A DNA stretch of 64,000 bases. It comes from an uncultured Candidatus Saccharibacteria bacterium (GTDB lineage: Bacteria; Patescibacteriota; Saccharimonadia; Saccharimonadales; UBA10212). A program made the position numbers and the translations under genes. Each line of letters begins with the position of its first letter. The stretch's first letter is position 1. Shown in pieces: positions 1 to 64,000 of the stretch. The notes beneath the pieces were generated by a model that saw nothing but the letters and a program-made list of their open reading frames with translations, did not search any database and was not told where the DNA came from. The stretch lies in assembly GCA_964483315.1 (NCBI GenBank), contig CAZAAL010000001.1:48867-112866 (forward strand), read 5' to 3'.

Positions 1-1603
1 CGGGTGAAGATATATTAAATTCGGTGTCGGCATAGCCATAAATCTGCTGTTCTAAATCACTTATATCATCCTCTAGTTGAACAGCAAATTTATTTAAATA
101 GGCTGTGTCTAGCTTGATTCCATAACGTTCCATTTCGGCCAGTACCGGGACTAAAGGCCATTCGATATCATCAGCTAGCTTTTGAACTTTAGGTAATTGT
201 TTGAGCTGTTCAATTTGATTTTGATAAAGTTTTGTAACTATCGCCTGCATCTCTGGAGCACTTTGAATAAGTTCGGAATCATCCATGTCTTCAAGACTTT
301 TGCCGTCATAATCGATAGTGTTCTGGGCAAGCTCAGTCAGATTTTGTTCACGAGTTAAGCTGTTAATTAAATACGCACCCATTTGTACATCGTGCACAAC
401 TTTTGGTGGATTAATTCCTAGCTCTAGCAAAACTTTTAAGCTTGATTTAGCGTCATAGCCAAAAACCATTTTTAAATCGGCCAGCTTATCAATTAGAGCC
501 TTACCAGTAATATTTTTAAGCTCAAGAGCATGCACATCGTTGTCACTGCCGAATAAAATTACTTTTGGATCCTTGCCATGCTTACCTGAACTGCGACAAT
601 GAATAAAATATGTGTCCTTAGGGTTTATACTTAATTTTTTTAACTTATCCTGCGAATCTATTAAATTTAGTTTTGGTAGCTTAAGTTCAACCCCGCCAAC
701 CGAATCATGAGTTGGCTCTTCAGCGCGCATTCCCTCTGGCAAAAGCCTTAACAAGCTTCTAAACTCAAGTTTTTGTAATAGATCGGCTAGATGTTTTGTA
801 TCTAGCTTGTGTGCGTCCATAGCCGAAAAGTCGAGTTTTACTGGAGCGTCCGTCCATAGCCTAGCGATCTCTTTGCTTAGATATGCTGAGTCTTTGCCCG
901 ACTCTAATTTTTTTCGGACAGATTCTTTTATAAGATCGATATTTTCGTACACACCATCAAGAGTTTCATACTCCTGCAATAGGCTAATGGCAGTTTTTTC
1001 GCCAATACCTGGAACACCTGGGATGTTATCTGAGCTATCACCCTTTAGAGCTTTTAGATCCAAAAATTGCTCAACCTTTATACCATACTTGGCTTCAAAG
1101 CTCTCCGGATGATACTCCTCGATGTTAGAAAAGCCTTTTTTTAGAGCATAGACTTTTGTATGACCATTAATTAGTTGCAGGGCATCTAAATCGCTTGTTA
1201 TGAGCATTGTCTCCATATCTTTTTCTTGAGCTTGTCGAGCCAACGCACCCATGATGTCATCGGCCTCATAATCATCTAGCTCAAGTAACGGCCAATTAAA
1301 GGCTGAAAGTAATTCATGCAGTATCGGAATCTGCGCATAAAAATCTGGCGGTGCGGGTTTTCTACCCGCTTTGTACTGCGGATACATCTCTACCCTTCGT
1401 CTAATGTTTGTTTTTGGCTTGTCCCATGCAACAGCCACATAATCCGGTTGAAGTTTTTTAATCAGTTCCAGAGCCATCGACGTAAATCCATAAACACCAC
1501 CGGTTGGTGTTCCGTCTTTGGTAGATAAGTTAGGCATTGCATAGTAACCACGATAAAAAACGCTCTTGCCATCAATCACCGCCAATTTTTTTCGTTCAGC
1601 CAT
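1..1603 (-). CDS. polA: DNA polymerase I, N-terminal part (5'-3' exonuclease domain onward); the rest of the gene lies beyond the window start
   Basis: Open on the minus strand from the window edge to the ATG at 1603-1601. My translation is MAERKKLAVIDGKSVFYRGYYAMP...TGGVYGF...YEADDIMG...LKGDSSDNIPGVPGIGEKTA, the typical Pol I FEN/5'-3' exo domain. Not in the ORF track because it is truncated by the window. Confidence 0.85.
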   Translation of the reverse strand, partial: MAERKKLAVIDGKSVFYRGYYAMPNLSTKDGTPTGGVYGFTSMALELIKKLQPDYVAVAWDKPKTNIRRRVEMYPQYKAGRKPAPPDFYAQIPILHELLSAFNWPLLELDDYEADDIMGALARQAQEKDMETMLITSDLDALQLINGHTKVYALKKGFSNIEEYHPESFEAKYGIKVEQFLDLKALKGDSSDNIPGVPGIGEKTAISLLQEYETLDGVYENIDLIKESVRKKLESGKDSAYLSKEIARLWTDAPVKLDFSAMDAHKLDTKHLADLLQKLEFRSLLRLLPEGMRAEEPTHDSVGGVELKLPKLNLIDSQDKLKKLSINPKDTYFIHCRSSGKHGKDPKVILFGSDNDVHALELKNITGKALIDKLADLKMVFGYDAKSSLKVLLELGINPPKVVHDVQMGAYLINSLTREQNLTELAQNTIDYDGKSLEDMDDSELIQSAPEMQAIVTKLYQNQIEQLKQLPKVQKLADDIEWPLVPVLAEMERYGIKLDTAYLNKFAVQLEDDISDLEQQIYGYADTEFNISSP

Positions 1604-1633
1604 TGTTATGATTATACACCCCTTTACCTCTGT

Positions 1634-2266
1634 TTAGTGGCTATGGCCGTGGAGATTTTTTTCGGTAGGTCTAAATGCGTACGCTCCTAAGCCACCTGAA
1701 GCAATTGCTGATAAGTGCTCAGCCGACATACCCGCTAAATCAACATTGTACTTTTGGGCCAAAGCACCACCTAATGCCAGAACAGATGATGGCATATCAA
1801 CAAGGCCTATATGTTTTAAGATATCCTTCTCAGAATGACTGTGCCCGTGCCCATTATCTCGACGACTTAGTACAGCTCTTAATGGTTTTGTGGCGACCAA
1901 TGAATTAAATGCTACAGATAGTCCTGCAACAGCTATGGTGCCATAGCCTATCTCTTCATTAACATTGTTTAATAATTCGTAAGTTGCAGTAGTGGCAACA
2001 GCTAATGAGCCACCTGCAATAATCGAATGTGCAATTTTACGTCTTTTATTTATCTTAGATTCATCCAGTTGCTTTTTGTCCAATACATTTTCACATTGAA
2101 TATGATAAGTGTAAGCATCGCCGGCGTTATGTAGCGCATCAGCTAGAACTGCTAGATTATTCAACCTACCCGTTGCAATTTCTGCTCCTGCTAAAATCGT
2201 ATTCCCCCACACAACAAATCGTTGCCAACGACGCGAAACTAACTCTTTTGGATGCTGATGGTCCAT
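1634..2266 (-). CDS. Cation-diffusion-facilitator-like membrane protein (short; no C-terminal cytoplasmic domain)
   Basis: 210 aa with hydrophobic segments, a LADALHNAGDA motif resembling the CDF metal site, and His-rich stretches (GHGHSHSE, HGHSH). Confidence 0.45.
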   Translation of the reverse strand: MDHQHPKELVSRRWQRFVVWGNTILAGAEIATGRLNNLAVLADALHNAGDAYTYHIQCENVLDKKQLDESKINKRRKIAHSIIAGGSLAVATTATYELLNNVNEEIGYGTIAVAGLSVAFNSLVATKPLRAVLSRRDNGHGHSHSEKDILKHIGLVDMPSSVLALGGALAQKYNVDLAGMSAEHLSAIASGGLGAYAFRPTEKNLHGHSH

Positions 2267-2329
2267 AACAAACTAGACTACCTTGAATAAACTTATTAAA
2301 CAAAAGCGTTTTAACCTATAATTGAGTTA

Positions 2330-5107
2330 ATGTCAGAAAATAATAACAAACATATTAAGCCAGCCTACCAGCTAGATACTGAAGAGGTCATAAGACAGCT
2401 CGACTCAAATATCCACGGGCTGACTGATAAAGAGGCTGATATAAGGCTTCAACAGTATGGGAATAATGACCTTGGCAAAATAAAAAAAGATCCTGGCTGG
2501 TTAAAATATTTCCGGCAATTTAAAGACTTGCTTATTATTTTACTAATTATTAACGTAGTTATCTCTGTTTTGTTGAAAGACTATCAAACGGCAACAATCA
2601 TTGCTTCGCTAATTATTATAAATACCTTTATCGGATACTGGCAGGAGCATAAGGCCGAGAATATATTAATCTCTTTAACCAAACTAGTTGTTCCCAAAAC
2701 TCGTGTTAGGCGAAATGGCGAAATAATTGAAATCCCCACAAGCGAGTTGGTACCGGGTGATGTAATTAGCATAACAGAGGGGGATAGCGTACCGGCCGAT
2801 GCTAGAGTCTTTAAGGAAAACAACTTATCAACAAATGATTTTGCACTTACTGGCGAAAGCAACCCAAGCAGGAAATTTACACATAAATTAGATGAACATG
2901 TTGAGCTAGCTTTACGCCACAATCTAGTGTTTATGGGAACAACCGTAGCAACCGGAGACGCGATGTGTGTAGTAATAAGTACTGGGCTTCAGACCGAACT
3001 AGGTAGAATCGCTGGGCTAAGTCAACAAACTGAGCAAGATTTAAGTCCATTGCAAAAAGAAATAAATTATACAGCTACCTTAATCACCAAAAGTACATTG
3101 ATTTTTGCAAGTGTACTGTTAATGATTGCTTTGTTCCAAGATTTTGGTTTTAAAAATGCTCTGTTGTTCGCTATAGGAATAGGTGCAGCCATGATCCCTA
3201 ACGGATTACCAGCAGCGATCAATGTAACATTGACTGGAGCTGCCACAAAGCTAGCTTCAGTAAAAGTTTTAGCCAAACGATTGAGCGCAATCGAAACTCT
3301 TGGCTCTACAAGTATGATCCTAACGGATAAGACCGGTACACTAACCAAAAACCAGATGACTGTTCAGCAGATATATACAGGTCAAAAATCATATTGGGTA
3401 CAAGGTATCGGTTACGAACCAAAGGGCAATATTCTAAAAAATGATAAATCAGCTGTTACTCAAAGTGAGCTGAAGGCTATGGAGATTCTTTTTCTAACTT
3501 GTATGTTTGCAAGCAATGCTCATATCCGCCCTCCAGACGAGGAACATAAGGAATGGTATGTGCTTGGAGATCCAACCGAAGGAGCTCTGGTCGTATTGGC
3601 TGAAAAACAAGGCATCAATACTGATGAGTTAGATGAAAAGTATGAAGAAATTAAAGAATTCACATTTGATTCTGTCCGTAAAATGATGAGCTCGGTTCGA
3701 GATTACAATGGACTTAAGGTTTTTGCTAAAGGCGCGCCTGAAAGCATATTAAAAAACTGTACGCATATTATTGATAACGGACACGAAAGGCCAATCACTA
3801 AAGAAGATATTAAGCACATACTGGCTAAATCTGAGATGCTAGCTGTAGCTGCAATGCGTAACCTAGCGTTGGCATATAAAAAACTCCCTGACAGTACCAA
3901 TATTATGAATCTAGATATGAATACAGCAGAATCAAAACTTGTATTCATTGGAATGGTAAGTATGATTGACCCACCTCGTGACGAGGTTGCTATGGCAATG
4001 TCGGCTGCTCAATACGCACATGTGCCTGTAAGCATAATTACCGGCGATAATGCGGTTACAGCCAGTGCGATAGCTATAAAAACTGGTCTTGCATCAAATA
4101 CCAGTGAGCTCAAAATAGTTAACGGAACCGAACTTAGAGACATGGAAGACGATCAAATTATTCACTTAATCAGCAGAGGCCGAGCAGTTTTTAGCCGAGT
4201 AGCACCTGAAGATAAACTGCGTATAGTAGAACTTGGTAAAAAATCAGGTCATGTTGTAGCTGTAACTGGCGATGGCATTAATGATGCACCAGCACTAAAA
4301 CGAGCCGATATTGGCGTAGCAATGGGTATTGCTGGAACCGATGTATCCAAAGAATCTTCAGACATTGTTCTGCTTGATGATAGCTTTGGGAGTTTAGTCA
4401 CGGCGATTGGTCAAGGACGTGTGATTTTTGAAAATATTAAAAAAATTGTACTTTCTGTTCTTACTGGTAATACTAGCGAACTGACAGTCATACTAATTAG
4501 CTTAGCCGGTTTTGGTATTTGGGGTATACCAATCGCAATTACAGTAATTCTAATTTTGGCAATTGATTTGGTCGCCGAATTATTCCCAGTTGCTGCACTT
4601 GGTTGGGATACGGCAGATAATGAAGTAATGAAGAATCATCCCAGAAAGCTCGATGAGCATATCCTTCATAAAACCTCAATAGTCGACGTTACTTTAAGTG
4701 GACTGTTAAATGGTGCACTAGCTTATGGATTATTCTATTTGTTTATAGTAAAGAGCGGACAAGAGCCTAGTCAACTATCGACAAACAGCGAAATATACGC
4801 AAGTGCCATAACACTCACTTACATAACTATATGTTTTTGCATGTTTGCAAATATCCTATCGAGACGCGCGCCCAGTATTAAACAAGCATTCTTTAGTGGG
4901 TATTTGTTTTCAAATCACCAACTATGGCTTGCCTTTGGCATGAGCTTAATAGCTATGCTTGCTATTACTTATGTTCCGTTTATTCAAAATTTTGCTGGTA
5001 GCGGGCCACTTGGGATTATCGATTGGTGCCTAGCAATTGGTGCTGGAGTAGTGTATTTGTTATTCAGACGATTGGTTATAGCGCCAATCACAAAACGATC
5101 TAGCTGA
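2330..5107 (+). CDS. Cation-transporting P-type ATPase (P2-type, Ca2+/Mg2+-like)
   Basis: 925 aa with DKTGTLT phosphorylation motif, [35 protein letters not shown] and about 10 TM segments. Confidence 0.9.
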
Positions 5108-6221
5108 TGTAGTCGTGGAGTTTTTTAGCGTCTTTGTGTTTTCGAAGCTTGGCGAGTGCCTTTGCCTCAATTTGCCTAATACGTTCACGTGTAACCATAA
5201 ATTCTTGGCCTACTTCTTCAAGTGTGTGGCTTTTACCATCTTCAAGACCAAAACGAAGTTTTAGGATTTTTTGTTCTCGTTCGGTTAGTGTTCCTAGAAT
5301 TTGCTTAACTTGTTCTTTTAGGAGTTGCCCGGTGGCTGACTCTTCAGGACTAACGGTATCCTCGTCTTCGATAAAATCACCGAGCACACTGTCTTCTTCA
5401 TCATCACGTACGCTGGCATCTAGACTTGAGATGTCCTGCTTGATTTTCATAATGTGTTCAACTTTATCGACTTCCATTTCCATGGCTTGGGCGATTTCTT
5501 CGTTGGTTGGTTCACGATTTAGCTCTTGAGTCAGTCGTCTTTGGGTTCGGAGCAATTTGTTGATAGTTTCGACCATGTGAACCGGTATACGTATAGTCCT
5601 GGCTTGATCAGCAATTGCACGCGTAATGGCCTGTCGAATCCACCAGGTTGCGTACGTACTAAACTTAAAACCACGATCCGGGTCAAACTTTTCAACTGCC
5701 CTTAAAAGTCCTGTGTTGCCTTCTTGTATCAAATCCAAAAGGTCTAGGCCTCGCCCTACATATCTTTTGGCAATACTAACCACAAGACGCATGTTGGCTT
5801 CAGCCATCTTGTCTTTGGCTCTTTTGTCACCAGATACGACTTTTTGGGCTAAAGCTAACTCTTCTTCTGCTGTAAGCAGTGGAATTTTACCTATCTCGCG
5901 CAAGTATAGTCTGACACTATCATCAGCAATGTCATCAAGATACGAATTATCATCTAAGATTAGTTCTTCACCATCTTCAAGCGTCCATTCATCACTAAAA
6001 TCTTCGGCACTCGGCTCAGTAATACCGTTAACCGTAATATTTGCATCAGCCAGTTGACTATATAAATCATCAAGCACATCAATATTTTCAGGCACATCTG
6101 GAATGGCCTTAAAAATATCCCTTTGCTCGAGCTTTCCGTCTTTTTTGCCTTTTTCGATTAATTTTAGCTTTTCGCTATCAAATGAATCAGCCGCGACCTT
6201 TTTAACTTTCTTATCCGCCAT
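5100..6221 (-). CDS. rpoD: RNA polymerase sigma factor RpoD (sigma-70)
   Basis: 373 aa. Conserved regions 2-4 are present ([51 protein letters not shown]). Confidence 0.92.
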
Positions 6222-6248
6222 AAATTAGCTCTCCCAATAATTTATTTA

Positions 6249-7988
6249 CTATTTTAAGAGTTTGTTTAGCTCGTTTACCTGTTTTAAGAGCGAGTCAGTT
6301 GACTTACCATCTGGCAACGAATCTATTTGTTTTAGTATTTTTTCCTTTTCGCTCGTTACATAGCTTGCTATCAGGCGAATCTTCAGCCGAGTCGCTTGCT
6401 CGTGCAAGTCGTTATACTCGAGATCTTGATAGAGTTCTTCAAACTGTAATGATAATATTTTGACATAATCAATCACCAAACGCAAGCCTTTTGCCTCTTT
6501 TTGTACGCCCCCAAACTCTGGATTTTTTATCAAAAAGTCTAAAACTTTTTTGGCATCATCCTGAATAAAAAATTCATCCTTTAGACCAGTTAATAAATCA
6601 CGTGTTTTAGGTTGCATTAGAACCATGCATAAAAAGTGATCCTCAAGTTTTTTACGCTCAAGATTATCTTCGGCAGTTGATCCTTTTGTTTTAACTTTTT
6701 TTAGCAGATTTTTTGGAGCATGGGGTGTTTGATTAAGCTTTGCCTCAATCGCCGAACTCGACACACCGGCGATTTTGGCAATTAGTTTTACATAGTGGTC
6801 TTTTTCAACCGGATCGTTTAGCCGTCTTATTGTACTTAGAACTGTGTCTGTAAAAACTCGCTTACCTTCGGCTGATTTTAGATCGAGCTGATTTTTATAT
6901 TGATCAATCAGCCAGTCAACAACATAGTATTTATGTTCAAGAGCATCTTGCCATAAGTGCACATCTTTATGTATTAACTCATCTGGATCTTTTGCCAACT
7001 CAAGCGGAATAATGCTTAGGTTGACACCTGCTTTTTGAGCTAGTGGAATTGTGCGCTCGGTGGCATTTAGACCTGCTTGATCTGCATCAAAACATAACCT
7101 TATATCTCCAGTAAATCGCTTCAGTTCTTTTAAATGAAGTTCGGTCATAGCTGTCCCAGCAGTAGCTACTACGTTTTTTGTTCCAGCTTGGTGCGCGCTT
7201 ATAACATCTAAATTTCCCTCAACAACAACTACAAAGCCCTCTTTACGAATTTTTTCTTTTGCTAAATGTAAGCCAAATATATTGCGACTTTTATCGTAAA
7301 CAATTGTGGCCGGGGTATTTATATATTTTGGTGAGTCTTGCTCGTCGCTTAACAGGCGAGCCGTAAACCCAATAACTGTACCCTGAGAATCAGCCAGCGG
7401 AATCATAATCCTGCCCCTAAACATATCACCTAAGCCACGCTGTCTTTCAACAACCAAGCCTGCTCTTTTCATCTCTTCAGTCGTGAAGCCTTTTTTTGTT
7501 AAAAAGGTACTAAGTGCCCTACCGCTATTTGGCGAATAACCTATTTGCCATTCCAATAAAGTTTGCTTGGTATACTGCCTTGTTTTTATTAGATAATTTA
7601 AGGCACTTGGATTGGCTTTTAGTTGAGCTTGATAAAACTTGGTAGCCCACTCATATGCCTCTTGAACACGTTTTTTAAGAGATGAGTTGCCTGATGGCAT
7701 GGTGCTATATTGATCCAGATCAACTCCAGCCTTCCTCGCCAGAAGTTGTAGCGACTGTCTAAAATCTAACCCCTCAACTTCCATAACAAAACTAAACATG
7801 TTTCCACCTTTGCCGCTAGAAAAATCATGCCATATTTGTTTTTCGGGGCTAACCATAAAACTTGGTGTTTTTTCATTAGTGAAAGGACTCAACCCCTTAA
7901 AGTTACGGCCAGATCGCTTCAACTGGACATACTCACCGATTACGTCTTCAATTGCTAGCCTTGATTTTACCTCTTCAACAGCATCCAT
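6249..7988 (-). CDS. dnaG: DNA primase DnaG
   Basis: Zinc-ribbon region (GLSPFTNEKTPSFMVSPEKQIWHDFSSGKGGN) and TOPRIM (VVVEGNLDVISAHQAG, DADQAG). The ORF track starts at TTG 8030. The ATG at 7988 (MDAVEEVKSRL...) matches the usual DnaG N-terminus better; the start is uncertain. Confidence 0.9.
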   Translation of the reverse strand: MDAVEEVKSRLAIEDVIGEYVQLKRSGRNFKGLSPFTNEKTPSFMVSPEKQIWHDFSSGKGGNMFSFVMEVEGLDFRQSLQLLARKAGVDLDQYSTMPSGNSSLKKRVQEAYEWATKFYQAQLKANPSALNYLIKTRQYTKQTLLEWQIGYSPNSGRALSTFLTKKGFTTEEMKRAGLVVERQRGLGDMFRGRIMIPLADSQGTVIGFTARLLSDEQDSPKYINTPATIVYDKSRNIFGLHLAKEKIRKEGFVVVVEGNLDVISAHQAGTKNVVATAGTAMTELHLKELKRFTGDIRLCFDADQAGLNATERTIPLAQKAGVNLSIIPLELAKDPDELIHKDVHLWQDALEHKYYVVDWLIDQYKNQLDLKSAEGKRVFTDTVLSTIRRLNDPVEKDHYVKLIAKIAGVSSSAIEAKLNQTPHAPKNLLKKVKTKGSTAEDNLERKKLEDHFLCMVLMQPKTRDLLTGLKDEFFIQDDAKKVLDFLIKNPEFGGVQKEAKGLRLVIDYVKILSLQFEELYQDLEYNDLHEQATRLKIRLIASYVTSEKEKILKQIDSLPDGKSTDSLLKQVNELNKLLK

Positions 7989-8106
7989 GCCTCCAGTATA
8001 ACTGGACAATTCACAATTTTCATTTTTCAATTTTTGTTAATTGAGCTTTAAAAGTGATGTCGTTTGGTCTTTACCCTAAATACTAACGCCTATATACTTA
8101 TGCTTA

Positions 8107-8736
8107 ATGCAACCACAACAACCACAAAATAAAGCCCCCATAGAATCGCCCATCCCCCAGCCAAACGCGCCCGATAATCCGTATGAATTTATTCTAAACC
8201 CACCGCAACCCTCAAAAAATAAATCCGGATTTAGCGGCTTAAAGAAACTACCAATTATGATTGGCGCTGGCCTTGGAGTTTTGCTTATTCTAATAATGGC
8301 TGTCGCACTTTTAAGTGGTGGCAAAAATACCAACTCAACTGGCCTGTTTGGACTTGTCGCAGAACAACAAGAGATAATCCGAGTTAGCGACTTGGCTTTA
8401 AAATCCTCAAAAGACCCATCGACTTTAGCTTTAGCCACCACAGTAAAAACTAGCTTAGTGTCAGATCAAAACAAGACTTTAGAGCTTATTTCATCGAGTG
8501 GTAGTGAACTGCCAAAAGGACAAATTAGTAGCAAGCTAAACAAAAAAACTGACGATACAATAACAAGCGCAGTCCAATCCAATACATTGTCACAAGTCTA
8601 CAATGACTATCTTACAGCCAGTTTAGGCACCTACCAAAAAAATCTAAAAATTGTTTACGACTCTGGTGGGCCAAAAACCAAAGCGTTTGCGCAAAGTGCC
8701 TTTAACAGTAGTGGATTAATTATAGCCAGTCTTTAG
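8107..8736 (+). CDS. Hypothetical membrane-anchored protein (P/Q-rich N-terminus, one TM)
   Basis: 209-aa ORF with TM LPIMIGAGLGVLLILIMAVALL. I recognise no family. Confidence 0.5.
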   Translation: MQPQQPQNKAPIESPIPQPNAPDNPYEFILNPPQPSKNKSGFSGLKKLPIMIGAGLGVLLILIMAVALLSGGKNTNSTGLFGLVAEQQEIIRVSDLALKSSKDPSTLALATTVKTSLVSDQNKTLELISSSGSELPKGQISSKLNKKTDDTITSAVQSNTLSQVYNDYLTASLGTYQKNLKIVYDSGGPKTKAFAQSAFNSSGLIIASL

Positions 8737-9059
8737 GATTTAGCCGTTGCTAAATCATAACTTAGTCTAATCAGATCTTTAACTTCATCCCAGCTTAACT
8801 GGCCGGTTAAGATAATTGTATTCCAGTGTTTTTTATTTAGATGATACCCTGGTACAACCGTTTCATATTTTTGGCGCAAAGTCTCTGCAAGCAATGGGTC
8901 GCATTTTAGGCTGATTCTAACCGGTGATGATTTTTCAGCAATTAATGCAAACATTTTTTCGCCAGCTTTATAGACAGCGGTTCCTTCCCCAAACGGATAA
9001 TCCAAGCGCGCGTTAGGCATACTTAAAAGATAATCTTCGACTTCTTTATGATTAATCAT
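8733..9059 (-). CDS. MmcQ/YjbR family DNA-binding protein
   Basis: 108 aa. The pattern DYPFGEGTAVYKAGEKMFALI...HLNKKHWNTIILTG is typical of the YjbR fold. Confidence 0.7.
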   Translation of the reverse strand: MINHKEVEDYLLSMPNARLDYPFGEGTAVYKAGEKMFALIAEKSSPVRISLKCDPLLAETLRQKYETVVPGYHLNKKHWNTIILTGQLSWDEVKDLIRLSYDLATAKS

Positions 9060-9609
9060 TAAATTTTATATTATCAGAATAGTGTTTTAATTCGGCAATC
9101 GATTCATGTATATCATCAAGCGCCCTGTGTAGTTCTTTCTTTTTGTATTCACCCTGGCCATTAGCAAGCCACCAGAGTTTAAAGCTACTTACATCAAGCA
9201 TTCGATAGTGTAATAGGCTTGCAAAATCTGGTAGGCTCCTGTCGATAAAAGCTCTATCTACTCTAATTGAGTTACCTGCAAGATACACAGGTTCCCCTTC
9301 TTTAAAGTTATCAGCCATAAGCACACATAAATCATATTCAACCATGCTATCAGTCTTGCCAGATGCTAATTCTTTTAATATTTTCTTGCGCCCATCAGGA
9401 CGACTAACCCAAAATGGGTTTTTTAGAAGTAGCTCGTTAATATAATCTTCTCCGTACCTGATAAGGCTATGGTAGCTAGCAAGTTCATTTAAATTTGAAT
9501 CAGTTATAACAACTGCAACCTCCAGTATTTTATCAACGCTTGGGTCAAGCCCTGTCATCTCCAGATCCAGCCATACAAATTTAGTTGGCACTTCGTTATT
9601 TTTGATCAT
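9052..9609 (-). CDS. orn: Oligoribonuclease
   Basis: 185 aa with DEDDh exonuclease motifs (WLDLEMTGLDP, ILEVAVVITD, LAGNSIRVDRAFI, HRALDDIHESI). Confidence 0.8.
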   Translation of the reverse strand: MIKNNEVPTKFVWLDLEMTGLDPSVDKILEVAVVITDSNLNELASYHSLIRYGEDYINELLLKNPFWVSRPDGRKKILKELASGKTDSMVEYDLCVLMADNFKEGEPVYLAGNSIRVDRAFIDRSLPDFASLLHYRMLDVSSFKLWWLANGQGEYKKKELHRALDDIHESIAELKHYSDNIKFND

Positions 9610-10013
9610 AGTTTACCTTTTAATACTTCGTGCGGTTTAAAGTCTAGGCTACACGAATTTATACAAAAACGCATGCCAGTTGGCTGATCCAATGCATCAT
9701 TAAATACATGCCCCAAGTGACCCCCGCACTTAGCACACTGGACTTCAACTCGGTGCATACCGTGACTCAAATCTTCTACCAATCTAACATTTTCAGCAGA
9801 AGCAACATCATAAAAACTCGGCCAGCCACTTCCTGAGTCAAACTTGTGCTCACTCTTAAACAATTCACTGTGGCAACCCATGCACAAATAACTCCCGTCA
9901 GCTTTATTGTACAAGAGCTCCCCCGTAAATGGGGCTTCAGTTCCCTTTTTTCTTAGTACTTCGTACTGCTTTGGGGACAGCTTTTTCTTCCACTGTTCGT
10001 CGTTTAGTTGCAT
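9606..10013 (-). CDS. msrB: Peptide-methionine (R)-S-oxide reductase
   Basis: 135 aa with GTEAPFTGELL, CxxC pairs, GWPSF and RFCINS motifs. Confidence 0.9.
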   Translation of the reverse strand: MQLNDEQWKKKLSPKQYEVLRKKGTEAPFTGELLYNKADGSYLCMGCHSELFKSEHKFDSGSGWPSFYDVASAENVRLVEDLSHGMHRVEVQCAKCGGHLGHVFNDALDQPTGMRFCINSCSLDFKPHEVLKGKL

Positions 10014-10290
10014 CTTTGCTATCTATTTTATCACTGCCCCACTGCCATTTAGGAGGTTCACCCTTTCTGTAGCTGATGCCCAATAAAAATGAGGTCAAAC
10101 TGAGTATAATAAGGCCCCAGGCCACCACATAAACTACACCGAGTTCCTCTCCGGAATTTGGCAACAATATAATTGTAAAAATGATTGCTAACACTACATA
10201 CAAACCAACTGCCAACCAGCCTTGCCAAGTGATAGGCGTCCATCCCCAACCGTACCTTCTTTTTTTAAACCAAAGTTTTTCTTTTGGCAC
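9937..10290 (-). CDS. Small membrane protein (2 TM), hypothetical
   Basis: 117-aa ORF with two clear hydrophobic helices. Its 3' end overlaps the msrB start by 77 nt, so the C-terminal part or the msrB start may be mis-set. Confidence 0.4.
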   Translation of the reverse strand: MPKEKLWFKKRRYGWGWTPITWQGWLAVGLYVVLAIIFTIILLPNSGEELGVVYVVAWGLIILSLTSFLLGISYRKGEPPKWQWGSDKIDSKDATKRRTVEEKAVPKAVRSTKKKGN

Positions 10291-10295
10291 GCGCT

Positions 10296-10586
10296 TTATT
10301 TTGCACTTTTCCAGAACGATTTAAGTGAAATTACCAATCTAACCACTAACTCAAGTATTACGACTTGAACCAATAGTGTAAATGTCGGTAATAAATATAT
10401 TTGGTCCCAACCAATTGAGGTCTGAGAGTTGAGATATTCTGATTCTTTACCAGAGACAAATTCTGTCAATCTTGACGCCAGATCAAATGAAACCGTTGAT
10501 AGAAAGTTAGTTAACAGCAGCGCCAGCGCAACGGCTACAAGAACCGAAGACGCATCCTTTCGTTTTAGAACTTTTACTAATACCAT
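10296..10586 (-). CDS. Small membrane protein, hypothetical
   Basis: 96 aa, two hydrophobic segments, in an operon-like array with its neighbours. Confidence 0.4.
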   Translation of the reverse strand: MVLVKVLKRKDASSVLVAVALALLLTNFLSTVSFDLASRLTEFVSGKESEYLNSQTSIGWDQIYLLPTFTLLVQVVILELVVRLVISLKSFWKSAK

Positions 10587-10601
10587 TTTAAACTCCTTAG
10601 T

Positions 10602-10967
10602 TTATTTATCCGATTTTTTATCAATCTTATCGAGCTTTAGGCCATGCACAACATAATAGATTACTCCTGCAACGGCCAATAAAACAATTAACGATGATAC
10701 TACCTCGCCCCATCCAATAACTAGGTACCTATCGCCTAAAGTAAACCAATAGTCTGTTTTAATAGTATCCTCACCGACTATGTTCCACTTTGACGCATCT
10801 AAGTTTACGCCACTACCTAAAATAAAAGCCACAAAGGGGTCAATAAATCCGTTAACAATAGATTCAACGGTTTTGCCCACTTGCACACCAATTGCTAGAC
10901 CAATTGCTAGGCCAATGATTCCCTGCTCGCGGATAAAACCCATAAAACCCCTAAGATTTTTATTCAT
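10602..10967 (-). CDS. mscL: Large-conductance mechanosensitive channel
   Basis: 121 aa. The N-terminus FMGFIREQGIIGLAIGLAIGVQVGKTVESIVNGFIDP is characteristic of MscL. Confidence 0.85.
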   Translation of the reverse strand: MNKNLRGFMGFIREQGIIGLAIGLAIGVQVGKTVESIVNGFIDPFVAFILGSGVNLDASKWNIVGEDTIKTDYWFTLGDRYLVIGWGEVVSSLIVLLAVAGVIYYVVHGLKLDKIDKKSDK

Positions 10968-11026
10968 AAAATCTCCCGTTTACCTTAGGAGTAATTATAT
11001 ACCGAATTTTAAAAAACGTTAGCGTT

Positions 11027-11716
11027 TTATTGAGTACAGCCTTCGTTTAGCGATCCAAATATACACTTACCATTGCTATCTAAAACATTCACTTTGTCTT
11101 GACCACTTAAAACCTTTAGGGTTTGTATAAATTGGCTAGATTGAGCTTTGCTGTCAAAGTCTTTATCTAGCTGACGGCAAAACTGAACAATAACCGTGTC
11201 TTGAGTTTGAGTTATTTTGTAATCCTTGGAGTCACAATTACTGTCGCCTGTAAGTTTAACCCCACCATAGTAGCCTTCGGCCTTTTCAGCCGAGCTTGGT
11301 CCGGAAATAAGCTCTTCTACGGCAATAACATATGGATCTTGACCTTGATATACTAGCCGCTCAACGGACTTTAGTTCTGAATTTTGGCTTTGGGATTCGG
11401 GATATTTTGAATAATAAACTAGCACAGAGCCAGTAACCACCCTGTTATCTGGAGTGGCCAGTTGAGCTTCGCCTTCAACTGTGCTTTGAGTTTGCTGCTG
11501 ATTATCAGTTGATTTTGTGTCGGGGTTCTTTTGCTGTTCGTAAAGTAATCCTTGTTTAGTTATCTCTGTTTTTGCACTGTTCGAACTGTCTATAACTACA
11601 AAGCCAACCAACCCGCTAAGCGCTACAATTAAAGCAACTAACAGCACAAAAAGACCGATTCGATTTCGTTCCTCTCGGCCCATCTTCAATTTATTCTTAA
11701 GTTTAGATTCTGTCAT
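11027..11716 (-). CDS. Membrane-anchored GerMN-like domain protein
   Basis: 229 aa with an N-terminal TM anchor. The C-terminal region (VLVYYSK...YVIAVEELISGPSSAEKAEGYYG) resembles the GerMN domain. Confidence 0.45.
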   Translation of the reverse strand: MTESKLKNKLKMGREERNRIGLFVLLVALIVALSGLVGFVVIDSSNSAKTEITKQGLLYEQQKNPDTKSTDNQQQTQSTVEGEAQLATPDNRVVTGSVLVYYSKYPESQSQNSELKSVERLVYQGQDPYVIAVEELISGPSSAEKAEGYYGGVKLTGDSNCDSKDYKITQTQDTVIVQFCRQLDKDFDSKAQSSQFIQTLKVLSGQDKVNVLDSNGKCIFGSLNEGCTQ

Positions 11717-11741
11717 TGTCGCGAATAGGATATATTATAAC

Positions 11742-13436
11742 TTATTTTGAGTCTTTTTGCAGTTGCTTTGGAGCCGAAATGTTTAAGATACCAAGCCCGT
11801 TATGAATTATTGTTTTATACAGATTTAATATTGCCAATCTGATATCTTGGCGCTGATCTCCGATTACTCTGTTATTTTCATAAAATCGGTTGAACTCTCC
11901 AGCTAGTTCATATAAATAAGTACATAAATAATGAGGATAATTTTCTGCGGTCGCTTTTTGCAACAATGGCTTAAAGCTAAGCATTTTTTTAACTAATGGC
12001 ATCTCCGCATCATCAAGAACATAATCATGAGATTTTGATTCTTTAGCTTTTGCAGTTATAGACCAAGCCCTAGCATGCGCATACTGAATATAGGGCCCAC
12101 TGTTGCCCTGCAAGCTCACAGATTCCTCTGGATTAAAGATTAAATCAGCGCCAATTCGTTGCTTTAAAAATGAGTACTTAACCGCTGAGGTTGATACCTC
12201 TGGCTCATTTTTACCATTAAGCTTATAATTAGCCTGATCAGCAAGTTTTAACACTTGCTCTGCGCCTAGAATGTTCCCTTTACGACTACTCATTTTTTGC
12301 CCACCAGCCAGCTTAACTAAGCCATGAGTTATATGCTTGGTTTTCAAAGCAATCGAAGCATCAAGCTGTTCCATCGCCTTTATAACTACTTTCATGTACT
12401 CGGATTGTTCGTTACCAGTAATTATTACCGATAAATCGGGATTGTAGTCTGCTTTTTTCAGCTTCATTAAACCTAAATCTTTGGTCTCGTATGTCGGAAG
12501 CCCCTGCTTATTAATAAAAACCCTGGTATGTAAATCATATTTTTCGGCTATAAATACCACCGCACCGTCAGATCTTTCAAACACTCCAGCTTTTAGACCA
12601 TCATCGACCAATAGTTTGCCGATTGGTGCGGTTTCGCTTTCTGGGTAAAATTTATCAAAACGCGAACCGATTGATTTATAGAACTCGACAAAATAGTCAT
12701 AGCTCCATTGTCTGGTTGTCCAATAAATCAAACCTAGTGGCGATTTGGTATCTTTTTTTGAATTTACCTCGTAGAGGCGTATATTTAAGTCCTTTATATG
12801 ATTTTGGGCAGATTCTGACTCCTCATATAACCTATTACCTTCTACATACATCTTACTCAACCAAGCAGATCGCTCAGTTTGGTTTATCGATTCAAGTTTT
12901 TGGGGGTTTTCGCCGTCAAAGTTTTGAATTATGGCATACATGGTTTTAGCTACATGCAGTCCAACATCACCACCAAAATTAACTCTATATACTTTAGCTC
13001 CAGCATTTTCGTACAGGTTGGCCAAAGCATCCCCCACTACCGATGTATACAAATGACCAACGTGTAGTACTTTAAATGGATTTGGATCAGAATATTCTAC
13101 GATTACCGTTTTGCCTTTAAAGTTATCCAGTTTCCCATATTGATCACCAAGTTGATGGGCTTTTTCAAACTCTTTGTTCCAATAATTATTCGATAGCTTA
13201 AAGTTTATAAAACCCGGCCCGGCTGGCTCTGCCAAAAATAAGTCGTTACTTGAAACATGCCCACATATTTCTTCAGCTATCTGCCTTGGATTATTGGCTA
13301 ATTCGGCAGATAACCGCATCGCAATATTGGTTGAATAATCACCAAACTGAGCATCTGTTGGCTCTAGCTCGGCCTGAACATCAAGATTGAATAAATTTTT
13401 GACAGCCTTATTAAGGGCTTGGGTTATCTCGTCCAT
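11742..13436 (-). CDS. argS: Arginine--tRNA ligase
   Basis: 564 aa with class I HIGH-like (NPFKVLHVGHLYTSVVGD) and MSSRKG (KMSKS-like) motifs and a DALR anticodon-binding tail. Confidence 0.93.
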   Translation of the reverse strand: MDEITQALNKAVKNLFNLDVQAELEPTDAQFGDYSTNIAMRLSAELANNPRQIAEEICGHVSSNDLFLAEPAGPGFINFKLSNNYWNKEFEKAHQLGDQYGKLDNFKGKTVIVEYSDPNPFKVLHVGHLYTSVVGDALANLYENAGAKVYRVNFGGDVGLHVAKTMYAIIQNFDGENPQKLESINQTERSAWLSKMYVEGNRLYEESESAQNHIKDLNIRLYEVNSKKDTKSPLGLIYWTTRQWSYDYFVEFYKSIGSRFDKFYPESETAPIGKLLVDDGLKAGVFERSDGAVVFIAEKYDLHTRVFINKQGLPTYETKDLGLMKLKKADYNPDLSVIITGNEQSEYMKVVIKAMEQLDASIALKTKHITHGLVKLAGGQKMSSRKGNILGAEQVLKLADQANYKLNGKNEPEVSTSAVKYSFLKQRIGADLIFNPEESVSLQGNSGPYIQYAHARAWSITAKAKESKSHDYVLDDAEMPLVKKMLSFKPLLQKATAENYPHYLCTYLYELAGEFNRFYENNRVIGDQRQDIRLAILNLYKTIIHNGLGILNISAPKQLQKDSK

Positions 13437-13454
13437 TTTAGTAAAGTATATCAG

Positions 13455-14138
13455 TTATCGTTTAAGCTTTGTCGGGGTTTTCTTGTCGAGTGTCTTGTAG
13501 AAATGCCATATACCTAGATAAATTGATCCAAGTAAAATAAAAAATAGCCCAGTCATTGTTATAAACCTTGGATGACCTAATGGGTCAATAATTCTATCTG
13601 TTAGATCAACTACAATACCTGCTGGATTGCTTATAACGTCCCAGGTGTTCCACCTTAAATCACGACCTAAATAAATCCCAAAACTACTTAAAAGCAAAAC
13701 GCCAGTAGCTACATAGCCACTGATTTTAGAACCTAATATTGGAATCAACCTGGTATGGACTAAAAATAAGCTGCTAAAGCCGGCAATGAACCCAACAACT
13801 ACCAAACTTGCGATTAATACAATATCGTATAGCTGGCTTACCTCACCCGTAGGATATACATGAACAAAGTCGGTTAACACATACCAGGTGTTGGGCAAAA
13901 ATCCTACCCACATAACAATTAAAATCATAGTTTTATAATCGACGACTTTTTTTAATCGCTCACCAGTAAAGTAGCCCAGTACCAACGCAATCCAAATTAA
14001 GGCCAAGTTCCAAGGAATAAATCCATATCTAAAGGCATCGCTCGCGATTATTCTTATGCAAAAAAGCAATAGACAAACTAAAGTCAGGCCTACAAGGCCT
14101 TTTATAAACGATACCTGCAACGAACTTAACTTAATCAC
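13455..14138 (-). CDS. DUF1361-like integral membrane protein
   Basis: 227 aa, about 6 TM, with motifs NLALIWIA and LPNTWYVLTDFVH. Confidence 0.55.
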   Translation of the reverse strand: MIKLSSLQVSFIKGLVGLTLVCLLLFCIRIIASDAFRYGFIPWNLALIWIALVLGYFTGERLKKVVDYKTMILIVMWVGFLPNTWYVLTDFVHVYPTGEVSQLYDIVLIASLVVVGFIAGFSSLFLVHTRLIPILGSKISGYVATGVLLLSSFGIYLGRDLRWNTWDVISNPAGIVVDLTDRIIDPLGHPRFITMTGLFFILLGSIYLGIWHFYKTLDKKTPTKLKR

Positions 14139-14244
14139 TGTGTATAAGTATAGACTAAACAGGGGTAAAATAGATAGTTAAGTCAATTTTATTAAATTTA
14201 ATCATTTACATATTTAAATGTTTGATATAATATAAACTTACGTT

Positions 14245-14523
14245 ATGCATAACAATCAAATAGTTACGGTGTATAAGGCATTGGCCGACCCAACCCGTTT
14301 AGCGTTGGTACGTGAACTGGCTACTTGCCCTACTGCCAAAAAAAGTTGTAGCGATTTATCAGCTCAACAACAGTTAAGTCAGCCCGCAATGAGTCATCAT
14401 TTTGCTAAATTAGTGCAAGCTGGCGTTGTCTTAGAACAAAAAAGCGGAACAAAAAAGCAGTACGAACTAAATAAAGATCTACTCGCTGAATGCGGAATAA
14501 ATATTAAAAAACTAGGAGCATAA
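14245..14523 (+). CDS. ArsR/SmtB family transcriptional regulator
   Basis: 92 aa with VYKALADPTRLALVRELA and a winged HTH. Confidence 0.8.
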   Translation: MHNNQIVTVYKALADPTRLALVRELATCPTAKKSCSDLSAQQQLSQPAMSHHFAKLVQAGVVLEQKSGTKKQYELNKDLLAECGINIKKLGA

Positions 14524-14526
14524 ATT

Positions 14527-15096
14527 TTGAAAACATTAATTATCGTAGGTTCGGTTCGTCCGAACAATAAAAGCACGCGAGTCGCCAAATGGCTCGAACA
14601 ACAGCTAAAAAAAGATGGTCGGCTAGACCCAGAACTTATAAACCCTGAAGATCTAGATTTACCATTTTATAACGAAGAAATGGGTCCATTCGGCCTTGCC
14701 AGCAGCGGTAAGGACTATCAAAATCCAAAAGGTAGACAATGGGCAGATAAAGTAAAAGAATCAAAAGCATTTGTAATAATCACCCCAGAATACAACCATG
14801 GCTACCCTGCCATACTAAAAAATACACTAGATTGGGTTGGTCCCGAATGGAAGCATAAACCAGCCCTTTTAATAAGTCACTCCTGGAGCAGTATAGGTGG
14901 TAGCCGAGCTGTCGAACAACTTAGACAAGTATTACCAGAACTAGGTCTAATTACCGCAACAAATGCTGTCAATATTTCGGCGGTATCTGAAAAAATTGAT
15001 GAATCAGGAAACAACTCAGATGAAGGCTTATCAAAATTTTTTGCTCAGTCATTAGAAGAATTTGTGACACTCGCTAAAAAGTTGAACACAAATTAG
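14527..15096 (+). CDS. NADPH-dependent FMN reductase family protein
   Basis: 189 aa (TTG start) with KTLIIVGSVRPNNKS and ITPEYNHGYPAILKNTLDW. Confidence 0.75.
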   Translation: MKTLIIVGSVRPNNKSTRVAKWLEQQLKKDGRLDPELINPEDLDLPFYNEEMGPFGLASSGKDYQNPKGRQWADKVKESKAFVIITPEYNHGYPAILKNTLDWVGPEWKHKPALLISHSWSSIGGSRAVEQLRQVLPELGLITATNAVNISAVSEKIDESGNNSDEGLSKFFAQSLEEFVTLAKKLNTN

Positions 15097-15188
15097 CCTA
15101 TTGAATACAAATTTGATATAATTAACCTTGAAACGATACGTTTTTTGCGAGAAGCACCTGATCCGCCCCAAAATCTGGGCGGATTTTT

Positions 15189-15872
15189 TTATCCCTGTGT
15201 AATTAACCAGTTCGGGCTAGTAAAGATATTTTGCATCCTAAAACGTAGTTCCCCAAGCTCATTATCAAGAGTCTCTTGGCTCTCGCCAAGAACGTTTAAA
15301 CTTATAAATGGCTCGTGTACGTTCATACCGCAAAAGGCGAAAATCCCGTGATGTATTGTATGTAGCATTTGAAGTGTGGTCATTTTATGCAAACCGTTTT
15401 CATTGTAGTAATCTTTTGGGTGCCCACCACTTAAGACCATCATTGCTTGCTTGCCCTTTAAAAGCCCATTGCCATAAATCTGACCACCGTCCCAGGTAAC
15501 ACCCATAGCCATTACTCTATCAAACCAACCCCGCATAATGGCCGGAACATCAAACCACCATATCGGTGCTACAAAAATTACAATATCAGCCTGCTGAAGT
15601 TTTTGAATCTCGCCAACAATATCGGGGGCAAAAGATAAGTCATTAGTCACTGCATGTTTTTGTTCCATCATGTAGTTAAAGTGCTTACCACTTAGAGTCG
15701 TAAAATCCCACTTTTCGGCAATTGGGTTAAAGCCTTGCCCATATAGATCGCTTAAAAGTATTTCGTGATGCGCTAAACTTAGCTCTTCGATTACTACATT
15801 GTTAAGAGCAGCCGTAAACGATGTTGGTTCATGATGAGCGTACACCACCAACGCTTTCATATATTTAACCAA
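15189..15872 (-). CDS. Flavodoxin-like fold NAD(P)H (quinone) oxidoreductase
   Basis: 227 aa with MKALVVYAHHEPTSF and ADIVIFVAPIWWFDVPAIMRGWFDRV. An alternative start lies at 15860. Confidence 0.75.
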   Translation of the reverse strand: MVKYMKALVVYAHHEPTSFTAALNNVVIEELSLAHHEILLSDLYGQGFNPIAEKWDFTTLSGKHFNYMMEQKHAVTNDLSFAPDIVGEIQKLQQADIVIFVAPIWWFDVPAIMRGWFDRVMAMGVTWDGGQIYGNGLLKGKQAMMVLSGGHPKDYYNENGLHKMTTLQMLHTIHHGIFAFCGMNVHEPFISLNVLGESQETLDNELGELRFRMQNIFTSPNWLITQG

Positions 15873-16653
15873 ATAACCTTTTTGCCGCTAGCCTTACAGA
15901 TAAGCCTCTTGGCATAAGTTTATAAAGCAATGTCCTAAAACGATTTTTTAAACCATGCATGGCAACTGGTTTTCGGTGTAACATTGAGTTGTACCCATAA
16001 ACAGCTACGGTTTTGGCGCTTGGGAACTTGCTGCTTCGCTTTGCTAACTTAGTACCCTTCAAACTTGCTCTATCCCAAAATGGAGTGTTTGTGGGGCCTG
16101 GGCAAAATGCTGTAACCGATACGCCCGTACCCTTTAATTCATAATTCATAGCCTGTGATAAGGCTAAAACATAGTGCTTAGTAGCATGATACACTGCCAT
16201 CCTTGGACCAGGTACGAAAGAGGCAGTGCTAGCAATGTTCAATATCCTGCCGTCTCCACGCTCCTTCATTGTGCTAGCAAACATCTTTGATAAATACGTC
16301 AACGCGGTATCGTTAACGCCAATCATCTCTTTTTCAAGATTCCAATCGGTTTGAGTTATTTTACCGTATTCGCCAAAACCTGCACTATTTACAAGATACT
16401 CAACGTCTAGCTTTTTTTTCTTACAAAATTCAAATAGACCTTCGGCTACTCCGGTTTTTGATAAATCACCAACCGAAAGATGTATATCAACGTGATACTT
16501 ATTTTTTAGCTCTTTAGCAAAAGTTGCCAACTTATTGCCATTTTTAGCAGCTAGCACCAAGTTAACTTCGTCCTGAGCAAACAGGATCGCGATTTCTTTA
16601 CCAATCCCGCTTGACGCGCCAGTAACTACTGCATAAACACCGTCTTTTGCCAT
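15865..16653 (-). CDS. SDR family oxidoreductase
   Basis: 262 aa with the TGASSGIG cofactor motif, NSAG and YHATKHYV (YxxxK). Confidence 0.85.
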   Translation of the reverse strand: MAKDGVYAVVTGASSGIGKEIAILFAQDEVNLVLAAKNGNKLATFAKELKNKYHVDIHLSVGDLSKTGVAEGLFEFCKKKKLDVEYLVNSAGFGEYGKITQTDWNLEKEMIGVNDTALTYLSKMFASTMKERGDGRILNIASTASFVPGPRMAVYHATKHYVLALSQAMNYELKGTGVSVTAFCPGPTNTPFWDRASLKGTKLAKRSSKFPSAKTVAVYGYNSMLHRKPVAMHGLKNRFRTLLYKLMPRGLSVRLAAKRLFG

Positions 16654-16799
16654 ACTAGGCTAATTATATAACTTCTATAGATAAAGAACCAAACGATGTT
16701 CTTCCCGAACGTGGTGAACTTTTGAGAGCAAAAAGTCCAACAGAACTCCCAGCAAAGCTCAAAACTGCATTTAATTTATGCTCAGACCCAGGGAAACAA

Positions 16800-17369
16800 T
16801 CAAGCTATCTTTAACTCTCCAATGAATTTTTCTGACCTTAAAGCCATCTTTAGTCTATCTCTATAAGTTTTTTGATGACCATTGCTAGGGAATGGTAAAT
16901 ATGTATTATATGGGAGCACTAAACTGCTTTTAAATTCGTTGCTCAGTCCAGCATAAACACTTTTTTTGACAATAAAGCAGATAAAATTACCGTTTAGTTT
17001 AGATATTCTTTCTTTTAGGTATTTTTCGTTGTCCCGAATCAAATTTATTCGAGTCAGCTCTTTTGTTTTGCTTGGAATCCTTTGCTCAACTGCATCAATT
17101 ACGAAAAACTTATCTTGTTTAAATCTTTTTAGTAGCATGGTTTTTTGTTCGCGTATTTCATTTGTTCTTACTTTCTCATATTCAGAGTAAATTGCCCTTA
17201 TTGTATTAATGAACAGGTGGTCATGGGAGCTAACATCTTCATAATAAAAATACCTTTCATCAGCTGGTGGAGCTTCAGCAATAATAAGCACTTCAACATT
17301 TTCAGGTCTGTACTTATCTTGTGCATTTTTACGCGCCAAAAAATCGGTATCCTTTACAATCATGCTCAT
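16800..17369 (-). CDS. Hypothetical protein, possibly uracil-DNA-glycosylase superfamily-like
   Basis: 189 aa. VLIIAEAPP and a later PFPSNGHQ loosely resemble UDG motifs A and B. The assignment is weak. Confidence 0.35.
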   Translation of the reverse strand: MSMIVKDTDFLARKNAQDKYRPENVEVLIIAEAPPADERYFYYEDVSSHDHLFINTIRAIYSEYEKVRTNEIREQKTMLLKRFKQDKFFVIDAVEQRIPSKTKELTRINLIRDNEKYLKERISKLNGNFICFIVKKSVYAGLSNEFKSSLVLPYNTYLPFPSNGHQKTYRDRLKMALRSEKFIGELKIA

Positions 17370-17417
17370 ATTCCAAATTATACTCCGAACAAGCTAAGAT
17401 TTTTAAAAGTCTTGACC

Positions 17418-18731
17418 TTAATTATAATTGTAGCTTTTATATTTATTTATATCTGCTTTTACGGTGCTTAAGCTTTTATTATAATTATCTAGTAAGCTAT
17501 TATAGTAACTTACCTGGTAGTTATATGAGCTTAGCGCTAACGAATAAGAACTATACTTATAGGTCTTATTATAATTAGTGACCGTATCGCATTGATAAGT
17601 GTACATAGGGCTATAAGAATACATGCTCCAACTGTAGCTATAGTTATACTTATATCCGCAGTCAAGTTTAGTTGATGGCTCAGAAAGGTAACTGGTGTAG
17701 GCATATTGCTGGGCGCTTTTCCGCCTTAGAAGTTCACCATATGCTATCTCTAGGGTCTTATTCTTTACTGAAAGTTGATCTAAGCCTGTAATTATTTTAT
17801 TTTCAAGATTAGTTACTTCAACTATCCTTTGATATTTCTTGCCGTCGTTGACTTCGATAACTAGATTTGGGGAAGAAATAGATTTTTTTGAGTAGTAATC
17901 CACTTTTGATGGGTCTGAGTCAGTACTTAAATCTGAGATTGACTTTATAGCAACAGCGGCTTTTCCATTAGTATTATTTATGTCTTCAGGAATCTCACCG
18001 GGCGCAAAGCCTGAAGTAGTGACTTCCATATAAGCATAATCTGTCTTAAAATCCGTGTAACCACTGGGCGCTTTAATACCCAGAGCCATGTGCTTTTCGT
18101 CAGGGAATATTAAAATCCCAGTACCAAAGCCAAGCTCTTTTAAAATTGCACTTGCTAAGTACGTTTTATCTGTACATATACCAGAATTTTTGTATAAAGT
18201 TTCATAAGGAAACTGTGCCAACTCACGGTTGGAGATAGTTGACTTACTTAAAACTAAATTGGCCTTATTCTCGTCGTAAGGTATGTTCTGTACTAAACAT
18301 GTTGTCAGTTCTACTAATTGGTCATCATTGAGGTTTTTGGAATCAGCAATCGTTTTTATATTGTTAGCTAAATTCTTGATGGCGCCATCATTTTTGCTAC
18401 TTAATGTCATCCCGGCTAGTTCTGTATTGTTTATGTATTTATTCTTCGAGGATAGATTTTTGTAATACGTATTTATATTTGAATGAGTTTTTACATCTGT
18501 ACTGATGCTTTGCCCTGAATATGTGCAACTTAATGTGTTCACTCGTTCTCCAAACTTGAACACAGGGAAAGCATTAACTACAGAGCTAGAATAACCAGAT
18601 AGATAAGAAACTATTAAAACAAGAATGCAAAATGATAACAGAAAAATAAGCCTATTTTTTCGGTTTATCTGTCTAAGGTTTTTAAAAAAAGAAATGCTAT
18701 TGGTACCGTTTCGCTCATGTAGTCTTTTCAT
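17418..18731 (-). CDS. Secreted/anchored transglutaminase-like (Cys-His) protein with a Tyr/Ser/Asn-rich C-terminal tail
   Basis: 437 aa with an N-terminal TM or signal. GICTDKTYLASAILKELGF...HMALGIK resembles a transglutaminase-like core. The last ~90 aa are low complexity (YSYSWSMYSYSPMYTY...SSYNYQVSYYN). Confidence 0.45.
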   Translation of the reverse strand: MKRLHERNGTNSISFFKNLRQINRKNRLIFLLSFCILVLIVSYLSGYSSSVVNAFPVFKFGERVNTLSCTYSGQSISTDVKTHSNINTYYKNLSSKNKYINNTELAGMTLSSKNDGAIKNLANNIKTIADSKNLNDDQLVELTTCLVQNIPYDENKANLVLSKSTISNRELAQFPYETLYKNSGICTDKTYLASAILKELGFGTGILIFPDEKHMALGIKAPSGYTDFKTDYAYMEVTTSGFAPGEIPEDINNTNGKAAVAIKSISDLSTDSDPSKVDYYSKKSISSPNLVIEVNDGKKYQRIVEVTNLENKIITGLDQLSVKNKTLEIAYGELLRRKSAQQYAYTSYLSEPSTKLDCGYKYNYSYSWSMYSYSPMYTYQCDTVTNYNKTYKYSSYSLALSSYNYQVSYYNSLLDNYNKSLSTVKADINKYKSYNYN

Positions 18732-18747
18732 GTTTAATTAGCAACTT

Positions 18748-19620
18748 TTAGGACTTAATAAATGTAGCTAATACTCTTTTTGACTTTGACCAGTAAGCGA
18801 ACCATAAAAACGCAACAACGCCGTATACTATTAACTTGGCAGGTTCTCCATCATTAGTGACAGAATACTCGTTGTAAATATTTAGTAGCCAAACTCCAAA
18901 AATAAAATAGAAGACAGCTAGTATTATCTCAAGTATTTTGACATATCTAATTGTGTTTTTTCTTTTTTTGAAAAAAGAGTACCAAACCCCTACAGTCCAC
19001 AACACAATTGCTCCCTCAATGTAAATAGCGGCATATGAGTAGTACATTAGGCTACCATCAATAGAGGTTAGATCTTCGCTAAAAATAGTACCGATATCGA
19101 TTAGTAGAACCACTGGTATAGCTATGAGCCTTAAAGCATAAAGCGCTAGCCATCCCTCTAGTTTGCCGCTATATTTTTTTCTCAGCTCCTTGATAGATTT
19201 TTCTTGGCTTAAATTATTTGTAGTTGTAGCCGTATCAAAATCTTTCTCAATGTAGTTTTCCGATTCGGTTTCATTAAAATTCTCTGGTTCATTCGAAACA
19301 GAGGAATAGTAGAGCTCAGCCAATAAAAAACCAGTGCTTGAGTACTTCGTCCTATCTGGCTCTAGAACTAATGCGTCGTGTATATACTCAAGAGCTTTGG
19401 TTTTATCATTTCTTACATAATAAATAATTGATTGAAGCTCGTACAACCTATAGTTTGGGTTCTTAAGCTCCTGGTCGGTCTCATCTAAAACTTTTTGTAA
19501 TTTATCAAGCTTTGATTCAGTGATTGTACCGTCAGCTATTGATATCTCTAGTTTTGTTATCAGTTGATTGATACCAGTAGCTGGCTTATTTACTAGCCTC
19601 TCCATATAGATATAATACAC
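18748..19620 (-). CDS. Hypothetical membrane protein (helical N-domain plus 4 C-terminal TM)
   Basis: 290-aa ORF. The hydrophobic C-terminal half is clear. No family recognised. Confidence 0.5.
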   Translation of the reverse strand: MYYIYMERLVNKPATGINQLITKLEISIADGTITESKLDKLQKVLDETDQELKNPNYRLYELQSIIYYVRNDKTKALEYIHDALVLEPDRTKYSSTGFLLAELYYSSVSNEPENFNETESENYIEKDFDTATTTNNLSQEKSIKELRKKYSGKLEGWLALYALRLIAIPVVLLIDIGTIFSEDLTSIDGSLMYYSYAAIYIEGAIVLWTVGVWYSFFKKRKNTIRYVKILEIILAVFYFIFGVWLLNIYNEYSVTNDGEPAKLIVYGVVAFLWFAYWSKSKRVLATFIKS

Positions 19621-19763
19621 CTCATATATTCAATCTTGAGAAGGAAAATTTGTTTGGAAAAACAAAAACTACGTATAAATAAGTGTATAGCTCATCACTA
19701 AGCAGATGTTGTTCATATACTTAAGCGTTTTATTTGATTAAGTGTATAATTTATACTTCACCT

Positions 19764-20372
19764 ATGACCAGGGCTGAGATAAAGAAATTTCTTGATTCAC
19801 GTTCTGCTTTAAAAGAACGAACAATTGTTATAGTTGACTTTGGGAATGTTGTAAAGTGGGAAAATAGTCTTGGGTGGAAGGTAGGAATAAAAGAGCTAGG
19901 CGATTTGGTTAAGCACTTTTCATCTGGAAAAATGTTTTTACGTCGTTTCTACTACGGTTTAGATTATGGGCCAAAAGAAAAGTCAACAATTCTAAGCCCT
20001 TGGTCTAAAAATATCTTCCTTAGAGCTCAGATGAATGGATTCGAAGTTATATCAAAAAGAGTAAAGTACATGCCTAATCTAAATTACTCTGAATATTATG
20101 ACAAAAAATGTGACTTGGACGTTGAGATGACAGTTGATTTAATTAAAGAATGTAAGAATTATGACCAAATAGTTATTTTCTCAGGAGATGGAGACTTAGC
20201 TTATGCTATTGAATATCTATCAAGTCAGTTTGGGAAGAAATGTATAATTTTTGGTGCAAGAGATCACGTTGGCAGAGAAATCATAGACTCTCATAAAAAT
20301 GGTTTCGTGCAAAATATATTGTTTGCTGAAGACTTTGAATATCGTTTAAGTCTCAATAAAAGAGGCAATTAA
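19764..20372 (+). CDS. NYN (LabA-like) domain protein
   Basis: VIVDFGNV...VIFSGDGDLAYAIEYL is typical of NYN/LabA nuclease-fold proteins. The ATG at 19764 is preferred over the track start at 19734. Confidence 0.65.
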   Translation: MTRAEIKKFLDSRSALKERTIVIVDFGNVVKWENSLGWKVGIKELGDLVKHFSSGKMFLRRFYYGLDYGPKEKSTILSPWSKNIFLRAQMNGFEVISKRVKYMPNLNYSEYYDKKCDLDVEMTVDLIKECKNYDQIVIFSGDGDLAYAIEYLSSQFGKKCIIFGARDHVGREIIDSHKNGFVQNILFAEDFEYRLSLNKRGN

Positions 20373-20509
20373 TTCAGAAACCCGTCCTAACGATACGTAT
20401 AGAACGGGTTTCGATCAAATTCTGGTAAGCCTAAAGCTTACAGTGTTAATAATACCAAATATATGAGATTTCGTCAATGCATTTGCTTGAGCGTACCCTT
20501 GCCTAACTT

Positions 20510-20660
20510 TCAGGCTTGAATGAAGTGCTAGGAAACAACGAGCAACGGAGCTAGCTGTATATGAAATACTGCTAGCGAGTAGCGGAGTTGATGACAACGC
20601 AATTCGTCAAGAAGGTTCTCCGGTGTGGCTGGCTTTGCCAGTCAGCAGGGAGAACCTGAC
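20510..20660 (+). ncRNA. Candidate structured RNA/element, copy 1 (paralog of 31642-31810)
   Basis: Shares ordered motifs with copy 2: GTGCTAGGA (20525), AACGGAG (20544, same 19-nt offset), a hairpin, GAGTAG, AACGCAA, a GGCTTTGCC hairpin (20631) and AGCAGG (20644). Stems are 20551-75, 20588-94/20604-10 (with a U.G pair on the plus strand) and 20613-21/20649-57. Strand is inferred from G.U pairs only. Confidence 0.4.
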
Positions 20661-20673
20661 CTGAGCTTTAGAG

Positions 20674-21114
20674 TTAGGCGGGTTGGCCGATTGGTCGAAC
20701 CACTTGATCTTGCAATCGAAATATCATCTGGCTAATCTTCCAACTACCGTTGGCAGTTTTAACCACAATATATTCAATCGAGCCACGGACCGTCCAAGCA
20801 TATCGCTCACCCCTATCAGCCACATAGTGAACATGCTCCACATCGGTTGTTACCCTCGCTTTTTTAGAATTTTGCATTCTAACCGCCAACCTCTTAATGA
20901 AGTGACGAGTAGCATAAAAATAGCTACCGATTTCGCGGCGCCAACTACTTATTAGTCGGCTTCTTGGCATAATTGCCGGCGCCTCTCCACTAAGCTCTTT
21001 GGTGTCAATAAACGGCTTTTCGACAAAATAAGTCTCTAACCGCTCCCACTGTTTCATATCCTGAAGTTGCGATACTGACTCAACAACCTCTTTGATTTGG
21101 TCTCTATCGTTCAT
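20674..21114 (-). CDS. SnoaL/NTF2-like fold protein
   Basis: 146 aa. Size and pattern (WERLETYF..., WKISQMIF) fit the NTF2-like superfamily. Weak. Confidence 0.5.
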   Translation of the reverse strand: MNDRDQIKEVVESVSQLQDMKQWERLETYFVEKPFIDTKELSGEAPAIMPRSRLISSWRREIGSYFYATRHFIKRLAVRMQNSKKARVTTDVEHVHYVADRGERYAWTVRGSIEYIVVKTANGSWKISQMIFRLQDQVVRPIGQPA

Positions 21115-21552
21115 TAAAGTACTCCTCGCGTTTGCGCGCTCTTATTCGTCGCGCGTTACTTTAACCATTTTATTTTGCGATTTTTATCTGAGATTAGACT
21201 GAGAATTATCTAAATCGCACGAGGATCAGTTGAATGCAACCAATAAAGTGATGATTCATGATGGTTTCGCCTTATCATTGCCATATCGCGGATGGCTTTA
21301 AGACGAAGTTTCATGCTAGCCATAAAACTAGCTAATGTAATACTTATAAGTGAACGCTCTAGGTCTAGTTTGCGGCTTGAGCGACCTTTTAGTTTAGGTT
21401 TAACAAAGACCCTAAGATAAGCTACCAAGCAAAAACAAGCAGTTTTGGATTGATTAATAGTACAGATAAATGCTTTTTGCATTTGCCTTGGAGTTTGTCG
21501 AACTGGTGATGTTAGCTTACCCCTCATGGTAATTAAATTTTAACACGAAAAT

Positions 21553-21579
21553 CTGGCACTCACAATGTATGAGTGCTAA
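21553..21579. promoter_or_regulatory. CIRCE-like inverted repeat (CTGGCACTC-N9-GAGTGCTAA)
   Basis: The right half matches the CIRCE consensus exactly, the left half has 2 mismatches, and the spacer is 9 nt. It lies between questionable ORF 21210-21527 (-) and rlmH (+). Confidence 0.5.
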
Positions 21580-21602
21580 TTACTCTTTGGTATTATATAA
21601 AA

Positions 21603-22046
21603 ATGCACTTGACAATAATCTCGCCTGGTAAAAAATTACCAACCGAACTAGTTAGACTGTTTGAAGATTATCAAAAAAGACTAAATCGTTTTAACGTTGA
21701 GCTAGAGCTAAACTGCCCCGAAAGCGGTAAGCCTGATCAATTTATCAGTCTTATACAAAAACAAAAATCGGTTGGCGCCAGGATAGTTGTGTTAGACAAA
21801 CGTGGACATCAATTTAGTTCAAGCCAACTTGCAGTTTATATTGATAAACTGAAGCTAGAAACTTCAAAAGTGGTTATAGCTATTGGTGATTCGTACGGAA
21901 TACCCCCAGAAATTTTTAAACTGGCAGACGTTACATTGAGCTTAGGCCCATTAACTCTGCCCCACCAGCTTGTACGTATTATAACCGCCGAACAAATCTA
22001 TCGAGCCTTTAGTATTAACGCTGGCCTACCCTATCACCACGAATAA
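21603..22046 (+). CDS. rlmH: 23S rRNA (pseudouridine1915-N3)-methyltransferase RlmH
   Basis: SPOUT-type sequence MHLTIISPGKK...VVIAIGDSYGIPPEI...SLGPLTLPHQLVRIITAEQIYRAF. Start taken at the ATG at 21603. Confidence 0.85.
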   Translation: MHLTIISPGKKLPTELVRLFEDYQKRLNRFNVELELNCPESGKPDQFISLIQKQKSVGARIVVLDKRGHQFSSSQLAVYIDKLKLETSKVVIAIGDSYGIPPEIFKLADVTLSLGPLTLPHQLVRIITAEQIYRAFSINAGLPYHHE

Positions 22047-22087
22047 ACTTTGTTGATTCATTTTACAATTTACTATTATCAATTTAC

Positions 22088-22504
22088 CTAGGTGACTAAG
22101 CCGGGGTTGGATTCGGCGATTTTTAGCACTTTGTCGAGTTCTTCTAGATTAAGATCGTCTAGTTTTTTAAAACGTATACAGCTTTTACCAACGCTGACTT
22201 TGCCAAGTTTATCTTTGTGCTTTTCAGCTAAGTATGCGCCATCAACAACAGCGCAAACATATAAGCTTATGTAATTTTTTTGGCTCGCCAGTGCAACAGT
22301 TGGCCAATCAACAGTCTCGTTCTTATAGTTTTTATACTTAAAACTGCCATATCCGAGCATGTTGTAGGCAAAGTGTGGTTTAAGTGTTGGGGCGATTTTT
22401 TGGATGTGATTATGCAAAAAAGTAACTACTGCTTTTCGCTCAGGGTTAAGCATGCCAATATACTCATCAACACTTTTAGCGTTTACTGGTTTAAACATAT
22501 TCAT
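22088..22504 (-). CDS. DUF1801 (YdhG-like) domain protein
   Basis: 138 aa. Pattern EYIGMLNPERKAVVTFLHNHIQKIAP...SCIRFKKLDDL. Confidence 0.6.
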   Translation of the reverse strand: MNMFKPVNAKSVDEYIGMLNPERKAVVTFLHNHIQKIAPTLKPHFAYNMLGYGSFKYKNYKNETVDWPTVALASQKNYISLYVCAVVDGAYLAEKHKDKLGKVSVGKSCIRFKKLDDLNLEELDKVLKIAESNPGLVT

Positions 22505-22522
22505 GCTATTTGGTTAGCTTGA

Positions 22523-22990
22523 CTACAAACCGACTAATCCGATTGTAAGACCCATTACCATAATTGTTACAAACTCATTACCAAGGTTCATCAATGTTAG
22601 CTTTGTTTTTCGTTGCTCAAATAAGTCATGTGTTAGCATTCGAGCTGCTGTTAGTCCTAGCCACAACCAAAATGCTGTAAATAATGAGTCATATAAAAAT
22701 TCATCTTCAAAAAATTTATTTGACAAGAATACCACGTGAGCTAGTACATACGCAGTAACTAATGATGCCAAAAACGTTAGTCCCATGGCTTTCATTGCGC
22801 CGGATTTCATGTCTTCGTCTTTTAGTTTGACTAGCTTTTGCCATTTAGCGCCAAATACCGGTTTTGCATACCAAATAGCTCCGACCACCATTGAGCTAAT
22901 GGCTGCCAATAGCACCCCTAATAAATTGACTTCAATCGCAGGACTATTTACTACCTCATCGGCGTGAGCCATAAAAGTTAATAATTCCAT
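22523..22990 (-). CDS. DUF1761-like membrane protein
   Basis: 155 aa, 4 TM, with WYAKPVFGAKW. Confidence 0.55.
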   Translation of the reverse strand: MELLTFMAHADEVVNSPAIEVNLLGVLLAAISSMVVGAIWYAKPVFGAKWQKLVKLKDEDMKSGAMKAMGLTFLASLVTAYVLAHVVFLSNKFFEDEFLYDSLFTAFWLWLGLTAARMLTHDLFEQRKTKLTLMNLGNEFVTIMVMGLTIGLVGL

Positions 22991-23045
22991 CTAGCGTCCC
23001 CTTTTTAATTAAGCTAATTATGCGCTTAGAACATTAAAAATTCAA

Positions 23046-23067
23046 TTGGCGGAGAGGGAGGGATTTG
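23046..23067 (-). repeat. 22-nt direct repeat of the tRNA-Ser(GGA) 3' end (partial tRNA copy, no T-arm partner)
   Basis: TTGGCGGAGAGGGAGGGATTTG at 23046-23067 is identical to 23229-23250, which is the 3' acceptor/T-arm of the adjacent tRNA. Offset is 183 bp. Confidence 0.85.
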
Positions 23068-23195
23068 TGAGTCACGAGTCTAATTACTATGAAATTAGCT
23101 CTCGACCCCGGCTCGCGGTTTGCCTGAATGGGCAAACATCGCTCCGCCCGTTCAAATCCCACCCAAGCCAAGCAGTTGGCTTGCTTCCTAGCGCC

Positions 23196-23223
23196 AAATT
23201 AAAAACCCGCTTTCTGCGGGTTC
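23196..23223 (-). terminator. Rho-independent terminator after tRNA-Ser(GGA)
   Basis: Minus-strand hairpin GAACCCGC-AGAAA-GCGGGTT followed by TTTTAATTT. Confidence 0.7.
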
Positions 23224-23229
23224 ATAATT

Positions 23230-23319
23230 TGGCGGAGAGGGAGGGATTTGAACCCTCGATACCCTTGCGGATATACTGCCTTTCCAAGGCAGCGCACTAG
23301 ACCACTATGCGACCTCTCC
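23230..23319 (-). tRNA. tRNA-Ser (anticodon GGA)
   Basis: Hand-folded cloverleaf: acceptor GGAGAGG/CCTCTCC, anticodon stem-loop CTGCC-TTGGAAA-GGCAG, long variable arm, T-arm GAGGG-TTCAAAT-CCCTC, encoded CCA. Confidence 0.9.
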
Positions 23320-23466
23320 ATTAACAGCAATATTGTAGCAAATTTACACCTTGGACTTTTTTACATCATTTTTTTGATGTAATCTATTGCTCATCTGTTA
23401 ACACAAGAGTAAACTTTTGGGTACACGAGCCTTGTTGCCTGCACAAACCGACGCCATGGTGGAGCG

Positions 23467-24417
23467 TTGTTCGGGCAAGAAGCCTTACGATTAAATAAAA
23501 CTAAGCGCAGTAAAGGGCAAAACGCTGTGGCGATTATTAAACTACAAGAAATTTCTAAAATTTACGGCTTTGGCGAGTCAACTACATTAGCATTGGACGA
23601 AGTTGATCTTACTATTGAGCACGGTGAGTTTTTAGCAATTATGGGTCCAAGCGGTAGCGGCAAAACAACCTTAATGAATATTATTGGCCTGTTAGATCAG
23701 CCTAGCCATGGCAACTACATGATTGATTCCAGGTCATTTGCCAAGTTAAGATCGAATCAAAGGGCAAAAATCCGGCGTGACAAAATTGGATTCGTTTTTC
23801 AATCATTTAATCTGTTACCAAACATGACCGTCCTTGATAACGTTGCCCTGCCAATGAGCTATAAAGGCGTACCGCTTGCAAAACGCCTAAGGCACGCCAG
23901 CGATATTTTAGAACGCGTTAATATGCGCGAACGTGAGTATTATTACCCAAAACAACTCAGTGGTGGTCAGCTACAACGAGTAGCCATCGCCAGAGCATTA
24001 GTAAATAATCCCGATATCATTATTGCCGATGAGCCAACTGGTAACTTAGATAGTGTGTCCAGCCTGACGGTTATGGAACTTTTAGCTGATTTACACCGCC
24101 AAGGCAACACTATACTGATGGTAACGCACAACCCTGGGCTTACCCGATATGCCAGTCGCGTTATTTATATGCGCGATGGCCAAATCGTTGAAGATGAAGA
24201 CACAGCAATTGGTCAGATTGCTAAAGGAGCCGAATCTGGCGAACACTTAGTTGATCCTGACGAAGATTTAATTGCTGGGGTATCAGCAATGATGAAACAA
24301 ATGCCTCCAAAAGAGCTAAAGACCAATCAAAAAAAACGTTCAAAACCAACCGCCAAAAAAAATGAGCCTAAAAAACCCAAAAGCAAAAAAACCAAAAGCA
24401 GAAAGGCTAAAAAATGA
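23467..24417 (+). CDS. ABC transporter ATP-binding protein (MacB/LolD-like) with a Lys-rich C-terminal tail
   Basis: Walker A GPSGSGKTT, signature LSGGQLQR, Walker B IIIADEPT. A more likely start is the GTG at 23527 (VAIIKLQEISKIYG). The tail is KKRSKPTAKKNEPKKPKSKKTKSRKAKK. Confidence 0.85.
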   Translation: MFGQEALRLNKTKRSKGQNAVAIIKLQEISKIYGFGESTTLALDEVDLTIEHGEFLAIMGPSGSGKTTLMNIIGLLDQPSHGNYMIDSRSFAKLRSNQRAKIRRDKIGFVFQSFNLLPNMTVLDNVALPMSYKGVPLAKRLRHASDILERVNMREREYYYPKQLSGGQLQRVAIARALVNNPDIIIADEPTGNLDSVSSLTVMELLADLHRQGNTILMVTHNPGLTRYASRVIYMRDGQIVEDEDTAIGQIAKGAESGEHLVDPDEDLIAGVSAMMKQMPPKELKTNQKKRSKPTAKKNEPKKPKSKKTKSRKAKK

Positions 24418-25646
24418 CCATTCATACTGGTAATTACAAAATGGCGCTAGCTAGCATTAGGGCTTCTAAGGGCAGGAGTCTCCTGACCATGATGGGCATA
24501 ATTATCGGCATCTGTTCGGTCATCACAGTAGCAAGCCTGGGCGAAGGCTTAAAACAACAAGTGGTAGGCGAGGTTAATCGTTCTGGTAGGGATTTAATTA
24601 TTGTCCGTTCTGGAAAAATTATTACCAAAGATGAATCGGGAAATATCGCGACTATTAATCCTTTGGCTGCTTTATCTACTAGCACACTTACCCAAAAAGA
24701 TATTGAACAAATCCGTCAATTGCCTAATGTAAAAAATGCCGTGCCAATGAGCCTAATTACCAATAGCATCTCGCACGATGAAAAAGCGTTAAATGACGCT
24801 TTTGTAATCGCAACCGAAAACGACTTACCATCTGCACTTAACCAATCAATAATTTATGGTGGGTTTTTTACCAGTGACGAATTAAATAGCGAATACGTAG
24901 TAATCGGGAAAAATATCGCCGAATCACTTTACGGCGAGCTAAATCCAGTCGGAAAGTCAATGCTAATCGAAGGTAAAACATTTATCGTGCGGGGAGTATT
25001 TGATACTTTTGAAGGCGGAGTTTTAACATCAGCCGGTACCGACTTTAACTCTAGCGTTTTTATCCCTTATCAGACTGGTCAACGCCTTACTGGTGATAAG
25101 GCCCAAATAACGCAAATCTTTGTAAAATCCAATGGTTCGGATTCGGTAGATAACACTGTTGCCGATGTAACACGCGTAGTGCGAGCCGAGCATGGTGGCC
25201 AAGATAATTTTAGTGTCATAAAACAGGAGGATCTATTAAAAATTACGGATGATGTGCTTGGTATCTTAACCAAGTTCATATCTGGTATCGCAGCAATATC
25301 TTTATTAGTTGGCGGCATTGGAATAACAAATATTATGCTTGCCAGCGTCAGCGAACGTACCCGCGAAATCGGAATCCGAAAAGCTGTTGGCGCAACCAAT
25401 CGCCAAATACTCAATCAATTTTTAGCAGAGGGTGTTGTATTGAGTGTAATTGCTGGTGTTTTTGGTATCACGATTTCGATTTTGATTAGTGTTGGCCTAA
25501 GAATGGCTACCGATTTTAAACCGGTAGTTAGCCTGCCAGTTGTGATTGTGGCAACCGGGCTTTCAATAGCTATTGGTATAATTTTTAGCCTGGCGCCAGC
25601 CTTTAAAGCATCAAATAAAGATCCGATTGAAGCGTTAAGAGGATAA
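24414..25646 (+). CDS. ABC transporter permease (MacB/FtsX-like)
   Basis: 410 aa with an N-terminal TM, a large periplasmic domain and a C-terminal FtsX 3-TM module (ERTREIGIRKAVGA). Overlaps the upstream ATPase stop by 4 nt. Confidence 0.85.
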   Translation: MTIHTGNYKMALASIRASKGRSLLTMMGIIIGICSVITVASLGEGLKQQVVGEVNRSGRDLIIVRSGKIITKDESGNIATINPLAALSTSTLTQKDIEQIRQLPNVKNAVPMSLITNSISHDEKALNDAFVIATENDLPSALNQSIIYGGFFTSDELNSEYVVIGKNIAESLYGELNPVGKSMLIEGKTFIVRGVFDTFEGGVLTSAGTDFNSSVFIPYQTGQRLTGDKAQITQIFVKSNGSDSVDNTVADVTRVVRAEHGGQDNFSVIKQEDLLKITDDVLGILTKFISGIAAISLLVGGIGITNIMLASVSERTREIGIRKAVGATNRQILNQFLAEGVVLSVIAGVFGITISILISVGLRMATDFKPVVSLPVVIVATGLSIAIGIIFSLAPAFKASNKDPIEALRG

Positions 25647-25659
25647 AATGGCAAATGGC

Positions 25660-26688
25660 CTAGGAAAGTTCAAGCTTAAACTTTTCGACTAAATCTACCG
25701 GCGTTGGATTAACTCCGTTTAACAGCGCCAAATAAATACTACAAAAATCCCCAAAAATAATATGCCATAAAAGTTGTTGCAAGTGCGTATCGCCCTGAGC
25801 CGCTAAATTAATTGGGAACGGGATTTTGCCGCTGAGCAATTTTTGGGACACTTCAAACCGACGCTGAATCCTTGGATGCTCTAAATTACTTAACAGATTA
25901 ACCACCGCGTAGGGCTTGTGTTCTGGGTGCGAGCTCCAGCCTATCATTTCGTTATGGTTAAACTCGGGAATTTGATTCCACCAAGCTACATTTTTAGCAT
26001 TTTCGTTGATACTTATCTTCCATTTATACGCAGCAGATGACATTTTTGGCCCAGAATACACAACTACGCTCTTGCCCATTAGCTCAAGAGCAATCTGTTT
26101 TGGGTGATTATCTTTGACTGGCACATCTGGGCGCCACCACTTTACTACCTCAGCCAAAAAATGGCTGGCTTTATTAAGCTCTACATCCAGAGAATCCTTA
26201 TTAGCTAGGCCCGCTTGGCATAAAATTGTCATCAGCGCTTTGTAGCTGTATAAAGTTGCGTAACGTGGTTGGGTAACTTTTGGTAAGGTTATCGCCAAGT
26301 AGCTTTTTTGGATCGCTAAATCAATTAATTTACCGCCTCCAGCAAGCACTACGATTTTACAACCAACTTTTTCAGCCTGCTCTAAAGCCGAAAGCGTCTC
26401 TTCAGTATTGCCAGAATAACTCGAGGCAATAAATAAAGTTTTTGGACCGACAAAAACAGGAATATCATAACCACGGCAAATAATCATTGGCACCGCTAGA
26501 CCTGGAAAGTTATTTGCGAGTTGAGCCGACAGGGCCGATCCACCCATACCAGCTACCACAACGTTATCAAATTGACCTTTAATGGGCTCTAGCTCAAAAT
26601 GCTCAAGCAAAAAAGCATGTTGCTTTTCGGCTAAACCAAGTGCGTCTTGCCCATCCCTGTCGTGAATGTACTTTAAGTCATCAAGCAT
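25660..26688 (-). CDS. Bifunctional phosphoglucose/phosphomannose isomerase (SIS domains)
   Basis: 342 aa with VVAGMGGSA, ASSYSGNTEET and a C-terminal PMI-type region. Confidence 0.75.
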   Translation of the reverse strand: MLDDLKYIHDRDGQDALGLAEKQHAFLLEHFELEPIKGQFDNVVVAGMGGSALSAQLANNFPGLAVPMIICRGYDIPVFVGPKTLFIASSYSGNTEETLSALEQAEKVGCKIVVLAGGGKLIDLAIQKSYLAITLPKVTQPRYATLYSYKALMTILCQAGLANKDSLDVELNKASHFLAEVVKWWRPDVPVKDNHPKQIALELMGKSVVVYSGPKMSSAAYKWKISINENAKNVAWWNQIPEFNHNEMIGWSSHPEHKPYAVVNLLSNLEHPRIQRRFEVSQKLLSGKIPFPINLAAQGDTHLQQLLWHIIFGDFCSIYLALLNGVNPTPVDLVEKFKLELS

Positions 26689-26902
26689 AAATATATTCTA
26701 ACCCAGTACCAAAATCTTGACATCACAAAATAGGAATATTATTCATTCTGCCTGTTGAGCAATCGATACGCACAGATATTTTTTATTTACAATTTATGTT
26801 GATTTAATTTTTTACTGGAATCAATGATGTTTATGCTTTAAAATTAAGTGTAAATTGATAAATGCTAACTGAATATTGCTCGCTAGCGAGCAGGGGGTGG
26901 AA

Positions 26903-27610
26903 ATGCAACCAACAACTAATGATAGCTCAACTGTCGATGCAACAATTCCGACCGGCAATGATGCTTATGTAACTGATTCATCAGCGCCAGTAACAGCACC
27001 TGCGCCTGTTTCATCGGCAATGAGCGACGCATTAGCAGCCACGGCAGCCGCTTCTGCTACTACCCCTGATCCCTCAACACCGCCGGCTGCTCCATTAACA
27101 CCGCCAAGTTCTGACGCACCAATTTTTGGACCGACGCCTGCAAGCGAGGCCTTGGCAAACGACCCATTATCGCCTTCAAATAACTCTACTGCACCTGCTG
27201 TTGCTGTACCAACCTCGGAACAAGCAATTAACAATTCTGTAGATGCCATAACAGCGGAACCCGCTCCTTCAAATCAGCCTACTGTTCCAGCTGGAGCGCC
27301 ACCAGTAGATTATTCTGCTTCGACCACCGCTCAAATAGATAACGACAGCCTACTGGCAATGAAGCAAGATGCCCTAGAGCAACTTACACCACTTGTTGGC
27401 CACCTAGATCAATCACCAGAAGAAAAATTTAAAACAACAATGATGATGCTACAAGCTACCGATAACCCCGCCTTAGTAAAAGAGGCCTACGAGTACGCCA
27501 AGCAAATTTCTGATGAAAAATCTCGGGCTCAAGCACTCTTAGATGTTGTGAACGAGATTAATTATTTTACACATCAACAAACTCAAACAGACCAACCACA
27601 AGTGTTTTAG
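26903..27610 (+). CDS. Hypothetical P/A/S/T-rich protein with a helical C-terminus
   Basis: ATG at 26903 preceded by GGGGGTGG. Low-complexity N-terminal two thirds. Confidence 0.45.
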   Translation: MQPTTNDSSTVDATIPTGNDAYVTDSSAPVTAPAPVSSAMSDALAATAAASATTPDPSTPPAAPLTPPSSDAPIFGPTPASEALANDPLSPSNNSTAPAVAVPTSEQAINNSVDAITAEPAPSNQPTVPAGAPPVDYSASTTAQIDNDSLLAMKQDALEQLTPLVGHLDQSPEEKFKTTMMMLQATDNPALVKEAYEYAKQISDEKSRAQALLDVVNEINYFTHQQTQTDQPQVF

Positions 27611-27647
27611 CAGTCGTTAGTCGTTAGTTTTGATCCTATATAATGTT

Positions 27648-27668
27648 TTGCAGGGTGGAACCCTGCAA
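27648..27668. terminator. Bidirectional terminator hairpin between convergent genes
   Basis: TTGCAGGG-TGGAA-CCCTGCAA, an 8-bp stem with T/A runs on the flanks. Confidence 0.55.
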
Positions 27669-27711
27669 GGTTAGTGTAACAGGTAGAGTAATAGATAATA
27701 CTTGTAGTGTT

Positions 27712-28218
27712 TTAGTCAGATTTTTTAGCTAGTTTGAATAACCTATAAATGTAAGCTATGGCAAACGCTAACAGGGCGACTGCAAAAGTTTCGCCTGGGC
27801 CACTGTTTGGTAAATTATTATTCGCCGTAGTAGTTTGCGTAGGTTGAGTTTGGCTAGTTGATTGGTTGGTAGATTGCGCACTTGACTCTGCACTACCGCT
27901 ATTGCTGTTTTCTGATTCGCCTGCAGGTAATGTTCCGCCTGTTTGTGCATTGTTTTGGTTGCCGGCTGGTGGATTTTGGGGCGCGTTGACGGTTGGAGTA
28001 GTTTGAGTAGTAGGTGTTGTTGTAGCTTCGTCGGTGTTAAGCTCACGATAGACCCATCGGCCACCATAGAATAAGCCGATAATAATTAAAATGGTCAAAA
28101 TCATTGTTACTAGAGCCATTACCCAGCTCCAGGCACTACTTGTTCGGCGCTCAGCATAATAGCGTTCCAGTTCTGGAACTTCTTCAATAACTTCTTTGTT
28201 ACGGTTGAATATTGACAC
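27712..28218 (-). CDS. Hypothetical T/Q/N-rich surface protein with an LPNSG sorting-signal-like C-terminus
   Basis: 168 aa with an N-terminal TM and a low-complexity spacer. The C-terminus LPNSG + hydrophobic stretch + KLAKKSD resembles a sortase signal. Confidence 0.5.
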   Translation of the reverse strand: MSIFNRNKEVIEEVPELERYYAERRTSSAWSWVMALVTMILTILIIIGLFYGGRWVYRELNTDEATTTPTTQTTPTVNAPQNPPAGNQNNAQTGGTLPAGESENSNSGSAESSAQSTNQSTSQTQPTQTTTANNNLPNSGPGETFAVALLAFAIAYIYRLFKLAKKSD

Positions 28219-28289
28219 CCGTTAGCACTCCTTAATAAACCGATTATACTATATATTGTAATATTTTCAAGGTATCATCCCCATTTTTG

Positions 28290-29519
28290 TTAATGTTCTT
28301 CAATGGCTCTTGCTATTTCTGACTGAATAATTGACAGTGCTTGATCGCACACTACTTCTCCACTTGTAAAACGATTACCATCAGTTTTATTAATTTTAAT
28401 AACAATCGATGTATATAAGTCTGGTGACAATGACTCAGCCTGATCTTGACTCAAAACTCCAATGTCTCCTAACTTCCGCATTGTTTTACGAAGCTTATGG
28501 TCGATACCAATCTTTTGCTTTGCTCCCGGTTCTAACAATCCGGCAGGCTCAAATTCATTCAAAATTTGTCTGACTCTATTTCGAAACTTAGGCTGCCAGT
28601 CTGATTCGCCTGTTCGTTTCATCTCGGTAGGTATCGCACTGGTTATTTCAGCTTCTGGTTTTTTAATAGATGCTATCTTTTTATCCTCTGCAATTTCTTC
28701 ATCTGCAGATGTTGCAACAGCTTTAAACCCGACTATTGTCCTATTAGTTCTATTGCCAGGTCGTCCTGGCAGTATAGTCTCTTTGATCAATCTTAGGCCT
28801 CTACTGGCTAAGTTCTCTTCTATGGCATCCCGGCTATAACCAATCGTTGCGTGAACCCTCGATTTAATTTTTTTTAATTCATGCGTAGAATCTGGGTAAA
28901 TAACCCTAGCCAACTCTTCAATGCTTATGATCCTCCCCTGTTGACTTTGAAGATGATCTGCTATTCGAATGTAGGCTACCGGCTTTCCGCCTCTAGAGTT
29001 TATTCTTCTACTTAGTTCATGGCCATTCTCATTTGTAACCTGACTTTCTGGAGCTGATTGTATTAAGCCAGATGATATCGAAGGATCAACTTGATCTAAA
29101 TCTGGACTGATTTCAACTGAGGTTTCAGTAAACTCTAATAGCGGAGCAAACCGCTCTACCTGCTCTTGCATCGACTCCTCCTCAATGAATAATCCTTCTA
29201 GATAACCTTCGTCAGGCACGAATCCAAAATCATCCGATGCTTGCTCAATCTGCTGAATTTCAAGTCTTACATCAGCTAACTTGCTCATATATCCTCGATG
29301 GAGCATTGCAATTTCAATTATAGGTAGGCTTGAGGTAAGTTCTACCAGTTCAGTTTGAATTTTATCCTGTTCCGACCTTACTGCTAAACTAGCTATTGCT
29401 TTAAGCCTTGGGTCAGAAAGCTTACTATCAATTTCAGATTCCCAAACATGTGTTTCAGCCAATTCTGAGGTAAGCTTACTCACGGCATGAAGATCTTCCA
29501 TTAGACTTGGATTTATCAT
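28290..29519 (-). CDS. Hypothetical protein (409 aa, acidic N-half, basic C-half)
   Basis: Long clean ORF. No family recognised. Confidence 0.55.
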   Translation of the reverse strand: MINPSLMEDLHAVSKLTSELAETHVWESEIDSKLSDPRLKAIASLAVRSEQDKIQTELVELTSSLPIIEIAMLHRGYMSKLADVRLEIQQIEQASDDFGFVPDEGYLEGLFIEEESMQEQVERFAPLLEFTETSVEISPDLDQVDPSISSGLIQSAPESQVTNENGHELSRRINSRGGKPVAYIRIADHLQSQQGRIISIEELARVIYPDSTHELKKIKSRVHATIGYSRDAIEENLASRGLRLIKETILPGRPGNRTNRTIVGFKAVATSADEEIAEDKKIASIKKPEAEITSAIPTEMKRTGESDWQPKFRNRVRQILNEFEPAGLLEPGAKQKIGIDHKLRKTMRKLGDIGVLSQDQAESLSPDLYTSIVIKINKTDGNRFTSGEVVCDQALSIIQSEIARAIEEH

Positions 29520-29590
29520 ATTACTCCACTTCTATTAAACGAATTGATTTATTTTGCTCCCCTATCGCTAACAATTCAATAGTTTGTAGT

Positions 29591-29624
29591 AAAAAATAAA
29601 CCCCTTGCACGAGGTTTATTTTTT
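29591..29624 (-). terminator. groEL terminator hairpin
   Basis: AAAAAATAAACC ... GGTTTATTTTTT, a 12-bp stem, 22 nt downstream of the groEL stop. Confidence 0.6.
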
Positions 29625-29646
29625 ACTAACAGAAGCTACCTGCTAC

Positions 29647-31290
29647 CTACATCATTCCGCCCATACCGCCCATATCAGGGGCTGGTACGGCCGATTTTGG
29701 CTCTGGAACGTCTACAACAAGTGCGCCCATAGTCATAGCAGTGCCGGCAATAGAAACCGCGTTCTGCAATGCTTCTTTTGTAACCCGAGATGGATCAACA
29801 ATACCCGATGATTTAAGATCAACCAGCTTATCGGCTGAGCTTACATCTACGCCCTGCCCTGGCTTTGCCGATTTAACTTTAGGTAGCCATTCATCAGCAT
29901 TTAAGCCAGAGTTGGTTAGAAGAATCCTGAACGGTTGCTCTAATGATGTTTGGAGGATTTGAGCTCCGGCTGATTGCGAATCAGTGCCTTTAATCTTGAT
30001 TGCTGAAGATGCATTTACCAAAGTTACTCCACCCCCGGCTACTACGCCTTCGGCCAGAGCGGCTTTTACAGCAGCTACAGCGTCATCTACTCTGAATTTC
30101 TTCTCTTCAATCTCGGTTTCGGTTGCACCACCAACTTTAATGACTGCAACTTTGCCACTTAGGGCTGCTCGGCGCTTTTCAAGACTTTCTTTATCGTATT
30201 CACTTGTTGCGCTATCTACTTGGGCGTTAATTTGGGCAATTCGAGCTTTTACATCGCTAGCTGAGCCACCACCCTCGATAATTGTCGTCTCGTCTTTAGT
30301 TACAATAACTTTTCGAGCCGAGCCAATCATATCAAGCTCTGCATTTTCGAAAGTATACCCACGGTCTTCGGTTATTAGACTAGCTCCAGTTAAGAACGCA
30401 ATGTCCTCTAAAATCTCTTTGCGCTTATCGCCAAAACTTGGGGCTTTAACGGCCACAGTGTTAAATACACCTTTTAGGCGGTTTAGGATCAGTGTACCTA
30501 GGGCCTCGCCCTCTACATCCTCGGCAATAATTACAAGATCTTTTTTGCCGGTTTGGGCAAGCTTTTCAAGGATTGGCAAGAACTCTTGTACCGAGCTTAT
30601 TTTTTTATCGGTTACCAAAATGGCAGGCTTATCATAAACAGCCTCCATTCGAGCTGTATCGGTAACCATGTACGGGCTAACGTAGCCACGATCCATAGTA
30701 AAGCCTTCAACAACTTCGCTTTCAAGTGCCAAGCCTTGGCCTTCCTCAACCGTAACAACACCGTCTTTGCCCACGCTTTCCATAACCTCGGCAATAAGTT
30801 TGCCGATTTCGGCGTCGCCGGCGCTAATGGTAGCAACCTCGGCCACTCGGCCTTTTTTGCCTTCGATCGATTCGCTCATTCCCTCAAGCTGTTTTAAAAC
30901 GTCTTGAGCGGCTGATTCTAGACCTTTGCGTAGGAGCATAGGGTTGTGGCCAGCAGCAATAAGCTTGTTGGCCTCGTTTAAAATGTGATAGGTCAAAACA
31001 GTAACTGTTGTTGTGCCATCTCCGGCAACATCGTTCATTTTACTGGCAGCTTGCTTGATAAGCTCTGCCCCAACTTTATAGCCCAAGGTTTCGTCATCAA
31101 CATCTGCAAGTTCAACGCCTTTTGCTACAGTCACGCCGTCATGAGTAACGGTTGGGTTGCCATAGCTTTTTGAGATAACTACGTTGCGACCCTTAGGCCC
31201 CATAGTAGTCTTAACTGCGTCATAAAGGATTTTTGCACCACCCAAAACACGTCGGCGAGCGTCATCATCATAAAATACTTTTTTTGCCAT
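29647..31290 (-). CDS. groEL: Chaperonin GroEL
   Basis: 547 aa with AKKVFYDDDARRRV...GPKGRNVV...AVKAPSFGDKRKE and a C-terminal GGMGGMM. Confidence 0.98.
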   Translation of the reverse strand: MAKKVFYDDDARRRVLGGAKILYDAVKTTMGPKGRNVVISKSYGNPTVTHDGVTVAKGVELADVDDETLGYKVGAELIKQAASKMNDVAGDGTTTVTVLTYHILNEANKLIAAGHNPMLLRKGLESAAQDVLKQLEGMSESIEGKKGRVAEVATISAGDAEIGKLIAEVMESVGKDGVVTVEEGQGLALESEVVEGFTMDRGYVSPYMVTDTARMEAVYDKPAILVTDKKISSVQEFLPILEKLAQTGKKDLVIIAEDVEGEALGTLILNRLKGVFNTVAVKAPSFGDKRKEILEDIAFLTGASLITEDRGYTFENAELDMIGSARKVIVTKDETTIIEGGGSASDVKARIAQINAQVDSATSEYDKESLEKRRAALSGKVAVIKVGGATETEIEEKKFRVDDAVAAVKAALAEGVVAGGGVTLVNASSAIKIKGTDSQSAGAQILQTSLEQPFRILLTNSGLNADEWLPKVKSAKPGQGVDVSSADKLVDLKSSGIVDPSRVTKEALQNAVSIAGTAMTMGALVVDVPEPKSAVPAPDMGGMGGMM

Positions 31291-31300
31291 CAGTTTCCTC

Positions 31301-31594
31301 CTATTTAATTACCGCAATTACGTCTTCTTCGCGAATGACAATGTAATCTTTGTCATCAATTTTAACTTCTGTTGGGCTATAGCTTCGGTAAACAACTCTG
31401 TCGCCAACTTTTACCTCGACCGGAATCCGCTCGTTATCGTCACCAACCTTGCCTGGGCCAACAGCCAATACTTTGGCGATTTTTGGCTTTTCGGTTGCTT
31501 TGTCTGGTAGATACAAACCGCTGGCGGTTTTGGTTACAGCCGACTCTTGCTCGGCCACAATATAATCTGCTAAAGGTTTTAGCGGAACACTCAT
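31301..31594 (-). CDS. groES: Co-chaperonin GroES
   Basis: 97 aa with PLKPLADYIVAEQE...GLYLP...AKVLAVGPG. Sits 10 nt upstream of groEL. Confidence 0.96.
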   Translation of the reverse strand: MSVPLKPLADYIVAEQESAVTKTASGLYLPDKATEKPKIAKVLAVGPGKVGDDNERIPVEVKVGDRVVYRSYSPTEVKIDDKDYIVIREEDVIAVIK

Positions 31595-31641
31595 TCTTTA
31601 TAAACCTCCTACTTAATTTTTTATGTATCGTTTTGATAGTT

Positions 31642-31810
31642 TCCTGGTGCCTGGACTAGCGTGCAGTGCTAGGAGCGACTAAGTAACGGAGTGAGCCGTA
31701 TTCGATATACGGCGAGTGAGTAACGCAAGTCGCAACAAAGCAATGTGCGATAGAATGCTGGCAGGTTACGGCTTTGCCGTAAGCAGGACAGCATGTTACA
31801 GGTGCCAGGA
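31642..31810 (+). ncRNA. Candidate structured RNA/element, copy 2 (paralog of 20510-20660); antisense to the groESL 5' leader
   Basis: A 12-bp closing stem (31642-53 with 31799-810) needs two G.U pairs on the plus strand, which would be C.A on the minus strand. Internal hairpins: 31657-61/31669-73, 31675-80/31728-33 enclosing 31695-31713, and 31755-60/31789-94 enclosing TTACGGC-TTT-GCCGTAA. Shares its motif order with copy 1. Confidence 0.4.
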
Positions 31811-31811
31811 T

Positions 31812-31838
31812 CTAGCACTCATATTACCAGAGTGCTAA
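31812..31838. promoter_or_regulatory. CIRCE operator (HrcA site) of groESL
   Basis: CTAGCACTC-N9-GAGTGCTAA against the consensus TTAGCACTC-N9-GAGTGCTAA. Located upstream of groES. Confidence 0.9.
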
Positions 31839-31850
31839 TTTTAGAGTCAA
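31821..31850 (-). promoter_or_regulatory. Putative groESL sigma-70 promoter overlapping CIRCE
   Basis: On the minus strand, TTGACT (31850-31845), an 18-nt spacer, then TAATAT (31826-31821). Implies a leader of about 220 nt. Confidence 0.5.
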
Positions 31851-31863
31851 GAGCTTATGTTAT

Positions 31864-31892
31864 TTGCAAAATACTCAATCAAGGAGTAGGAT
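31864..31892 (+). promoter_or_regulatory. Putative promoter of GC-rich cassette A
   Basis: TTGCAA, 17 nt, TAGGAT. Back-to-back with the groES -35. Confidence 0.35.
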
Positions 31893-31931
31893 ATTTTTTA
31901 TCCTGTCCCACTAGTCCACACGGGAGGACAT

Positions 31932-32228
31932 GTGAGGAATCAAGGTAGTGTCTGCTGGACATACGGATGCGTGGAAGTCTGCATCCACAAGTCCGATGCA
32001 TCAGCCAGCGTTCAGCTGGTAGACGGATACTCGGCAATCCGTCTGACGCGCAAGATGCGTCGCCAGATGGTCAGGTTGGCGCGAGCCCTTGGGCTCAGCC
32101 TCAACGCCAACCAAAAGGACTGCGTCCTTCTGATCACCTGTGGGGTGCGCCACAGGAGTAAGTTCGAGAAGAACGTCAGGCGCTTCGTAGCCAAGTTCTT
32201 CCCTGGCTACCGCCTGACAACAGCATGA
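31932..32228 (+). CDS. GC-rich cassette A: small Arg-rich protein (possible ribbon-helix-helix-like N-part)
   Basis: GTG start 4 nt after GGGAGG. 98 aa. The segment AIRLTRKMRRQMVRLARALGLS looks RHH-like. Weak paralogy to cassette B (LGL, K-x-EK-x-VRR). G+C hand count is 40/60 at 32041-32100. Confidence 0.5.
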   Translation: MRNQGSVCWTYGCVEVCIHKSDASASVQLVDGYSAIRLTRKMRRQMVRLARALGLSLNANQKDCVLLITCGVRHRSKFEKNVRRFVAKFFPGYRLTTA

Positions 32229-32277
32229 CAAGTTCGTCGGCTCTCCTGCTGAACTAGCAGGCTGAGCTGGCCCAAGT

Positions 32278-32353
32278 GCCGAGCCCGGGGCCCTCCCCCG
32301 CATGTCCCCCGCCCCGGGCTCGGCACCGCCCCGTTTACGCTGATCGCGTAGGC
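32278..32353 (+). other. Cassette A structured 3' module (GC clamp with C-rich loop, plus a GUUUACGC/GCGUAGGC hairpin)
   Basis: A 13-bp stem (32278-90/32312-24) encloses the 21-nt loop CCCTCCCCCGCATGTCCCCCG. A second hairpin (32333-40/32346-53) has two G.U pairs on the plus strand. Confidence 0.55.
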
Positions 32354-32370
32354 CATTGGGGCATCCCTCT

Positions 32371-32400
32371 GCGGTCGCCATGCGCGACCGCCTTTTCATT
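32371..32400 (+). terminator. Cassette A rho-independent terminator (within a 35-nt block identical to 33021-33055)
   Basis: GCGGTCGC-CATGC-GCGACCGC followed by CTTTTCATT. Confidence 0.75.
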
Positions 32401-32415
32401 TGAACCTCACCTAAT

Positions 32416-32443
32416 TTGACAATTATTACGATAAGGGTATAGC
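32416..32443 (+). promoter_or_regulatory. Putative promoter of GC-rich cassette B
   Basis: TTGACA, 16 nt, TATAGC, in the AT-rich 60-bp spacer between cassettes. Confidence 0.45.
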
Positions 32444-32481
32444 ATTTGGGTAGTTCAAGATGTCCACCTACGGGAGGAATT

Positions 32482-32898
32482 TTGAGTGTACCTCTACCGT
32501 CCAAGCAGGATCTCGCTGTACGGCGGGGTCCCACAATCGGCAATGCCACCACAGTCGTGGTCGCCATGCAGAGCAGGCGCTACGAGCTTGGTCAGAGCCT
32601 GCTTGCCGAGCTCTCGGAGTCCCTTCTCGGTCTGCAAAGTACCGAAAAGGTCGAGCTAGCTCCGCCGCGGCGCGGTAAGCGAAGGAGCCGAGAGGACGTC
32701 ATTCTGACCGTGTACTTTGCGGTTGGAGTGAGCGTCAACAAGGCCGAGAAGGCAGTCCGACGGGTGCTCTACGAGCTGATCCGTCGGGTGAACCACACTC
32801 GCCCCATGCGACGCCTCGAGCATCGCAAAACGCGACGAGAACAGAAGCGTCGCGACAGGGTCGAGACTCTCGAGAGGTGGCTGGCTCCCGCAAGGTAG
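32482..32898 (+). CDS. GC-rich cassette B: small Arg-rich protein, weak paralog of cassette A protein
   Basis: In-frame TTG 4 nt after GGGAGG, the same geometry as cassette A. The track ORF 32446-32898 would begin inside the promoter. The C-terminus is very basic (RRLEHRKTRREQKRRDR). Confidence 0.45.
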   Translation: MSVPLPSKQDLAVRRGPTIGNATTVVVAMQSRRYELGQSLLAELSESLLGLQSTEKVELAPPRRGKRRSREDVILTVYFAVGVSVNKAEKAVRRVLYELIRRVNHTRPMRRLEHRKTRREQKRRDRVETLERWLAPAR

Positions 32899-32922
32899 AG
32901 CTGGCTGGACGGATTACAAAGA

Positions 32923-33011
32923 CTGGGCCCGGGGATTCCTCTCCCCAAGTACAACCCCCGGGAATCGCTGTCCCGGGCCCAGCATCGCTCTGTTTACGTG
33001 AAAACGTAGGC
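32923..33011 (+). other. Cassette B structured 3' module (GC clamp with C-rich interior, plus a GUUUACG/CGUAGGC hairpin)
   Basis: An 11-bp stem (32923-33/32972-82) with interior containing ATTCCTCTCCCC. A hairpin (32992-98/33005-11) has two G.U pairs. Stem length and loop differ from cassette A but pairing is kept. Confidence 0.5.
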
Positions 33012-33026
33012 ACATAGAGCCCCTCT

Positions 33027-33056
33027 GCGGTCGCCATGCGCGACCGCCTTTTCATG
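33027..33056 (+). terminator. Cassette B rho-independent terminator (identical to cassette A terminator)
   Basis: The same GCGGTCGC-CATGC-GCGACCGC-CTTTTCAT sequence. Confidence 0.75.
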
Positions 33057-33060
33057 TTAG

Positions 33061-33089
33061 TTGCGTTTTAAACATGTTTATGCTATAAT
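33061..33089 (+). promoter_or_regulatory. Strong sigma-70-like promoter (TTGCGT-17-TGcTATAAT)
   Basis: Near-consensus extended -10. The ATG at 33100 is only about 4 nt from the expected TSS. Confidence 0.55.
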
Positions 33090-33099
33090 TTGTATTCTA

Positions 33100-33459
33100 A
33101 TGGACCATAGTGGATCAGAAGGCTTTTCAGGCAAAGCACCAGAAGATGGTGCACTTTTTGACGGAGTGCCTTTTGAAGAGAGGAATCCCAAGCCTCTATT
33201 TACAGTAACTGAGCTTGAATTACCTGGTTTAATTGCTGCCTTAGAGATATACAACATGCTTCTTCGTGAATTAGAAATATCTGAGGCTACTGGTGTCCAA
33301 GACTTAAGGGCAATAAGAGATGCAACAGATGAAGAGCTCGAAATTGCAATAACTAACAATAAACTTTTTGGCATAAAAGCTGAGGCGAGAATTGAAACAT
33401 TAGTTAATCTAAGAAATTCCCTTGAAGATCTGATTAAACAAGCCGAAGGGGATATCTAG
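33100..33459 (+). CDS. Hypothetical acidic helical protein (119 aa), probably leaderless mRNA
   Basis: ATG at 33100, in frame with track ORF 33061-33459. No SD. The promoter is directly upstream. Confidence 0.45.
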   Translation: MDHSGSEGFSGKAPEDGALFDGVPFEERNPKPLFTVTELELPGLIAALEIYNMLLRELEISEATGVQDLRAIRDATDEELEIAITNNKLFGIKAEARIETLVNLRNSLEDLIKQAEGDI

Positions 33460-33461
33460 TA

Positions 33462-33490
33462 TTGACTTTTTACGATTTTTGTGATAGTAT
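33462..33490 (+). promoter_or_regulatory. Putative promoter (TTGACT-17-TGaTAGTAT)
   Basis: Good -35 and extended -10, upstream of ORF 33534. Confidence 0.45.
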
Positions 33491-33533
33491 TTAGTACAAG
33501 ACTGGCAAAACAAAAATAATAAAAGGATAAAAC

Positions 33534-33824
33534 ATGAACGCAGAATCACAAGACCCAACACCAGCAAAACAACTGGAACTAGATTGGGAAGCTTACAGGC
33601 AACGTAGGATTGCTGAACCGCATCCAGACGAAGCTGTTAGGGCAGAACTGGATAAACTAAAAAACGAGCTAATCGATAGGCAGGCAGAGGTAGATAGAAG
33701 AGCTTCTGACCGAAGAGTGCAAGCCATATCAGGTTTAGCAATTGATCATGAAGGTGTCGTTGTGAGGGTTGAGGATCATCAACCCGTACCTTCCGCATCG
33801 GGCGGTGGCCGTGTAGTTGACTAA
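33534..33824 (+). CDS. Hypothetical charged coiled-coil-like protein (96 aa)
   Basis: AAGGA RBS 6 nt upstream of the ATG. No family recognised. Confidence 0.45.
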   Translation: MNAESQDPTPAKQLELDWEAYRQRRIAEPHPDEAVRAELDKLKNELIDRQAEVDRRASDRRVQAISGLAIDHEGVVVRVEDHQPVPSASGGGRVVD

Positions 33825-33843
33825 AGCCACATTACCCATACCT

Positions 33844-33873
33844 AAAAAACTGGCTTAATCTAGCCAGTTTTTT
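33844..33873. terminator. Bidirectional hairpin at convergent ends of ORF 33534 and murE
   Basis: AAAAAACTGGCT-N6-AGCCAGTTTTTT. The 3' arm overlaps the last murE codons. Confidence 0.5.
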
Positions 33874-35224
33874 GTTTTAGGGCTTTTTTGGCTGTTTCAA
33901 CTTCGTTATATGGCCGTTTTGTAACTCTTCGTTCGTCGCTATCATCTTGTAGTAAATGCCTGAGTTCTTTGGCTTGTGGCCCGTTGCCCAAAATATTAGT
34001 TTCGTGACCTTTGCCCAATAGCAAAACCGTATCATTTGGTCCTGCTAAATCGATGGCTTTTTTTACGGCTAATTCCCTATTGTGTACTAAAAATAAGTCC
34101 TTGCCTTCAACTTTACCTGCAGATTTAGCGCCCTGCGCTATTTGATCCATAATTTCAATACCATCAATGTCCCGATCATCCTCTTCCGTAACTACGACGA
34201 GATCACACAATCTACCAGCAACCTCACCCTGTTTTGCTCGCTTTGACTCGTCCCTACGCCCTGCACTGCCAAACATTACTATTAACTTACCCTTTGTGAC
34301 TGGGCGCATTTCGTTAAATAACTTCTCAAAACTATCTGGTGTATGAGCGTAATCGACTATAACCGTAAAGTCCTGCCCTTCGTCTACTTTGGTCATTCGG
34401 CCAGCTACCCCTTTAACGCTATCAATGCCCTTTTCAATTTGCTCGCGGTTCAAGCCCAACGCCCGCCCCACGCACATTGCACTCAGAACGTTATAGATGT
34501 TAAAACTACCTGGTAAATGACAATTTATACGATATTCACCCTCATCAGTTTTAACCACAAAACGACTACCAGCAGGAGTTAGCTTAATCGAATCAGCTTT
34601 TAAATCACCACTTTTTATGCCATAGGTGACCTTGTTTGTAATTGCTTCAGCAAATTTATCAGCATTTGCATCGTCAGAATTAATTACTCCTAGCTTTAGC
34701 CCGACTGGATTTTGATTGGCCAGCTCAAATAAATGCCTTTTTGCCAAAAGATAATTTTGGAATGTTCCATGATAATCAAGGTGTTCGTGCGACAGGTTGG
34801 TTAGCACTGCAATATGAATCGGCACACCCAGTACGCGGTGTTGCGCTAAGGCGTGTGATGTTACCTCGAGCACTAACCACTCAGCACCATTATTTTTAAT
34901 CAACTTTAGTTTTTTTGCTAAGCCCATTGCACCTAAGGTTGTCATTCGGGTTGGATTAGGTATCTCACCTCTGCCGTCCGCATAATCAGATGAAACGGTA
35001 GTCATTAAAGCTGTATTTAGCCCAGCGTTTTTTAGCATTTGGTAAATAATTACACTGGTGCTGGTCTTGCCATCAGTTCCGGTAACGGCAATTATTTTTA
35101 GTTTTTTTGCTGGAAACCCGTTGATAGTCTGCGCCAACATAGCCTCAGCCATATGACCGGCTGGCTCAATTTTTTTAAATATTCCTGATGGAATAACTTT
35201 TTTAACCACTGCCCTAAGATTCAT
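33860..35224 (-). CDS. murE: UDP-N-acetylmuramoyl-tripeptide synthetase MurE-type ligase
   Basis: 454 aa with the Mur ligase P-loop VTGTDGKTST, DYAHTPDS and GKGHE motifs. Confidence 0.85.
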   Translation of the reverse strand: MNLRAVVKKVIPSGIFKKIEPAGHMAEAMLAQTINGFPAKKLKIIAVTGTDGKTSTSVIIYQMLKNAGLNTALMTTVSSDYADGRGEIPNPTRMTTLGAMGLAKKLKLIKNNGAEWLVLEVTSHALAQHRVLGVPIHIAVLTNLSHEHLDYHGTFQNYLLAKRHLFELANQNPVGLKLGVINSDDANADKFAEAITNKVTYGIKSGDLKADSIKLTPAGSRFVVKTDEGEYRINCHLPGSFNIYNVLSAMCVGRALGLNREQIEKGIDSVKGVAGRMTKVDEGQDFTVIVDYAHTPDSFEKLFNEMRPVTKGKLIVMFGSAGRRDESKRAKQGEVAGRLCDLVVVTEEDDRDIDGIEIMDQIAQGAKSAGKVEGKDLFLVHNRELAVKKAIDLAGPNDTVLLLGKGHETNILGNGPQAKELRHLLQDDSDERRVTKRPYNEVETAKKALKQKTG

Positions 35225-35270
35225 TAACTATTATTGTAACTCACTTTCCCTGTTAAAATGTCATTTGTAA

Positions 35271-36341
35271 ATGCGTGTTTTAGGAATCGAGACAAGTTGC
35301 GACGAAACTTCGGCTAGCGTGGTCGAGGATGGGTCTAAACTACTTTCAAACGTTACATCCACATCTGTTGATTTGCACGTTGCCTATGGCGGAGTCGTGC
35401 CTGAAATTGCAGCCAGAAGCCACATTGAATCAATCTTGCCGGTTATAGATTCAGCGATCAGTCAGGCCGAGTGCACTTGGGACGATATCGATGCAATTGG
35501 CGTAACTTACGGCCCTGGCCTAGGTGGTAGCCTGCTAATTGGCGTGATGACCGCTCGCACCTTAGCGATTGTCAAAAACAAGCCATTATACGGGGTTAAT
35601 CATGTTTCGGCACATCCCTATGCGGTATTTATAACAGATGTAAAGCCCGATTTAAGCGACGCTTATGTTTTGCCCGATCAAAAAGTTGAGTTCCCCGCCC
35701 TGGCACTTATTGTTAGCGGTGGGCATACACAGTTAGTGCTTTATAAATCTCACACAGATTACCAAATTTTAGGCAAAACAACAGATGACGCAGTAGGCGA
35801 AGCTTTCGATAAAGTGGCAAAAATTACCGGGCTACCCTACCCTGGCGGGCCCTCTGTTGCTAAATCCGCAGAATCCGGCAACCCAAGCGCAGTTAAACTG
35901 CCAATTGCTAAAACTCCTGGCAAATATGACTTTAGCTACTCTGGGCTAAAAACGGCGGTTTTAAGAGCCTCGCAGGCAATGATAGGTGAGGACTTTACCT
36001 TTGCGTCTAAAAACATCCCAGAACGGCTCACAACGGCTCAGAGGGACGACATTTCGGCTAGTTTTCAGTATATTGCGATCAAAACCTTGGTTGACAAGAC
36101 TGCCCTTGCCTATACTGAACACTTACCAAAATCAGTTATTGTCGCTGGCGGTGTTGCGGCTAATCAAGAGTTAAGGCAACAACTATCCGAGGCTTTGCCA
36201 GTTAAGCCAATATTCCCCGATATTAAGTTATGTACCGATAACGGGGCTATGATTGCTGTTTATACGTACTATATGGCTAGTAACAACGTCCCCTCAGCTG
36301 ATCCCTATTCGCTAACTGCCCGTCCAGATTTAAGCATGTAG
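35271..36341 (+). CDS. tsaD: tRNA N6-adenosine threonylcarbamoyltransferase
   Basis: 356 aa with VLGIETSCDETSASVV, HIESILPV and VSGGHTQLV. Confidence 0.92.
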   Translation: MRVLGIETSCDETSASVVEDGSKLLSNVTSTSVDLHVAYGGVVPEIAARSHIESILPVIDSAISQAECTWDDIDAIGVTYGPGLGGSLLIGVMTARTLAIVKNKPLYGVNHVSAHPYAVFITDVKPDLSDAYVLPDQKVEFPALALIVSGGHTQLVLYKSHTDYQILGKTTDDAVGEAFDKVAKITGLPYPGGPSVAKSAESGNPSAVKLPIAKTPGKYDFSYSGLKTAVLRASQAMIGEDFTFASKNIPERLTTAQRDDISASFQYIAIKTLVDKTALAYTEHLPKSVIVAGGVAANQELRQQLSEALPVKPIFPDIKLCTDNGAMIAVYTYYMASNNVPSADPYSLTARPDLSM

Positions 36342-36455
36342 ACACTTATCAACAATTTGATACTATAAAGAGGTAAAACAAAAACCGTTTTTAGTCTGCT
36401 TTTTGCAGATAGCACCGCAAACAAAACGGGTGGGATAAACAGTTGACTAGAGGGC

Positions 36456-36467
36456 TTTCACGTGAAA
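36456..36467. promoter_or_regulatory. Palindromic site TTTCACGTGAAA (copy 1) upstream of valS
   Basis: Perfect 12-bp palindrome. Its centre is 35 bp from copy 2. Confidence 0.5.
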
Positions 36468-36489
36468 AGTCTTGTGGTAATTTGTTTAT

Positions 36490-36503
36490 TTTTCACGTGA
36501 AAA
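36490..36503. promoter_or_regulatory. Palindromic site TTTTCACGTGAAAA (copy 2) upstream of valS
   Basis: Perfect 14-bp palindrome, 52 nt upstream of the valS ATG. Confidence 0.5.
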
Positions 36504-36554
36504 TCAAAGCAAAAGACTTATCATAACACCTTAAAAACTGGTATACTTCTTTTA

Positions 36555-39137
36555 ATGAAATTACCAAGTACTTATGAGCCGCAGACTTACGAGTCAGATA
36601 TCTATGAACTTTGGGAGCAGAGCGGAGCCTTCAGGCCTAAAGGGCAGGGTAGTGGCTTTAGTATCGCCATGCCCCCACCAAACGCTAATGGCAATCTGCA
36701 TATCGGTCACGCATTAACTAACGCTATTCAGGATGTTCTTATCCGTTATAACAGGATGAAGGGATCACCTACGGTTTATCTACCAGGCGCAGATCATGCC
36801 GGATTCGAAACCTGGGTTGTCTACGAAAAACAGCTCCAAAAAGAAGGAAAAAGCAGGTTTGATTTTAGCAGGGAAGAACTTTACCAAGGCGTCTGGGATT
36901 TTGTGCAACTAAACAAAGGTAATTTTGAATCTCAACTAAGAGCCTTGGGCGCAAGCTGTGACTGGGACAACTTTACGTTTACTCTTGATGAGAGGGTAGT
37001 AAAGCAATCCTATAAAACCTTTAAAAAACTATGGGATGAAGGCCTGATTTACAGGGGTGAGCGCATAGTAAATTACTGTACGCACCATGGCACAAGCTTT
37101 TCGGATATTGAGGTCGTTCACGAGACCGAGAAAACTAAATTATGGCACATCGCCTATCCGTTAGCCGATGGTAGCGGGGAAGTGGTTATAGCCACAACCC
37201 GCCCAGAGACCAAACTTGGCCAGTCCGCCTTAATGGTTAACCCAAATGATAAGCGCAACAAACACCTTATAGGCAAAATCGTAAATCAACCTTTGATCCC
37301 TGACGTTCCTATAAAAATTATTGCCGACGATTACGTTAACCCAGAATTCGGAACCGGAGTTGTTACGGTTACGCCAGGGCATGATACCAACGATTTTGAA
37401 GTTGCTCGTAGGCACAATTTGCCAATCATCGAGCTAATTAACCATGAGGGCAAGATGAGCCAAAACGTACCCGAACAGTTTAGGGGTATGACGGTTCTAG
37501 AAGCCCGAACAGCGGTTGCTAAAGCGCTTGAGGACGGTGGTTTTATTAGAAAAGTTGAAGATTACGAACACAGTGTCGGTAAGTGTTATAGATGCGGTAC
37601 TGTAATTGAGCCATTGGTAAAAGATCAGTGGTTTTTAAGCATGCGCCCCTTGGCCGATAAAGCTATTGAGCGGATAGAGCAGGGCAAAATAAATTTTTAT
37701 CCTGCCTCAAAAAAGAAGCAAACTGTTGAGTATTTAAAATCTGTCCACGATTGGAATATCAGCCGGCAAATTGCTTGGGGTATACCTATACCTGCATTTG
37801 TAAATATTGATAACCCTGATGAGTGGATATTCGACGAAAGAGTTGATCAGGAGCAAATTGTAGTTGATGGCAAAACCTACCGCCGAGATCCAGATGTATT
37901 TGATACTTGGTTTTCCAGTGGGCATTGGCCACTTGTTACAACCGGATACCCAGATAATCATGATTTAAAGAATTTTTATCCGTTGAATTTAATGGAAACC
38001 GGAGGCGAAATTCTATATCAGTGGGTCGCTCGGATGATCATGCTAGGGATCTATCTAACAGATGAAGTACCTTTTAAAGACGTGTATATACATGGTTATG
38101 TAATGGCCGAGGATGGCTCCAAAATGAGCAAGAGCCTAGGCAACGTAATTAACCCAGTCGATGTAATTAATGAGTATGGCTCAGATGCTCTAAGGATCGG
38201 AATATTAGATGGGCGTGTGGCTGGCATTAACAGGGGTTACGACAGTCGAAAAGTCAAAGAGGCGCGCAATTTTTGCAATAAACTTTGGAACATCGCCAGA
38301 TTTATTGAAGACAGGGTAGGGGACGAATACCAACTAAAAAATTCACCTGACCCAAAAACCCCAGCTGATCATTGGATATTGTACAAGTTACAACAGGCAT
38401 CTTCAGCAATATCTGACGATCTAGAAAAATATCGAATCAGTGACGCTGTTAGTAAGTTGTATCATTTTGTTTGGGATGATTTTGCCGACTGGTATATCGA
38501 ATCTAGCAAAGTCCAATTTAACCCATCTGTTTTAACTTTTGTGCTTGATAACACCTTAAAACTAGCACATCCATTTGCGCCTTTTGTATCTGAAACTATT
38601 TGGCAGACCCTTTCTTGGGAGCCGGATGATTCCTTGTTAATTAACCAACGTTGGCCAAATGTTCCAAGCCCTAGCACTGAAAAAGTTGAGGATTTCAGCT
38701 CCATTATGGATGTCGTTCTAGAAGCTCGTCATATAATCAGTTCGATCCAGTTAGGGCGTAAACCAAACCTATACTTTAAGTCGGCGCCGTTTATTGAGCA
38801 AAATGCCGAACTATTTAAGCACCTGGCAAAAATCGAAAACGTTATGCAGGTAAGCGATGGCCGTGGGCTTCATTTAACTAAGTCTAGGCACGATTGTTGG
38901 CTAGATATAGATCAAAGCTCAGCTAGCCACTACCTAGCCAAACTGGAGGCTCAGAGGGCCGAAACTCATAACCTTGTTTCACGTCTAGAAGAACGCTTAT
39001 CTAATAAAAATTACTTAAAAAATGCACCTAAAGAGGTGGTAGGGCAGACTAAACAGCAACTGGATGAAGAAAAACAAAAACTAGATCACACTATTGCCGA
39101 AATCGCTTCGTTCCGCGACGCCACCAAGTCAATCTAA
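36555..39137 (+). CDS. valS: Valine--tRNA ligase
   Basis: 860 aa with PPPNANGNLHIGHA (HIGH), KMSKSLGN and a C-terminal coiled coil. Confidence 0.96.
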   Translation: MKLPSTYEPQTYESDIYELWEQSGAFRPKGQGSGFSIAMPPPNANGNLHIGHALTNAIQDVLIRYNRMKGSPTVYLPGADHAGFETWVVYEKQLQKEGKSRFDFSREELYQGVWDFVQLNKGNFESQLRALGASCDWDNFTFTLDERVVKQSYKTFKKLWDEGLIYRGERIVNYCTHHGTSFSDIEVVHETEKTKLWHIAYPLADGSGEVVIATTRPETKLGQSALMVNPNDKRNKHLIGKIVNQPLIPDVPIKIIADDYVNPEFGTGVVTVTPGHDTNDFEVARRHNLPIIELINHEGKMSQNVPEQFRGMTVLEARTAVAKALEDGGFIRKVEDYEHSVGKCYRCGTVIEPLVKDQWFLSMRPLADKAIERIEQGKINFYPASKKKQTVEYLKSVHDWNISRQIAWGIPIPAFVNIDNPDEWIFDERVDQEQIVVDGKTYRRDPDVFDTWFSSGHWPLVTTGYPDNHDLKNFYPLNLMETGGEILYQWVARMIMLGIYLTDEVPFKDVYIHGYVMAEDGSKMSKSLGNVINPVDVINEYGSDALRIGILDGRVAGINRGYDSRKVKEARNFCNKLWNIARFIEDRVGDEYQLKNSPDPKTPADHWILYKLQQASSAISDDLEKYRISDAVSKLYHFVWDDFADWYIESSKVQFNPSVLTFVLDNTLKLAHPFAPFVSETIWQTLSWEPDDSLLINQRWPNVPSPSTEKVEDFSSIMDVVLEARHIISSIQLGRKPNLYFKSAPFIEQNAELFKHLAKIENVMQVSDGRGLHLTKSRHDCWLDIDQSSASHYLAKLEAQRAETHNLVSRLEERLSNKNYLKNAPKEVVGQTKQQLDEEKQKLDHTIAEIASFRDATKSI

Positions 39138-39979
39138 AACTCTAGGGCGGCGCGGATTCTGCTGACTGATTCTTCTGGTTTAAAATCATCAAACCATAGC
39201 ACATGCCACCCCTGTTTATCGGCTGCGATAAGGTTTGTTCGACTATCATCAATTAACAGTATCTGTTCGGGTTTAACCCCGGCTTTTTGGCTAGCTACTT
39301 CGTAAATTTTTGGCTCTGGCTTTACTGCTCCTACTTGTGACGAATCAACAATTGCGGTGTAGGGAACATCCGGAATCAAGCCTCGTTGTAATAGGGCATC
39401 AATAAAGTTGGGCATAATGTTGCTCATTAAACCGATTTCGTAGTGTTCGGCTGTCCAGGCTACTGCATCTTTAACGGCCGAGATCGAATTTATGCTTGTT
39501 AGGTAATAAAACATCCAATCAAACTCTTTAACACCCAGTTGATTAGCAAAAAGTTCGTTAAATTCGCTTAGAGTCATTTCGCCACGACAAACTTTATCGT
39601 TATAGCGCCAAAAAGTTGTCTCAATCATGTCTGCGTTAGCACCGGTATCTTTAGCGATATTAGTAAAGGCGGAGTGAAAAAACCTAACCAAAGTACCGTT
39701 TATATCAAAATAAACAAATCTTACACCGTTTTTTGACTGCTTTTTATTAGCAGAAGTCCCAATTGGCCGTTGATGGGGCAACATTAGTTCGTCTAGGCTG
39801 GCTCCGACAACACTCGCTATGTTGGCAACTGTAAAAATCGATGGCGACTTTATTGCGCCACGTTCAATTTTGGCTAGAGTAGAGTAGCTCAAGCCAGTAC
39901 TATTGCATAGCTGTTGCTGGGTTAATCCTGCCCTTTGTCTTGCTGATTGAAGCTGTTTGCCTAGTTGCTTTTCGTCCAC
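39134..39979 (-). CDS. XRE-family HTH fused to HAD-superfamily hydrolase
   Basis: The N-terminus LGKQLQSARQRAGLTQQQLCNSTGLSYSTLAKIERG is an HTH_3 motif. The C-terminus has FDINGTL and LLIDDSRTNL (HAD motifs I and IV). Confidence 0.75.
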   Translation of the reverse strand: MDEKQLGKQLQSARQRAGLTQQQLCNSTGLSYSTLAKIERGAIKSPSIFTVANIASVVGASLDELMLPHQRPIGTSANKKQSKNGVRFVYFDINGTLVRFFHSAFTNIAKDTGANADMIETTFWRYNDKVCRGEMTLSEFNELFANQLGVKEFDWMFYYLTSINSISAVKDAVAWTAEHYEIGLMSNIMPNFIDALLQRGLIPDVPYTAIVDSSQVGAVKPEPKIYEVASQKAGVKPEQILLIDDSRTNLIAADKQGWHVLWFDDFKPEESVSRIRAALEF

Positions 39980-40053
39980 GACCCACCCTTTTTTTTACAA
40001 TATAAAAATCTCTCACCAGACTTTTTGCTAGCCATATAGTACCATAGATTAAT

Positions 40054-40081
40054 TTTACAGTTTACAGTTTACTGTTTACAA
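40054..40081. repeat. Four tandem heptads TTTACAG/TTTACAG/TTTACTG/TTTACAA containing the inverted repeat ACAGT-TT-ACTGT
   Basis: Read directly. Lies 75-100 bp upstream of the XRE-HAD start and just downstream of the HIT gene stop. Confidence 0.6.
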
Positions 40082-40088
40082 ACTATTA

Positions 40089-40481
40089 CTAAAACGCTAG
40101 TTGCTTTGCTATTTTAGCTAATTCTTCGTTGGTAGGTTGGTAATTAAAATCTTGCTTGGCATGAAATTCATTATCGGTATTAAAAGGGAACAAGTGAACA
40201 TGCGCATGTGGAACATCAGTGCCAACTACTTTTACACCTACTCGTTCGGGTTTTAAAACCTCCCTGAGTCGGTTAGCTACTATTTTGGATGTATCCATAA
40301 CCGCTTTATAATCGCCATCATCAAGATCCCAGATGTGATCAACCTGAACTTTTGGTATAACAAGCGTATGGCCTGGTTGTAGAGGGTGGATATCTAAAAA
40401 CGCAAGGGTTTTATCATCTTCGTAAATCTTATAACAGGGAATCTCGCCTTTAATAATTTTTGTAAAAATTGAATCTTGCAT
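40089..40481 (-). CDS. HIT family protein (histidine triad nucleotide hydrolase)
   Basis: 130 aa with IFTKIIKGEIP and HAHVHLFP (HxHxH). Confidence 0.85.
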   Translation of the reverse strand: MQDSIFTKIIKGEIPCYKIYEDDKTLAFLDIHPLQPGHTLVIPKVQVDHIWDLDDGDYKAVMDTSKIVANRLREVLKPERVGVKVVGTDVPHAHVHLFPFNTDNEFHAKQDFNYQPTNEELAKIAKQLAF

Positions 40482-40652
40482 TTAAAAAATCATACTTAAA
40501 GCAGTAAAAAATACTATAAAAACAAAGACTCCAGATACAGCGCTAGCCGTTATTGCACTTTTTTGATTACCGCCCGTTGAGCGCATAAGTTTTGTGTAAA
40601 TCCAGGTTGCCAATCCAACCGCAAAAAGCAGTGATATTAATCCGTTTCCCAT
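40482..40652 (-). CDS. Possible 56-aa two-TM membrane peptide
   Basis: My own translation is MGNGLISLLFAVGLATWIYTKLMRSTGGNQKSAITASAVSGVFVFIVFFTALSMIF. Its stop abuts the HIT start codon. Below the ORF-track size cutoff. Confidence 0.3.
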   Translation of the reverse strand: MGNGLISLLFAVGLATWIYTKLMRSTGGNQKSAITASAVSGVFVFIVFFTALSMIF

Positions 40653-40746
40653 AAGTAAATATTAACAGACATTAGCCCACTTGTTTACAAATTGCAAATT
40701 AACAAGTTTGGGTGTATCGTAATCTTTATATAAAGAGGTGAAAAAA

Positions 40747-41553
40747 GTGAAGGGTTTTAAATTATTTGTAGCAAGTGTATTTTTGTTAACCTTAGTTTTT
40801 GCTGGAGTAATGCAGGGTAGGGCAAGTGCCCAGAGAGCTACTCCACTCAGCTGTGTTGTTTATTATTTTGACCAACAAGAGCAATATCAGTTTGAACATG
40901 TGACTATTGGTTGCGATTTAAGTATAAAGAAAAGTGTTAGCGTTAACGGGGGGAGCTTCTTCGATGCTGATACTTCCGCCGACGCTGTAAATGCTAGCAT
41001 CGGTAATAGTGTTACGTGGAAGGTAGTTGTCAATGGCTCATTACCTGAAGTACCGATAGGCGGTGGAACTTATCACGTTGGTATTGCCAGAGTATCTGAC
41101 TTGCTGCCCGAGGGTACATCATATGTTTCTCATAGCGCAAGCTACGGCACATTTAATAGTGGTCTTGGATTTTGGGACTTTGAGATGAACTCAGAAGAAC
41201 CAACTTTCCCGATTGAGCTAACCATAAATACAACCGCTGTTAGCTCCGGACTACACGAAAACCAAGCTAGTTTGTCGGGCTATGATATAAATCTTTGTGG
41301 CTCTGAAGGTCCTGGTCCCTGTGGTTTTGAATCTTACACTGACAGTACGTCAACAAACAATAGTGATAGTGCTTGGATAAGCGTAAGTGCAGCACCAGTA
41401 GTTCTGGGTTCTTCAGCTACAGCCACTCCAGCAGTGCAGGGACTGGCTGATACCGGTGACACTATTGTTCAATCAGTGCTTGCCGGATCATTAATTGTAT
41501 TTACTGCTGTTTTAGCTTTTTCGAGCAAATTGCGTCGTACTAAAGCTGATTAA
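40747..41553 (+). CDS. Secreted surface protein with a LADTG sorting signal (sortase substrate candidate)
   Basis: Signal peptide present. The C-terminus is LADTG + hydrophobic stretch + KLRRTKAD. The GTG at 40747 (8 nt after AAAGAGG) is preferred over 40738. Confidence 0.6.
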   Translation: MKGFKLFVASVFLLTLVFAGVMQGRASAQRATPLSCVVYYFDQQEQYQFEHVTIGCDLSIKKSVSVNGGSFFDADTSADAVNASIGNSVTWKVVVNGSLPEVPIGGGTYHVGIARVSDLLPEGTSYVSHSASYGTFNSGLGFWDFEMNSEEPTFPIELTINTTAVSSGLHENQASLSGYDINLCGSEGPGPCGFESYTDSTSTNNSDSAWISVSAAPVVLGSSATATPAVQGLADTGDTIVQSVLAGSLIVFTAVLAFSSKLRRTKAD

Positions 41554-41646
41554 TAAAATTATTGCCAACCTCGGTTTTTGCGTAAAACAAAAGCGCTAGG
41601 CTTAGAATTAGTATCGATATTAGTACAAAGAATTTCGTCTTTTCGT

Positions 41647-42264
41647 TCATTGCGGCTCCTTGTCTAAGCTAGCAACTACAACTAACCTGTCTTTAGCTGA
41701 CCAAATTGGCGTACAAGTATAAACCGTTAAAGTTGGTTCATTGGTTGGATTTTCCACTTCAACTGCCGACGCGGGTACAACTTTTGTGTCTTTGACGGTG
41801 TAAATATACTCCTTTTTATCCCAATAAATCACTAACTTATCGCCAATGGACACTTTATCTAAACTGTAAAAAGTCGCCGGTCCACCATACGTAAACCGAT
41901 GCCCAACCAACACAGTATTAGATCCTTTGGGCGGAACTGACGTTTTTGGCCTAGCCCAAACACCATTGTTTACTGAATATTCGCTCTGGCCTTCAATTAT
42001 TGGCTCATTTAAAGCAATTTTTGGAATAACTAACCGCTTATCCTCTGGTATAGGTTGGCGCTTATCATTATTTGAGCTATCGACAGATGTTTGGTAGGGA
42101 AGACCTTGTGTCGTCTCGGCTTGTTGCTTTTTTACCCAATAGTCGAGCTTAGGTAGTAAAGGTAAAAGCAAAATATAGCCGTTGATTAGAATAATTAACC
42201 CAATTAAAACCCAATTAATCTGTTTGAGTTGAATTTTTGATTCCGGGCTAGGCACTTCGTCCAT
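41647..42264 (-). CDS. Sortase (transpeptidase)
   Basis: 205 aa with an N-terminal TM, catalytic His (VLVGHRF), LTVYTCTP (TLxTC) and Arg (DRLVVVA). Confidence 0.85.
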   Translation of the reverse strand: MDEVPSPESKIQLKQINWVLIGLIILINGYILLLPLLPKLDYWVKKQQAETTQGLPYQTSVDSSNNDKRQPIPEDKRLVIPKIALNEPIIEGQSEYSVNNGVWARPKTSVPPKGSNTVLVGHRFTYGGPATFYSLDKVSIGDKLVIYWDKKEYIYTVKDTKVVPASAVEVENPTNEPTLTVYTCTPIWSAKDRLVVVASLDKEPQ

Positions 42265-42304
42265 GCCTATATGTTACAAGATTTATTTCAAGGGACACGT
42301 TATC

Positions 42305-43339
42305 CTAGAAGCCAACACCCCTCATAGCACACTTTGCCAGAAGCGCATGCACTACAATGTTATCACCTGCTTCGTGCCCATAACCACTTGACACCTCAAC
42401 ATACTCCACTCCATCAATTTCCGATGCAAGCTCTTTTGTATCCTTTGTTGGTGCAATTTTAGTATTTTCAGCGCTAGATAAAAGTACTTTGGTGTGTGGG
42501 CTTTTTTCTCTTATCTGGGTAATCGTTCGCCTTAAATCAGCAGTAGTCATAGAACTTAAAATGGCTTGGTTTTCTGGCAATTTTGAGTCTCTCGCAAATT
42601 TCCTAAAATTATTTACCGTCCTTGGCCCGGGTATTCTAGCTCCAAAAATCAATCCATGCGCATCATTTAGAGCATCGATCTTTGAGTCTCTAACAGCTTT
42701 TATGAACGGGAACAGGCCAGTCTTTACAAAATCCTTTTCAAGCTCCTTTGTTGATCTACCTTGTACAACATTTGGAGTATCAAAAATACCAACTGAACTA
42801 ACCTCTGCATAATCACTAAGCTTCAAGCCCACATTAGACGAAGTAAGCCCTCCTAGCGAGTACCCAGACATTGCAAGCGAATATCCAACGATATCCAGGT
42901 TTAAGATATTTTTTGCAGCAAGAAACCTGACATACTTTTCAGCTATAGGAGCCATTTCTCCACTCGATACAACACTTAGCTCTTCCGCAGATAGGGTGAA
43001 TGCTCTTTCTTGAGTAGTGCTACTAGGGAAAACCACAACTTTTTTGTCTGGGCAAATCGCATCCTGCATAAATCTAGCCCTAATATGCATATGATCGCTA
43101 TAACCGTTTGCAAAGGGGAGAAAAAGTACTACAGATTCTGTTTCATCAAAATCACCAGCTGGCAAAAGCTCAACGTATCTTACTGATTGGTCATCATTAT
43201 GATATAACTCTGTTTTTGGCTTATCCTTTAGAAGATCCTCAAGAGATGCATTAGTAAACTTTTCGTGGGTAGCTTGAAACTGATTGTCATACAAATGACT
43301 TAAGGAATCTGGTATTACAGGTGGTTCGTAACTCCTCAT
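42305..43339 (-). CDS. Alpha/beta-hydrolase-like protein, hypothetical
   Basis: 344 aa with nucleophile-elbow-like MSGYSLGG and a late GHEAGD. No specific family. Confidence 0.45.
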   Translation of the reverse strand: MRSYEPPVIPDSLSHLYDNQFQATHEKFTNASLEDLLKDKPKTELYHNDDQSVRYVELLPAGDFDETESVVLFLPFANGYSDHMHIRARFMQDAICPDKKVVVFPSSTTQERAFTLSAEELSVVSSGEMAPIAEKYVRFLAAKNILNLDIVGYSLAMSGYSLGGLTSSNVGLKLSDYAEVSSVGIFDTPNVVQGRSTKELEKDFVKTGLFPFIKAVRDSKIDALNDAHGLIFGARIPGPRTVNNFRKFARDSKLPENQAILSSMTTADLRRTITQIREKSPHTKVLLSSAENTKIAPTKDTKELASEIDGVEYVEVSSGYGHEAGDNIVVHALLAKCAMRGVGF

Positions 43340-43380
43340 TTGGGAATATTATACTACTTTTTAACTATTTGGTCAATGTT

Positions 43381-43397
43381 TTGGCGGAGAGGGAGGG
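43381..43397 (-). repeat. 17-nt copy of a tRNA-Ser 3' end (exact match to the tRNA-Ser(GGA) end; 16/17 to the adjacent tRNA-Ser(CGA))
   Basis: TTGGCGGAGAGGGAGGG at 43381-97. The adjacent tRNA 3' end at 43556-72 reads TTGGCGGAGAGAGAGGG. Offset is 175 bp, with a hairpin in between. Confidence 0.8.
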
Positions 43398-43517
43398 GTA
43401 TCGGCCTTCGGCCTCCTTCGCTCAAACTTTCTCGAAGCAAGCTTCTGCGTGAGTTTTTGCTACACCGAACCCTTCGTTCGCTAACGCTCACTTTTACGGG
43501 TTCAAATCTATCCCGTC

Positions 43518-43555
43518 ATCAACAGAAAAAACGCCCAAGGAGGACGTTTTTTCTG
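43518..43555 (-). terminator. Hairpin terminator after tRNA-Ser(CGA)
   Basis: AACAGAAAAAACG-N11-CGTTTTTTCTGTT, a 13-bp stem. Confidence 0.6.
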
Positions 43556-43556
43556 T

Positions 43557-43646
43557 TGGCGGAGAGAGAGGGATTCGAACCCTCGGTACCATTGCTGGTA
43601 CACTTGTTTTCGAGACAAGCCAGTTCAACCGCTCCTGCACCTCTCC
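43557..43646 (-). tRNA. tRNA-Ser (anticodon CGA)
   Basis: Hand fold: acceptor GGAGAGG, anticodon stem-loop CTTGT-CTCGAAA-ACAAG, long variable arm, T-arm GAGGG-TTCGAAT-CCCTC, encoded CCA. Confidence 0.9.
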
Positions 43647-43678
43647 ATAAATAAATTATAAACAGTTATTATACTTGT

Positions 43679-44200
43679 ATGGCGTTAATTTATATTACAG
43701 GGCCAACTGGGTCGGGAAAGTCCACTATTTGTCTAGAGTTAGGCAAACTTGGATACGAGGTATACGACACCGACAAGGATGGCATCAGAAAATGGCTAGA
43801 CCCTAAATCCGGTAAACCCGTTAAAGATTTTATAAAAAATCAGTCACTTGATATGAAGTGGTTAAATGACCATCAATTAGGACTGCCGATAGATTGGCTA
43901 GCTGATCTAAAGAGCAGGGCAGAAAAATCCAACATTTATGTCTGCGGAACATCGCCGATAGATCATACAGACAAAGCAATCTTTGATAAGATTTTCGTTT
44001 TAGTAATTGATGAAGCGATTCAAAAACAACGGATTACCGATCGAACAAATAACCAATACGGTAAAGACCCCGAGCAACTACAAAAAGCTCTAAAATGGCG
44101 CGAGCCAACTATTGATCGTTATGTCGAAAATGGTGCAGTCGAATTAGATGGAACTTTATCTGTAAATCAAATTGTCAAAAAAATACTAGCCAAGACATAG
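43679..44200 (+). CDS. P-loop NTPase / nucleoside-nucleotide kinase-like protein
   Basis: 173 aa with Walker A GPTGSGKST at the N-terminus. Confidence 0.55.
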   Translation: MALIYITGPTGSGKSTICLELGKLGYEVYDTDKDGIRKWLDPKSGKPVKDFIKNQSLDMKWLNDHQLGLPIDWLADLKSRAEKSNIYVCGTSPIDHTDKAIFDKIFVLVIDEAIQKQRITDRTNNQYGKDPEQLQKALKWREPTIDRYVENGAVELDGTLSVNQIVKKILAKT

Positions 44201-44242
44201 CTTTTAACAGATAAAGATGTTATACTTACCTCTGTTTTTCGA

Positions 44243-44319
44243 GCACCCGTAGCTCAGCTGGATAGAGCGTTGGCTTGCGGAGCCAAAGGTCGTAGGTTCA
44301 AATCCTGCCGGGTGTACCA
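44243..44319 (+). tRNA. tRNA-Arg (anticodon GCG as read by hand)
   Basis: Acceptor GCACCCG/CGGGTGT (G1.U72), D-arm GCTC/GAGC, anticodon stem-loop TTGGC-TTGCGGA-GCCAA, T-arm GTAGG-TTCAAAT-CCTGC, discriminator A, encoded CCA. Confidence 0.8.
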
Positions 44320-44347
44320 AGTAAGGAGCCTGTATCTTGCGGACTTT

Positions 44348-45067
44348 TTAAATCCTAAGCTTACGGGCTAGGCGATCGATTGCTTCGCCTTTGGCTTGTT
44401 CTTGTGGCAGTCGATTACCTAATAGTTCCATTATTTCATCTTCGCTATCTGGCGGATAAAACATCGAAACAGGGGGCATAAACCTTTTTAATGGTGTCAA
44501 ATTTATGCTCCGTATCCCCTGATCTTGACTCAATGAAAAAGATTTAAAAAGGCTATACTGGTAAAATTTTGGCCCAATCTGGACTCCGTCTGATCTTAGC
44601 TCATAATTTACTGACTCTGGTTTACGCTTTACCATAAAAGCAATTAAAACAGCCAAAACAATAAAAATTAAAACCGAAAACAAGTCTTTAGTTAATACAT
44701 AAGCTATTGCACTTAGTAAAACAGCTCCACCAAAGAGTGCAAAGTACCAACTACTGCCTCGTTCGTGCTGAATAAAAGCAGAAGCTGACCAACTTACTGA
44801 TCCTTGTTCCGAAGCAGTTGAACCTAACTGCTGTTGTGATAAATCTTGGCTGCCCTGTGGTGAATACGAAAAGTTGTCTGCATCTTGTGGCTGTAGCGGA
44901 ACTTGTTCTGCTTGATTTGTATTTGGCTCAAAATCTTGTACCGGGGCAGGCACGGCAGAATCGGGACTCGGTTCATTTGAATGGTTAATTTTTAAATCGT
45001 TTTGGGGCGGCTCTGAACCACCGTTGGGATTATAGCTCCAGCCAGGTTGTTGATTATCAGGTTGCAT
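44348..45067 (-). CDS. Hypothetical membrane protein (Q/P-rich N-terminus, 2 TM, C-terminal soluble domain)
   Basis: Start set at the ATG at 45067 (MQPDNQQPGW...). The longer track ORF to 45268 runs through the tRNA genes and is rejected. Confidence 0.55.
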   Translation of the reverse strand: MQPDNQQPGWSYNPNGGSEPPQNDLKINHSNEPSPDSAVPAPVQDFEPNTNQAEQVPLQPQDADNFSYSPQGSQDLSQQQLGSTASEQGSVSWSASAFIQHERGSSWYFALFGGAVLLSAIAYVLTKDLFSVLIFIVLAVLIAFMVKRKPESVNYELRSDGVQIGPKFYQYSLFKSFSLSQDQGIRSINLTPLKRFMPPVSMFYPPDSEDEIMELLGNRLPQEQAKGEAIDRLARKLRI

Positions 45068-45161
45068 AAGCGTTATCTGTCTTAATTGTAGCAGTAAACA
45101 ATATTGAACGTATAGCCTTTTAAGGTGTTTATTGATATACTTACCGCTGTTATTGTGCAAT

Positions 45162-45251
45162 GGAAGGGTGTCCGAGCGGTTTAAGGAAATGGTCTTGAAA
45201 ACCATCGTACCGGCAACGGTACCGTGGGTTCGAATCCCACCCCTTCCGCCA
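45162..45251 (+). tRNA. tRNA-Ser (anticodon UGA)
   Basis: Acceptor GGAAGGG, anticodon stem-loop ATGGT-CTTGAAA-ACCAT, long variable arm, T-arm GTGGG-TTCGAAT-CCCAC, encoded CCA. Confidence 0.9.
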
Positions 45252-45254
45252 CAA

Positions 45255-45347
45255 GGAGAGGTACCCAAGAGGCTGAAGGGGTCGGTTTGCTAAATCGATA
45301 GGGGGGAGCAATCTCCCGCGAGGGTTCGAATCCCTCTCTCTCCGCCA
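45255..45347 (+). tRNA. tRNA-Ser (anticodon GCU)
   Basis: Acceptor GGAGAGG, anticodon stem-loop TCGGT-TTGCTAA-ATCGA, long variable arm, T-arm GAGGG-TTCGAAT-CCCTC, encoded CCA. Starts 3 nt after the previous tRNA. Confidence 0.88.
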
Positions 45348-45354
45348 AATTAAG

Positions 45355-45377
45355 AACCCGCTATAAAGCGGGTTTTT
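45355..45377 (+). terminator. Terminator after the tRNA-Ser pair
   Basis: AACCCGC-TATAAA-GCGGGTT followed by TTTGATTT. Confidence 0.7.
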
Positions 45378-45387
45378 GATTTGGTGC

Positions 45388-46074
45388 CTAGCCAAGTTTT
45401 TTATGAGCAAAGCTAAGTGCGATAACTTTTTTGGCCCCGGCTTTTTTTAAAACTCGAGCCACCTCGTCGATAGTCGCACCCGTGGATATCACATCATCTA
45501 CAATTATTATCTTTTTACCCGCAACTACATTTGGCTTTGTTACCCAAAACATACCAATAAGTTGGCTGGACCGTATGCTTTTAGGGGCACCAACTTGCCG
45601 AGTTGATCCAATCCTTGCTAATAATTGCCAGTAAGTTAAACCGCTCAGTCCTGCAAAGTGCTTTGCAATTAATTGCGTGTGGTCAAAGCTTCTTGCCCGA
45701 ACCCTATTAGATGCTGTTGGTACGTTCGTAATAAAACAGTCATCTACTTTAGGTGTTCTTTGATATATTAATTTTGACATTGGAACTGAAGCGGAGCGAT
45801 TTTGACCATATTTTAATTCCCTGGTCAGCCTAGCGGTTGCTCCATAATAGCTACTGGCAGGATAAACCCCATCAAGTCTTGTTTGTTTTTTACATTTTTT
45901 ACAAATTCCCGTTTGGCTGACAGCTCCACATTTGTAGCACGATAAAACTACTGGCTCCACTAAACTTAGACAGTTATCACACAGAGCACTACCTTCGTAT
46001 CCACACTCTATGCAACATGAAGGAGCAATAACACCGATTAGCGACTCCATGACTCTCATTTTTGAATAATACAC
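45388..46074 (-). CDS. comF: ComF family protein (phosphoribosyltransferase-like, ComFC)
   Basis: N-terminal 4-Cys zinc finger (CCIECG...CDNC, CYKCG...CKKC) and a C-terminal PRTase motif IIIVDDVISTGATI. Confidence 0.8.
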   Translation of the reverse strand: MYYSKMRVMESLIGVIAPSCCIECGYEGSALCDNCLSLVEPVVLSCYKCGAVSQTGICKKCKKQTRLDGVYPASSYYGATARLTRELKYGQNRSASVPMSKLIYQRTPKVDDCFITNVPTASNRVRARSFDHTQLIAKHFAGLSGLTYWQLLARIGSTRQVGAPKSIRSSQLIGMFWVTKPNVVAGKKIIIVDDVISTGATIDEVARVLKKAGAKKVIALSFAHKKLG

Positions 46075-46234
46075 CCTTTAGATAGACTAACCATGAGTTT
46101 TATAGTGTTGTATTTATTCTGTTGTAAATCTGTGCATTAGCTTATTGCGCTGTATCTATAATCTAAGCTATACTATCTGTAACATAAAAAGGCAAACGGG
46201 TTTTTAGCTTTTAAGGTTTTGGAGGGTAATTAAT

Positions 46235-46711
46235 ATGGCACGACGTGGTCAAGATGACCTACTTATGGACGACGAATTAACCGCCGCTTTTTTGGGCGAC
46301 GATGATCTTGGTGGTGTAGTAGAAGGTGATACTCCTGCTCAAGCAGGACCAGTTCCGGCAGAAGAAGATTGGGAAGAAGAGCCTGTTGCAGGACAATTGG
46401 CTGTTGATGTATTTGAAACCAAAGAAAAATTGGTTGTAAAAGCCCGAACCGCCGGTGTAAATAAAAACGATTTAGATGTAAGCATTTCAGACAATACTTT
46501 AAGCATTCGGGGTACTTTAAGCGCTGGCGAAGAAGACGGGGTAGAGAATTATTTTGTTCAAGAGTGTTACTGGGGTGAGTTTAGCCGAAGCATTGTTTTG
46601 CCAGTTCCAGTTAAAGAAGAAGAGATTGAGGCTGTATTAAAAGACGGTGTTCTTACAATTAGCTTTACCAAACTAAAGCAAGATACTGTTAAAAAGATCC
46701 AAGTTCTTTAA
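46235..46711 (+). CDS. Hsp20/alpha-crystallin family small heat-shock protein
   Basis: 158 aa with QLAVDVFETKEKLVVKARTAGV and a C-terminal DGVLTISF. Confidence 0.9.
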   Translation: MARRGQDDLLMDDELTAAFLGDDDLGGVVEGDTPAQAGPVPAEEDWEEEPVAGQLAVDVFETKEKLVVKARTAGVNKNDLDVSISDNTLSIRGTLSAGEEDGVENYFVQECYWGEFSRSIVLPVPVKEEEIEAVLKDGVLTISFTKLKQDTVKKIQVL

Positions 46712-46730
46712 CTCTAAAACTTTTAAACTA

Positions 46731-46758
46731 AACACCTCTGGACTCCAGAGGTGTTTTA
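46731..46758 (+). terminator. hsp20 terminator
   Basis: AACACCTCTGG-ACT-CCAGAGGTGTT followed by TTATGTT. Confidence 0.7.
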
Positions 46759-46767
46759 TGTTATAAT
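46759..46767 (+). promoter_or_regulatory. Extended -10 (TGTTATAAT) for GC-rich cassette C
   Basis: Perfect TGnTATAAT, 41 nt upstream of the GTG at 46808. Confidence 0.45.
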
Positions 46768-46807
46768 ATCCTAGTTCTTTCTTCGTAAACAACATTTCGA
46801 AGGGAGT

Positions 46808-47002
46808 GTGGGGCTCTTGGCGGGTAACCAAGAGGAGGCCGTTAAGCGACTGGGCAACCAGTTGCGCAACGAATCTGATCCAGGTCGCAAGAACTCGATC
46901 AGGCGTGAGCTCGATGGCGCATATCGGTCCTACTGCGACTCAATGTCGCGACACGGACAACGCGCCAAGTCGCTCCGCGACATCATCGGGTTCAACCCCT
47001 GA
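46808..47002 (+). CDS. GC-rich cassette C: small basic helical protein (61-64 aa)
   Basis: This frame ends just before the terminator. The competing frame (46806-47114) reads through the terminator. The start is GTG 46808 or the in-frame TTG 46817 (10 nt after GGGAG). G+C hand count is 35/60 at 46861-46920. Confidence 0.4.
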   Translation: MGLLAGNQEEAVKRLGNQLRNESDPGRKNSIRRELDGAYRSYCDSMSRHGQRAKSLRDIIGFNP

Positions 47003-47014
47003 AGTCGCTCAACT

Positions 47015-47052
47015 GGGGGGTGGTCGCAAGACCACCCCCCTCTCATTTTTTT
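47015..47052 (+). terminator. Strong rho-independent terminator of cassette C
   Basis: GGGGGGTGGTC-GCAA-GACCACCCCCC followed by TCTCATTTTTTT. Confidence 0.8.
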
Positions 47053-47066
47053 GCATGTTATACATA

Positions 47067-47090
47067 AAAAGACCCCAAAAGGGGTCTTTT
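47067..47090 (-). terminator. Terminator hairpin at the end of the pilin operon
   Basis: AAAAGACCCC-AAAA-GGGGTCTTTT, 21 nt beyond the stop of 47111-47512. Confidence 0.6.
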
Positions 47091-47110
47091 ATTTCAAAAC
47101 AAAATCAATC

Positions 47111-47512
47111 CTAGCTGTTAGGATTTGCTTGATTTAGAACAAAGTTAACAATAACTTGTGCTAGAGCAACTATAATAAGACCAATTACTGCGTATAGTAT
47201 AGTGTTTTTAGCAGCAGTTACACCATTGCTATCGCCACCACTAGTTATATACCTAAAACCACCGTATATAATCATGATCACCGATACAACACCAACGATT
47301 AGCGAAAAGATGTCTACGATTGTGTTGATTAAATCCTGTGCTTGTTCGCCATCGGTATCTTCACATTGCCCATCACCATTCACGGTAAAACTGGCACCAT
47401 CGCACAGATTTTCTTGGATATTTTGAGCATGAACTGCTACTGGAGCAAAAACGGCAACTGGCAAAGCGAGCAAAGCAGTAGTTAGTATTATATTTTTGAT
47501 TTTTGAAAGCAT
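47111..47512 (-). CDS. VirB2/TrbC-like T4SS pilin paralog 1
   Basis: Signal peptide (..AVHAQ), acidic variable region with 2 Cys, and a TM-loop-TM core IYGGFRYITSGGDSNGVTAAKNTILYAVIGLIIVALAQVIVNFVL. Confidence 0.7.
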   Translation of the reverse strand: MLSKIKNIILTTALLALPVAVFAPVAVHAQNIQENLCDGASFTVNGDGQCEDTDGEQAQDLINTIVDIFSLIVGVVSVIMIIYGGFRYITSGGDSNGVTAAKNTILYAVIGLIIVALAQVIVNFVLNQANPNS

Positions 47513-47612
47513 TTTTTTAGTTCCTAATTAAATTTTATTAGTTTATGCGGTAGTTATACCATACTCATACCGTTTATGGCAATAGGAATTATGATTACCT
47601 ATTACTGTAATG

Positions 47613-47993
47613 TTAACTACTCTCATTAAGCACAAAATTAACTATCACCTGCGCTAAGCTAGCAATAATTAATCCGATTACAGCAAAAATAATAGTATTC
47701 TTTGCGCTCGAAAGCTTGCCGCTATCGCCACTGCTCGTAACATATTTAAAGCCACCAATCATAATAAATATGACGCTTACTATCCCAATGACTAGTGAAA
47801 ATATTTCTACAGCGTTTATTATTGTATCGCCAAGTGTTGCTCCGGCGTCATCTGGTGCATCTTCGCCAGATGCAGTTTCGGCACCTCCTATAATCTCAGA
47901 TTTAGCATCTGCATAAGTAATAGCTGTAAGGCTGGCGAAAAGTAGGGCCGATGTTAGTATTACTGAACTTAATTTAAGTATTTGCTTAACCAT
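47613..47993 (-). CDS. VirB2/TrbC-like T4SS pilin paralog 2
   Basis: Signal peptide. Core IGGFKYVTSSGDSGKLSSAKNTIIFAVIGLIIASLAQVIVNFVL, near-identical to the tail of paralog 1. Confidence 0.7.
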   Translation of the reverse strand: MVKQILKLSSVILTSALLFASLTAITYADAKSEIIGGAETASGEDAPDDAGATLGDTIINAVEIFSLVIGIVSVIFIMIGGFKYVTSSGDSGKLSSAKNTIIFAVIGLIIASLAQVIVNFVLNESS

Positions 47994-47997
47994 TGTT

Positions 47998-48396
47998 CTA
48001 TCCTGCTACAAAATTATCTACCAAAAAGATAGTAATTACAAATGATAGGGCAGAAACAGCAAGGCCAATTATTGCCCATATAATTAATGATTTTGCTTTT
48101 GCAGTTTTTCCGCTATCGCCTCCTGATGTTATATAAGAAAAACCTCCATACATAATCACAAAGACTGAAACGATTCCAACAAAAAAGGCTACAAGCATTG
48201 CGATATTACCAATCAAGACTGCAATTGGGTTTTCATCACTAGCAATTTCTTTTTGGTTTTCTTCACAAACTGCAGTTTCTTCAGCACCTGTTACGCCACA
48301 TGGAACCTCCAGTGGGTTAAAAGCATTTACGTTTGATATGCTTAGAATAACTAGCCCAGATAGTGTGGCAATTATAAATAATCTTAGCCTACTCAT
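47998..48396 (-). CDS. VirB2/TrbC-like T4SS pilin paralog 3
   Basis: Signal peptide, 2 Cys in the variable part, core YGGFSYITSGGDSGKTAKAKSLIIWAIIGLAVSAL. Confidence 0.7.
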   Translation of the reverse strand: MSRLRLFIIATLSGLVILSISNVNAFNPLEVPCGVTGAEETAVCEENQKEIASDENPIAVLIGNIAMLVAFFVGIVSVFVIMYGGFSYITSGGDSGKTAKAKSLIIWAIIGLAVSALSFVITIFLVDNFVAG

Positions 48397-48678
48397 TTAA
48401 AGTCCCCCAAAGATAAATTGAACAATTAATACCGCGCCTGCAGATACAGCTAAACCAATAGCGGCATATACGATTGCGTTCCTGGCACGTGCTGTTTTTT
48501 GTGGATCACCAGCCGAAACAACAAATTGAAAAGCCGCAAGCACCATGATTAAAAACGCTAAGGCTCCAAATATTCCAAAAACAATGCTTATTATTGCTTC
48601 GACAGTTTCTGCATTTGCCTCGCTTTTTGGCAAACTTTCTGGAGCTTCAAGTAACTGGGCTATAATAAATTTAACCAT
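48397..48678 (-). CDS. VirB2/TrbC-like T4SS pilin paralog 4 (short, no obvious signal peptide)
   Basis: 93 aa with core AAFQFVVSAGDPQKTARARNAIVYAAIGLAVSAG. Confidence 0.6.
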   Translation of the reverse strand: MVKFIIAQLLEAPESLPKSEANAETVEAIISIVFGIFGALAFLIMVLAAFQFVVSAGDPQKTARARNAIVYAAIGLAVSAGAVLIVQFIFGGL

Positions 48679-48681
48679 ATG

Positions 48682-49095
48682 TTATCCTCCAAGTTTTTCT
48701 CCTAAAAAGGTAACCGCAGCTACCGCAATAAATACAAGCACTAAGCCAATAATTGCATTGGTAATTTTGTCCTGAGCTGCAGACGCTTTTTCGGGGTTAC
48801 CAGCTGACCTAATATAAACATAACCACCAAAGATTATATACCCAACCGCCATCAAACCAGCGACCCTAAGCAAAATATCTACCAATGCAAGAGCGATAAG
48901 CCAAATAGGCTCTAGACCATTTGATAAATCTACTTTTGGCACGCAAGCTCCGTATTGGTCAGTTTCACTATCCAAAAACTTATACCAAGTCGGAAAATCA
49001 AAGAAACCATTCTCGTCATTTATGCATGGCGCTGCAAACAAGAACTTTAACTTTATATATACCCCGATTGATAAATCAAGTATCATTTTATCCAA
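48682..49095 (-). CDS. VirB2/TrbC-like T4SS pilin paralog 5
   Basis: 137 aa with core FGGYVYIRSAGNPEKASAAQDKITNAIIGLVLVFIA and a divergent N-terminal domain with 2 Cys. Confidence 0.6.
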   Translation of the reverse strand: MDKMILDLSIGVYIKLKFLFAAPCINDENGFFDFPTWYKFLDSETDQYGACVPKVDLSNGLEPIWLIALALVDILLRVAGLMAVGYIIFGGYVYIRSAGNPEKASAAQDKITNAIIGLVLVFIAVAAVTFLGEKLGG

Positions 49096-49840
49096 ACACT
49101 CCCCCTGGAATTATCCACTGTAAGAACGAATATGTGAATGCGAATACAAATAATGCAATTATGGCGTTTCTGATTGTAGCTTTGGCGGCAACTACTTGTT
49201 GGGTATTTTCGCCAGCAATTATGTACTTTATACCGCCTATCATAAACATAATAACTACAACTAATCCCACACCTGCACTTAAAAAGTTAACCAATTGCTG
49301 GGTGCGAGCAAGTAAGCTATTTTGCTCAAGACAATCCCTAGAGGTAGGGTCCGAACATTCGCTCCCTAGGGCTGGCCTAGTGGTTGAATTTGATACTCCA
49401 TCAGCTGTAAAAGTTGAGCCACTACCACTAAAAATCAGGTTACCCCTAAAGGTCATACAGCCTCTATCTTCTGTTACGTAGTCAACATCTATGAGACCTG
49501 GTAGTTGCTCACTTGAAACAGATGGATAAAGCGTAATGCCTTTGGAGCCAGATGCCCCAAATTGAGTGTTTTCACAAAATTGATTACTGTTTGGTTTTAA
49601 ATTTGCTCCGCCAAAACCTTCATTATCCCCAGAATCTCGGTCAGAAAAGACGATAGTTTGACCACCAATTACAGCTGTTACTCTTGGATTACCATTATTT
49701 TCCGTTAATCTGTAGGTAGCTGACCTTAAATCATTTTCATCAAGAGCCATTACTTTTGTGCTGCCCAAAAAAAACGCCACCTGAGCAAAGATTATCAGGA
49801 GTAGGGTTGTAATTACTTTATTTTTTTTAAGAGTTATCAT
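49088..49840 (-). CDS. Pilin-like protein with a large N-terminal ectodomain (VirB2/TrbC-like C-terminus), paralog 6
   Basis: Start set at the ATG at 49840 (MITLKKNKVITTLLLIIF.. signal). The C-terminus IGGIKYIIAGENTQQVVAAKATIRNAIIALFVFAF matches the pilin core. The track ORF extends to 49960 across the divergent promoter region. Confidence 0.55.
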   Translation of the reverse strand: MITLKKNKVITTLLLIIFAQVAFFLGSTKVMALDENDLRSATYRLTENNGNPRVTAVIGGQTIVFSDRDSGDNEGFGGANLKPNSNQFCENTQFGASGSKGITLYPSVSSEQLPGLIDVDYVTEDRGCMTFRGNLIFSGSGSTFTADGVSNSTTRPALGSECSDPTSRDCLEQNSLLARTQQLVNFLSAGVGLVVVIMFMIGGIKYIIAGENTQQVVAAKATIRNAIIALFVFAFTYSFLQWIIPGGVFG

Positions 49841-49942
49841 ATTTTTTTTAATCTTTGATAATACCATACCATATATTCGCGATTTACTACAGATGTTAAC
49901 TAATTGAATAAGCATAACCTCTGTGATATAGTTTTTTATAAG

Positions 49943-52408
49943 ATGTTTTCTCGCAAACAAAAATTCATCTTTGGGCTTGTTTTTGTTTTTATTGCTGTGT
50001 TCTCAGTACTTCTATTTAACTCAGATAAAGCCCAGGCGGTTACAGAAGCCGAGGTAAACAGGGCTACCTACAGAGCATTGTCATCTTCACAAATAGAAAT
50101 GACAATAACTCGTCCGCCTAACGACGGTAATGATTATTTTCGTTTTACAGAAGGTAATGGTACAACAGATCTGGAGTATGAATATGGTAAGAATGCTCCG
50201 TATGCTCCCGGCGACATATGTGCAGCATCGATAACATTAAGTGGTCCTATACCTCAAAGTGCATCCACAGTAACCGCTAGAGCCGTTTTTAAGATAGCTA
50301 ACTCTGGTGATGATAATTTACTTGAGTGTGTTGATAACAATAATGACACAACTTGGACAAAGTCAATTCAAGTTACTATCCCTGCTGAAGTTGCTGGTGG
50401 CGGGTCAGTAGACCCAAACGATCCAAACGCAGAGGGGGCAAACCAAACAGCAGAGATTAACGAATGCAAGCGCGGTAGCATAACTAGTTTTGAATTTTGG
50501 GCGTGTCCACTCCTAGAAGCGCTTGATAGTATGGCTACCTCTATGAACGGTATTATTGAAGATTTATTATTCTTTGATACAACTGGTAGTGAAGACGCGA
50601 CGGGTATAAAAAATGCATGGAACCTTTTTAGATACGTAGCAAGTGTTTTGATTGTAATTGCAATGTTGGTTATGGTAATCAGTCAGGCAGTAAGTTGGGG
50701 ACCATTCGACGCCTACACAGTCAGAAAAATTCTACCAAAGCTAATCATGGCCGCAATCGCTATTCAGCTATCATGGTGGCTTTGTATCTTTGTAATTGAT
50801 TTATTTAATGATATTGGTCGCGGGGTAGCCAATTTGATGCTATTACCTTTTGGTGGAGCCAGCGAACTCACACTAGACAATATAATTGCAGAAAGTTTTG
50901 AGGGTGTAGGTTCAGGAACAAGACTTGGTATATTTGCAATAATGATTGCTGGGGGTATCCTTGCGTTCTTTAATATCTTTTTACTACTTGCAATGGCAAT
51001 TGGTGTTGTTGCTTCGTTGTTTATCGGATTTGTTGTACTAGTTGTACGAAAATTGTTGCTCATTCTACTAATAATCATGGCCCCGATTGCACTTGCTTTG
51101 TGGATACTGCCTGGCACTAAAAGATACTGGGACTTATGGCAGAACACCTTTATTGGCCTACTGATGATGTTCCCAATAATAATGGCATTAATTGCATCTG
51201 GCAGGATAATGGCTTGGGTTGTAGCCGAGGGCAATTCGTTTGGTAGTGTATCGTTAGGGTCATTTTTAGACTTTTTAATTATTTTGGTTGCATTCTTTGC
51301 ACCATTTTGGCTTATTCCAAAAACCTTCCAGTGGGGAGGAAAGGCCTTTGGCAACCTAGCAGGAGTAATTAATAATGGTAGTAAGGGTGTGTTTGATAGG
51401 CCTAAAGGCTTTATGCAGAACCGACAGAAAGGTATTAATGAAGAGCGAAAAAGAGCTTCGGCACAAAGAGTTGCAGGTGGCAAATCAAGCTTTATTAGAG
51501 GTGACCATTTCAGGTCAGGCGCATTGGACCCAACACTGGGACTACCTGGTAGCAAACGAAGGAGAAGACAGCAAGCTGCTTATGTAGGAGCTGGCTACGC
51601 AGTTGAAGAGCAAGAAGTAAAAGACCAAACAACCCTTATGACGTCTGGAGGCTTAGATACGACACGTTTAGTTGATAGGGCGGTAAATGGGACGAGCGCA
51701 GAAAGACAAGCAGCAATTTCAATTCTTGCGAAAAGAAGACAAACTAATGCACTTACTGATGTAAGAAATAAACTAGATACTTCAGAAGATGGTAGGACTG
51801 ATTGGCAAAAAGCTCTTAATTCTAATTTTGGCGATATAAAGGAGTCAGGAGTACATCTTGTTGGTGGAAGGGGAGAAAATGAATCATGGGATGACGCAGA
51901 CCTTAAATCCTTCCAAAAAGCAGGCGATGAAGCCCGGTCTAAGATGAACGCTGATAGCTGGAGAAGATTTGAGCAAGTCGCAGGTACAGCAGTAGTATCT
52001 AAAGCCGTCGCTGATATAAGGAATAATGAGAATCTTTCAGGTAATCTTGTTAGAGTTACGACTTCGCACGAGGAAATACCAGGATCACCTGTAGATGAAA
52101 TTACAGGGAAGAAGCCTACTTACTCTACTACGCACCCCCTATACATTGCTCCGGGGTCGGTAGGTGGTAGTAGTGGATCTTCTGGAGGTGGTGATACAGA
52201 TTTAACTGATCAAGAGATAATTCTAAGGGCTAGGGGCTCATCTGATACAGTAGATAAAGCTCCTGGCGAGTGGACCGCAAGGGATTATGCAAATGCGGAA
52301 AATACGGCAAGAGACGAATACGATTACCTGAAAGCCCTAGGAGTGCGAACGCCAGAGCAAGAGAAACGACTCCAACAATATAGAGATAACTTCCCGGATT
52401 GGAAATAA
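49943..52408 (+). CDS. VirB6/TrbL-like polytopic T4SS channel protein with N-terminal secreted domain and C-terminal cytoplasmic extension
   Basis: Start at the ATG at 49943 (MFSRKQKFIFGLVFVFIAVF). The central region has at least 6 TM helices (…LLLILLIIMAPIALALWILPG…). About 300 aa of charged tail. Confidence 0.65.
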   Translation: MFSRKQKFIFGLVFVFIAVFSVLLFNSDKAQAVTEAEVNRATYRALSSSQIEMTITRPPNDGNDYFRFTEGNGTTDLEYEYGKNAPYAPGDICAASITLSGPIPQSASTVTARAVFKIANSGDDNLLECVDNNNDTTWTKSIQVTIPAEVAGGGSVDPNDPNAEGANQTAEINECKRGSITSFEFWACPLLEALDSMATSMNGIIEDLLFFDTTGSEDATGIKNAWNLFRYVASVLIVIAMLVMVISQAVSWGPFDAYTVRKILPKLIMAAIAIQLSWWLCIFVIDLFNDIGRGVANLMLLPFGGASELTLDNIIAESFEGVGSGTRLGIFAIMIAGGILAFFNIFLLLAMAIGVVASLFIGFVVLVVRKLLLILLIIMAPIALALWILPGTKRYWDLWQNTFIGLLMMFPIIMALIASGRIMAWVVAEGNSFGSVSLGSFLDFLIILVAFFAPFWLIPKTFQWGGKAFGNLAGVINNGSKGVFDRPKGFMQNRQKGINEERKRASAQRVAGGKSSFIRGDHFRSGALDPTLGLPGSKRRRRQQAAYVGAGYAVEEQEVKDQTTLMTSGGLDTTRLVDRAVNGTSAERQAAISILAKRRQTNALTDVRNKLDTSEDGRTDWQKALNSNFGDIKESGVHLVGGRGENESWDDADLKSFQKAGDEARSKMNADSWRRFEQVAGTAVVSKAVADIRNNENLSGNLVRVTTSHEEIPGSPVDEITGKKPTYSTTHPLYIAPGSVGGSSGSSGGGDTDLTDQEIILRARGSSDTVDKAPGEWTARDYANAENTARDEYDYLKALGVRTPEQEKRLQQYRDNFPDWK

Positions 52409-52473
52409 AATCCGATTTTATGGTGCAAAAGTTAACACTTAAGCATAAGGAGTTTTGTTGATAAACTAATATC

Positions 52474-53589
52474 ATGGCAGTATATAAGGTAATACAAGAT
52501 ATTGAAGCTGAAGATAAGCTTTTGGGACCACTTGGCCTCAAGCAGTTTATCTACGCAATTATTGCCGTTGCATGCGGTTTTATGTGCTTTAAGCTAACCG
52601 TCGAGACAGGTCTTGGCCCGGCAAGATTTTTGGTAGTTTTTGTTTTTCTTTTGCCGATGTTGTTATTTGGCCTGCTAGCAGCACCACTGGGTGGAATCCA
52701 GTCAACCGAAACTTGGCTACTGGCAAAACTTAGGTTTATGCTTAAACCCCAAAGAAGAATCTGGGATCAAAGCGGTATAAAAGAACTTGTTACGATTACC
52801 GCCCCAAAAAAAGTTCAAAAACAATACACTGACGGACTCAGCCAAACAGAAGTAAAAAGCCGATTAAGTGCCCTAGCGTCTACTTTGGATAGCCGAGGCT
52901 GGGCAGTAAAAAATGTAAACGTAAATATGTATACCCAGCCTGGCTATTTTAGCGACGAAGGCCAGACAGACAGGCTCGTTTCTACAGAATTCTTACCGCA
53001 AGATGTACCAGCCGTTGATATAAAAGCAGAAGACGATATTTTAGACCCGCAAAGCAACGCCACAGCCCATCATCTAGACAGATTAATGCACGAGGCTGAG
53101 ACCAAATCAAAATTATCAGCCCTTGAAAAGTTTAATGATAAACGAGCCCAAAACTCCGCAGGAGTCAGCCCTACGCCAGCACCAGACTTTTGGTTTATGC
53201 ATAAGCAAGCCAATCAACAACTTGCACCAAATGAAACAATGTTTACGGCGCACAGCACCATACAGCCAGGTCAAACAAATGATGATTTGCTTATATCGGC
53301 ATCAACCCAAGTGAATATTACCCCAGAACAAGAACAAGCCTTGCTTGCAAATGCCAGGCAGGGTAAGGCACGCAAAAAGCTTAGCCAAGGCAACATGCCA
53401 GCTATTAATGATCAGCATAGTGACACCCAGCCTGCCAGCAGTCAACCAAAGGTGCCCCAAGATGCTATAATCTCATTAGCAAACAACGACGATATAAGTG
53501 TAGCCACTGCCCAAAAAGAGGCAAATCGGATTGCAAAATCAAATACCAAAACTGATGATAGCGGAGAGATTATCGTAAGGCTACATTAG
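52474..53589 (+). CDS. PrgI/VirB3-like T4SS membrane protein with a long Q-rich C-terminal extension
   Basis: The N-terminus MAVYKVIQDIEAEDKLLGPLGLKQFIYAIIAVACGF followed by two TM segments matches the PrgI-family pattern. Confidence 0.55.
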   Translation: MAVYKVIQDIEAEDKLLGPLGLKQFIYAIIAVACGFMCFKLTVETGLGPARFLVVFVFLLPMLLFGLLAAPLGGIQSTETWLLAKLRFMLKPQRRIWDQSGIKELVTITAPKKVQKQYTDGLSQTEVKSRLSALASTLDSRGWAVKNVNVNMYTQPGYFSDEGQTDRLVSTEFLPQDVPAVDIKAEDDILDPQSNATAHHLDRLMHEAETKSKLSALEKFNDKRAQNSAGVSPTPAPDFWFMHKQANQQLAPNETMFTAHSTIQPGQTNDDLLISASTQVNITPEQEQALLANARQGKARKKLSQGNMPAINDQHSDTQPASSQPKVPQDAIISLANNDDISVATAQKEANRIAKSNTKTDDSGEIIVRLH

Positions 53590-53610
53590 CTGAATGATTA
53601 AAGGTGGACT

Positions 53611-62506: not shown

Positions 62507-63558
62507 CCGATTGGGATTATTTTGTGGGTACTTTGCATAAAATGTTCTAAAACAGCATCGGCATCAGTTGTGGTTATGATTGTTTGATAGTCTTTTAGGT
62601 AGTCCACTAGGTATCGACGTCGTGCACCGTCGAGCTCGCTAAACACATCGTCAAGCAGTAGTAGAGGTTTGGTTCCGTTAATTTTTTCTAGCTCGCTAAG
62701 CTCAAAAACTTTTATAGCTAAAAGTAGAGTGCGGGTTTCGCCCCTAGACGCAACTACCGACGCTGGCTGGCTATTTAAAAATACCGAAAAATCCTCGCGA
62801 TGCGGACCAGAGCTAGTAAAACCCCTTAACCTGTCTATGTCTAGCTGCTTACCCAAAGTGTTAAGAAGCGAGCTAGTATAGTTTTTTGTATCGAGTGATG
62901 TTTGATATTTTATTTCGACTAATGATTTTTTATTAGCTATTTTTGAATAGGTTTTTGTCAGTTTTTTATTCATTTTATCAATTAAATCAAGTCGTTGACT
63001 TACAACAAGTCCAGCTAGTTCGCTTAGTTTAATATTCCAGGCAAAAAGCTGAGCATCGGAAAAATTTGATGCTTTTAGTAGACTGTTGCGTTGCGCTAAT
63101 GTTCTTTTGTATTTTAATAAATTCGGCTTATATTCAGGGGCTGCCTGCTGAAGATAGTTGTCAAAATAATCTCGTCTGGTAACCGGACCCCTTATAAATA
63201 AATTTAGGTGGTTAGGTTCAAAAAGTACAATTGGCAGTATTGTTTTATAAGACAGTCTTTTATATTCTTTGTCGTTAATTATAAATAGCTTTGTAGTTAT
63301 GGTATTGTCTTTTAAGATTTTTAAAACCCTGGGTGCATCGCTAAAAGATCCGTCGAGTCTTGCCCATTGATTGTTGTTGTTTACTAAATCATTATCTTTG
63401 TTTTTAAAAGAACTACCTCTAGACAACACATAGATTGCCTCGAGCAAATTGGTTTTACCGGCAGCATTTGGACCAACAACTATATTTACACCAGATTCAA
63501 ACTCAAATGAATCATCCTTATATGACCTGAAGTTTTGTAGCCGTAGGCTGTTAATCAT
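62503..63558 (-). CDS. recF: DNA replication and repair protein RecF
   Basis: 351 aa with Walker A GPNAAGKTNLLEA and LLLLDDVFSELD. Confidence 0.92.
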   Translation of the reverse strand: MINSLRLQNFRSYKDDSFEFESGVNIVVGPNAAGKTNLLEAIYVLSRGSSFKNKDNDLVNNNNQWARLDGSFSDAPRVLKILKDNTITTKLFIINDKEYKRLSYKTILPIVLFEPNHLNLFIRGPVTRRDYFDNYLQQAAPEYKPNLLKYKRTLAQRNSLLKASNFSDAQLFAWNIKLSELAGLVVSQRLDLIDKMNKKLTKTYSKIANKKSLVEIKYQTSLDTKNYTSSLLNTLGKQLDIDRLRGFTSSGPHREDFSVFLNSQPASVVASRGETRTLLLAIKVFELSELEKINGTKPLLLLDDVFSELDGARRRYLVDYLKDYQTIITTTDADAVLEHFMQSTHKIIPIG

Positions 63559-63574
63559 ATTTTAAGTTTAACGC

Positions 63575-64000
63575 CTAGCTTCGGAGCGGCATAACAATGT
63601 GGGTGTAGTCGGTTGCACCTTTAGCCTTTATTACACAAGGCTCGAGCTTTCCGTTAAAACAAAATTCAATTTGGTCACCATCTATTCCGCCTAGTCCATC
63701 TAACAAATATCTGGAATTTAAAGTAACTTCGCCACCGCCAACTATTTCTGCCACAGCGCTAGCAGTGTTTTCGCCAAGCTGTGACGCAACCGAATGAATA
63801 CTAACTTGTTTGGTTTTTGAATCTACATTAAGTGTAATGCTACCTGCGCTTTCGCGAGCAAACAAACTTGATACCTTGGTAATGTTTACAAAGTCATCTT
63901 TTTTTAGGCTCGCAGTTGTTTCGAATTTTGATGGTATTAATCTACGATAATCCGGATAATTTCCATCGATTAATCGTGTTACAAGGTTAACGTCTCCTAC
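63575..64000 (-). CDS. dnaN: DNA polymerase III beta sliding clamp, C-terminal part (gene start beyond window end)
   Basis: The C-terminus ...LNSRYLLDGLGGIDGDQIEFCFNGKLEPCVIKA...IVMPLRS is typical of DnaN. The minus-strand frame stays open to the window edge. Confidence 0.85.
   Translation of the reverse strand, partial: VGDVNLVTRLIDGNYPDYRRLIPSKFETTASLKKDDFVNITKVSSLFARESAGSITLNVDSKTKQVSIHSVASQLGENTASAVAEIVGGGEVTLNSRYLLDGLGGIDGDQIEFCFNGKLEPCVIKAKGATDYTHIVMPLRS

Follow-up and report, generated by a model that had tools for sequence, protein, structure and literature searches.

What are the two short, GC-rich segments that lie 11 kb apart in the genome of an uncultured Candidatus Saccharibacteria bacterium and share the same series of motifs and hairpins? 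The genomes of Saccharibacteria and other members of the CPR are tiny and contain little non-coding DNA, and to our knowledge almost nothing has been established about the non-coding RNAs or mobile elements of the CPR. The DNA analysed here is a stretch of 64,000 nt (hereafter the window) from contig CAZAAL010000001.1 of assembly GCA_964483315.1; the GroEL that it encodes is at most 88% identical to other sequences, of which the named ones all belong to Candidatus Saccharimonadales, Saccharibacteria or Patescibacteria. A first-pass annotation, made from the letters of the window, had placed the two copies at 20510-20660 and 31642-31810 and had read them as either MITE-like or members of a small family of structured RNAs. 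A unit of 170 nt that keeps seven helices by compensation and yet occupies different sites in different lineages would be either a small RNA family not described before or a new kind of small mobile element that relies on folding as RNA or ssDNA. Each of these outcomes would give a way into the gene regulation and genome dynamics of an uncultured lineage.

Two homologous copies in one window

The ordered motifs described by the first-pass annotation were all found where it had placed them in both copies. The block GTGCTAGGA starts at 20525 in copy 1 and at 31666 in copy 2, with AACGGAG starting 19 nt further on in each, and GGCTTTGCC starts at 20631 and 31770, which reproduces the reported distances of 106 nt and 104 nt between these two blocks; AGCAGG follows GGCTTTGCC after 4 or 3 nt. 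The spacing GTGCTAGGA-N10-AACGGAG-N43-ACAAMGCAAT is identical in the two copies. One correspondence had to be replaced, as the AACGCAA at 31722 in copy 2, taken as the counterpart of the AACGCAA in copy 1, is in the wrong position and the true equivalent is ACAAAGCAA at 31735. With copy 1 alone as the query, copy 2 was retrieved from the 64-kb window by nhmmer (E=1.5e-8) and by blastn (E=2e-4), at a pairwise identity of 73-75%; neither the exact 10-mer AGTGCTAGGA nor the GGCTTTGCC..AGCAGG block occurs elsewhere in the window. The two copies are homologous, their resemblance being far above chance. They are also GC-rich relative to their surroundings, as first noted (0.50-0.52 for the element vs 0.41, or 40.8%, for the window), and 20 Logan contigs of the same strain were 100% identical over both copies.

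A common three-way junction

Each copy was folded separately as RNA, and the same Y-shaped three-way junction was obtained from both, composed of a closing stem, a long left arm, one unpaired A and a short right arm with a GGC-UKU-GCC cap (Table 1). The minimum free energy (MFE) of the plus strand was -83.0 kcal/mol for copy 1 and -75.8 kcal/mol for copy 2 (z of -6.6 and -6.0, respectively, relative to dinucleotide shuffles), and covariance model R1 scored the copies at 125 and 118 bits. The helix lists of these folds contain the hairpins to which compensatory change had been ascribed. The span reported for the element at first was a real part of it but too short, the closing stem that encloses both arms making the element larger.

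The lower part of the left arm of copy 1 consists, in order, of P2, P3, the conserved internal loop AGGA/GACAA and P4, and the upper part of a GCAAC/GUAGC helix with an A.A mismatch, a GGA/GA loop and the hairpin P5 with its GUAU..AUAC top. The sequence of the closing stem P1 differs between copies 1 and 2 and its pairing is retained. Across the members of the family, the left arm keeps AGG opposite ACAA, a GYAAC/GURRC helix with the A.A mismatch, and a GA-containing loop; the conserved unpaired or invariant positions are AGG/ACAA, AGYAACG, GAGUARC, the GUAU/AUAC top of the left hairpin, the junction A, GCAG and GGC-UKU-GCC. The geometry of the modelled fold would allow the P7 loop (UUU or UGU) to meet the invariant left-arm ACAA in a loop-loop contact, a proposal that was set aside for want of covariation.

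Table 1. Coordinates of the two copies, their parts and the neighbouring features in the window.
Feature	Position	Strand	Basis and remarks
Copy 1, whole element, three-way junction	20501-20679	+	MFE fold, covariance model R1
Copy 1, extra outer pairing, 4 bp	20495-20498 with 20680-20683	+	Extends the element
Copy 1, closing stem P1, 5' strand	20501-20514	+	GCCUAACUU + UCAGG; pairs with 20660-20664 and 20671-20679
Copy 1, left arm	20515-20611	+	Fold and covariation
Copy 1, right arm	20613-20657	+	P6 (AGGUUCUCC/GGAGAACCU), internal loop GGUG/GCAG, P7 hairpin with GGC-UUU-GCC apex
Copy 1, closing stem P1, 3' strand	20660-20679	+	Overlaps SnoaL_4 stop codon at 20674-20676
Copy 2, whole element, 169 nt	31642-31810	+	MFE fold, covariance model R1; antisense to groES
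Copy 2, closing stem P1, 5' strand	31642-31653	+	UCCUGGUGCCUG; pairs with 31799-31810 (CAGGUGCCAGGA), including U.G and G.U
Copy 2, left arm, P2-P5	31656-31753	+	Length and layout as in copy 1
Copy 2, right arm	31755-31794	+	P6 AUGCUG/CAGCAU; P7 UUACGGC-UUU-GCCGUAA
NYN-domain gene	19734-20372	+	Pfam; ends 129 nt before copy 1
SnoaL_4 gene	20674-21114	-	Pfam; 3' end overlaps copy 1
groEL	29647-31290	-	Homologues; follows groES
groES (Cpn10)	31301-31594	-	Pfam Cpn10, E 2.6e-29
CIRCE operator	31812-31838	-	TTAGCACTC-N9-GAGTGCTAG; 1 nt from the end of copy 2; groES -10 box in the spacer

A third member and compensatory change in every helix

When the groEL neighbourhoods of related Saccharimonadales were searched with an HMM of copies 1 and 2, a third member was found (E=4.6e-5) in the related Saccharimonadales genome GCA_022841445.1, on the minus strand of contig L082 at 8040-8232 (the same as L112 14040-14232). 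Folded alone, it adopts the same Y shape. It differs from the other two in AUGACUAGGC with a compensating AGUCAU, in AACGCAC, in the loop UGU and in AGCAGA, and exact patterns missed it because blocks that were supposed to be conserved vary there. Divergence among the copies is 25-45%, and the size of the element ranges from about 155 to 190 nt across the family.

The three members, from two genomes, were aligned by hand on their structure; this alignment contained 68 pair columns, 37 of them with change on both sides, and 175 of its 187 cells were paired. The core alignment A6, which covers both arms, had 92.1% of its cells paired and 26 of 54 pairs changed on both sides; none of 500 shuffles was as high on every measure, and slid controls gave 24-40% paired cells and 1-5 such pairs. 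With three rows fitted to the structure, the alignment yields numbers that lean in its favour. Compensatory changes were found in every helix, P6 and P7 being 100% paired with both-side changes in 6 and 4 pairs, respectively, and the single-sequence folds agree with the common structure without any alignment. The reading of the copies as a small structured RNA family is thereby strengthened, its fold being backed by covariation across three members, and our confidence that the family and its fold are real is high.

The fold is also asymmetric between the strands. Folded as the minus strand, copies 1 and 2 reached -67.8 and -57.1 kcal/mol, which is 15-19 kcal/mol weaker than the plus strand, and RNAalifold gave -83.6 on the plus strand vs -64.5 on the minus strand. 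The plus-strand alignment cells contain 10 G.U and no A.C combinations, and the MFE folds of the three members have 3, 4 and 2 G.U pairs on the plus strand vs 0, 0 and 1 on the minus strand. The local GC skew of the plus strand is negative; since mutation pressure from such a skew would give A.C there, the G.U bias on the plus strand reflects selection on the folded plus strand. Use of G.U pairs as evidence for a plus-strand RNA was sound as regards this asymmetry; the particular pair named for it (20592/20606) is not in the folds, and the G.U pairs of copy 1 that are in them are 20509/20671, 20521/20606 and 20628/20642. On these models the plus strand is the folded strand, and we lean towards RNA of plus polarity as the form under selection.

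HMM and covariance-model searches through roughly 270 kb of DNA from Saccharimonadales detected no further copy; the window, part of this total, was searched with every filter disabled. The exact pattern GTGCTAGGA-N90-115-GGCTTTGCC-N2-6-AGCAGG had no match in genome contigs, and AGTGCTAGGA-N10-AACGGAG had 5 matches in genomes, all unrelated, and 15 in JGI metagenomes, with further likeness in one contig only (L094); given the third member, these patterns were too strict. The exact-pattern genome scans covered 596 Gb, and no further certain member was found there or in the JGI metagenomes. Four scans of viral collections with corrected or consensus patterns yielded chance matches only; matches from two of these scans were rejected by the covariance model, and one viral match (L083, GC 0.68) contained no additional motif on inspection.

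The JGI contig singled out above (Ga0209396_1000997) comes from a Gram-negative bacterium, as a porin gene is present. Its segment 5100-5310 is intergenic, between an arginase/class-III aminotransferase operon and a convergent SulP gene, and carries AGTGCTAGGA-N10-AACGGAG, GAGTAAC, a GUAU..AUAC hairpin and GACAACGCAAT in the order that these have in the element's left arm, plus about 60 nt of additional sequence. It was not counted as a member: its local alignment score of 26 (other matches at most 20) is reached by shuffles, nhmmer gave E=3.7, and the covariance model gave 10 bits (E=6.4) in another register.

No match to known RNA families or proteins

The element could not be assigned to an Rfam family, in agreement with the first reading by eye. 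At the gathering threshold, cmscan with Rfam 15 reported five tRNAs only for the whole window, and at E<=10 the 4227 models returned only snoRNA and miRNA noise of 13-16 bits for copies 1 and 2 and the third member. BLAST searches against 72,556 plasmids and 50,697 phages found nothing, and we found no description of such an element in Saccharibacteria in the literature. The element is a previously uncatalogued family, so far in two genomes of Saccharimonadales (Saccharibacteria/TM7, CPR). It is comparable to the orphan RNA motifs of Rfam as a GC-rich, covarying, intergenic structure in an AT-rich genome; unlike most of these, it has no constant gene neighbourhood, the three copies lying beside genes for NYN and SnoaL_4 proteins, beside groES with its CIRCE operator, and between pgi and the gene of a 135-aa protein.

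A series of known structures was compared with the element and rejected. The housekeeping RNAs (5S, SRP, 6S, RNase P and tmRNA) fit neither the two copies within 11 kb nor the lack of a conserved position, and none of their models matched; 5S rRNA has the same topology with different arms. The AGCAG of SRP helix 8 is common to the element, but the stem is of 7-8 bp with a triloop. For a K-turn the bulge is too short, for the sarcin-ricin or loop E motif the GAA strand is absent, and GAGCCGUAU, which recalls group II intron domain 5, is out of register and present in copy 2 alone. The ssoA CS-6 motif TAGCGT is likewise confined to copy 2. An integron attC site was considered on account of GCCTAAC...GTTAGGC in copy 1; the R'' (RYYYAAC) and R' (GTTRRRY) core sites at the two ends are missing in copy 2 and in the third member, and the fold is branched.

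The earlier statement that the element contains no credible ORF also stands, as no reading frame is conserved across the members. That the likeness of the copies is a product of chance or of a small protein-coding gene is barely conceivable. The sole frame common to copies 1 and 2, on the minus strand, encodes LRYSLAV..I.L.PLL and ends at the same stop codon in both; yet the third member has the same fold with this frame shifted by a 1-nt length difference, translations of the element compared with 5.8 billion proteins gave no protein with common words and no homologue, and neither the strength of the nhmmer match between the copies nor the compensation of nearly half of the core pairs would arise by chance.

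Three unrelated sites, each empty in related genomes

Copy 1 is flanked by the NYN (+) and SnoaL_4 (-) genes, which are convergent, and its outer pairing at 20680-20683 overlaps the last SnoaL_4 codons. In L104, the SnoaL_4 orthologue is 94% identical and has the same C-terminus (...GQPA followed by the stop codon), with a plain terminator hairpin and no element; in L104 and L105, the next gene follows the SnoaL_4 orthologue after 88 or 68 nt. Two further hairpins lie between the NYN stop codon and copy 1, at 20377-20412 (AAACCCGT...ACGGGTTT, with no clear T-run) and at 20425-20441 (GTAAGC-CTAA-GCTTAC).

The site of the third member allows the ends to be compared directly. The intergenic region between pgi and the gene of the 135-aa protein measures 245 nt in L082 vs 70 nt in L106-L108 and L114, and the 135-aa protein of L114 is 85% identical to that of L082. 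In L106-L108, L110 and L114 no element occupies the site, and its flanks are intact (...TTATGTA/TATACTATC..., the slash marking the site of insertion), and in L082 it reads ...CTGTA, then the element from CCAGAAG... to CTTCTGGT, then TATACTATC..., so that both flanks align with the empty site. No target-site duplication is needed to account for the filled site, as judged from one close empty-site comparison (...TGTA/TATAC in L106 and L114).

Discrete presence or absence at otherwise conserved sites holds for all three copies: the sites are unrelated, each is empty in relatives, and the flanking proteins are 81-94% identical. The MITE-like alternative of the first-pass annotation gains support from this pattern. 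The same annotation had also considered that the copies might be ends of a decayed mobile element with target-site duplications; no duplication was seen at the single site for which a close empty counterpart was available, and the termini are not conserved. The comparison of empty and filled sites indicates that the unit was probably gained as a block bounded by its closing stem, repeated loss being much less parsimonious, and we consider the element likely to be insertional in nature. The lack of the element in relatives could partly reflect precise loss of a hairpin-forming segment. No gene for a transposase, reverse transcriptase or integrase was found in the 64-kb window, and the divergence among the copies does not indicate recent transposition bursts.

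A probable insertion in the groESL leader

Copy 2 lies in the leader of the groESL operon. A promoter scan placed the groES promoter (TTGACT-18-TAATAT) at 31850-31821, and on the groES strand the order is promoter, CIRCE, 1 base, the reverse complement of the element, 47 nt containing the ribosome-binding site, and ATG. Copy 2 is thus a 169-nt insertion between CIRCE and the groES ribosome-binding site. In L078-L082, which represent GroEL lineages P0003, P0006 and P0007, the leader consists of promoter, CIRCE, 57-65 nt and ATG with no element, and deletion of 31642-31810 from the window leaves a comparable arrangement with 47 nt. HMM and covariance-model searches likewise found no element in these groES leaders or in those of L106, L110 and L113. 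Because related groES leaders carry no element, copy 2 is specific to the source lineage.

The element lies in the leader of a gene on the opposite strand at two of the three sites, groESL in the window and pgi in the relative, so its reverse complement should be present in those mRNAs and any plus transcript would be antisense to them; from the position of the promoter, the groESL mRNA is predicted to begin with the reverse complement of the element. This arrangement raises the possibility that the reverse complement is the functional form, a cis-regulatory leader of the minus strand that would serve groESL as, for example, an RNA thermometer or an attenuator. Nearly the whole 5' leader of groESL is the reverse complement of copy 2, and in L082 the reverse complement is probably in the pgi leader. 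We nevertheless regard this explanation as very improbable, because the minus strand folds less well by the margin given above and all 10 wobbles become A.C mismatches on it, because copy 1 on that strand follows a stop codon and precedes no gene, and because the groESL operons of relatives appear, from their sequences, to be expressed without the element.

The block AGTGCTAG of the element is a CIRCE half-site; as a feature of the element it was rejected, since it is absent from the third member. Complementarity also exists between the left arm of copy 2 (GTGCTAG at 31666-31672) and the adjacent CIRCE arm (CTAGCAC at 31812-31818), by which the 5' CIRCE arm of the groESL mRNA could base-pair with the distal end of the inserted sequence. 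Relatives likewise have the groES -10 box within the CIRCE spacer, and the groES leader of L082 contains a second CIRCE-like repeat.

Comparison with small mobile elements

ERIC, BOX, RUP and Correia repeats, known from enterobacteria, pneumococci and Neisseria, are MITE-like; they measure about 100-200 nt and contain no ORF. They are present or absent at discrete intergenic positions, often in transcribed leaders or trailers and in either orientation, and form a stable stem-loop when transcribed; they occur in many near-identical copies per genome, with conserved ends (terminal inverted repeats) and often a TA duplication. The element described here resembles them in its size, absence of an ORF, discrete intergenic presence or absence, location in leaders and stable predicted stem-loop. 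It differs from them in its few copies, their divergence of 25-45%, its dissimilar terminal stems, its compensated helices and its strand preference. Of the marks of a MITE, conserved terminal inverted repeats are absent, the ends of the three copies being GCCUAACUU..., UCCUGGUGCCUG... and CCAGAA..., and target duplication was not seen at the one site compared closely with its empty form; the element fails as a MITE in these respects.

Elements that move as single strands, such as the palindrome-associated PATEs derived from IS200/IS605 transposons, offer another comparison. If the copies were derivatives of this kind, or other folded-ssDNA elements, their hairpins would be recognised as DNA; a strand-specific structure in which G.T is tolerated and A.C avoided, discrete insertions, a non-autonomous unit, and the lack of target-site duplications and conserved terminal inverted repeats would all be expected. 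We hold this origin to be improbable, however. IS200/IS605 elements insert beside a fixed tetra- or pentanucleotide, and the flanks at the three sites have no tetranucleotide in common (..AGTT, ..TGTA and ..CCTT before the insertion). IS608-type elements prefer the lagging-strand template, and copies 1 and 2 have the opposite orientation because, by GC skew, their folded strand is the leading-strand template. Furthermore, no Y1 transposase (TnpA) is encoded in the window, and the element forms one closed three-way junction rather than two separate end hairpins.

A closing stem made by the two ends, two internal arms and a size of about 150-200 nt are also features of retron msr-msd and SINE-type RNAs, and by analogy with these each copy might record a past state of one master RNA under structural constraint. 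Unlike such RNAs, the element has no A-rich tail, no target duplication and no match to the retron or group II models of Rfam, and no reverse transcriptase lies beside any copy or in the window.

Insertable element or host small RNA

The explanation that we place first, and believe about as strongly as we doubt it, is that the copies belong to a new family of small non-coding elements that can be inserted and in which selection acts on the plus-strand structure as RNA or, less likely, as ssDNA. The unit would have been inserted at new intergenic sites and would behave as a small non-autonomous mobile element, and the form under selection would be the plus-strand transcript or, less likely, plus-strand ssDNA. 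The variable closing stem would probably insulate the folded core from flanking transcript sequence and could serve as a processing stalk, for example for RNase III. The element is in any case a well-defined candidate for ribozyme, protein-binding and transcript-mapping work.

The main rival, which we consider possible but doubtful, is that the copies are paralogous genes for a trans-acting small RNA that serves the host, for example a protein-binding or sponge RNA, in which the purine-rich GGA/GGAG loops would be binding sites and the scatter of the copies would be the outcome of gene duplication and loss. All helices are intact at the observed divergence with no A.C combination, a sign that every copy is still under selection; most of the conserved sequence is in loops (AGG/ACAA, GAGUA, GCAG and GGC-UKU-GCC), and each copy has 2-3 GGAG motifs. 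The positions of these motifs are not conserved, however. In a comparison with CsrA sponges, the 2-4 GGA per copy were mostly in internal loops and at varying positions, and no Rfam Csr/Rsm model matched. No convincing plus-strand sigma-70 promoter or intrinsic terminator was found beside any copy, which counts against the insertable-element reading as well. The leader of an essential operon would be an odd home for such a gene in the case of copy 2, and none of the three loci is conserved in the relatives with 81-94% identical flanking proteins. Host small-RNA genes would thus explain the strong purifying selection on each copy but not the missing synteny or the location in the groESL leader.

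An extension of the insertable-element reading, which we consider unlikely, is a previously unrecognised class of mobile structured RNAs within the CPR, in which the plus transcript would itself be the agent of spread or have a cellular function. It could be a ribozyme that cleaves or inserts itself, an RNA retroposed in the manner of a SINE, or an RNA that guides or partners an enzyme not linked to it, and the variable closing stem would then be a processing stalk. If this were true, L094 5124-5300, as a possible distant relative, would point to spread across phyla.

Other features of the window

Copy 2 is separated by 90 nt from a GC-rich island (31900-33060; 55-69% GC in a genome of 41% GC) immediately upstream of the groES promoter. 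The island consists of two tandem plus-strand modules, each starting with ACGGGAGGA (at 31920 and 32470), with ORFs of 98 and about 150 aa that have no Pfam, PHROG or NCBIfam match. The modules end in an identical 35-nt hairpin with a T-run (32365-32399 and 33021-33055); over the approximately 150 nt before these end hairpins the modules resemble each other and share a long hairpin whose differences are compensatory (32276-32326 vs about 32905-32975). No Rfam family matched the island, which could be high-GC DNA of foreign origin or another structured element in two copies.

Further along, at about 36000-48000, the cumulative GC skew of the window has its minimum and the main coding strand turns from minus on the left to plus on the right, which suggests the region of a replication origin. 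The tRNA genes are clustered at 43560-45344, and a type IV secretion-like cluster at 49088-62506 encodes a T4SS pilin domain, a PrgI family protein and large ORFs of 834, 639, 1086 and 793 aa.
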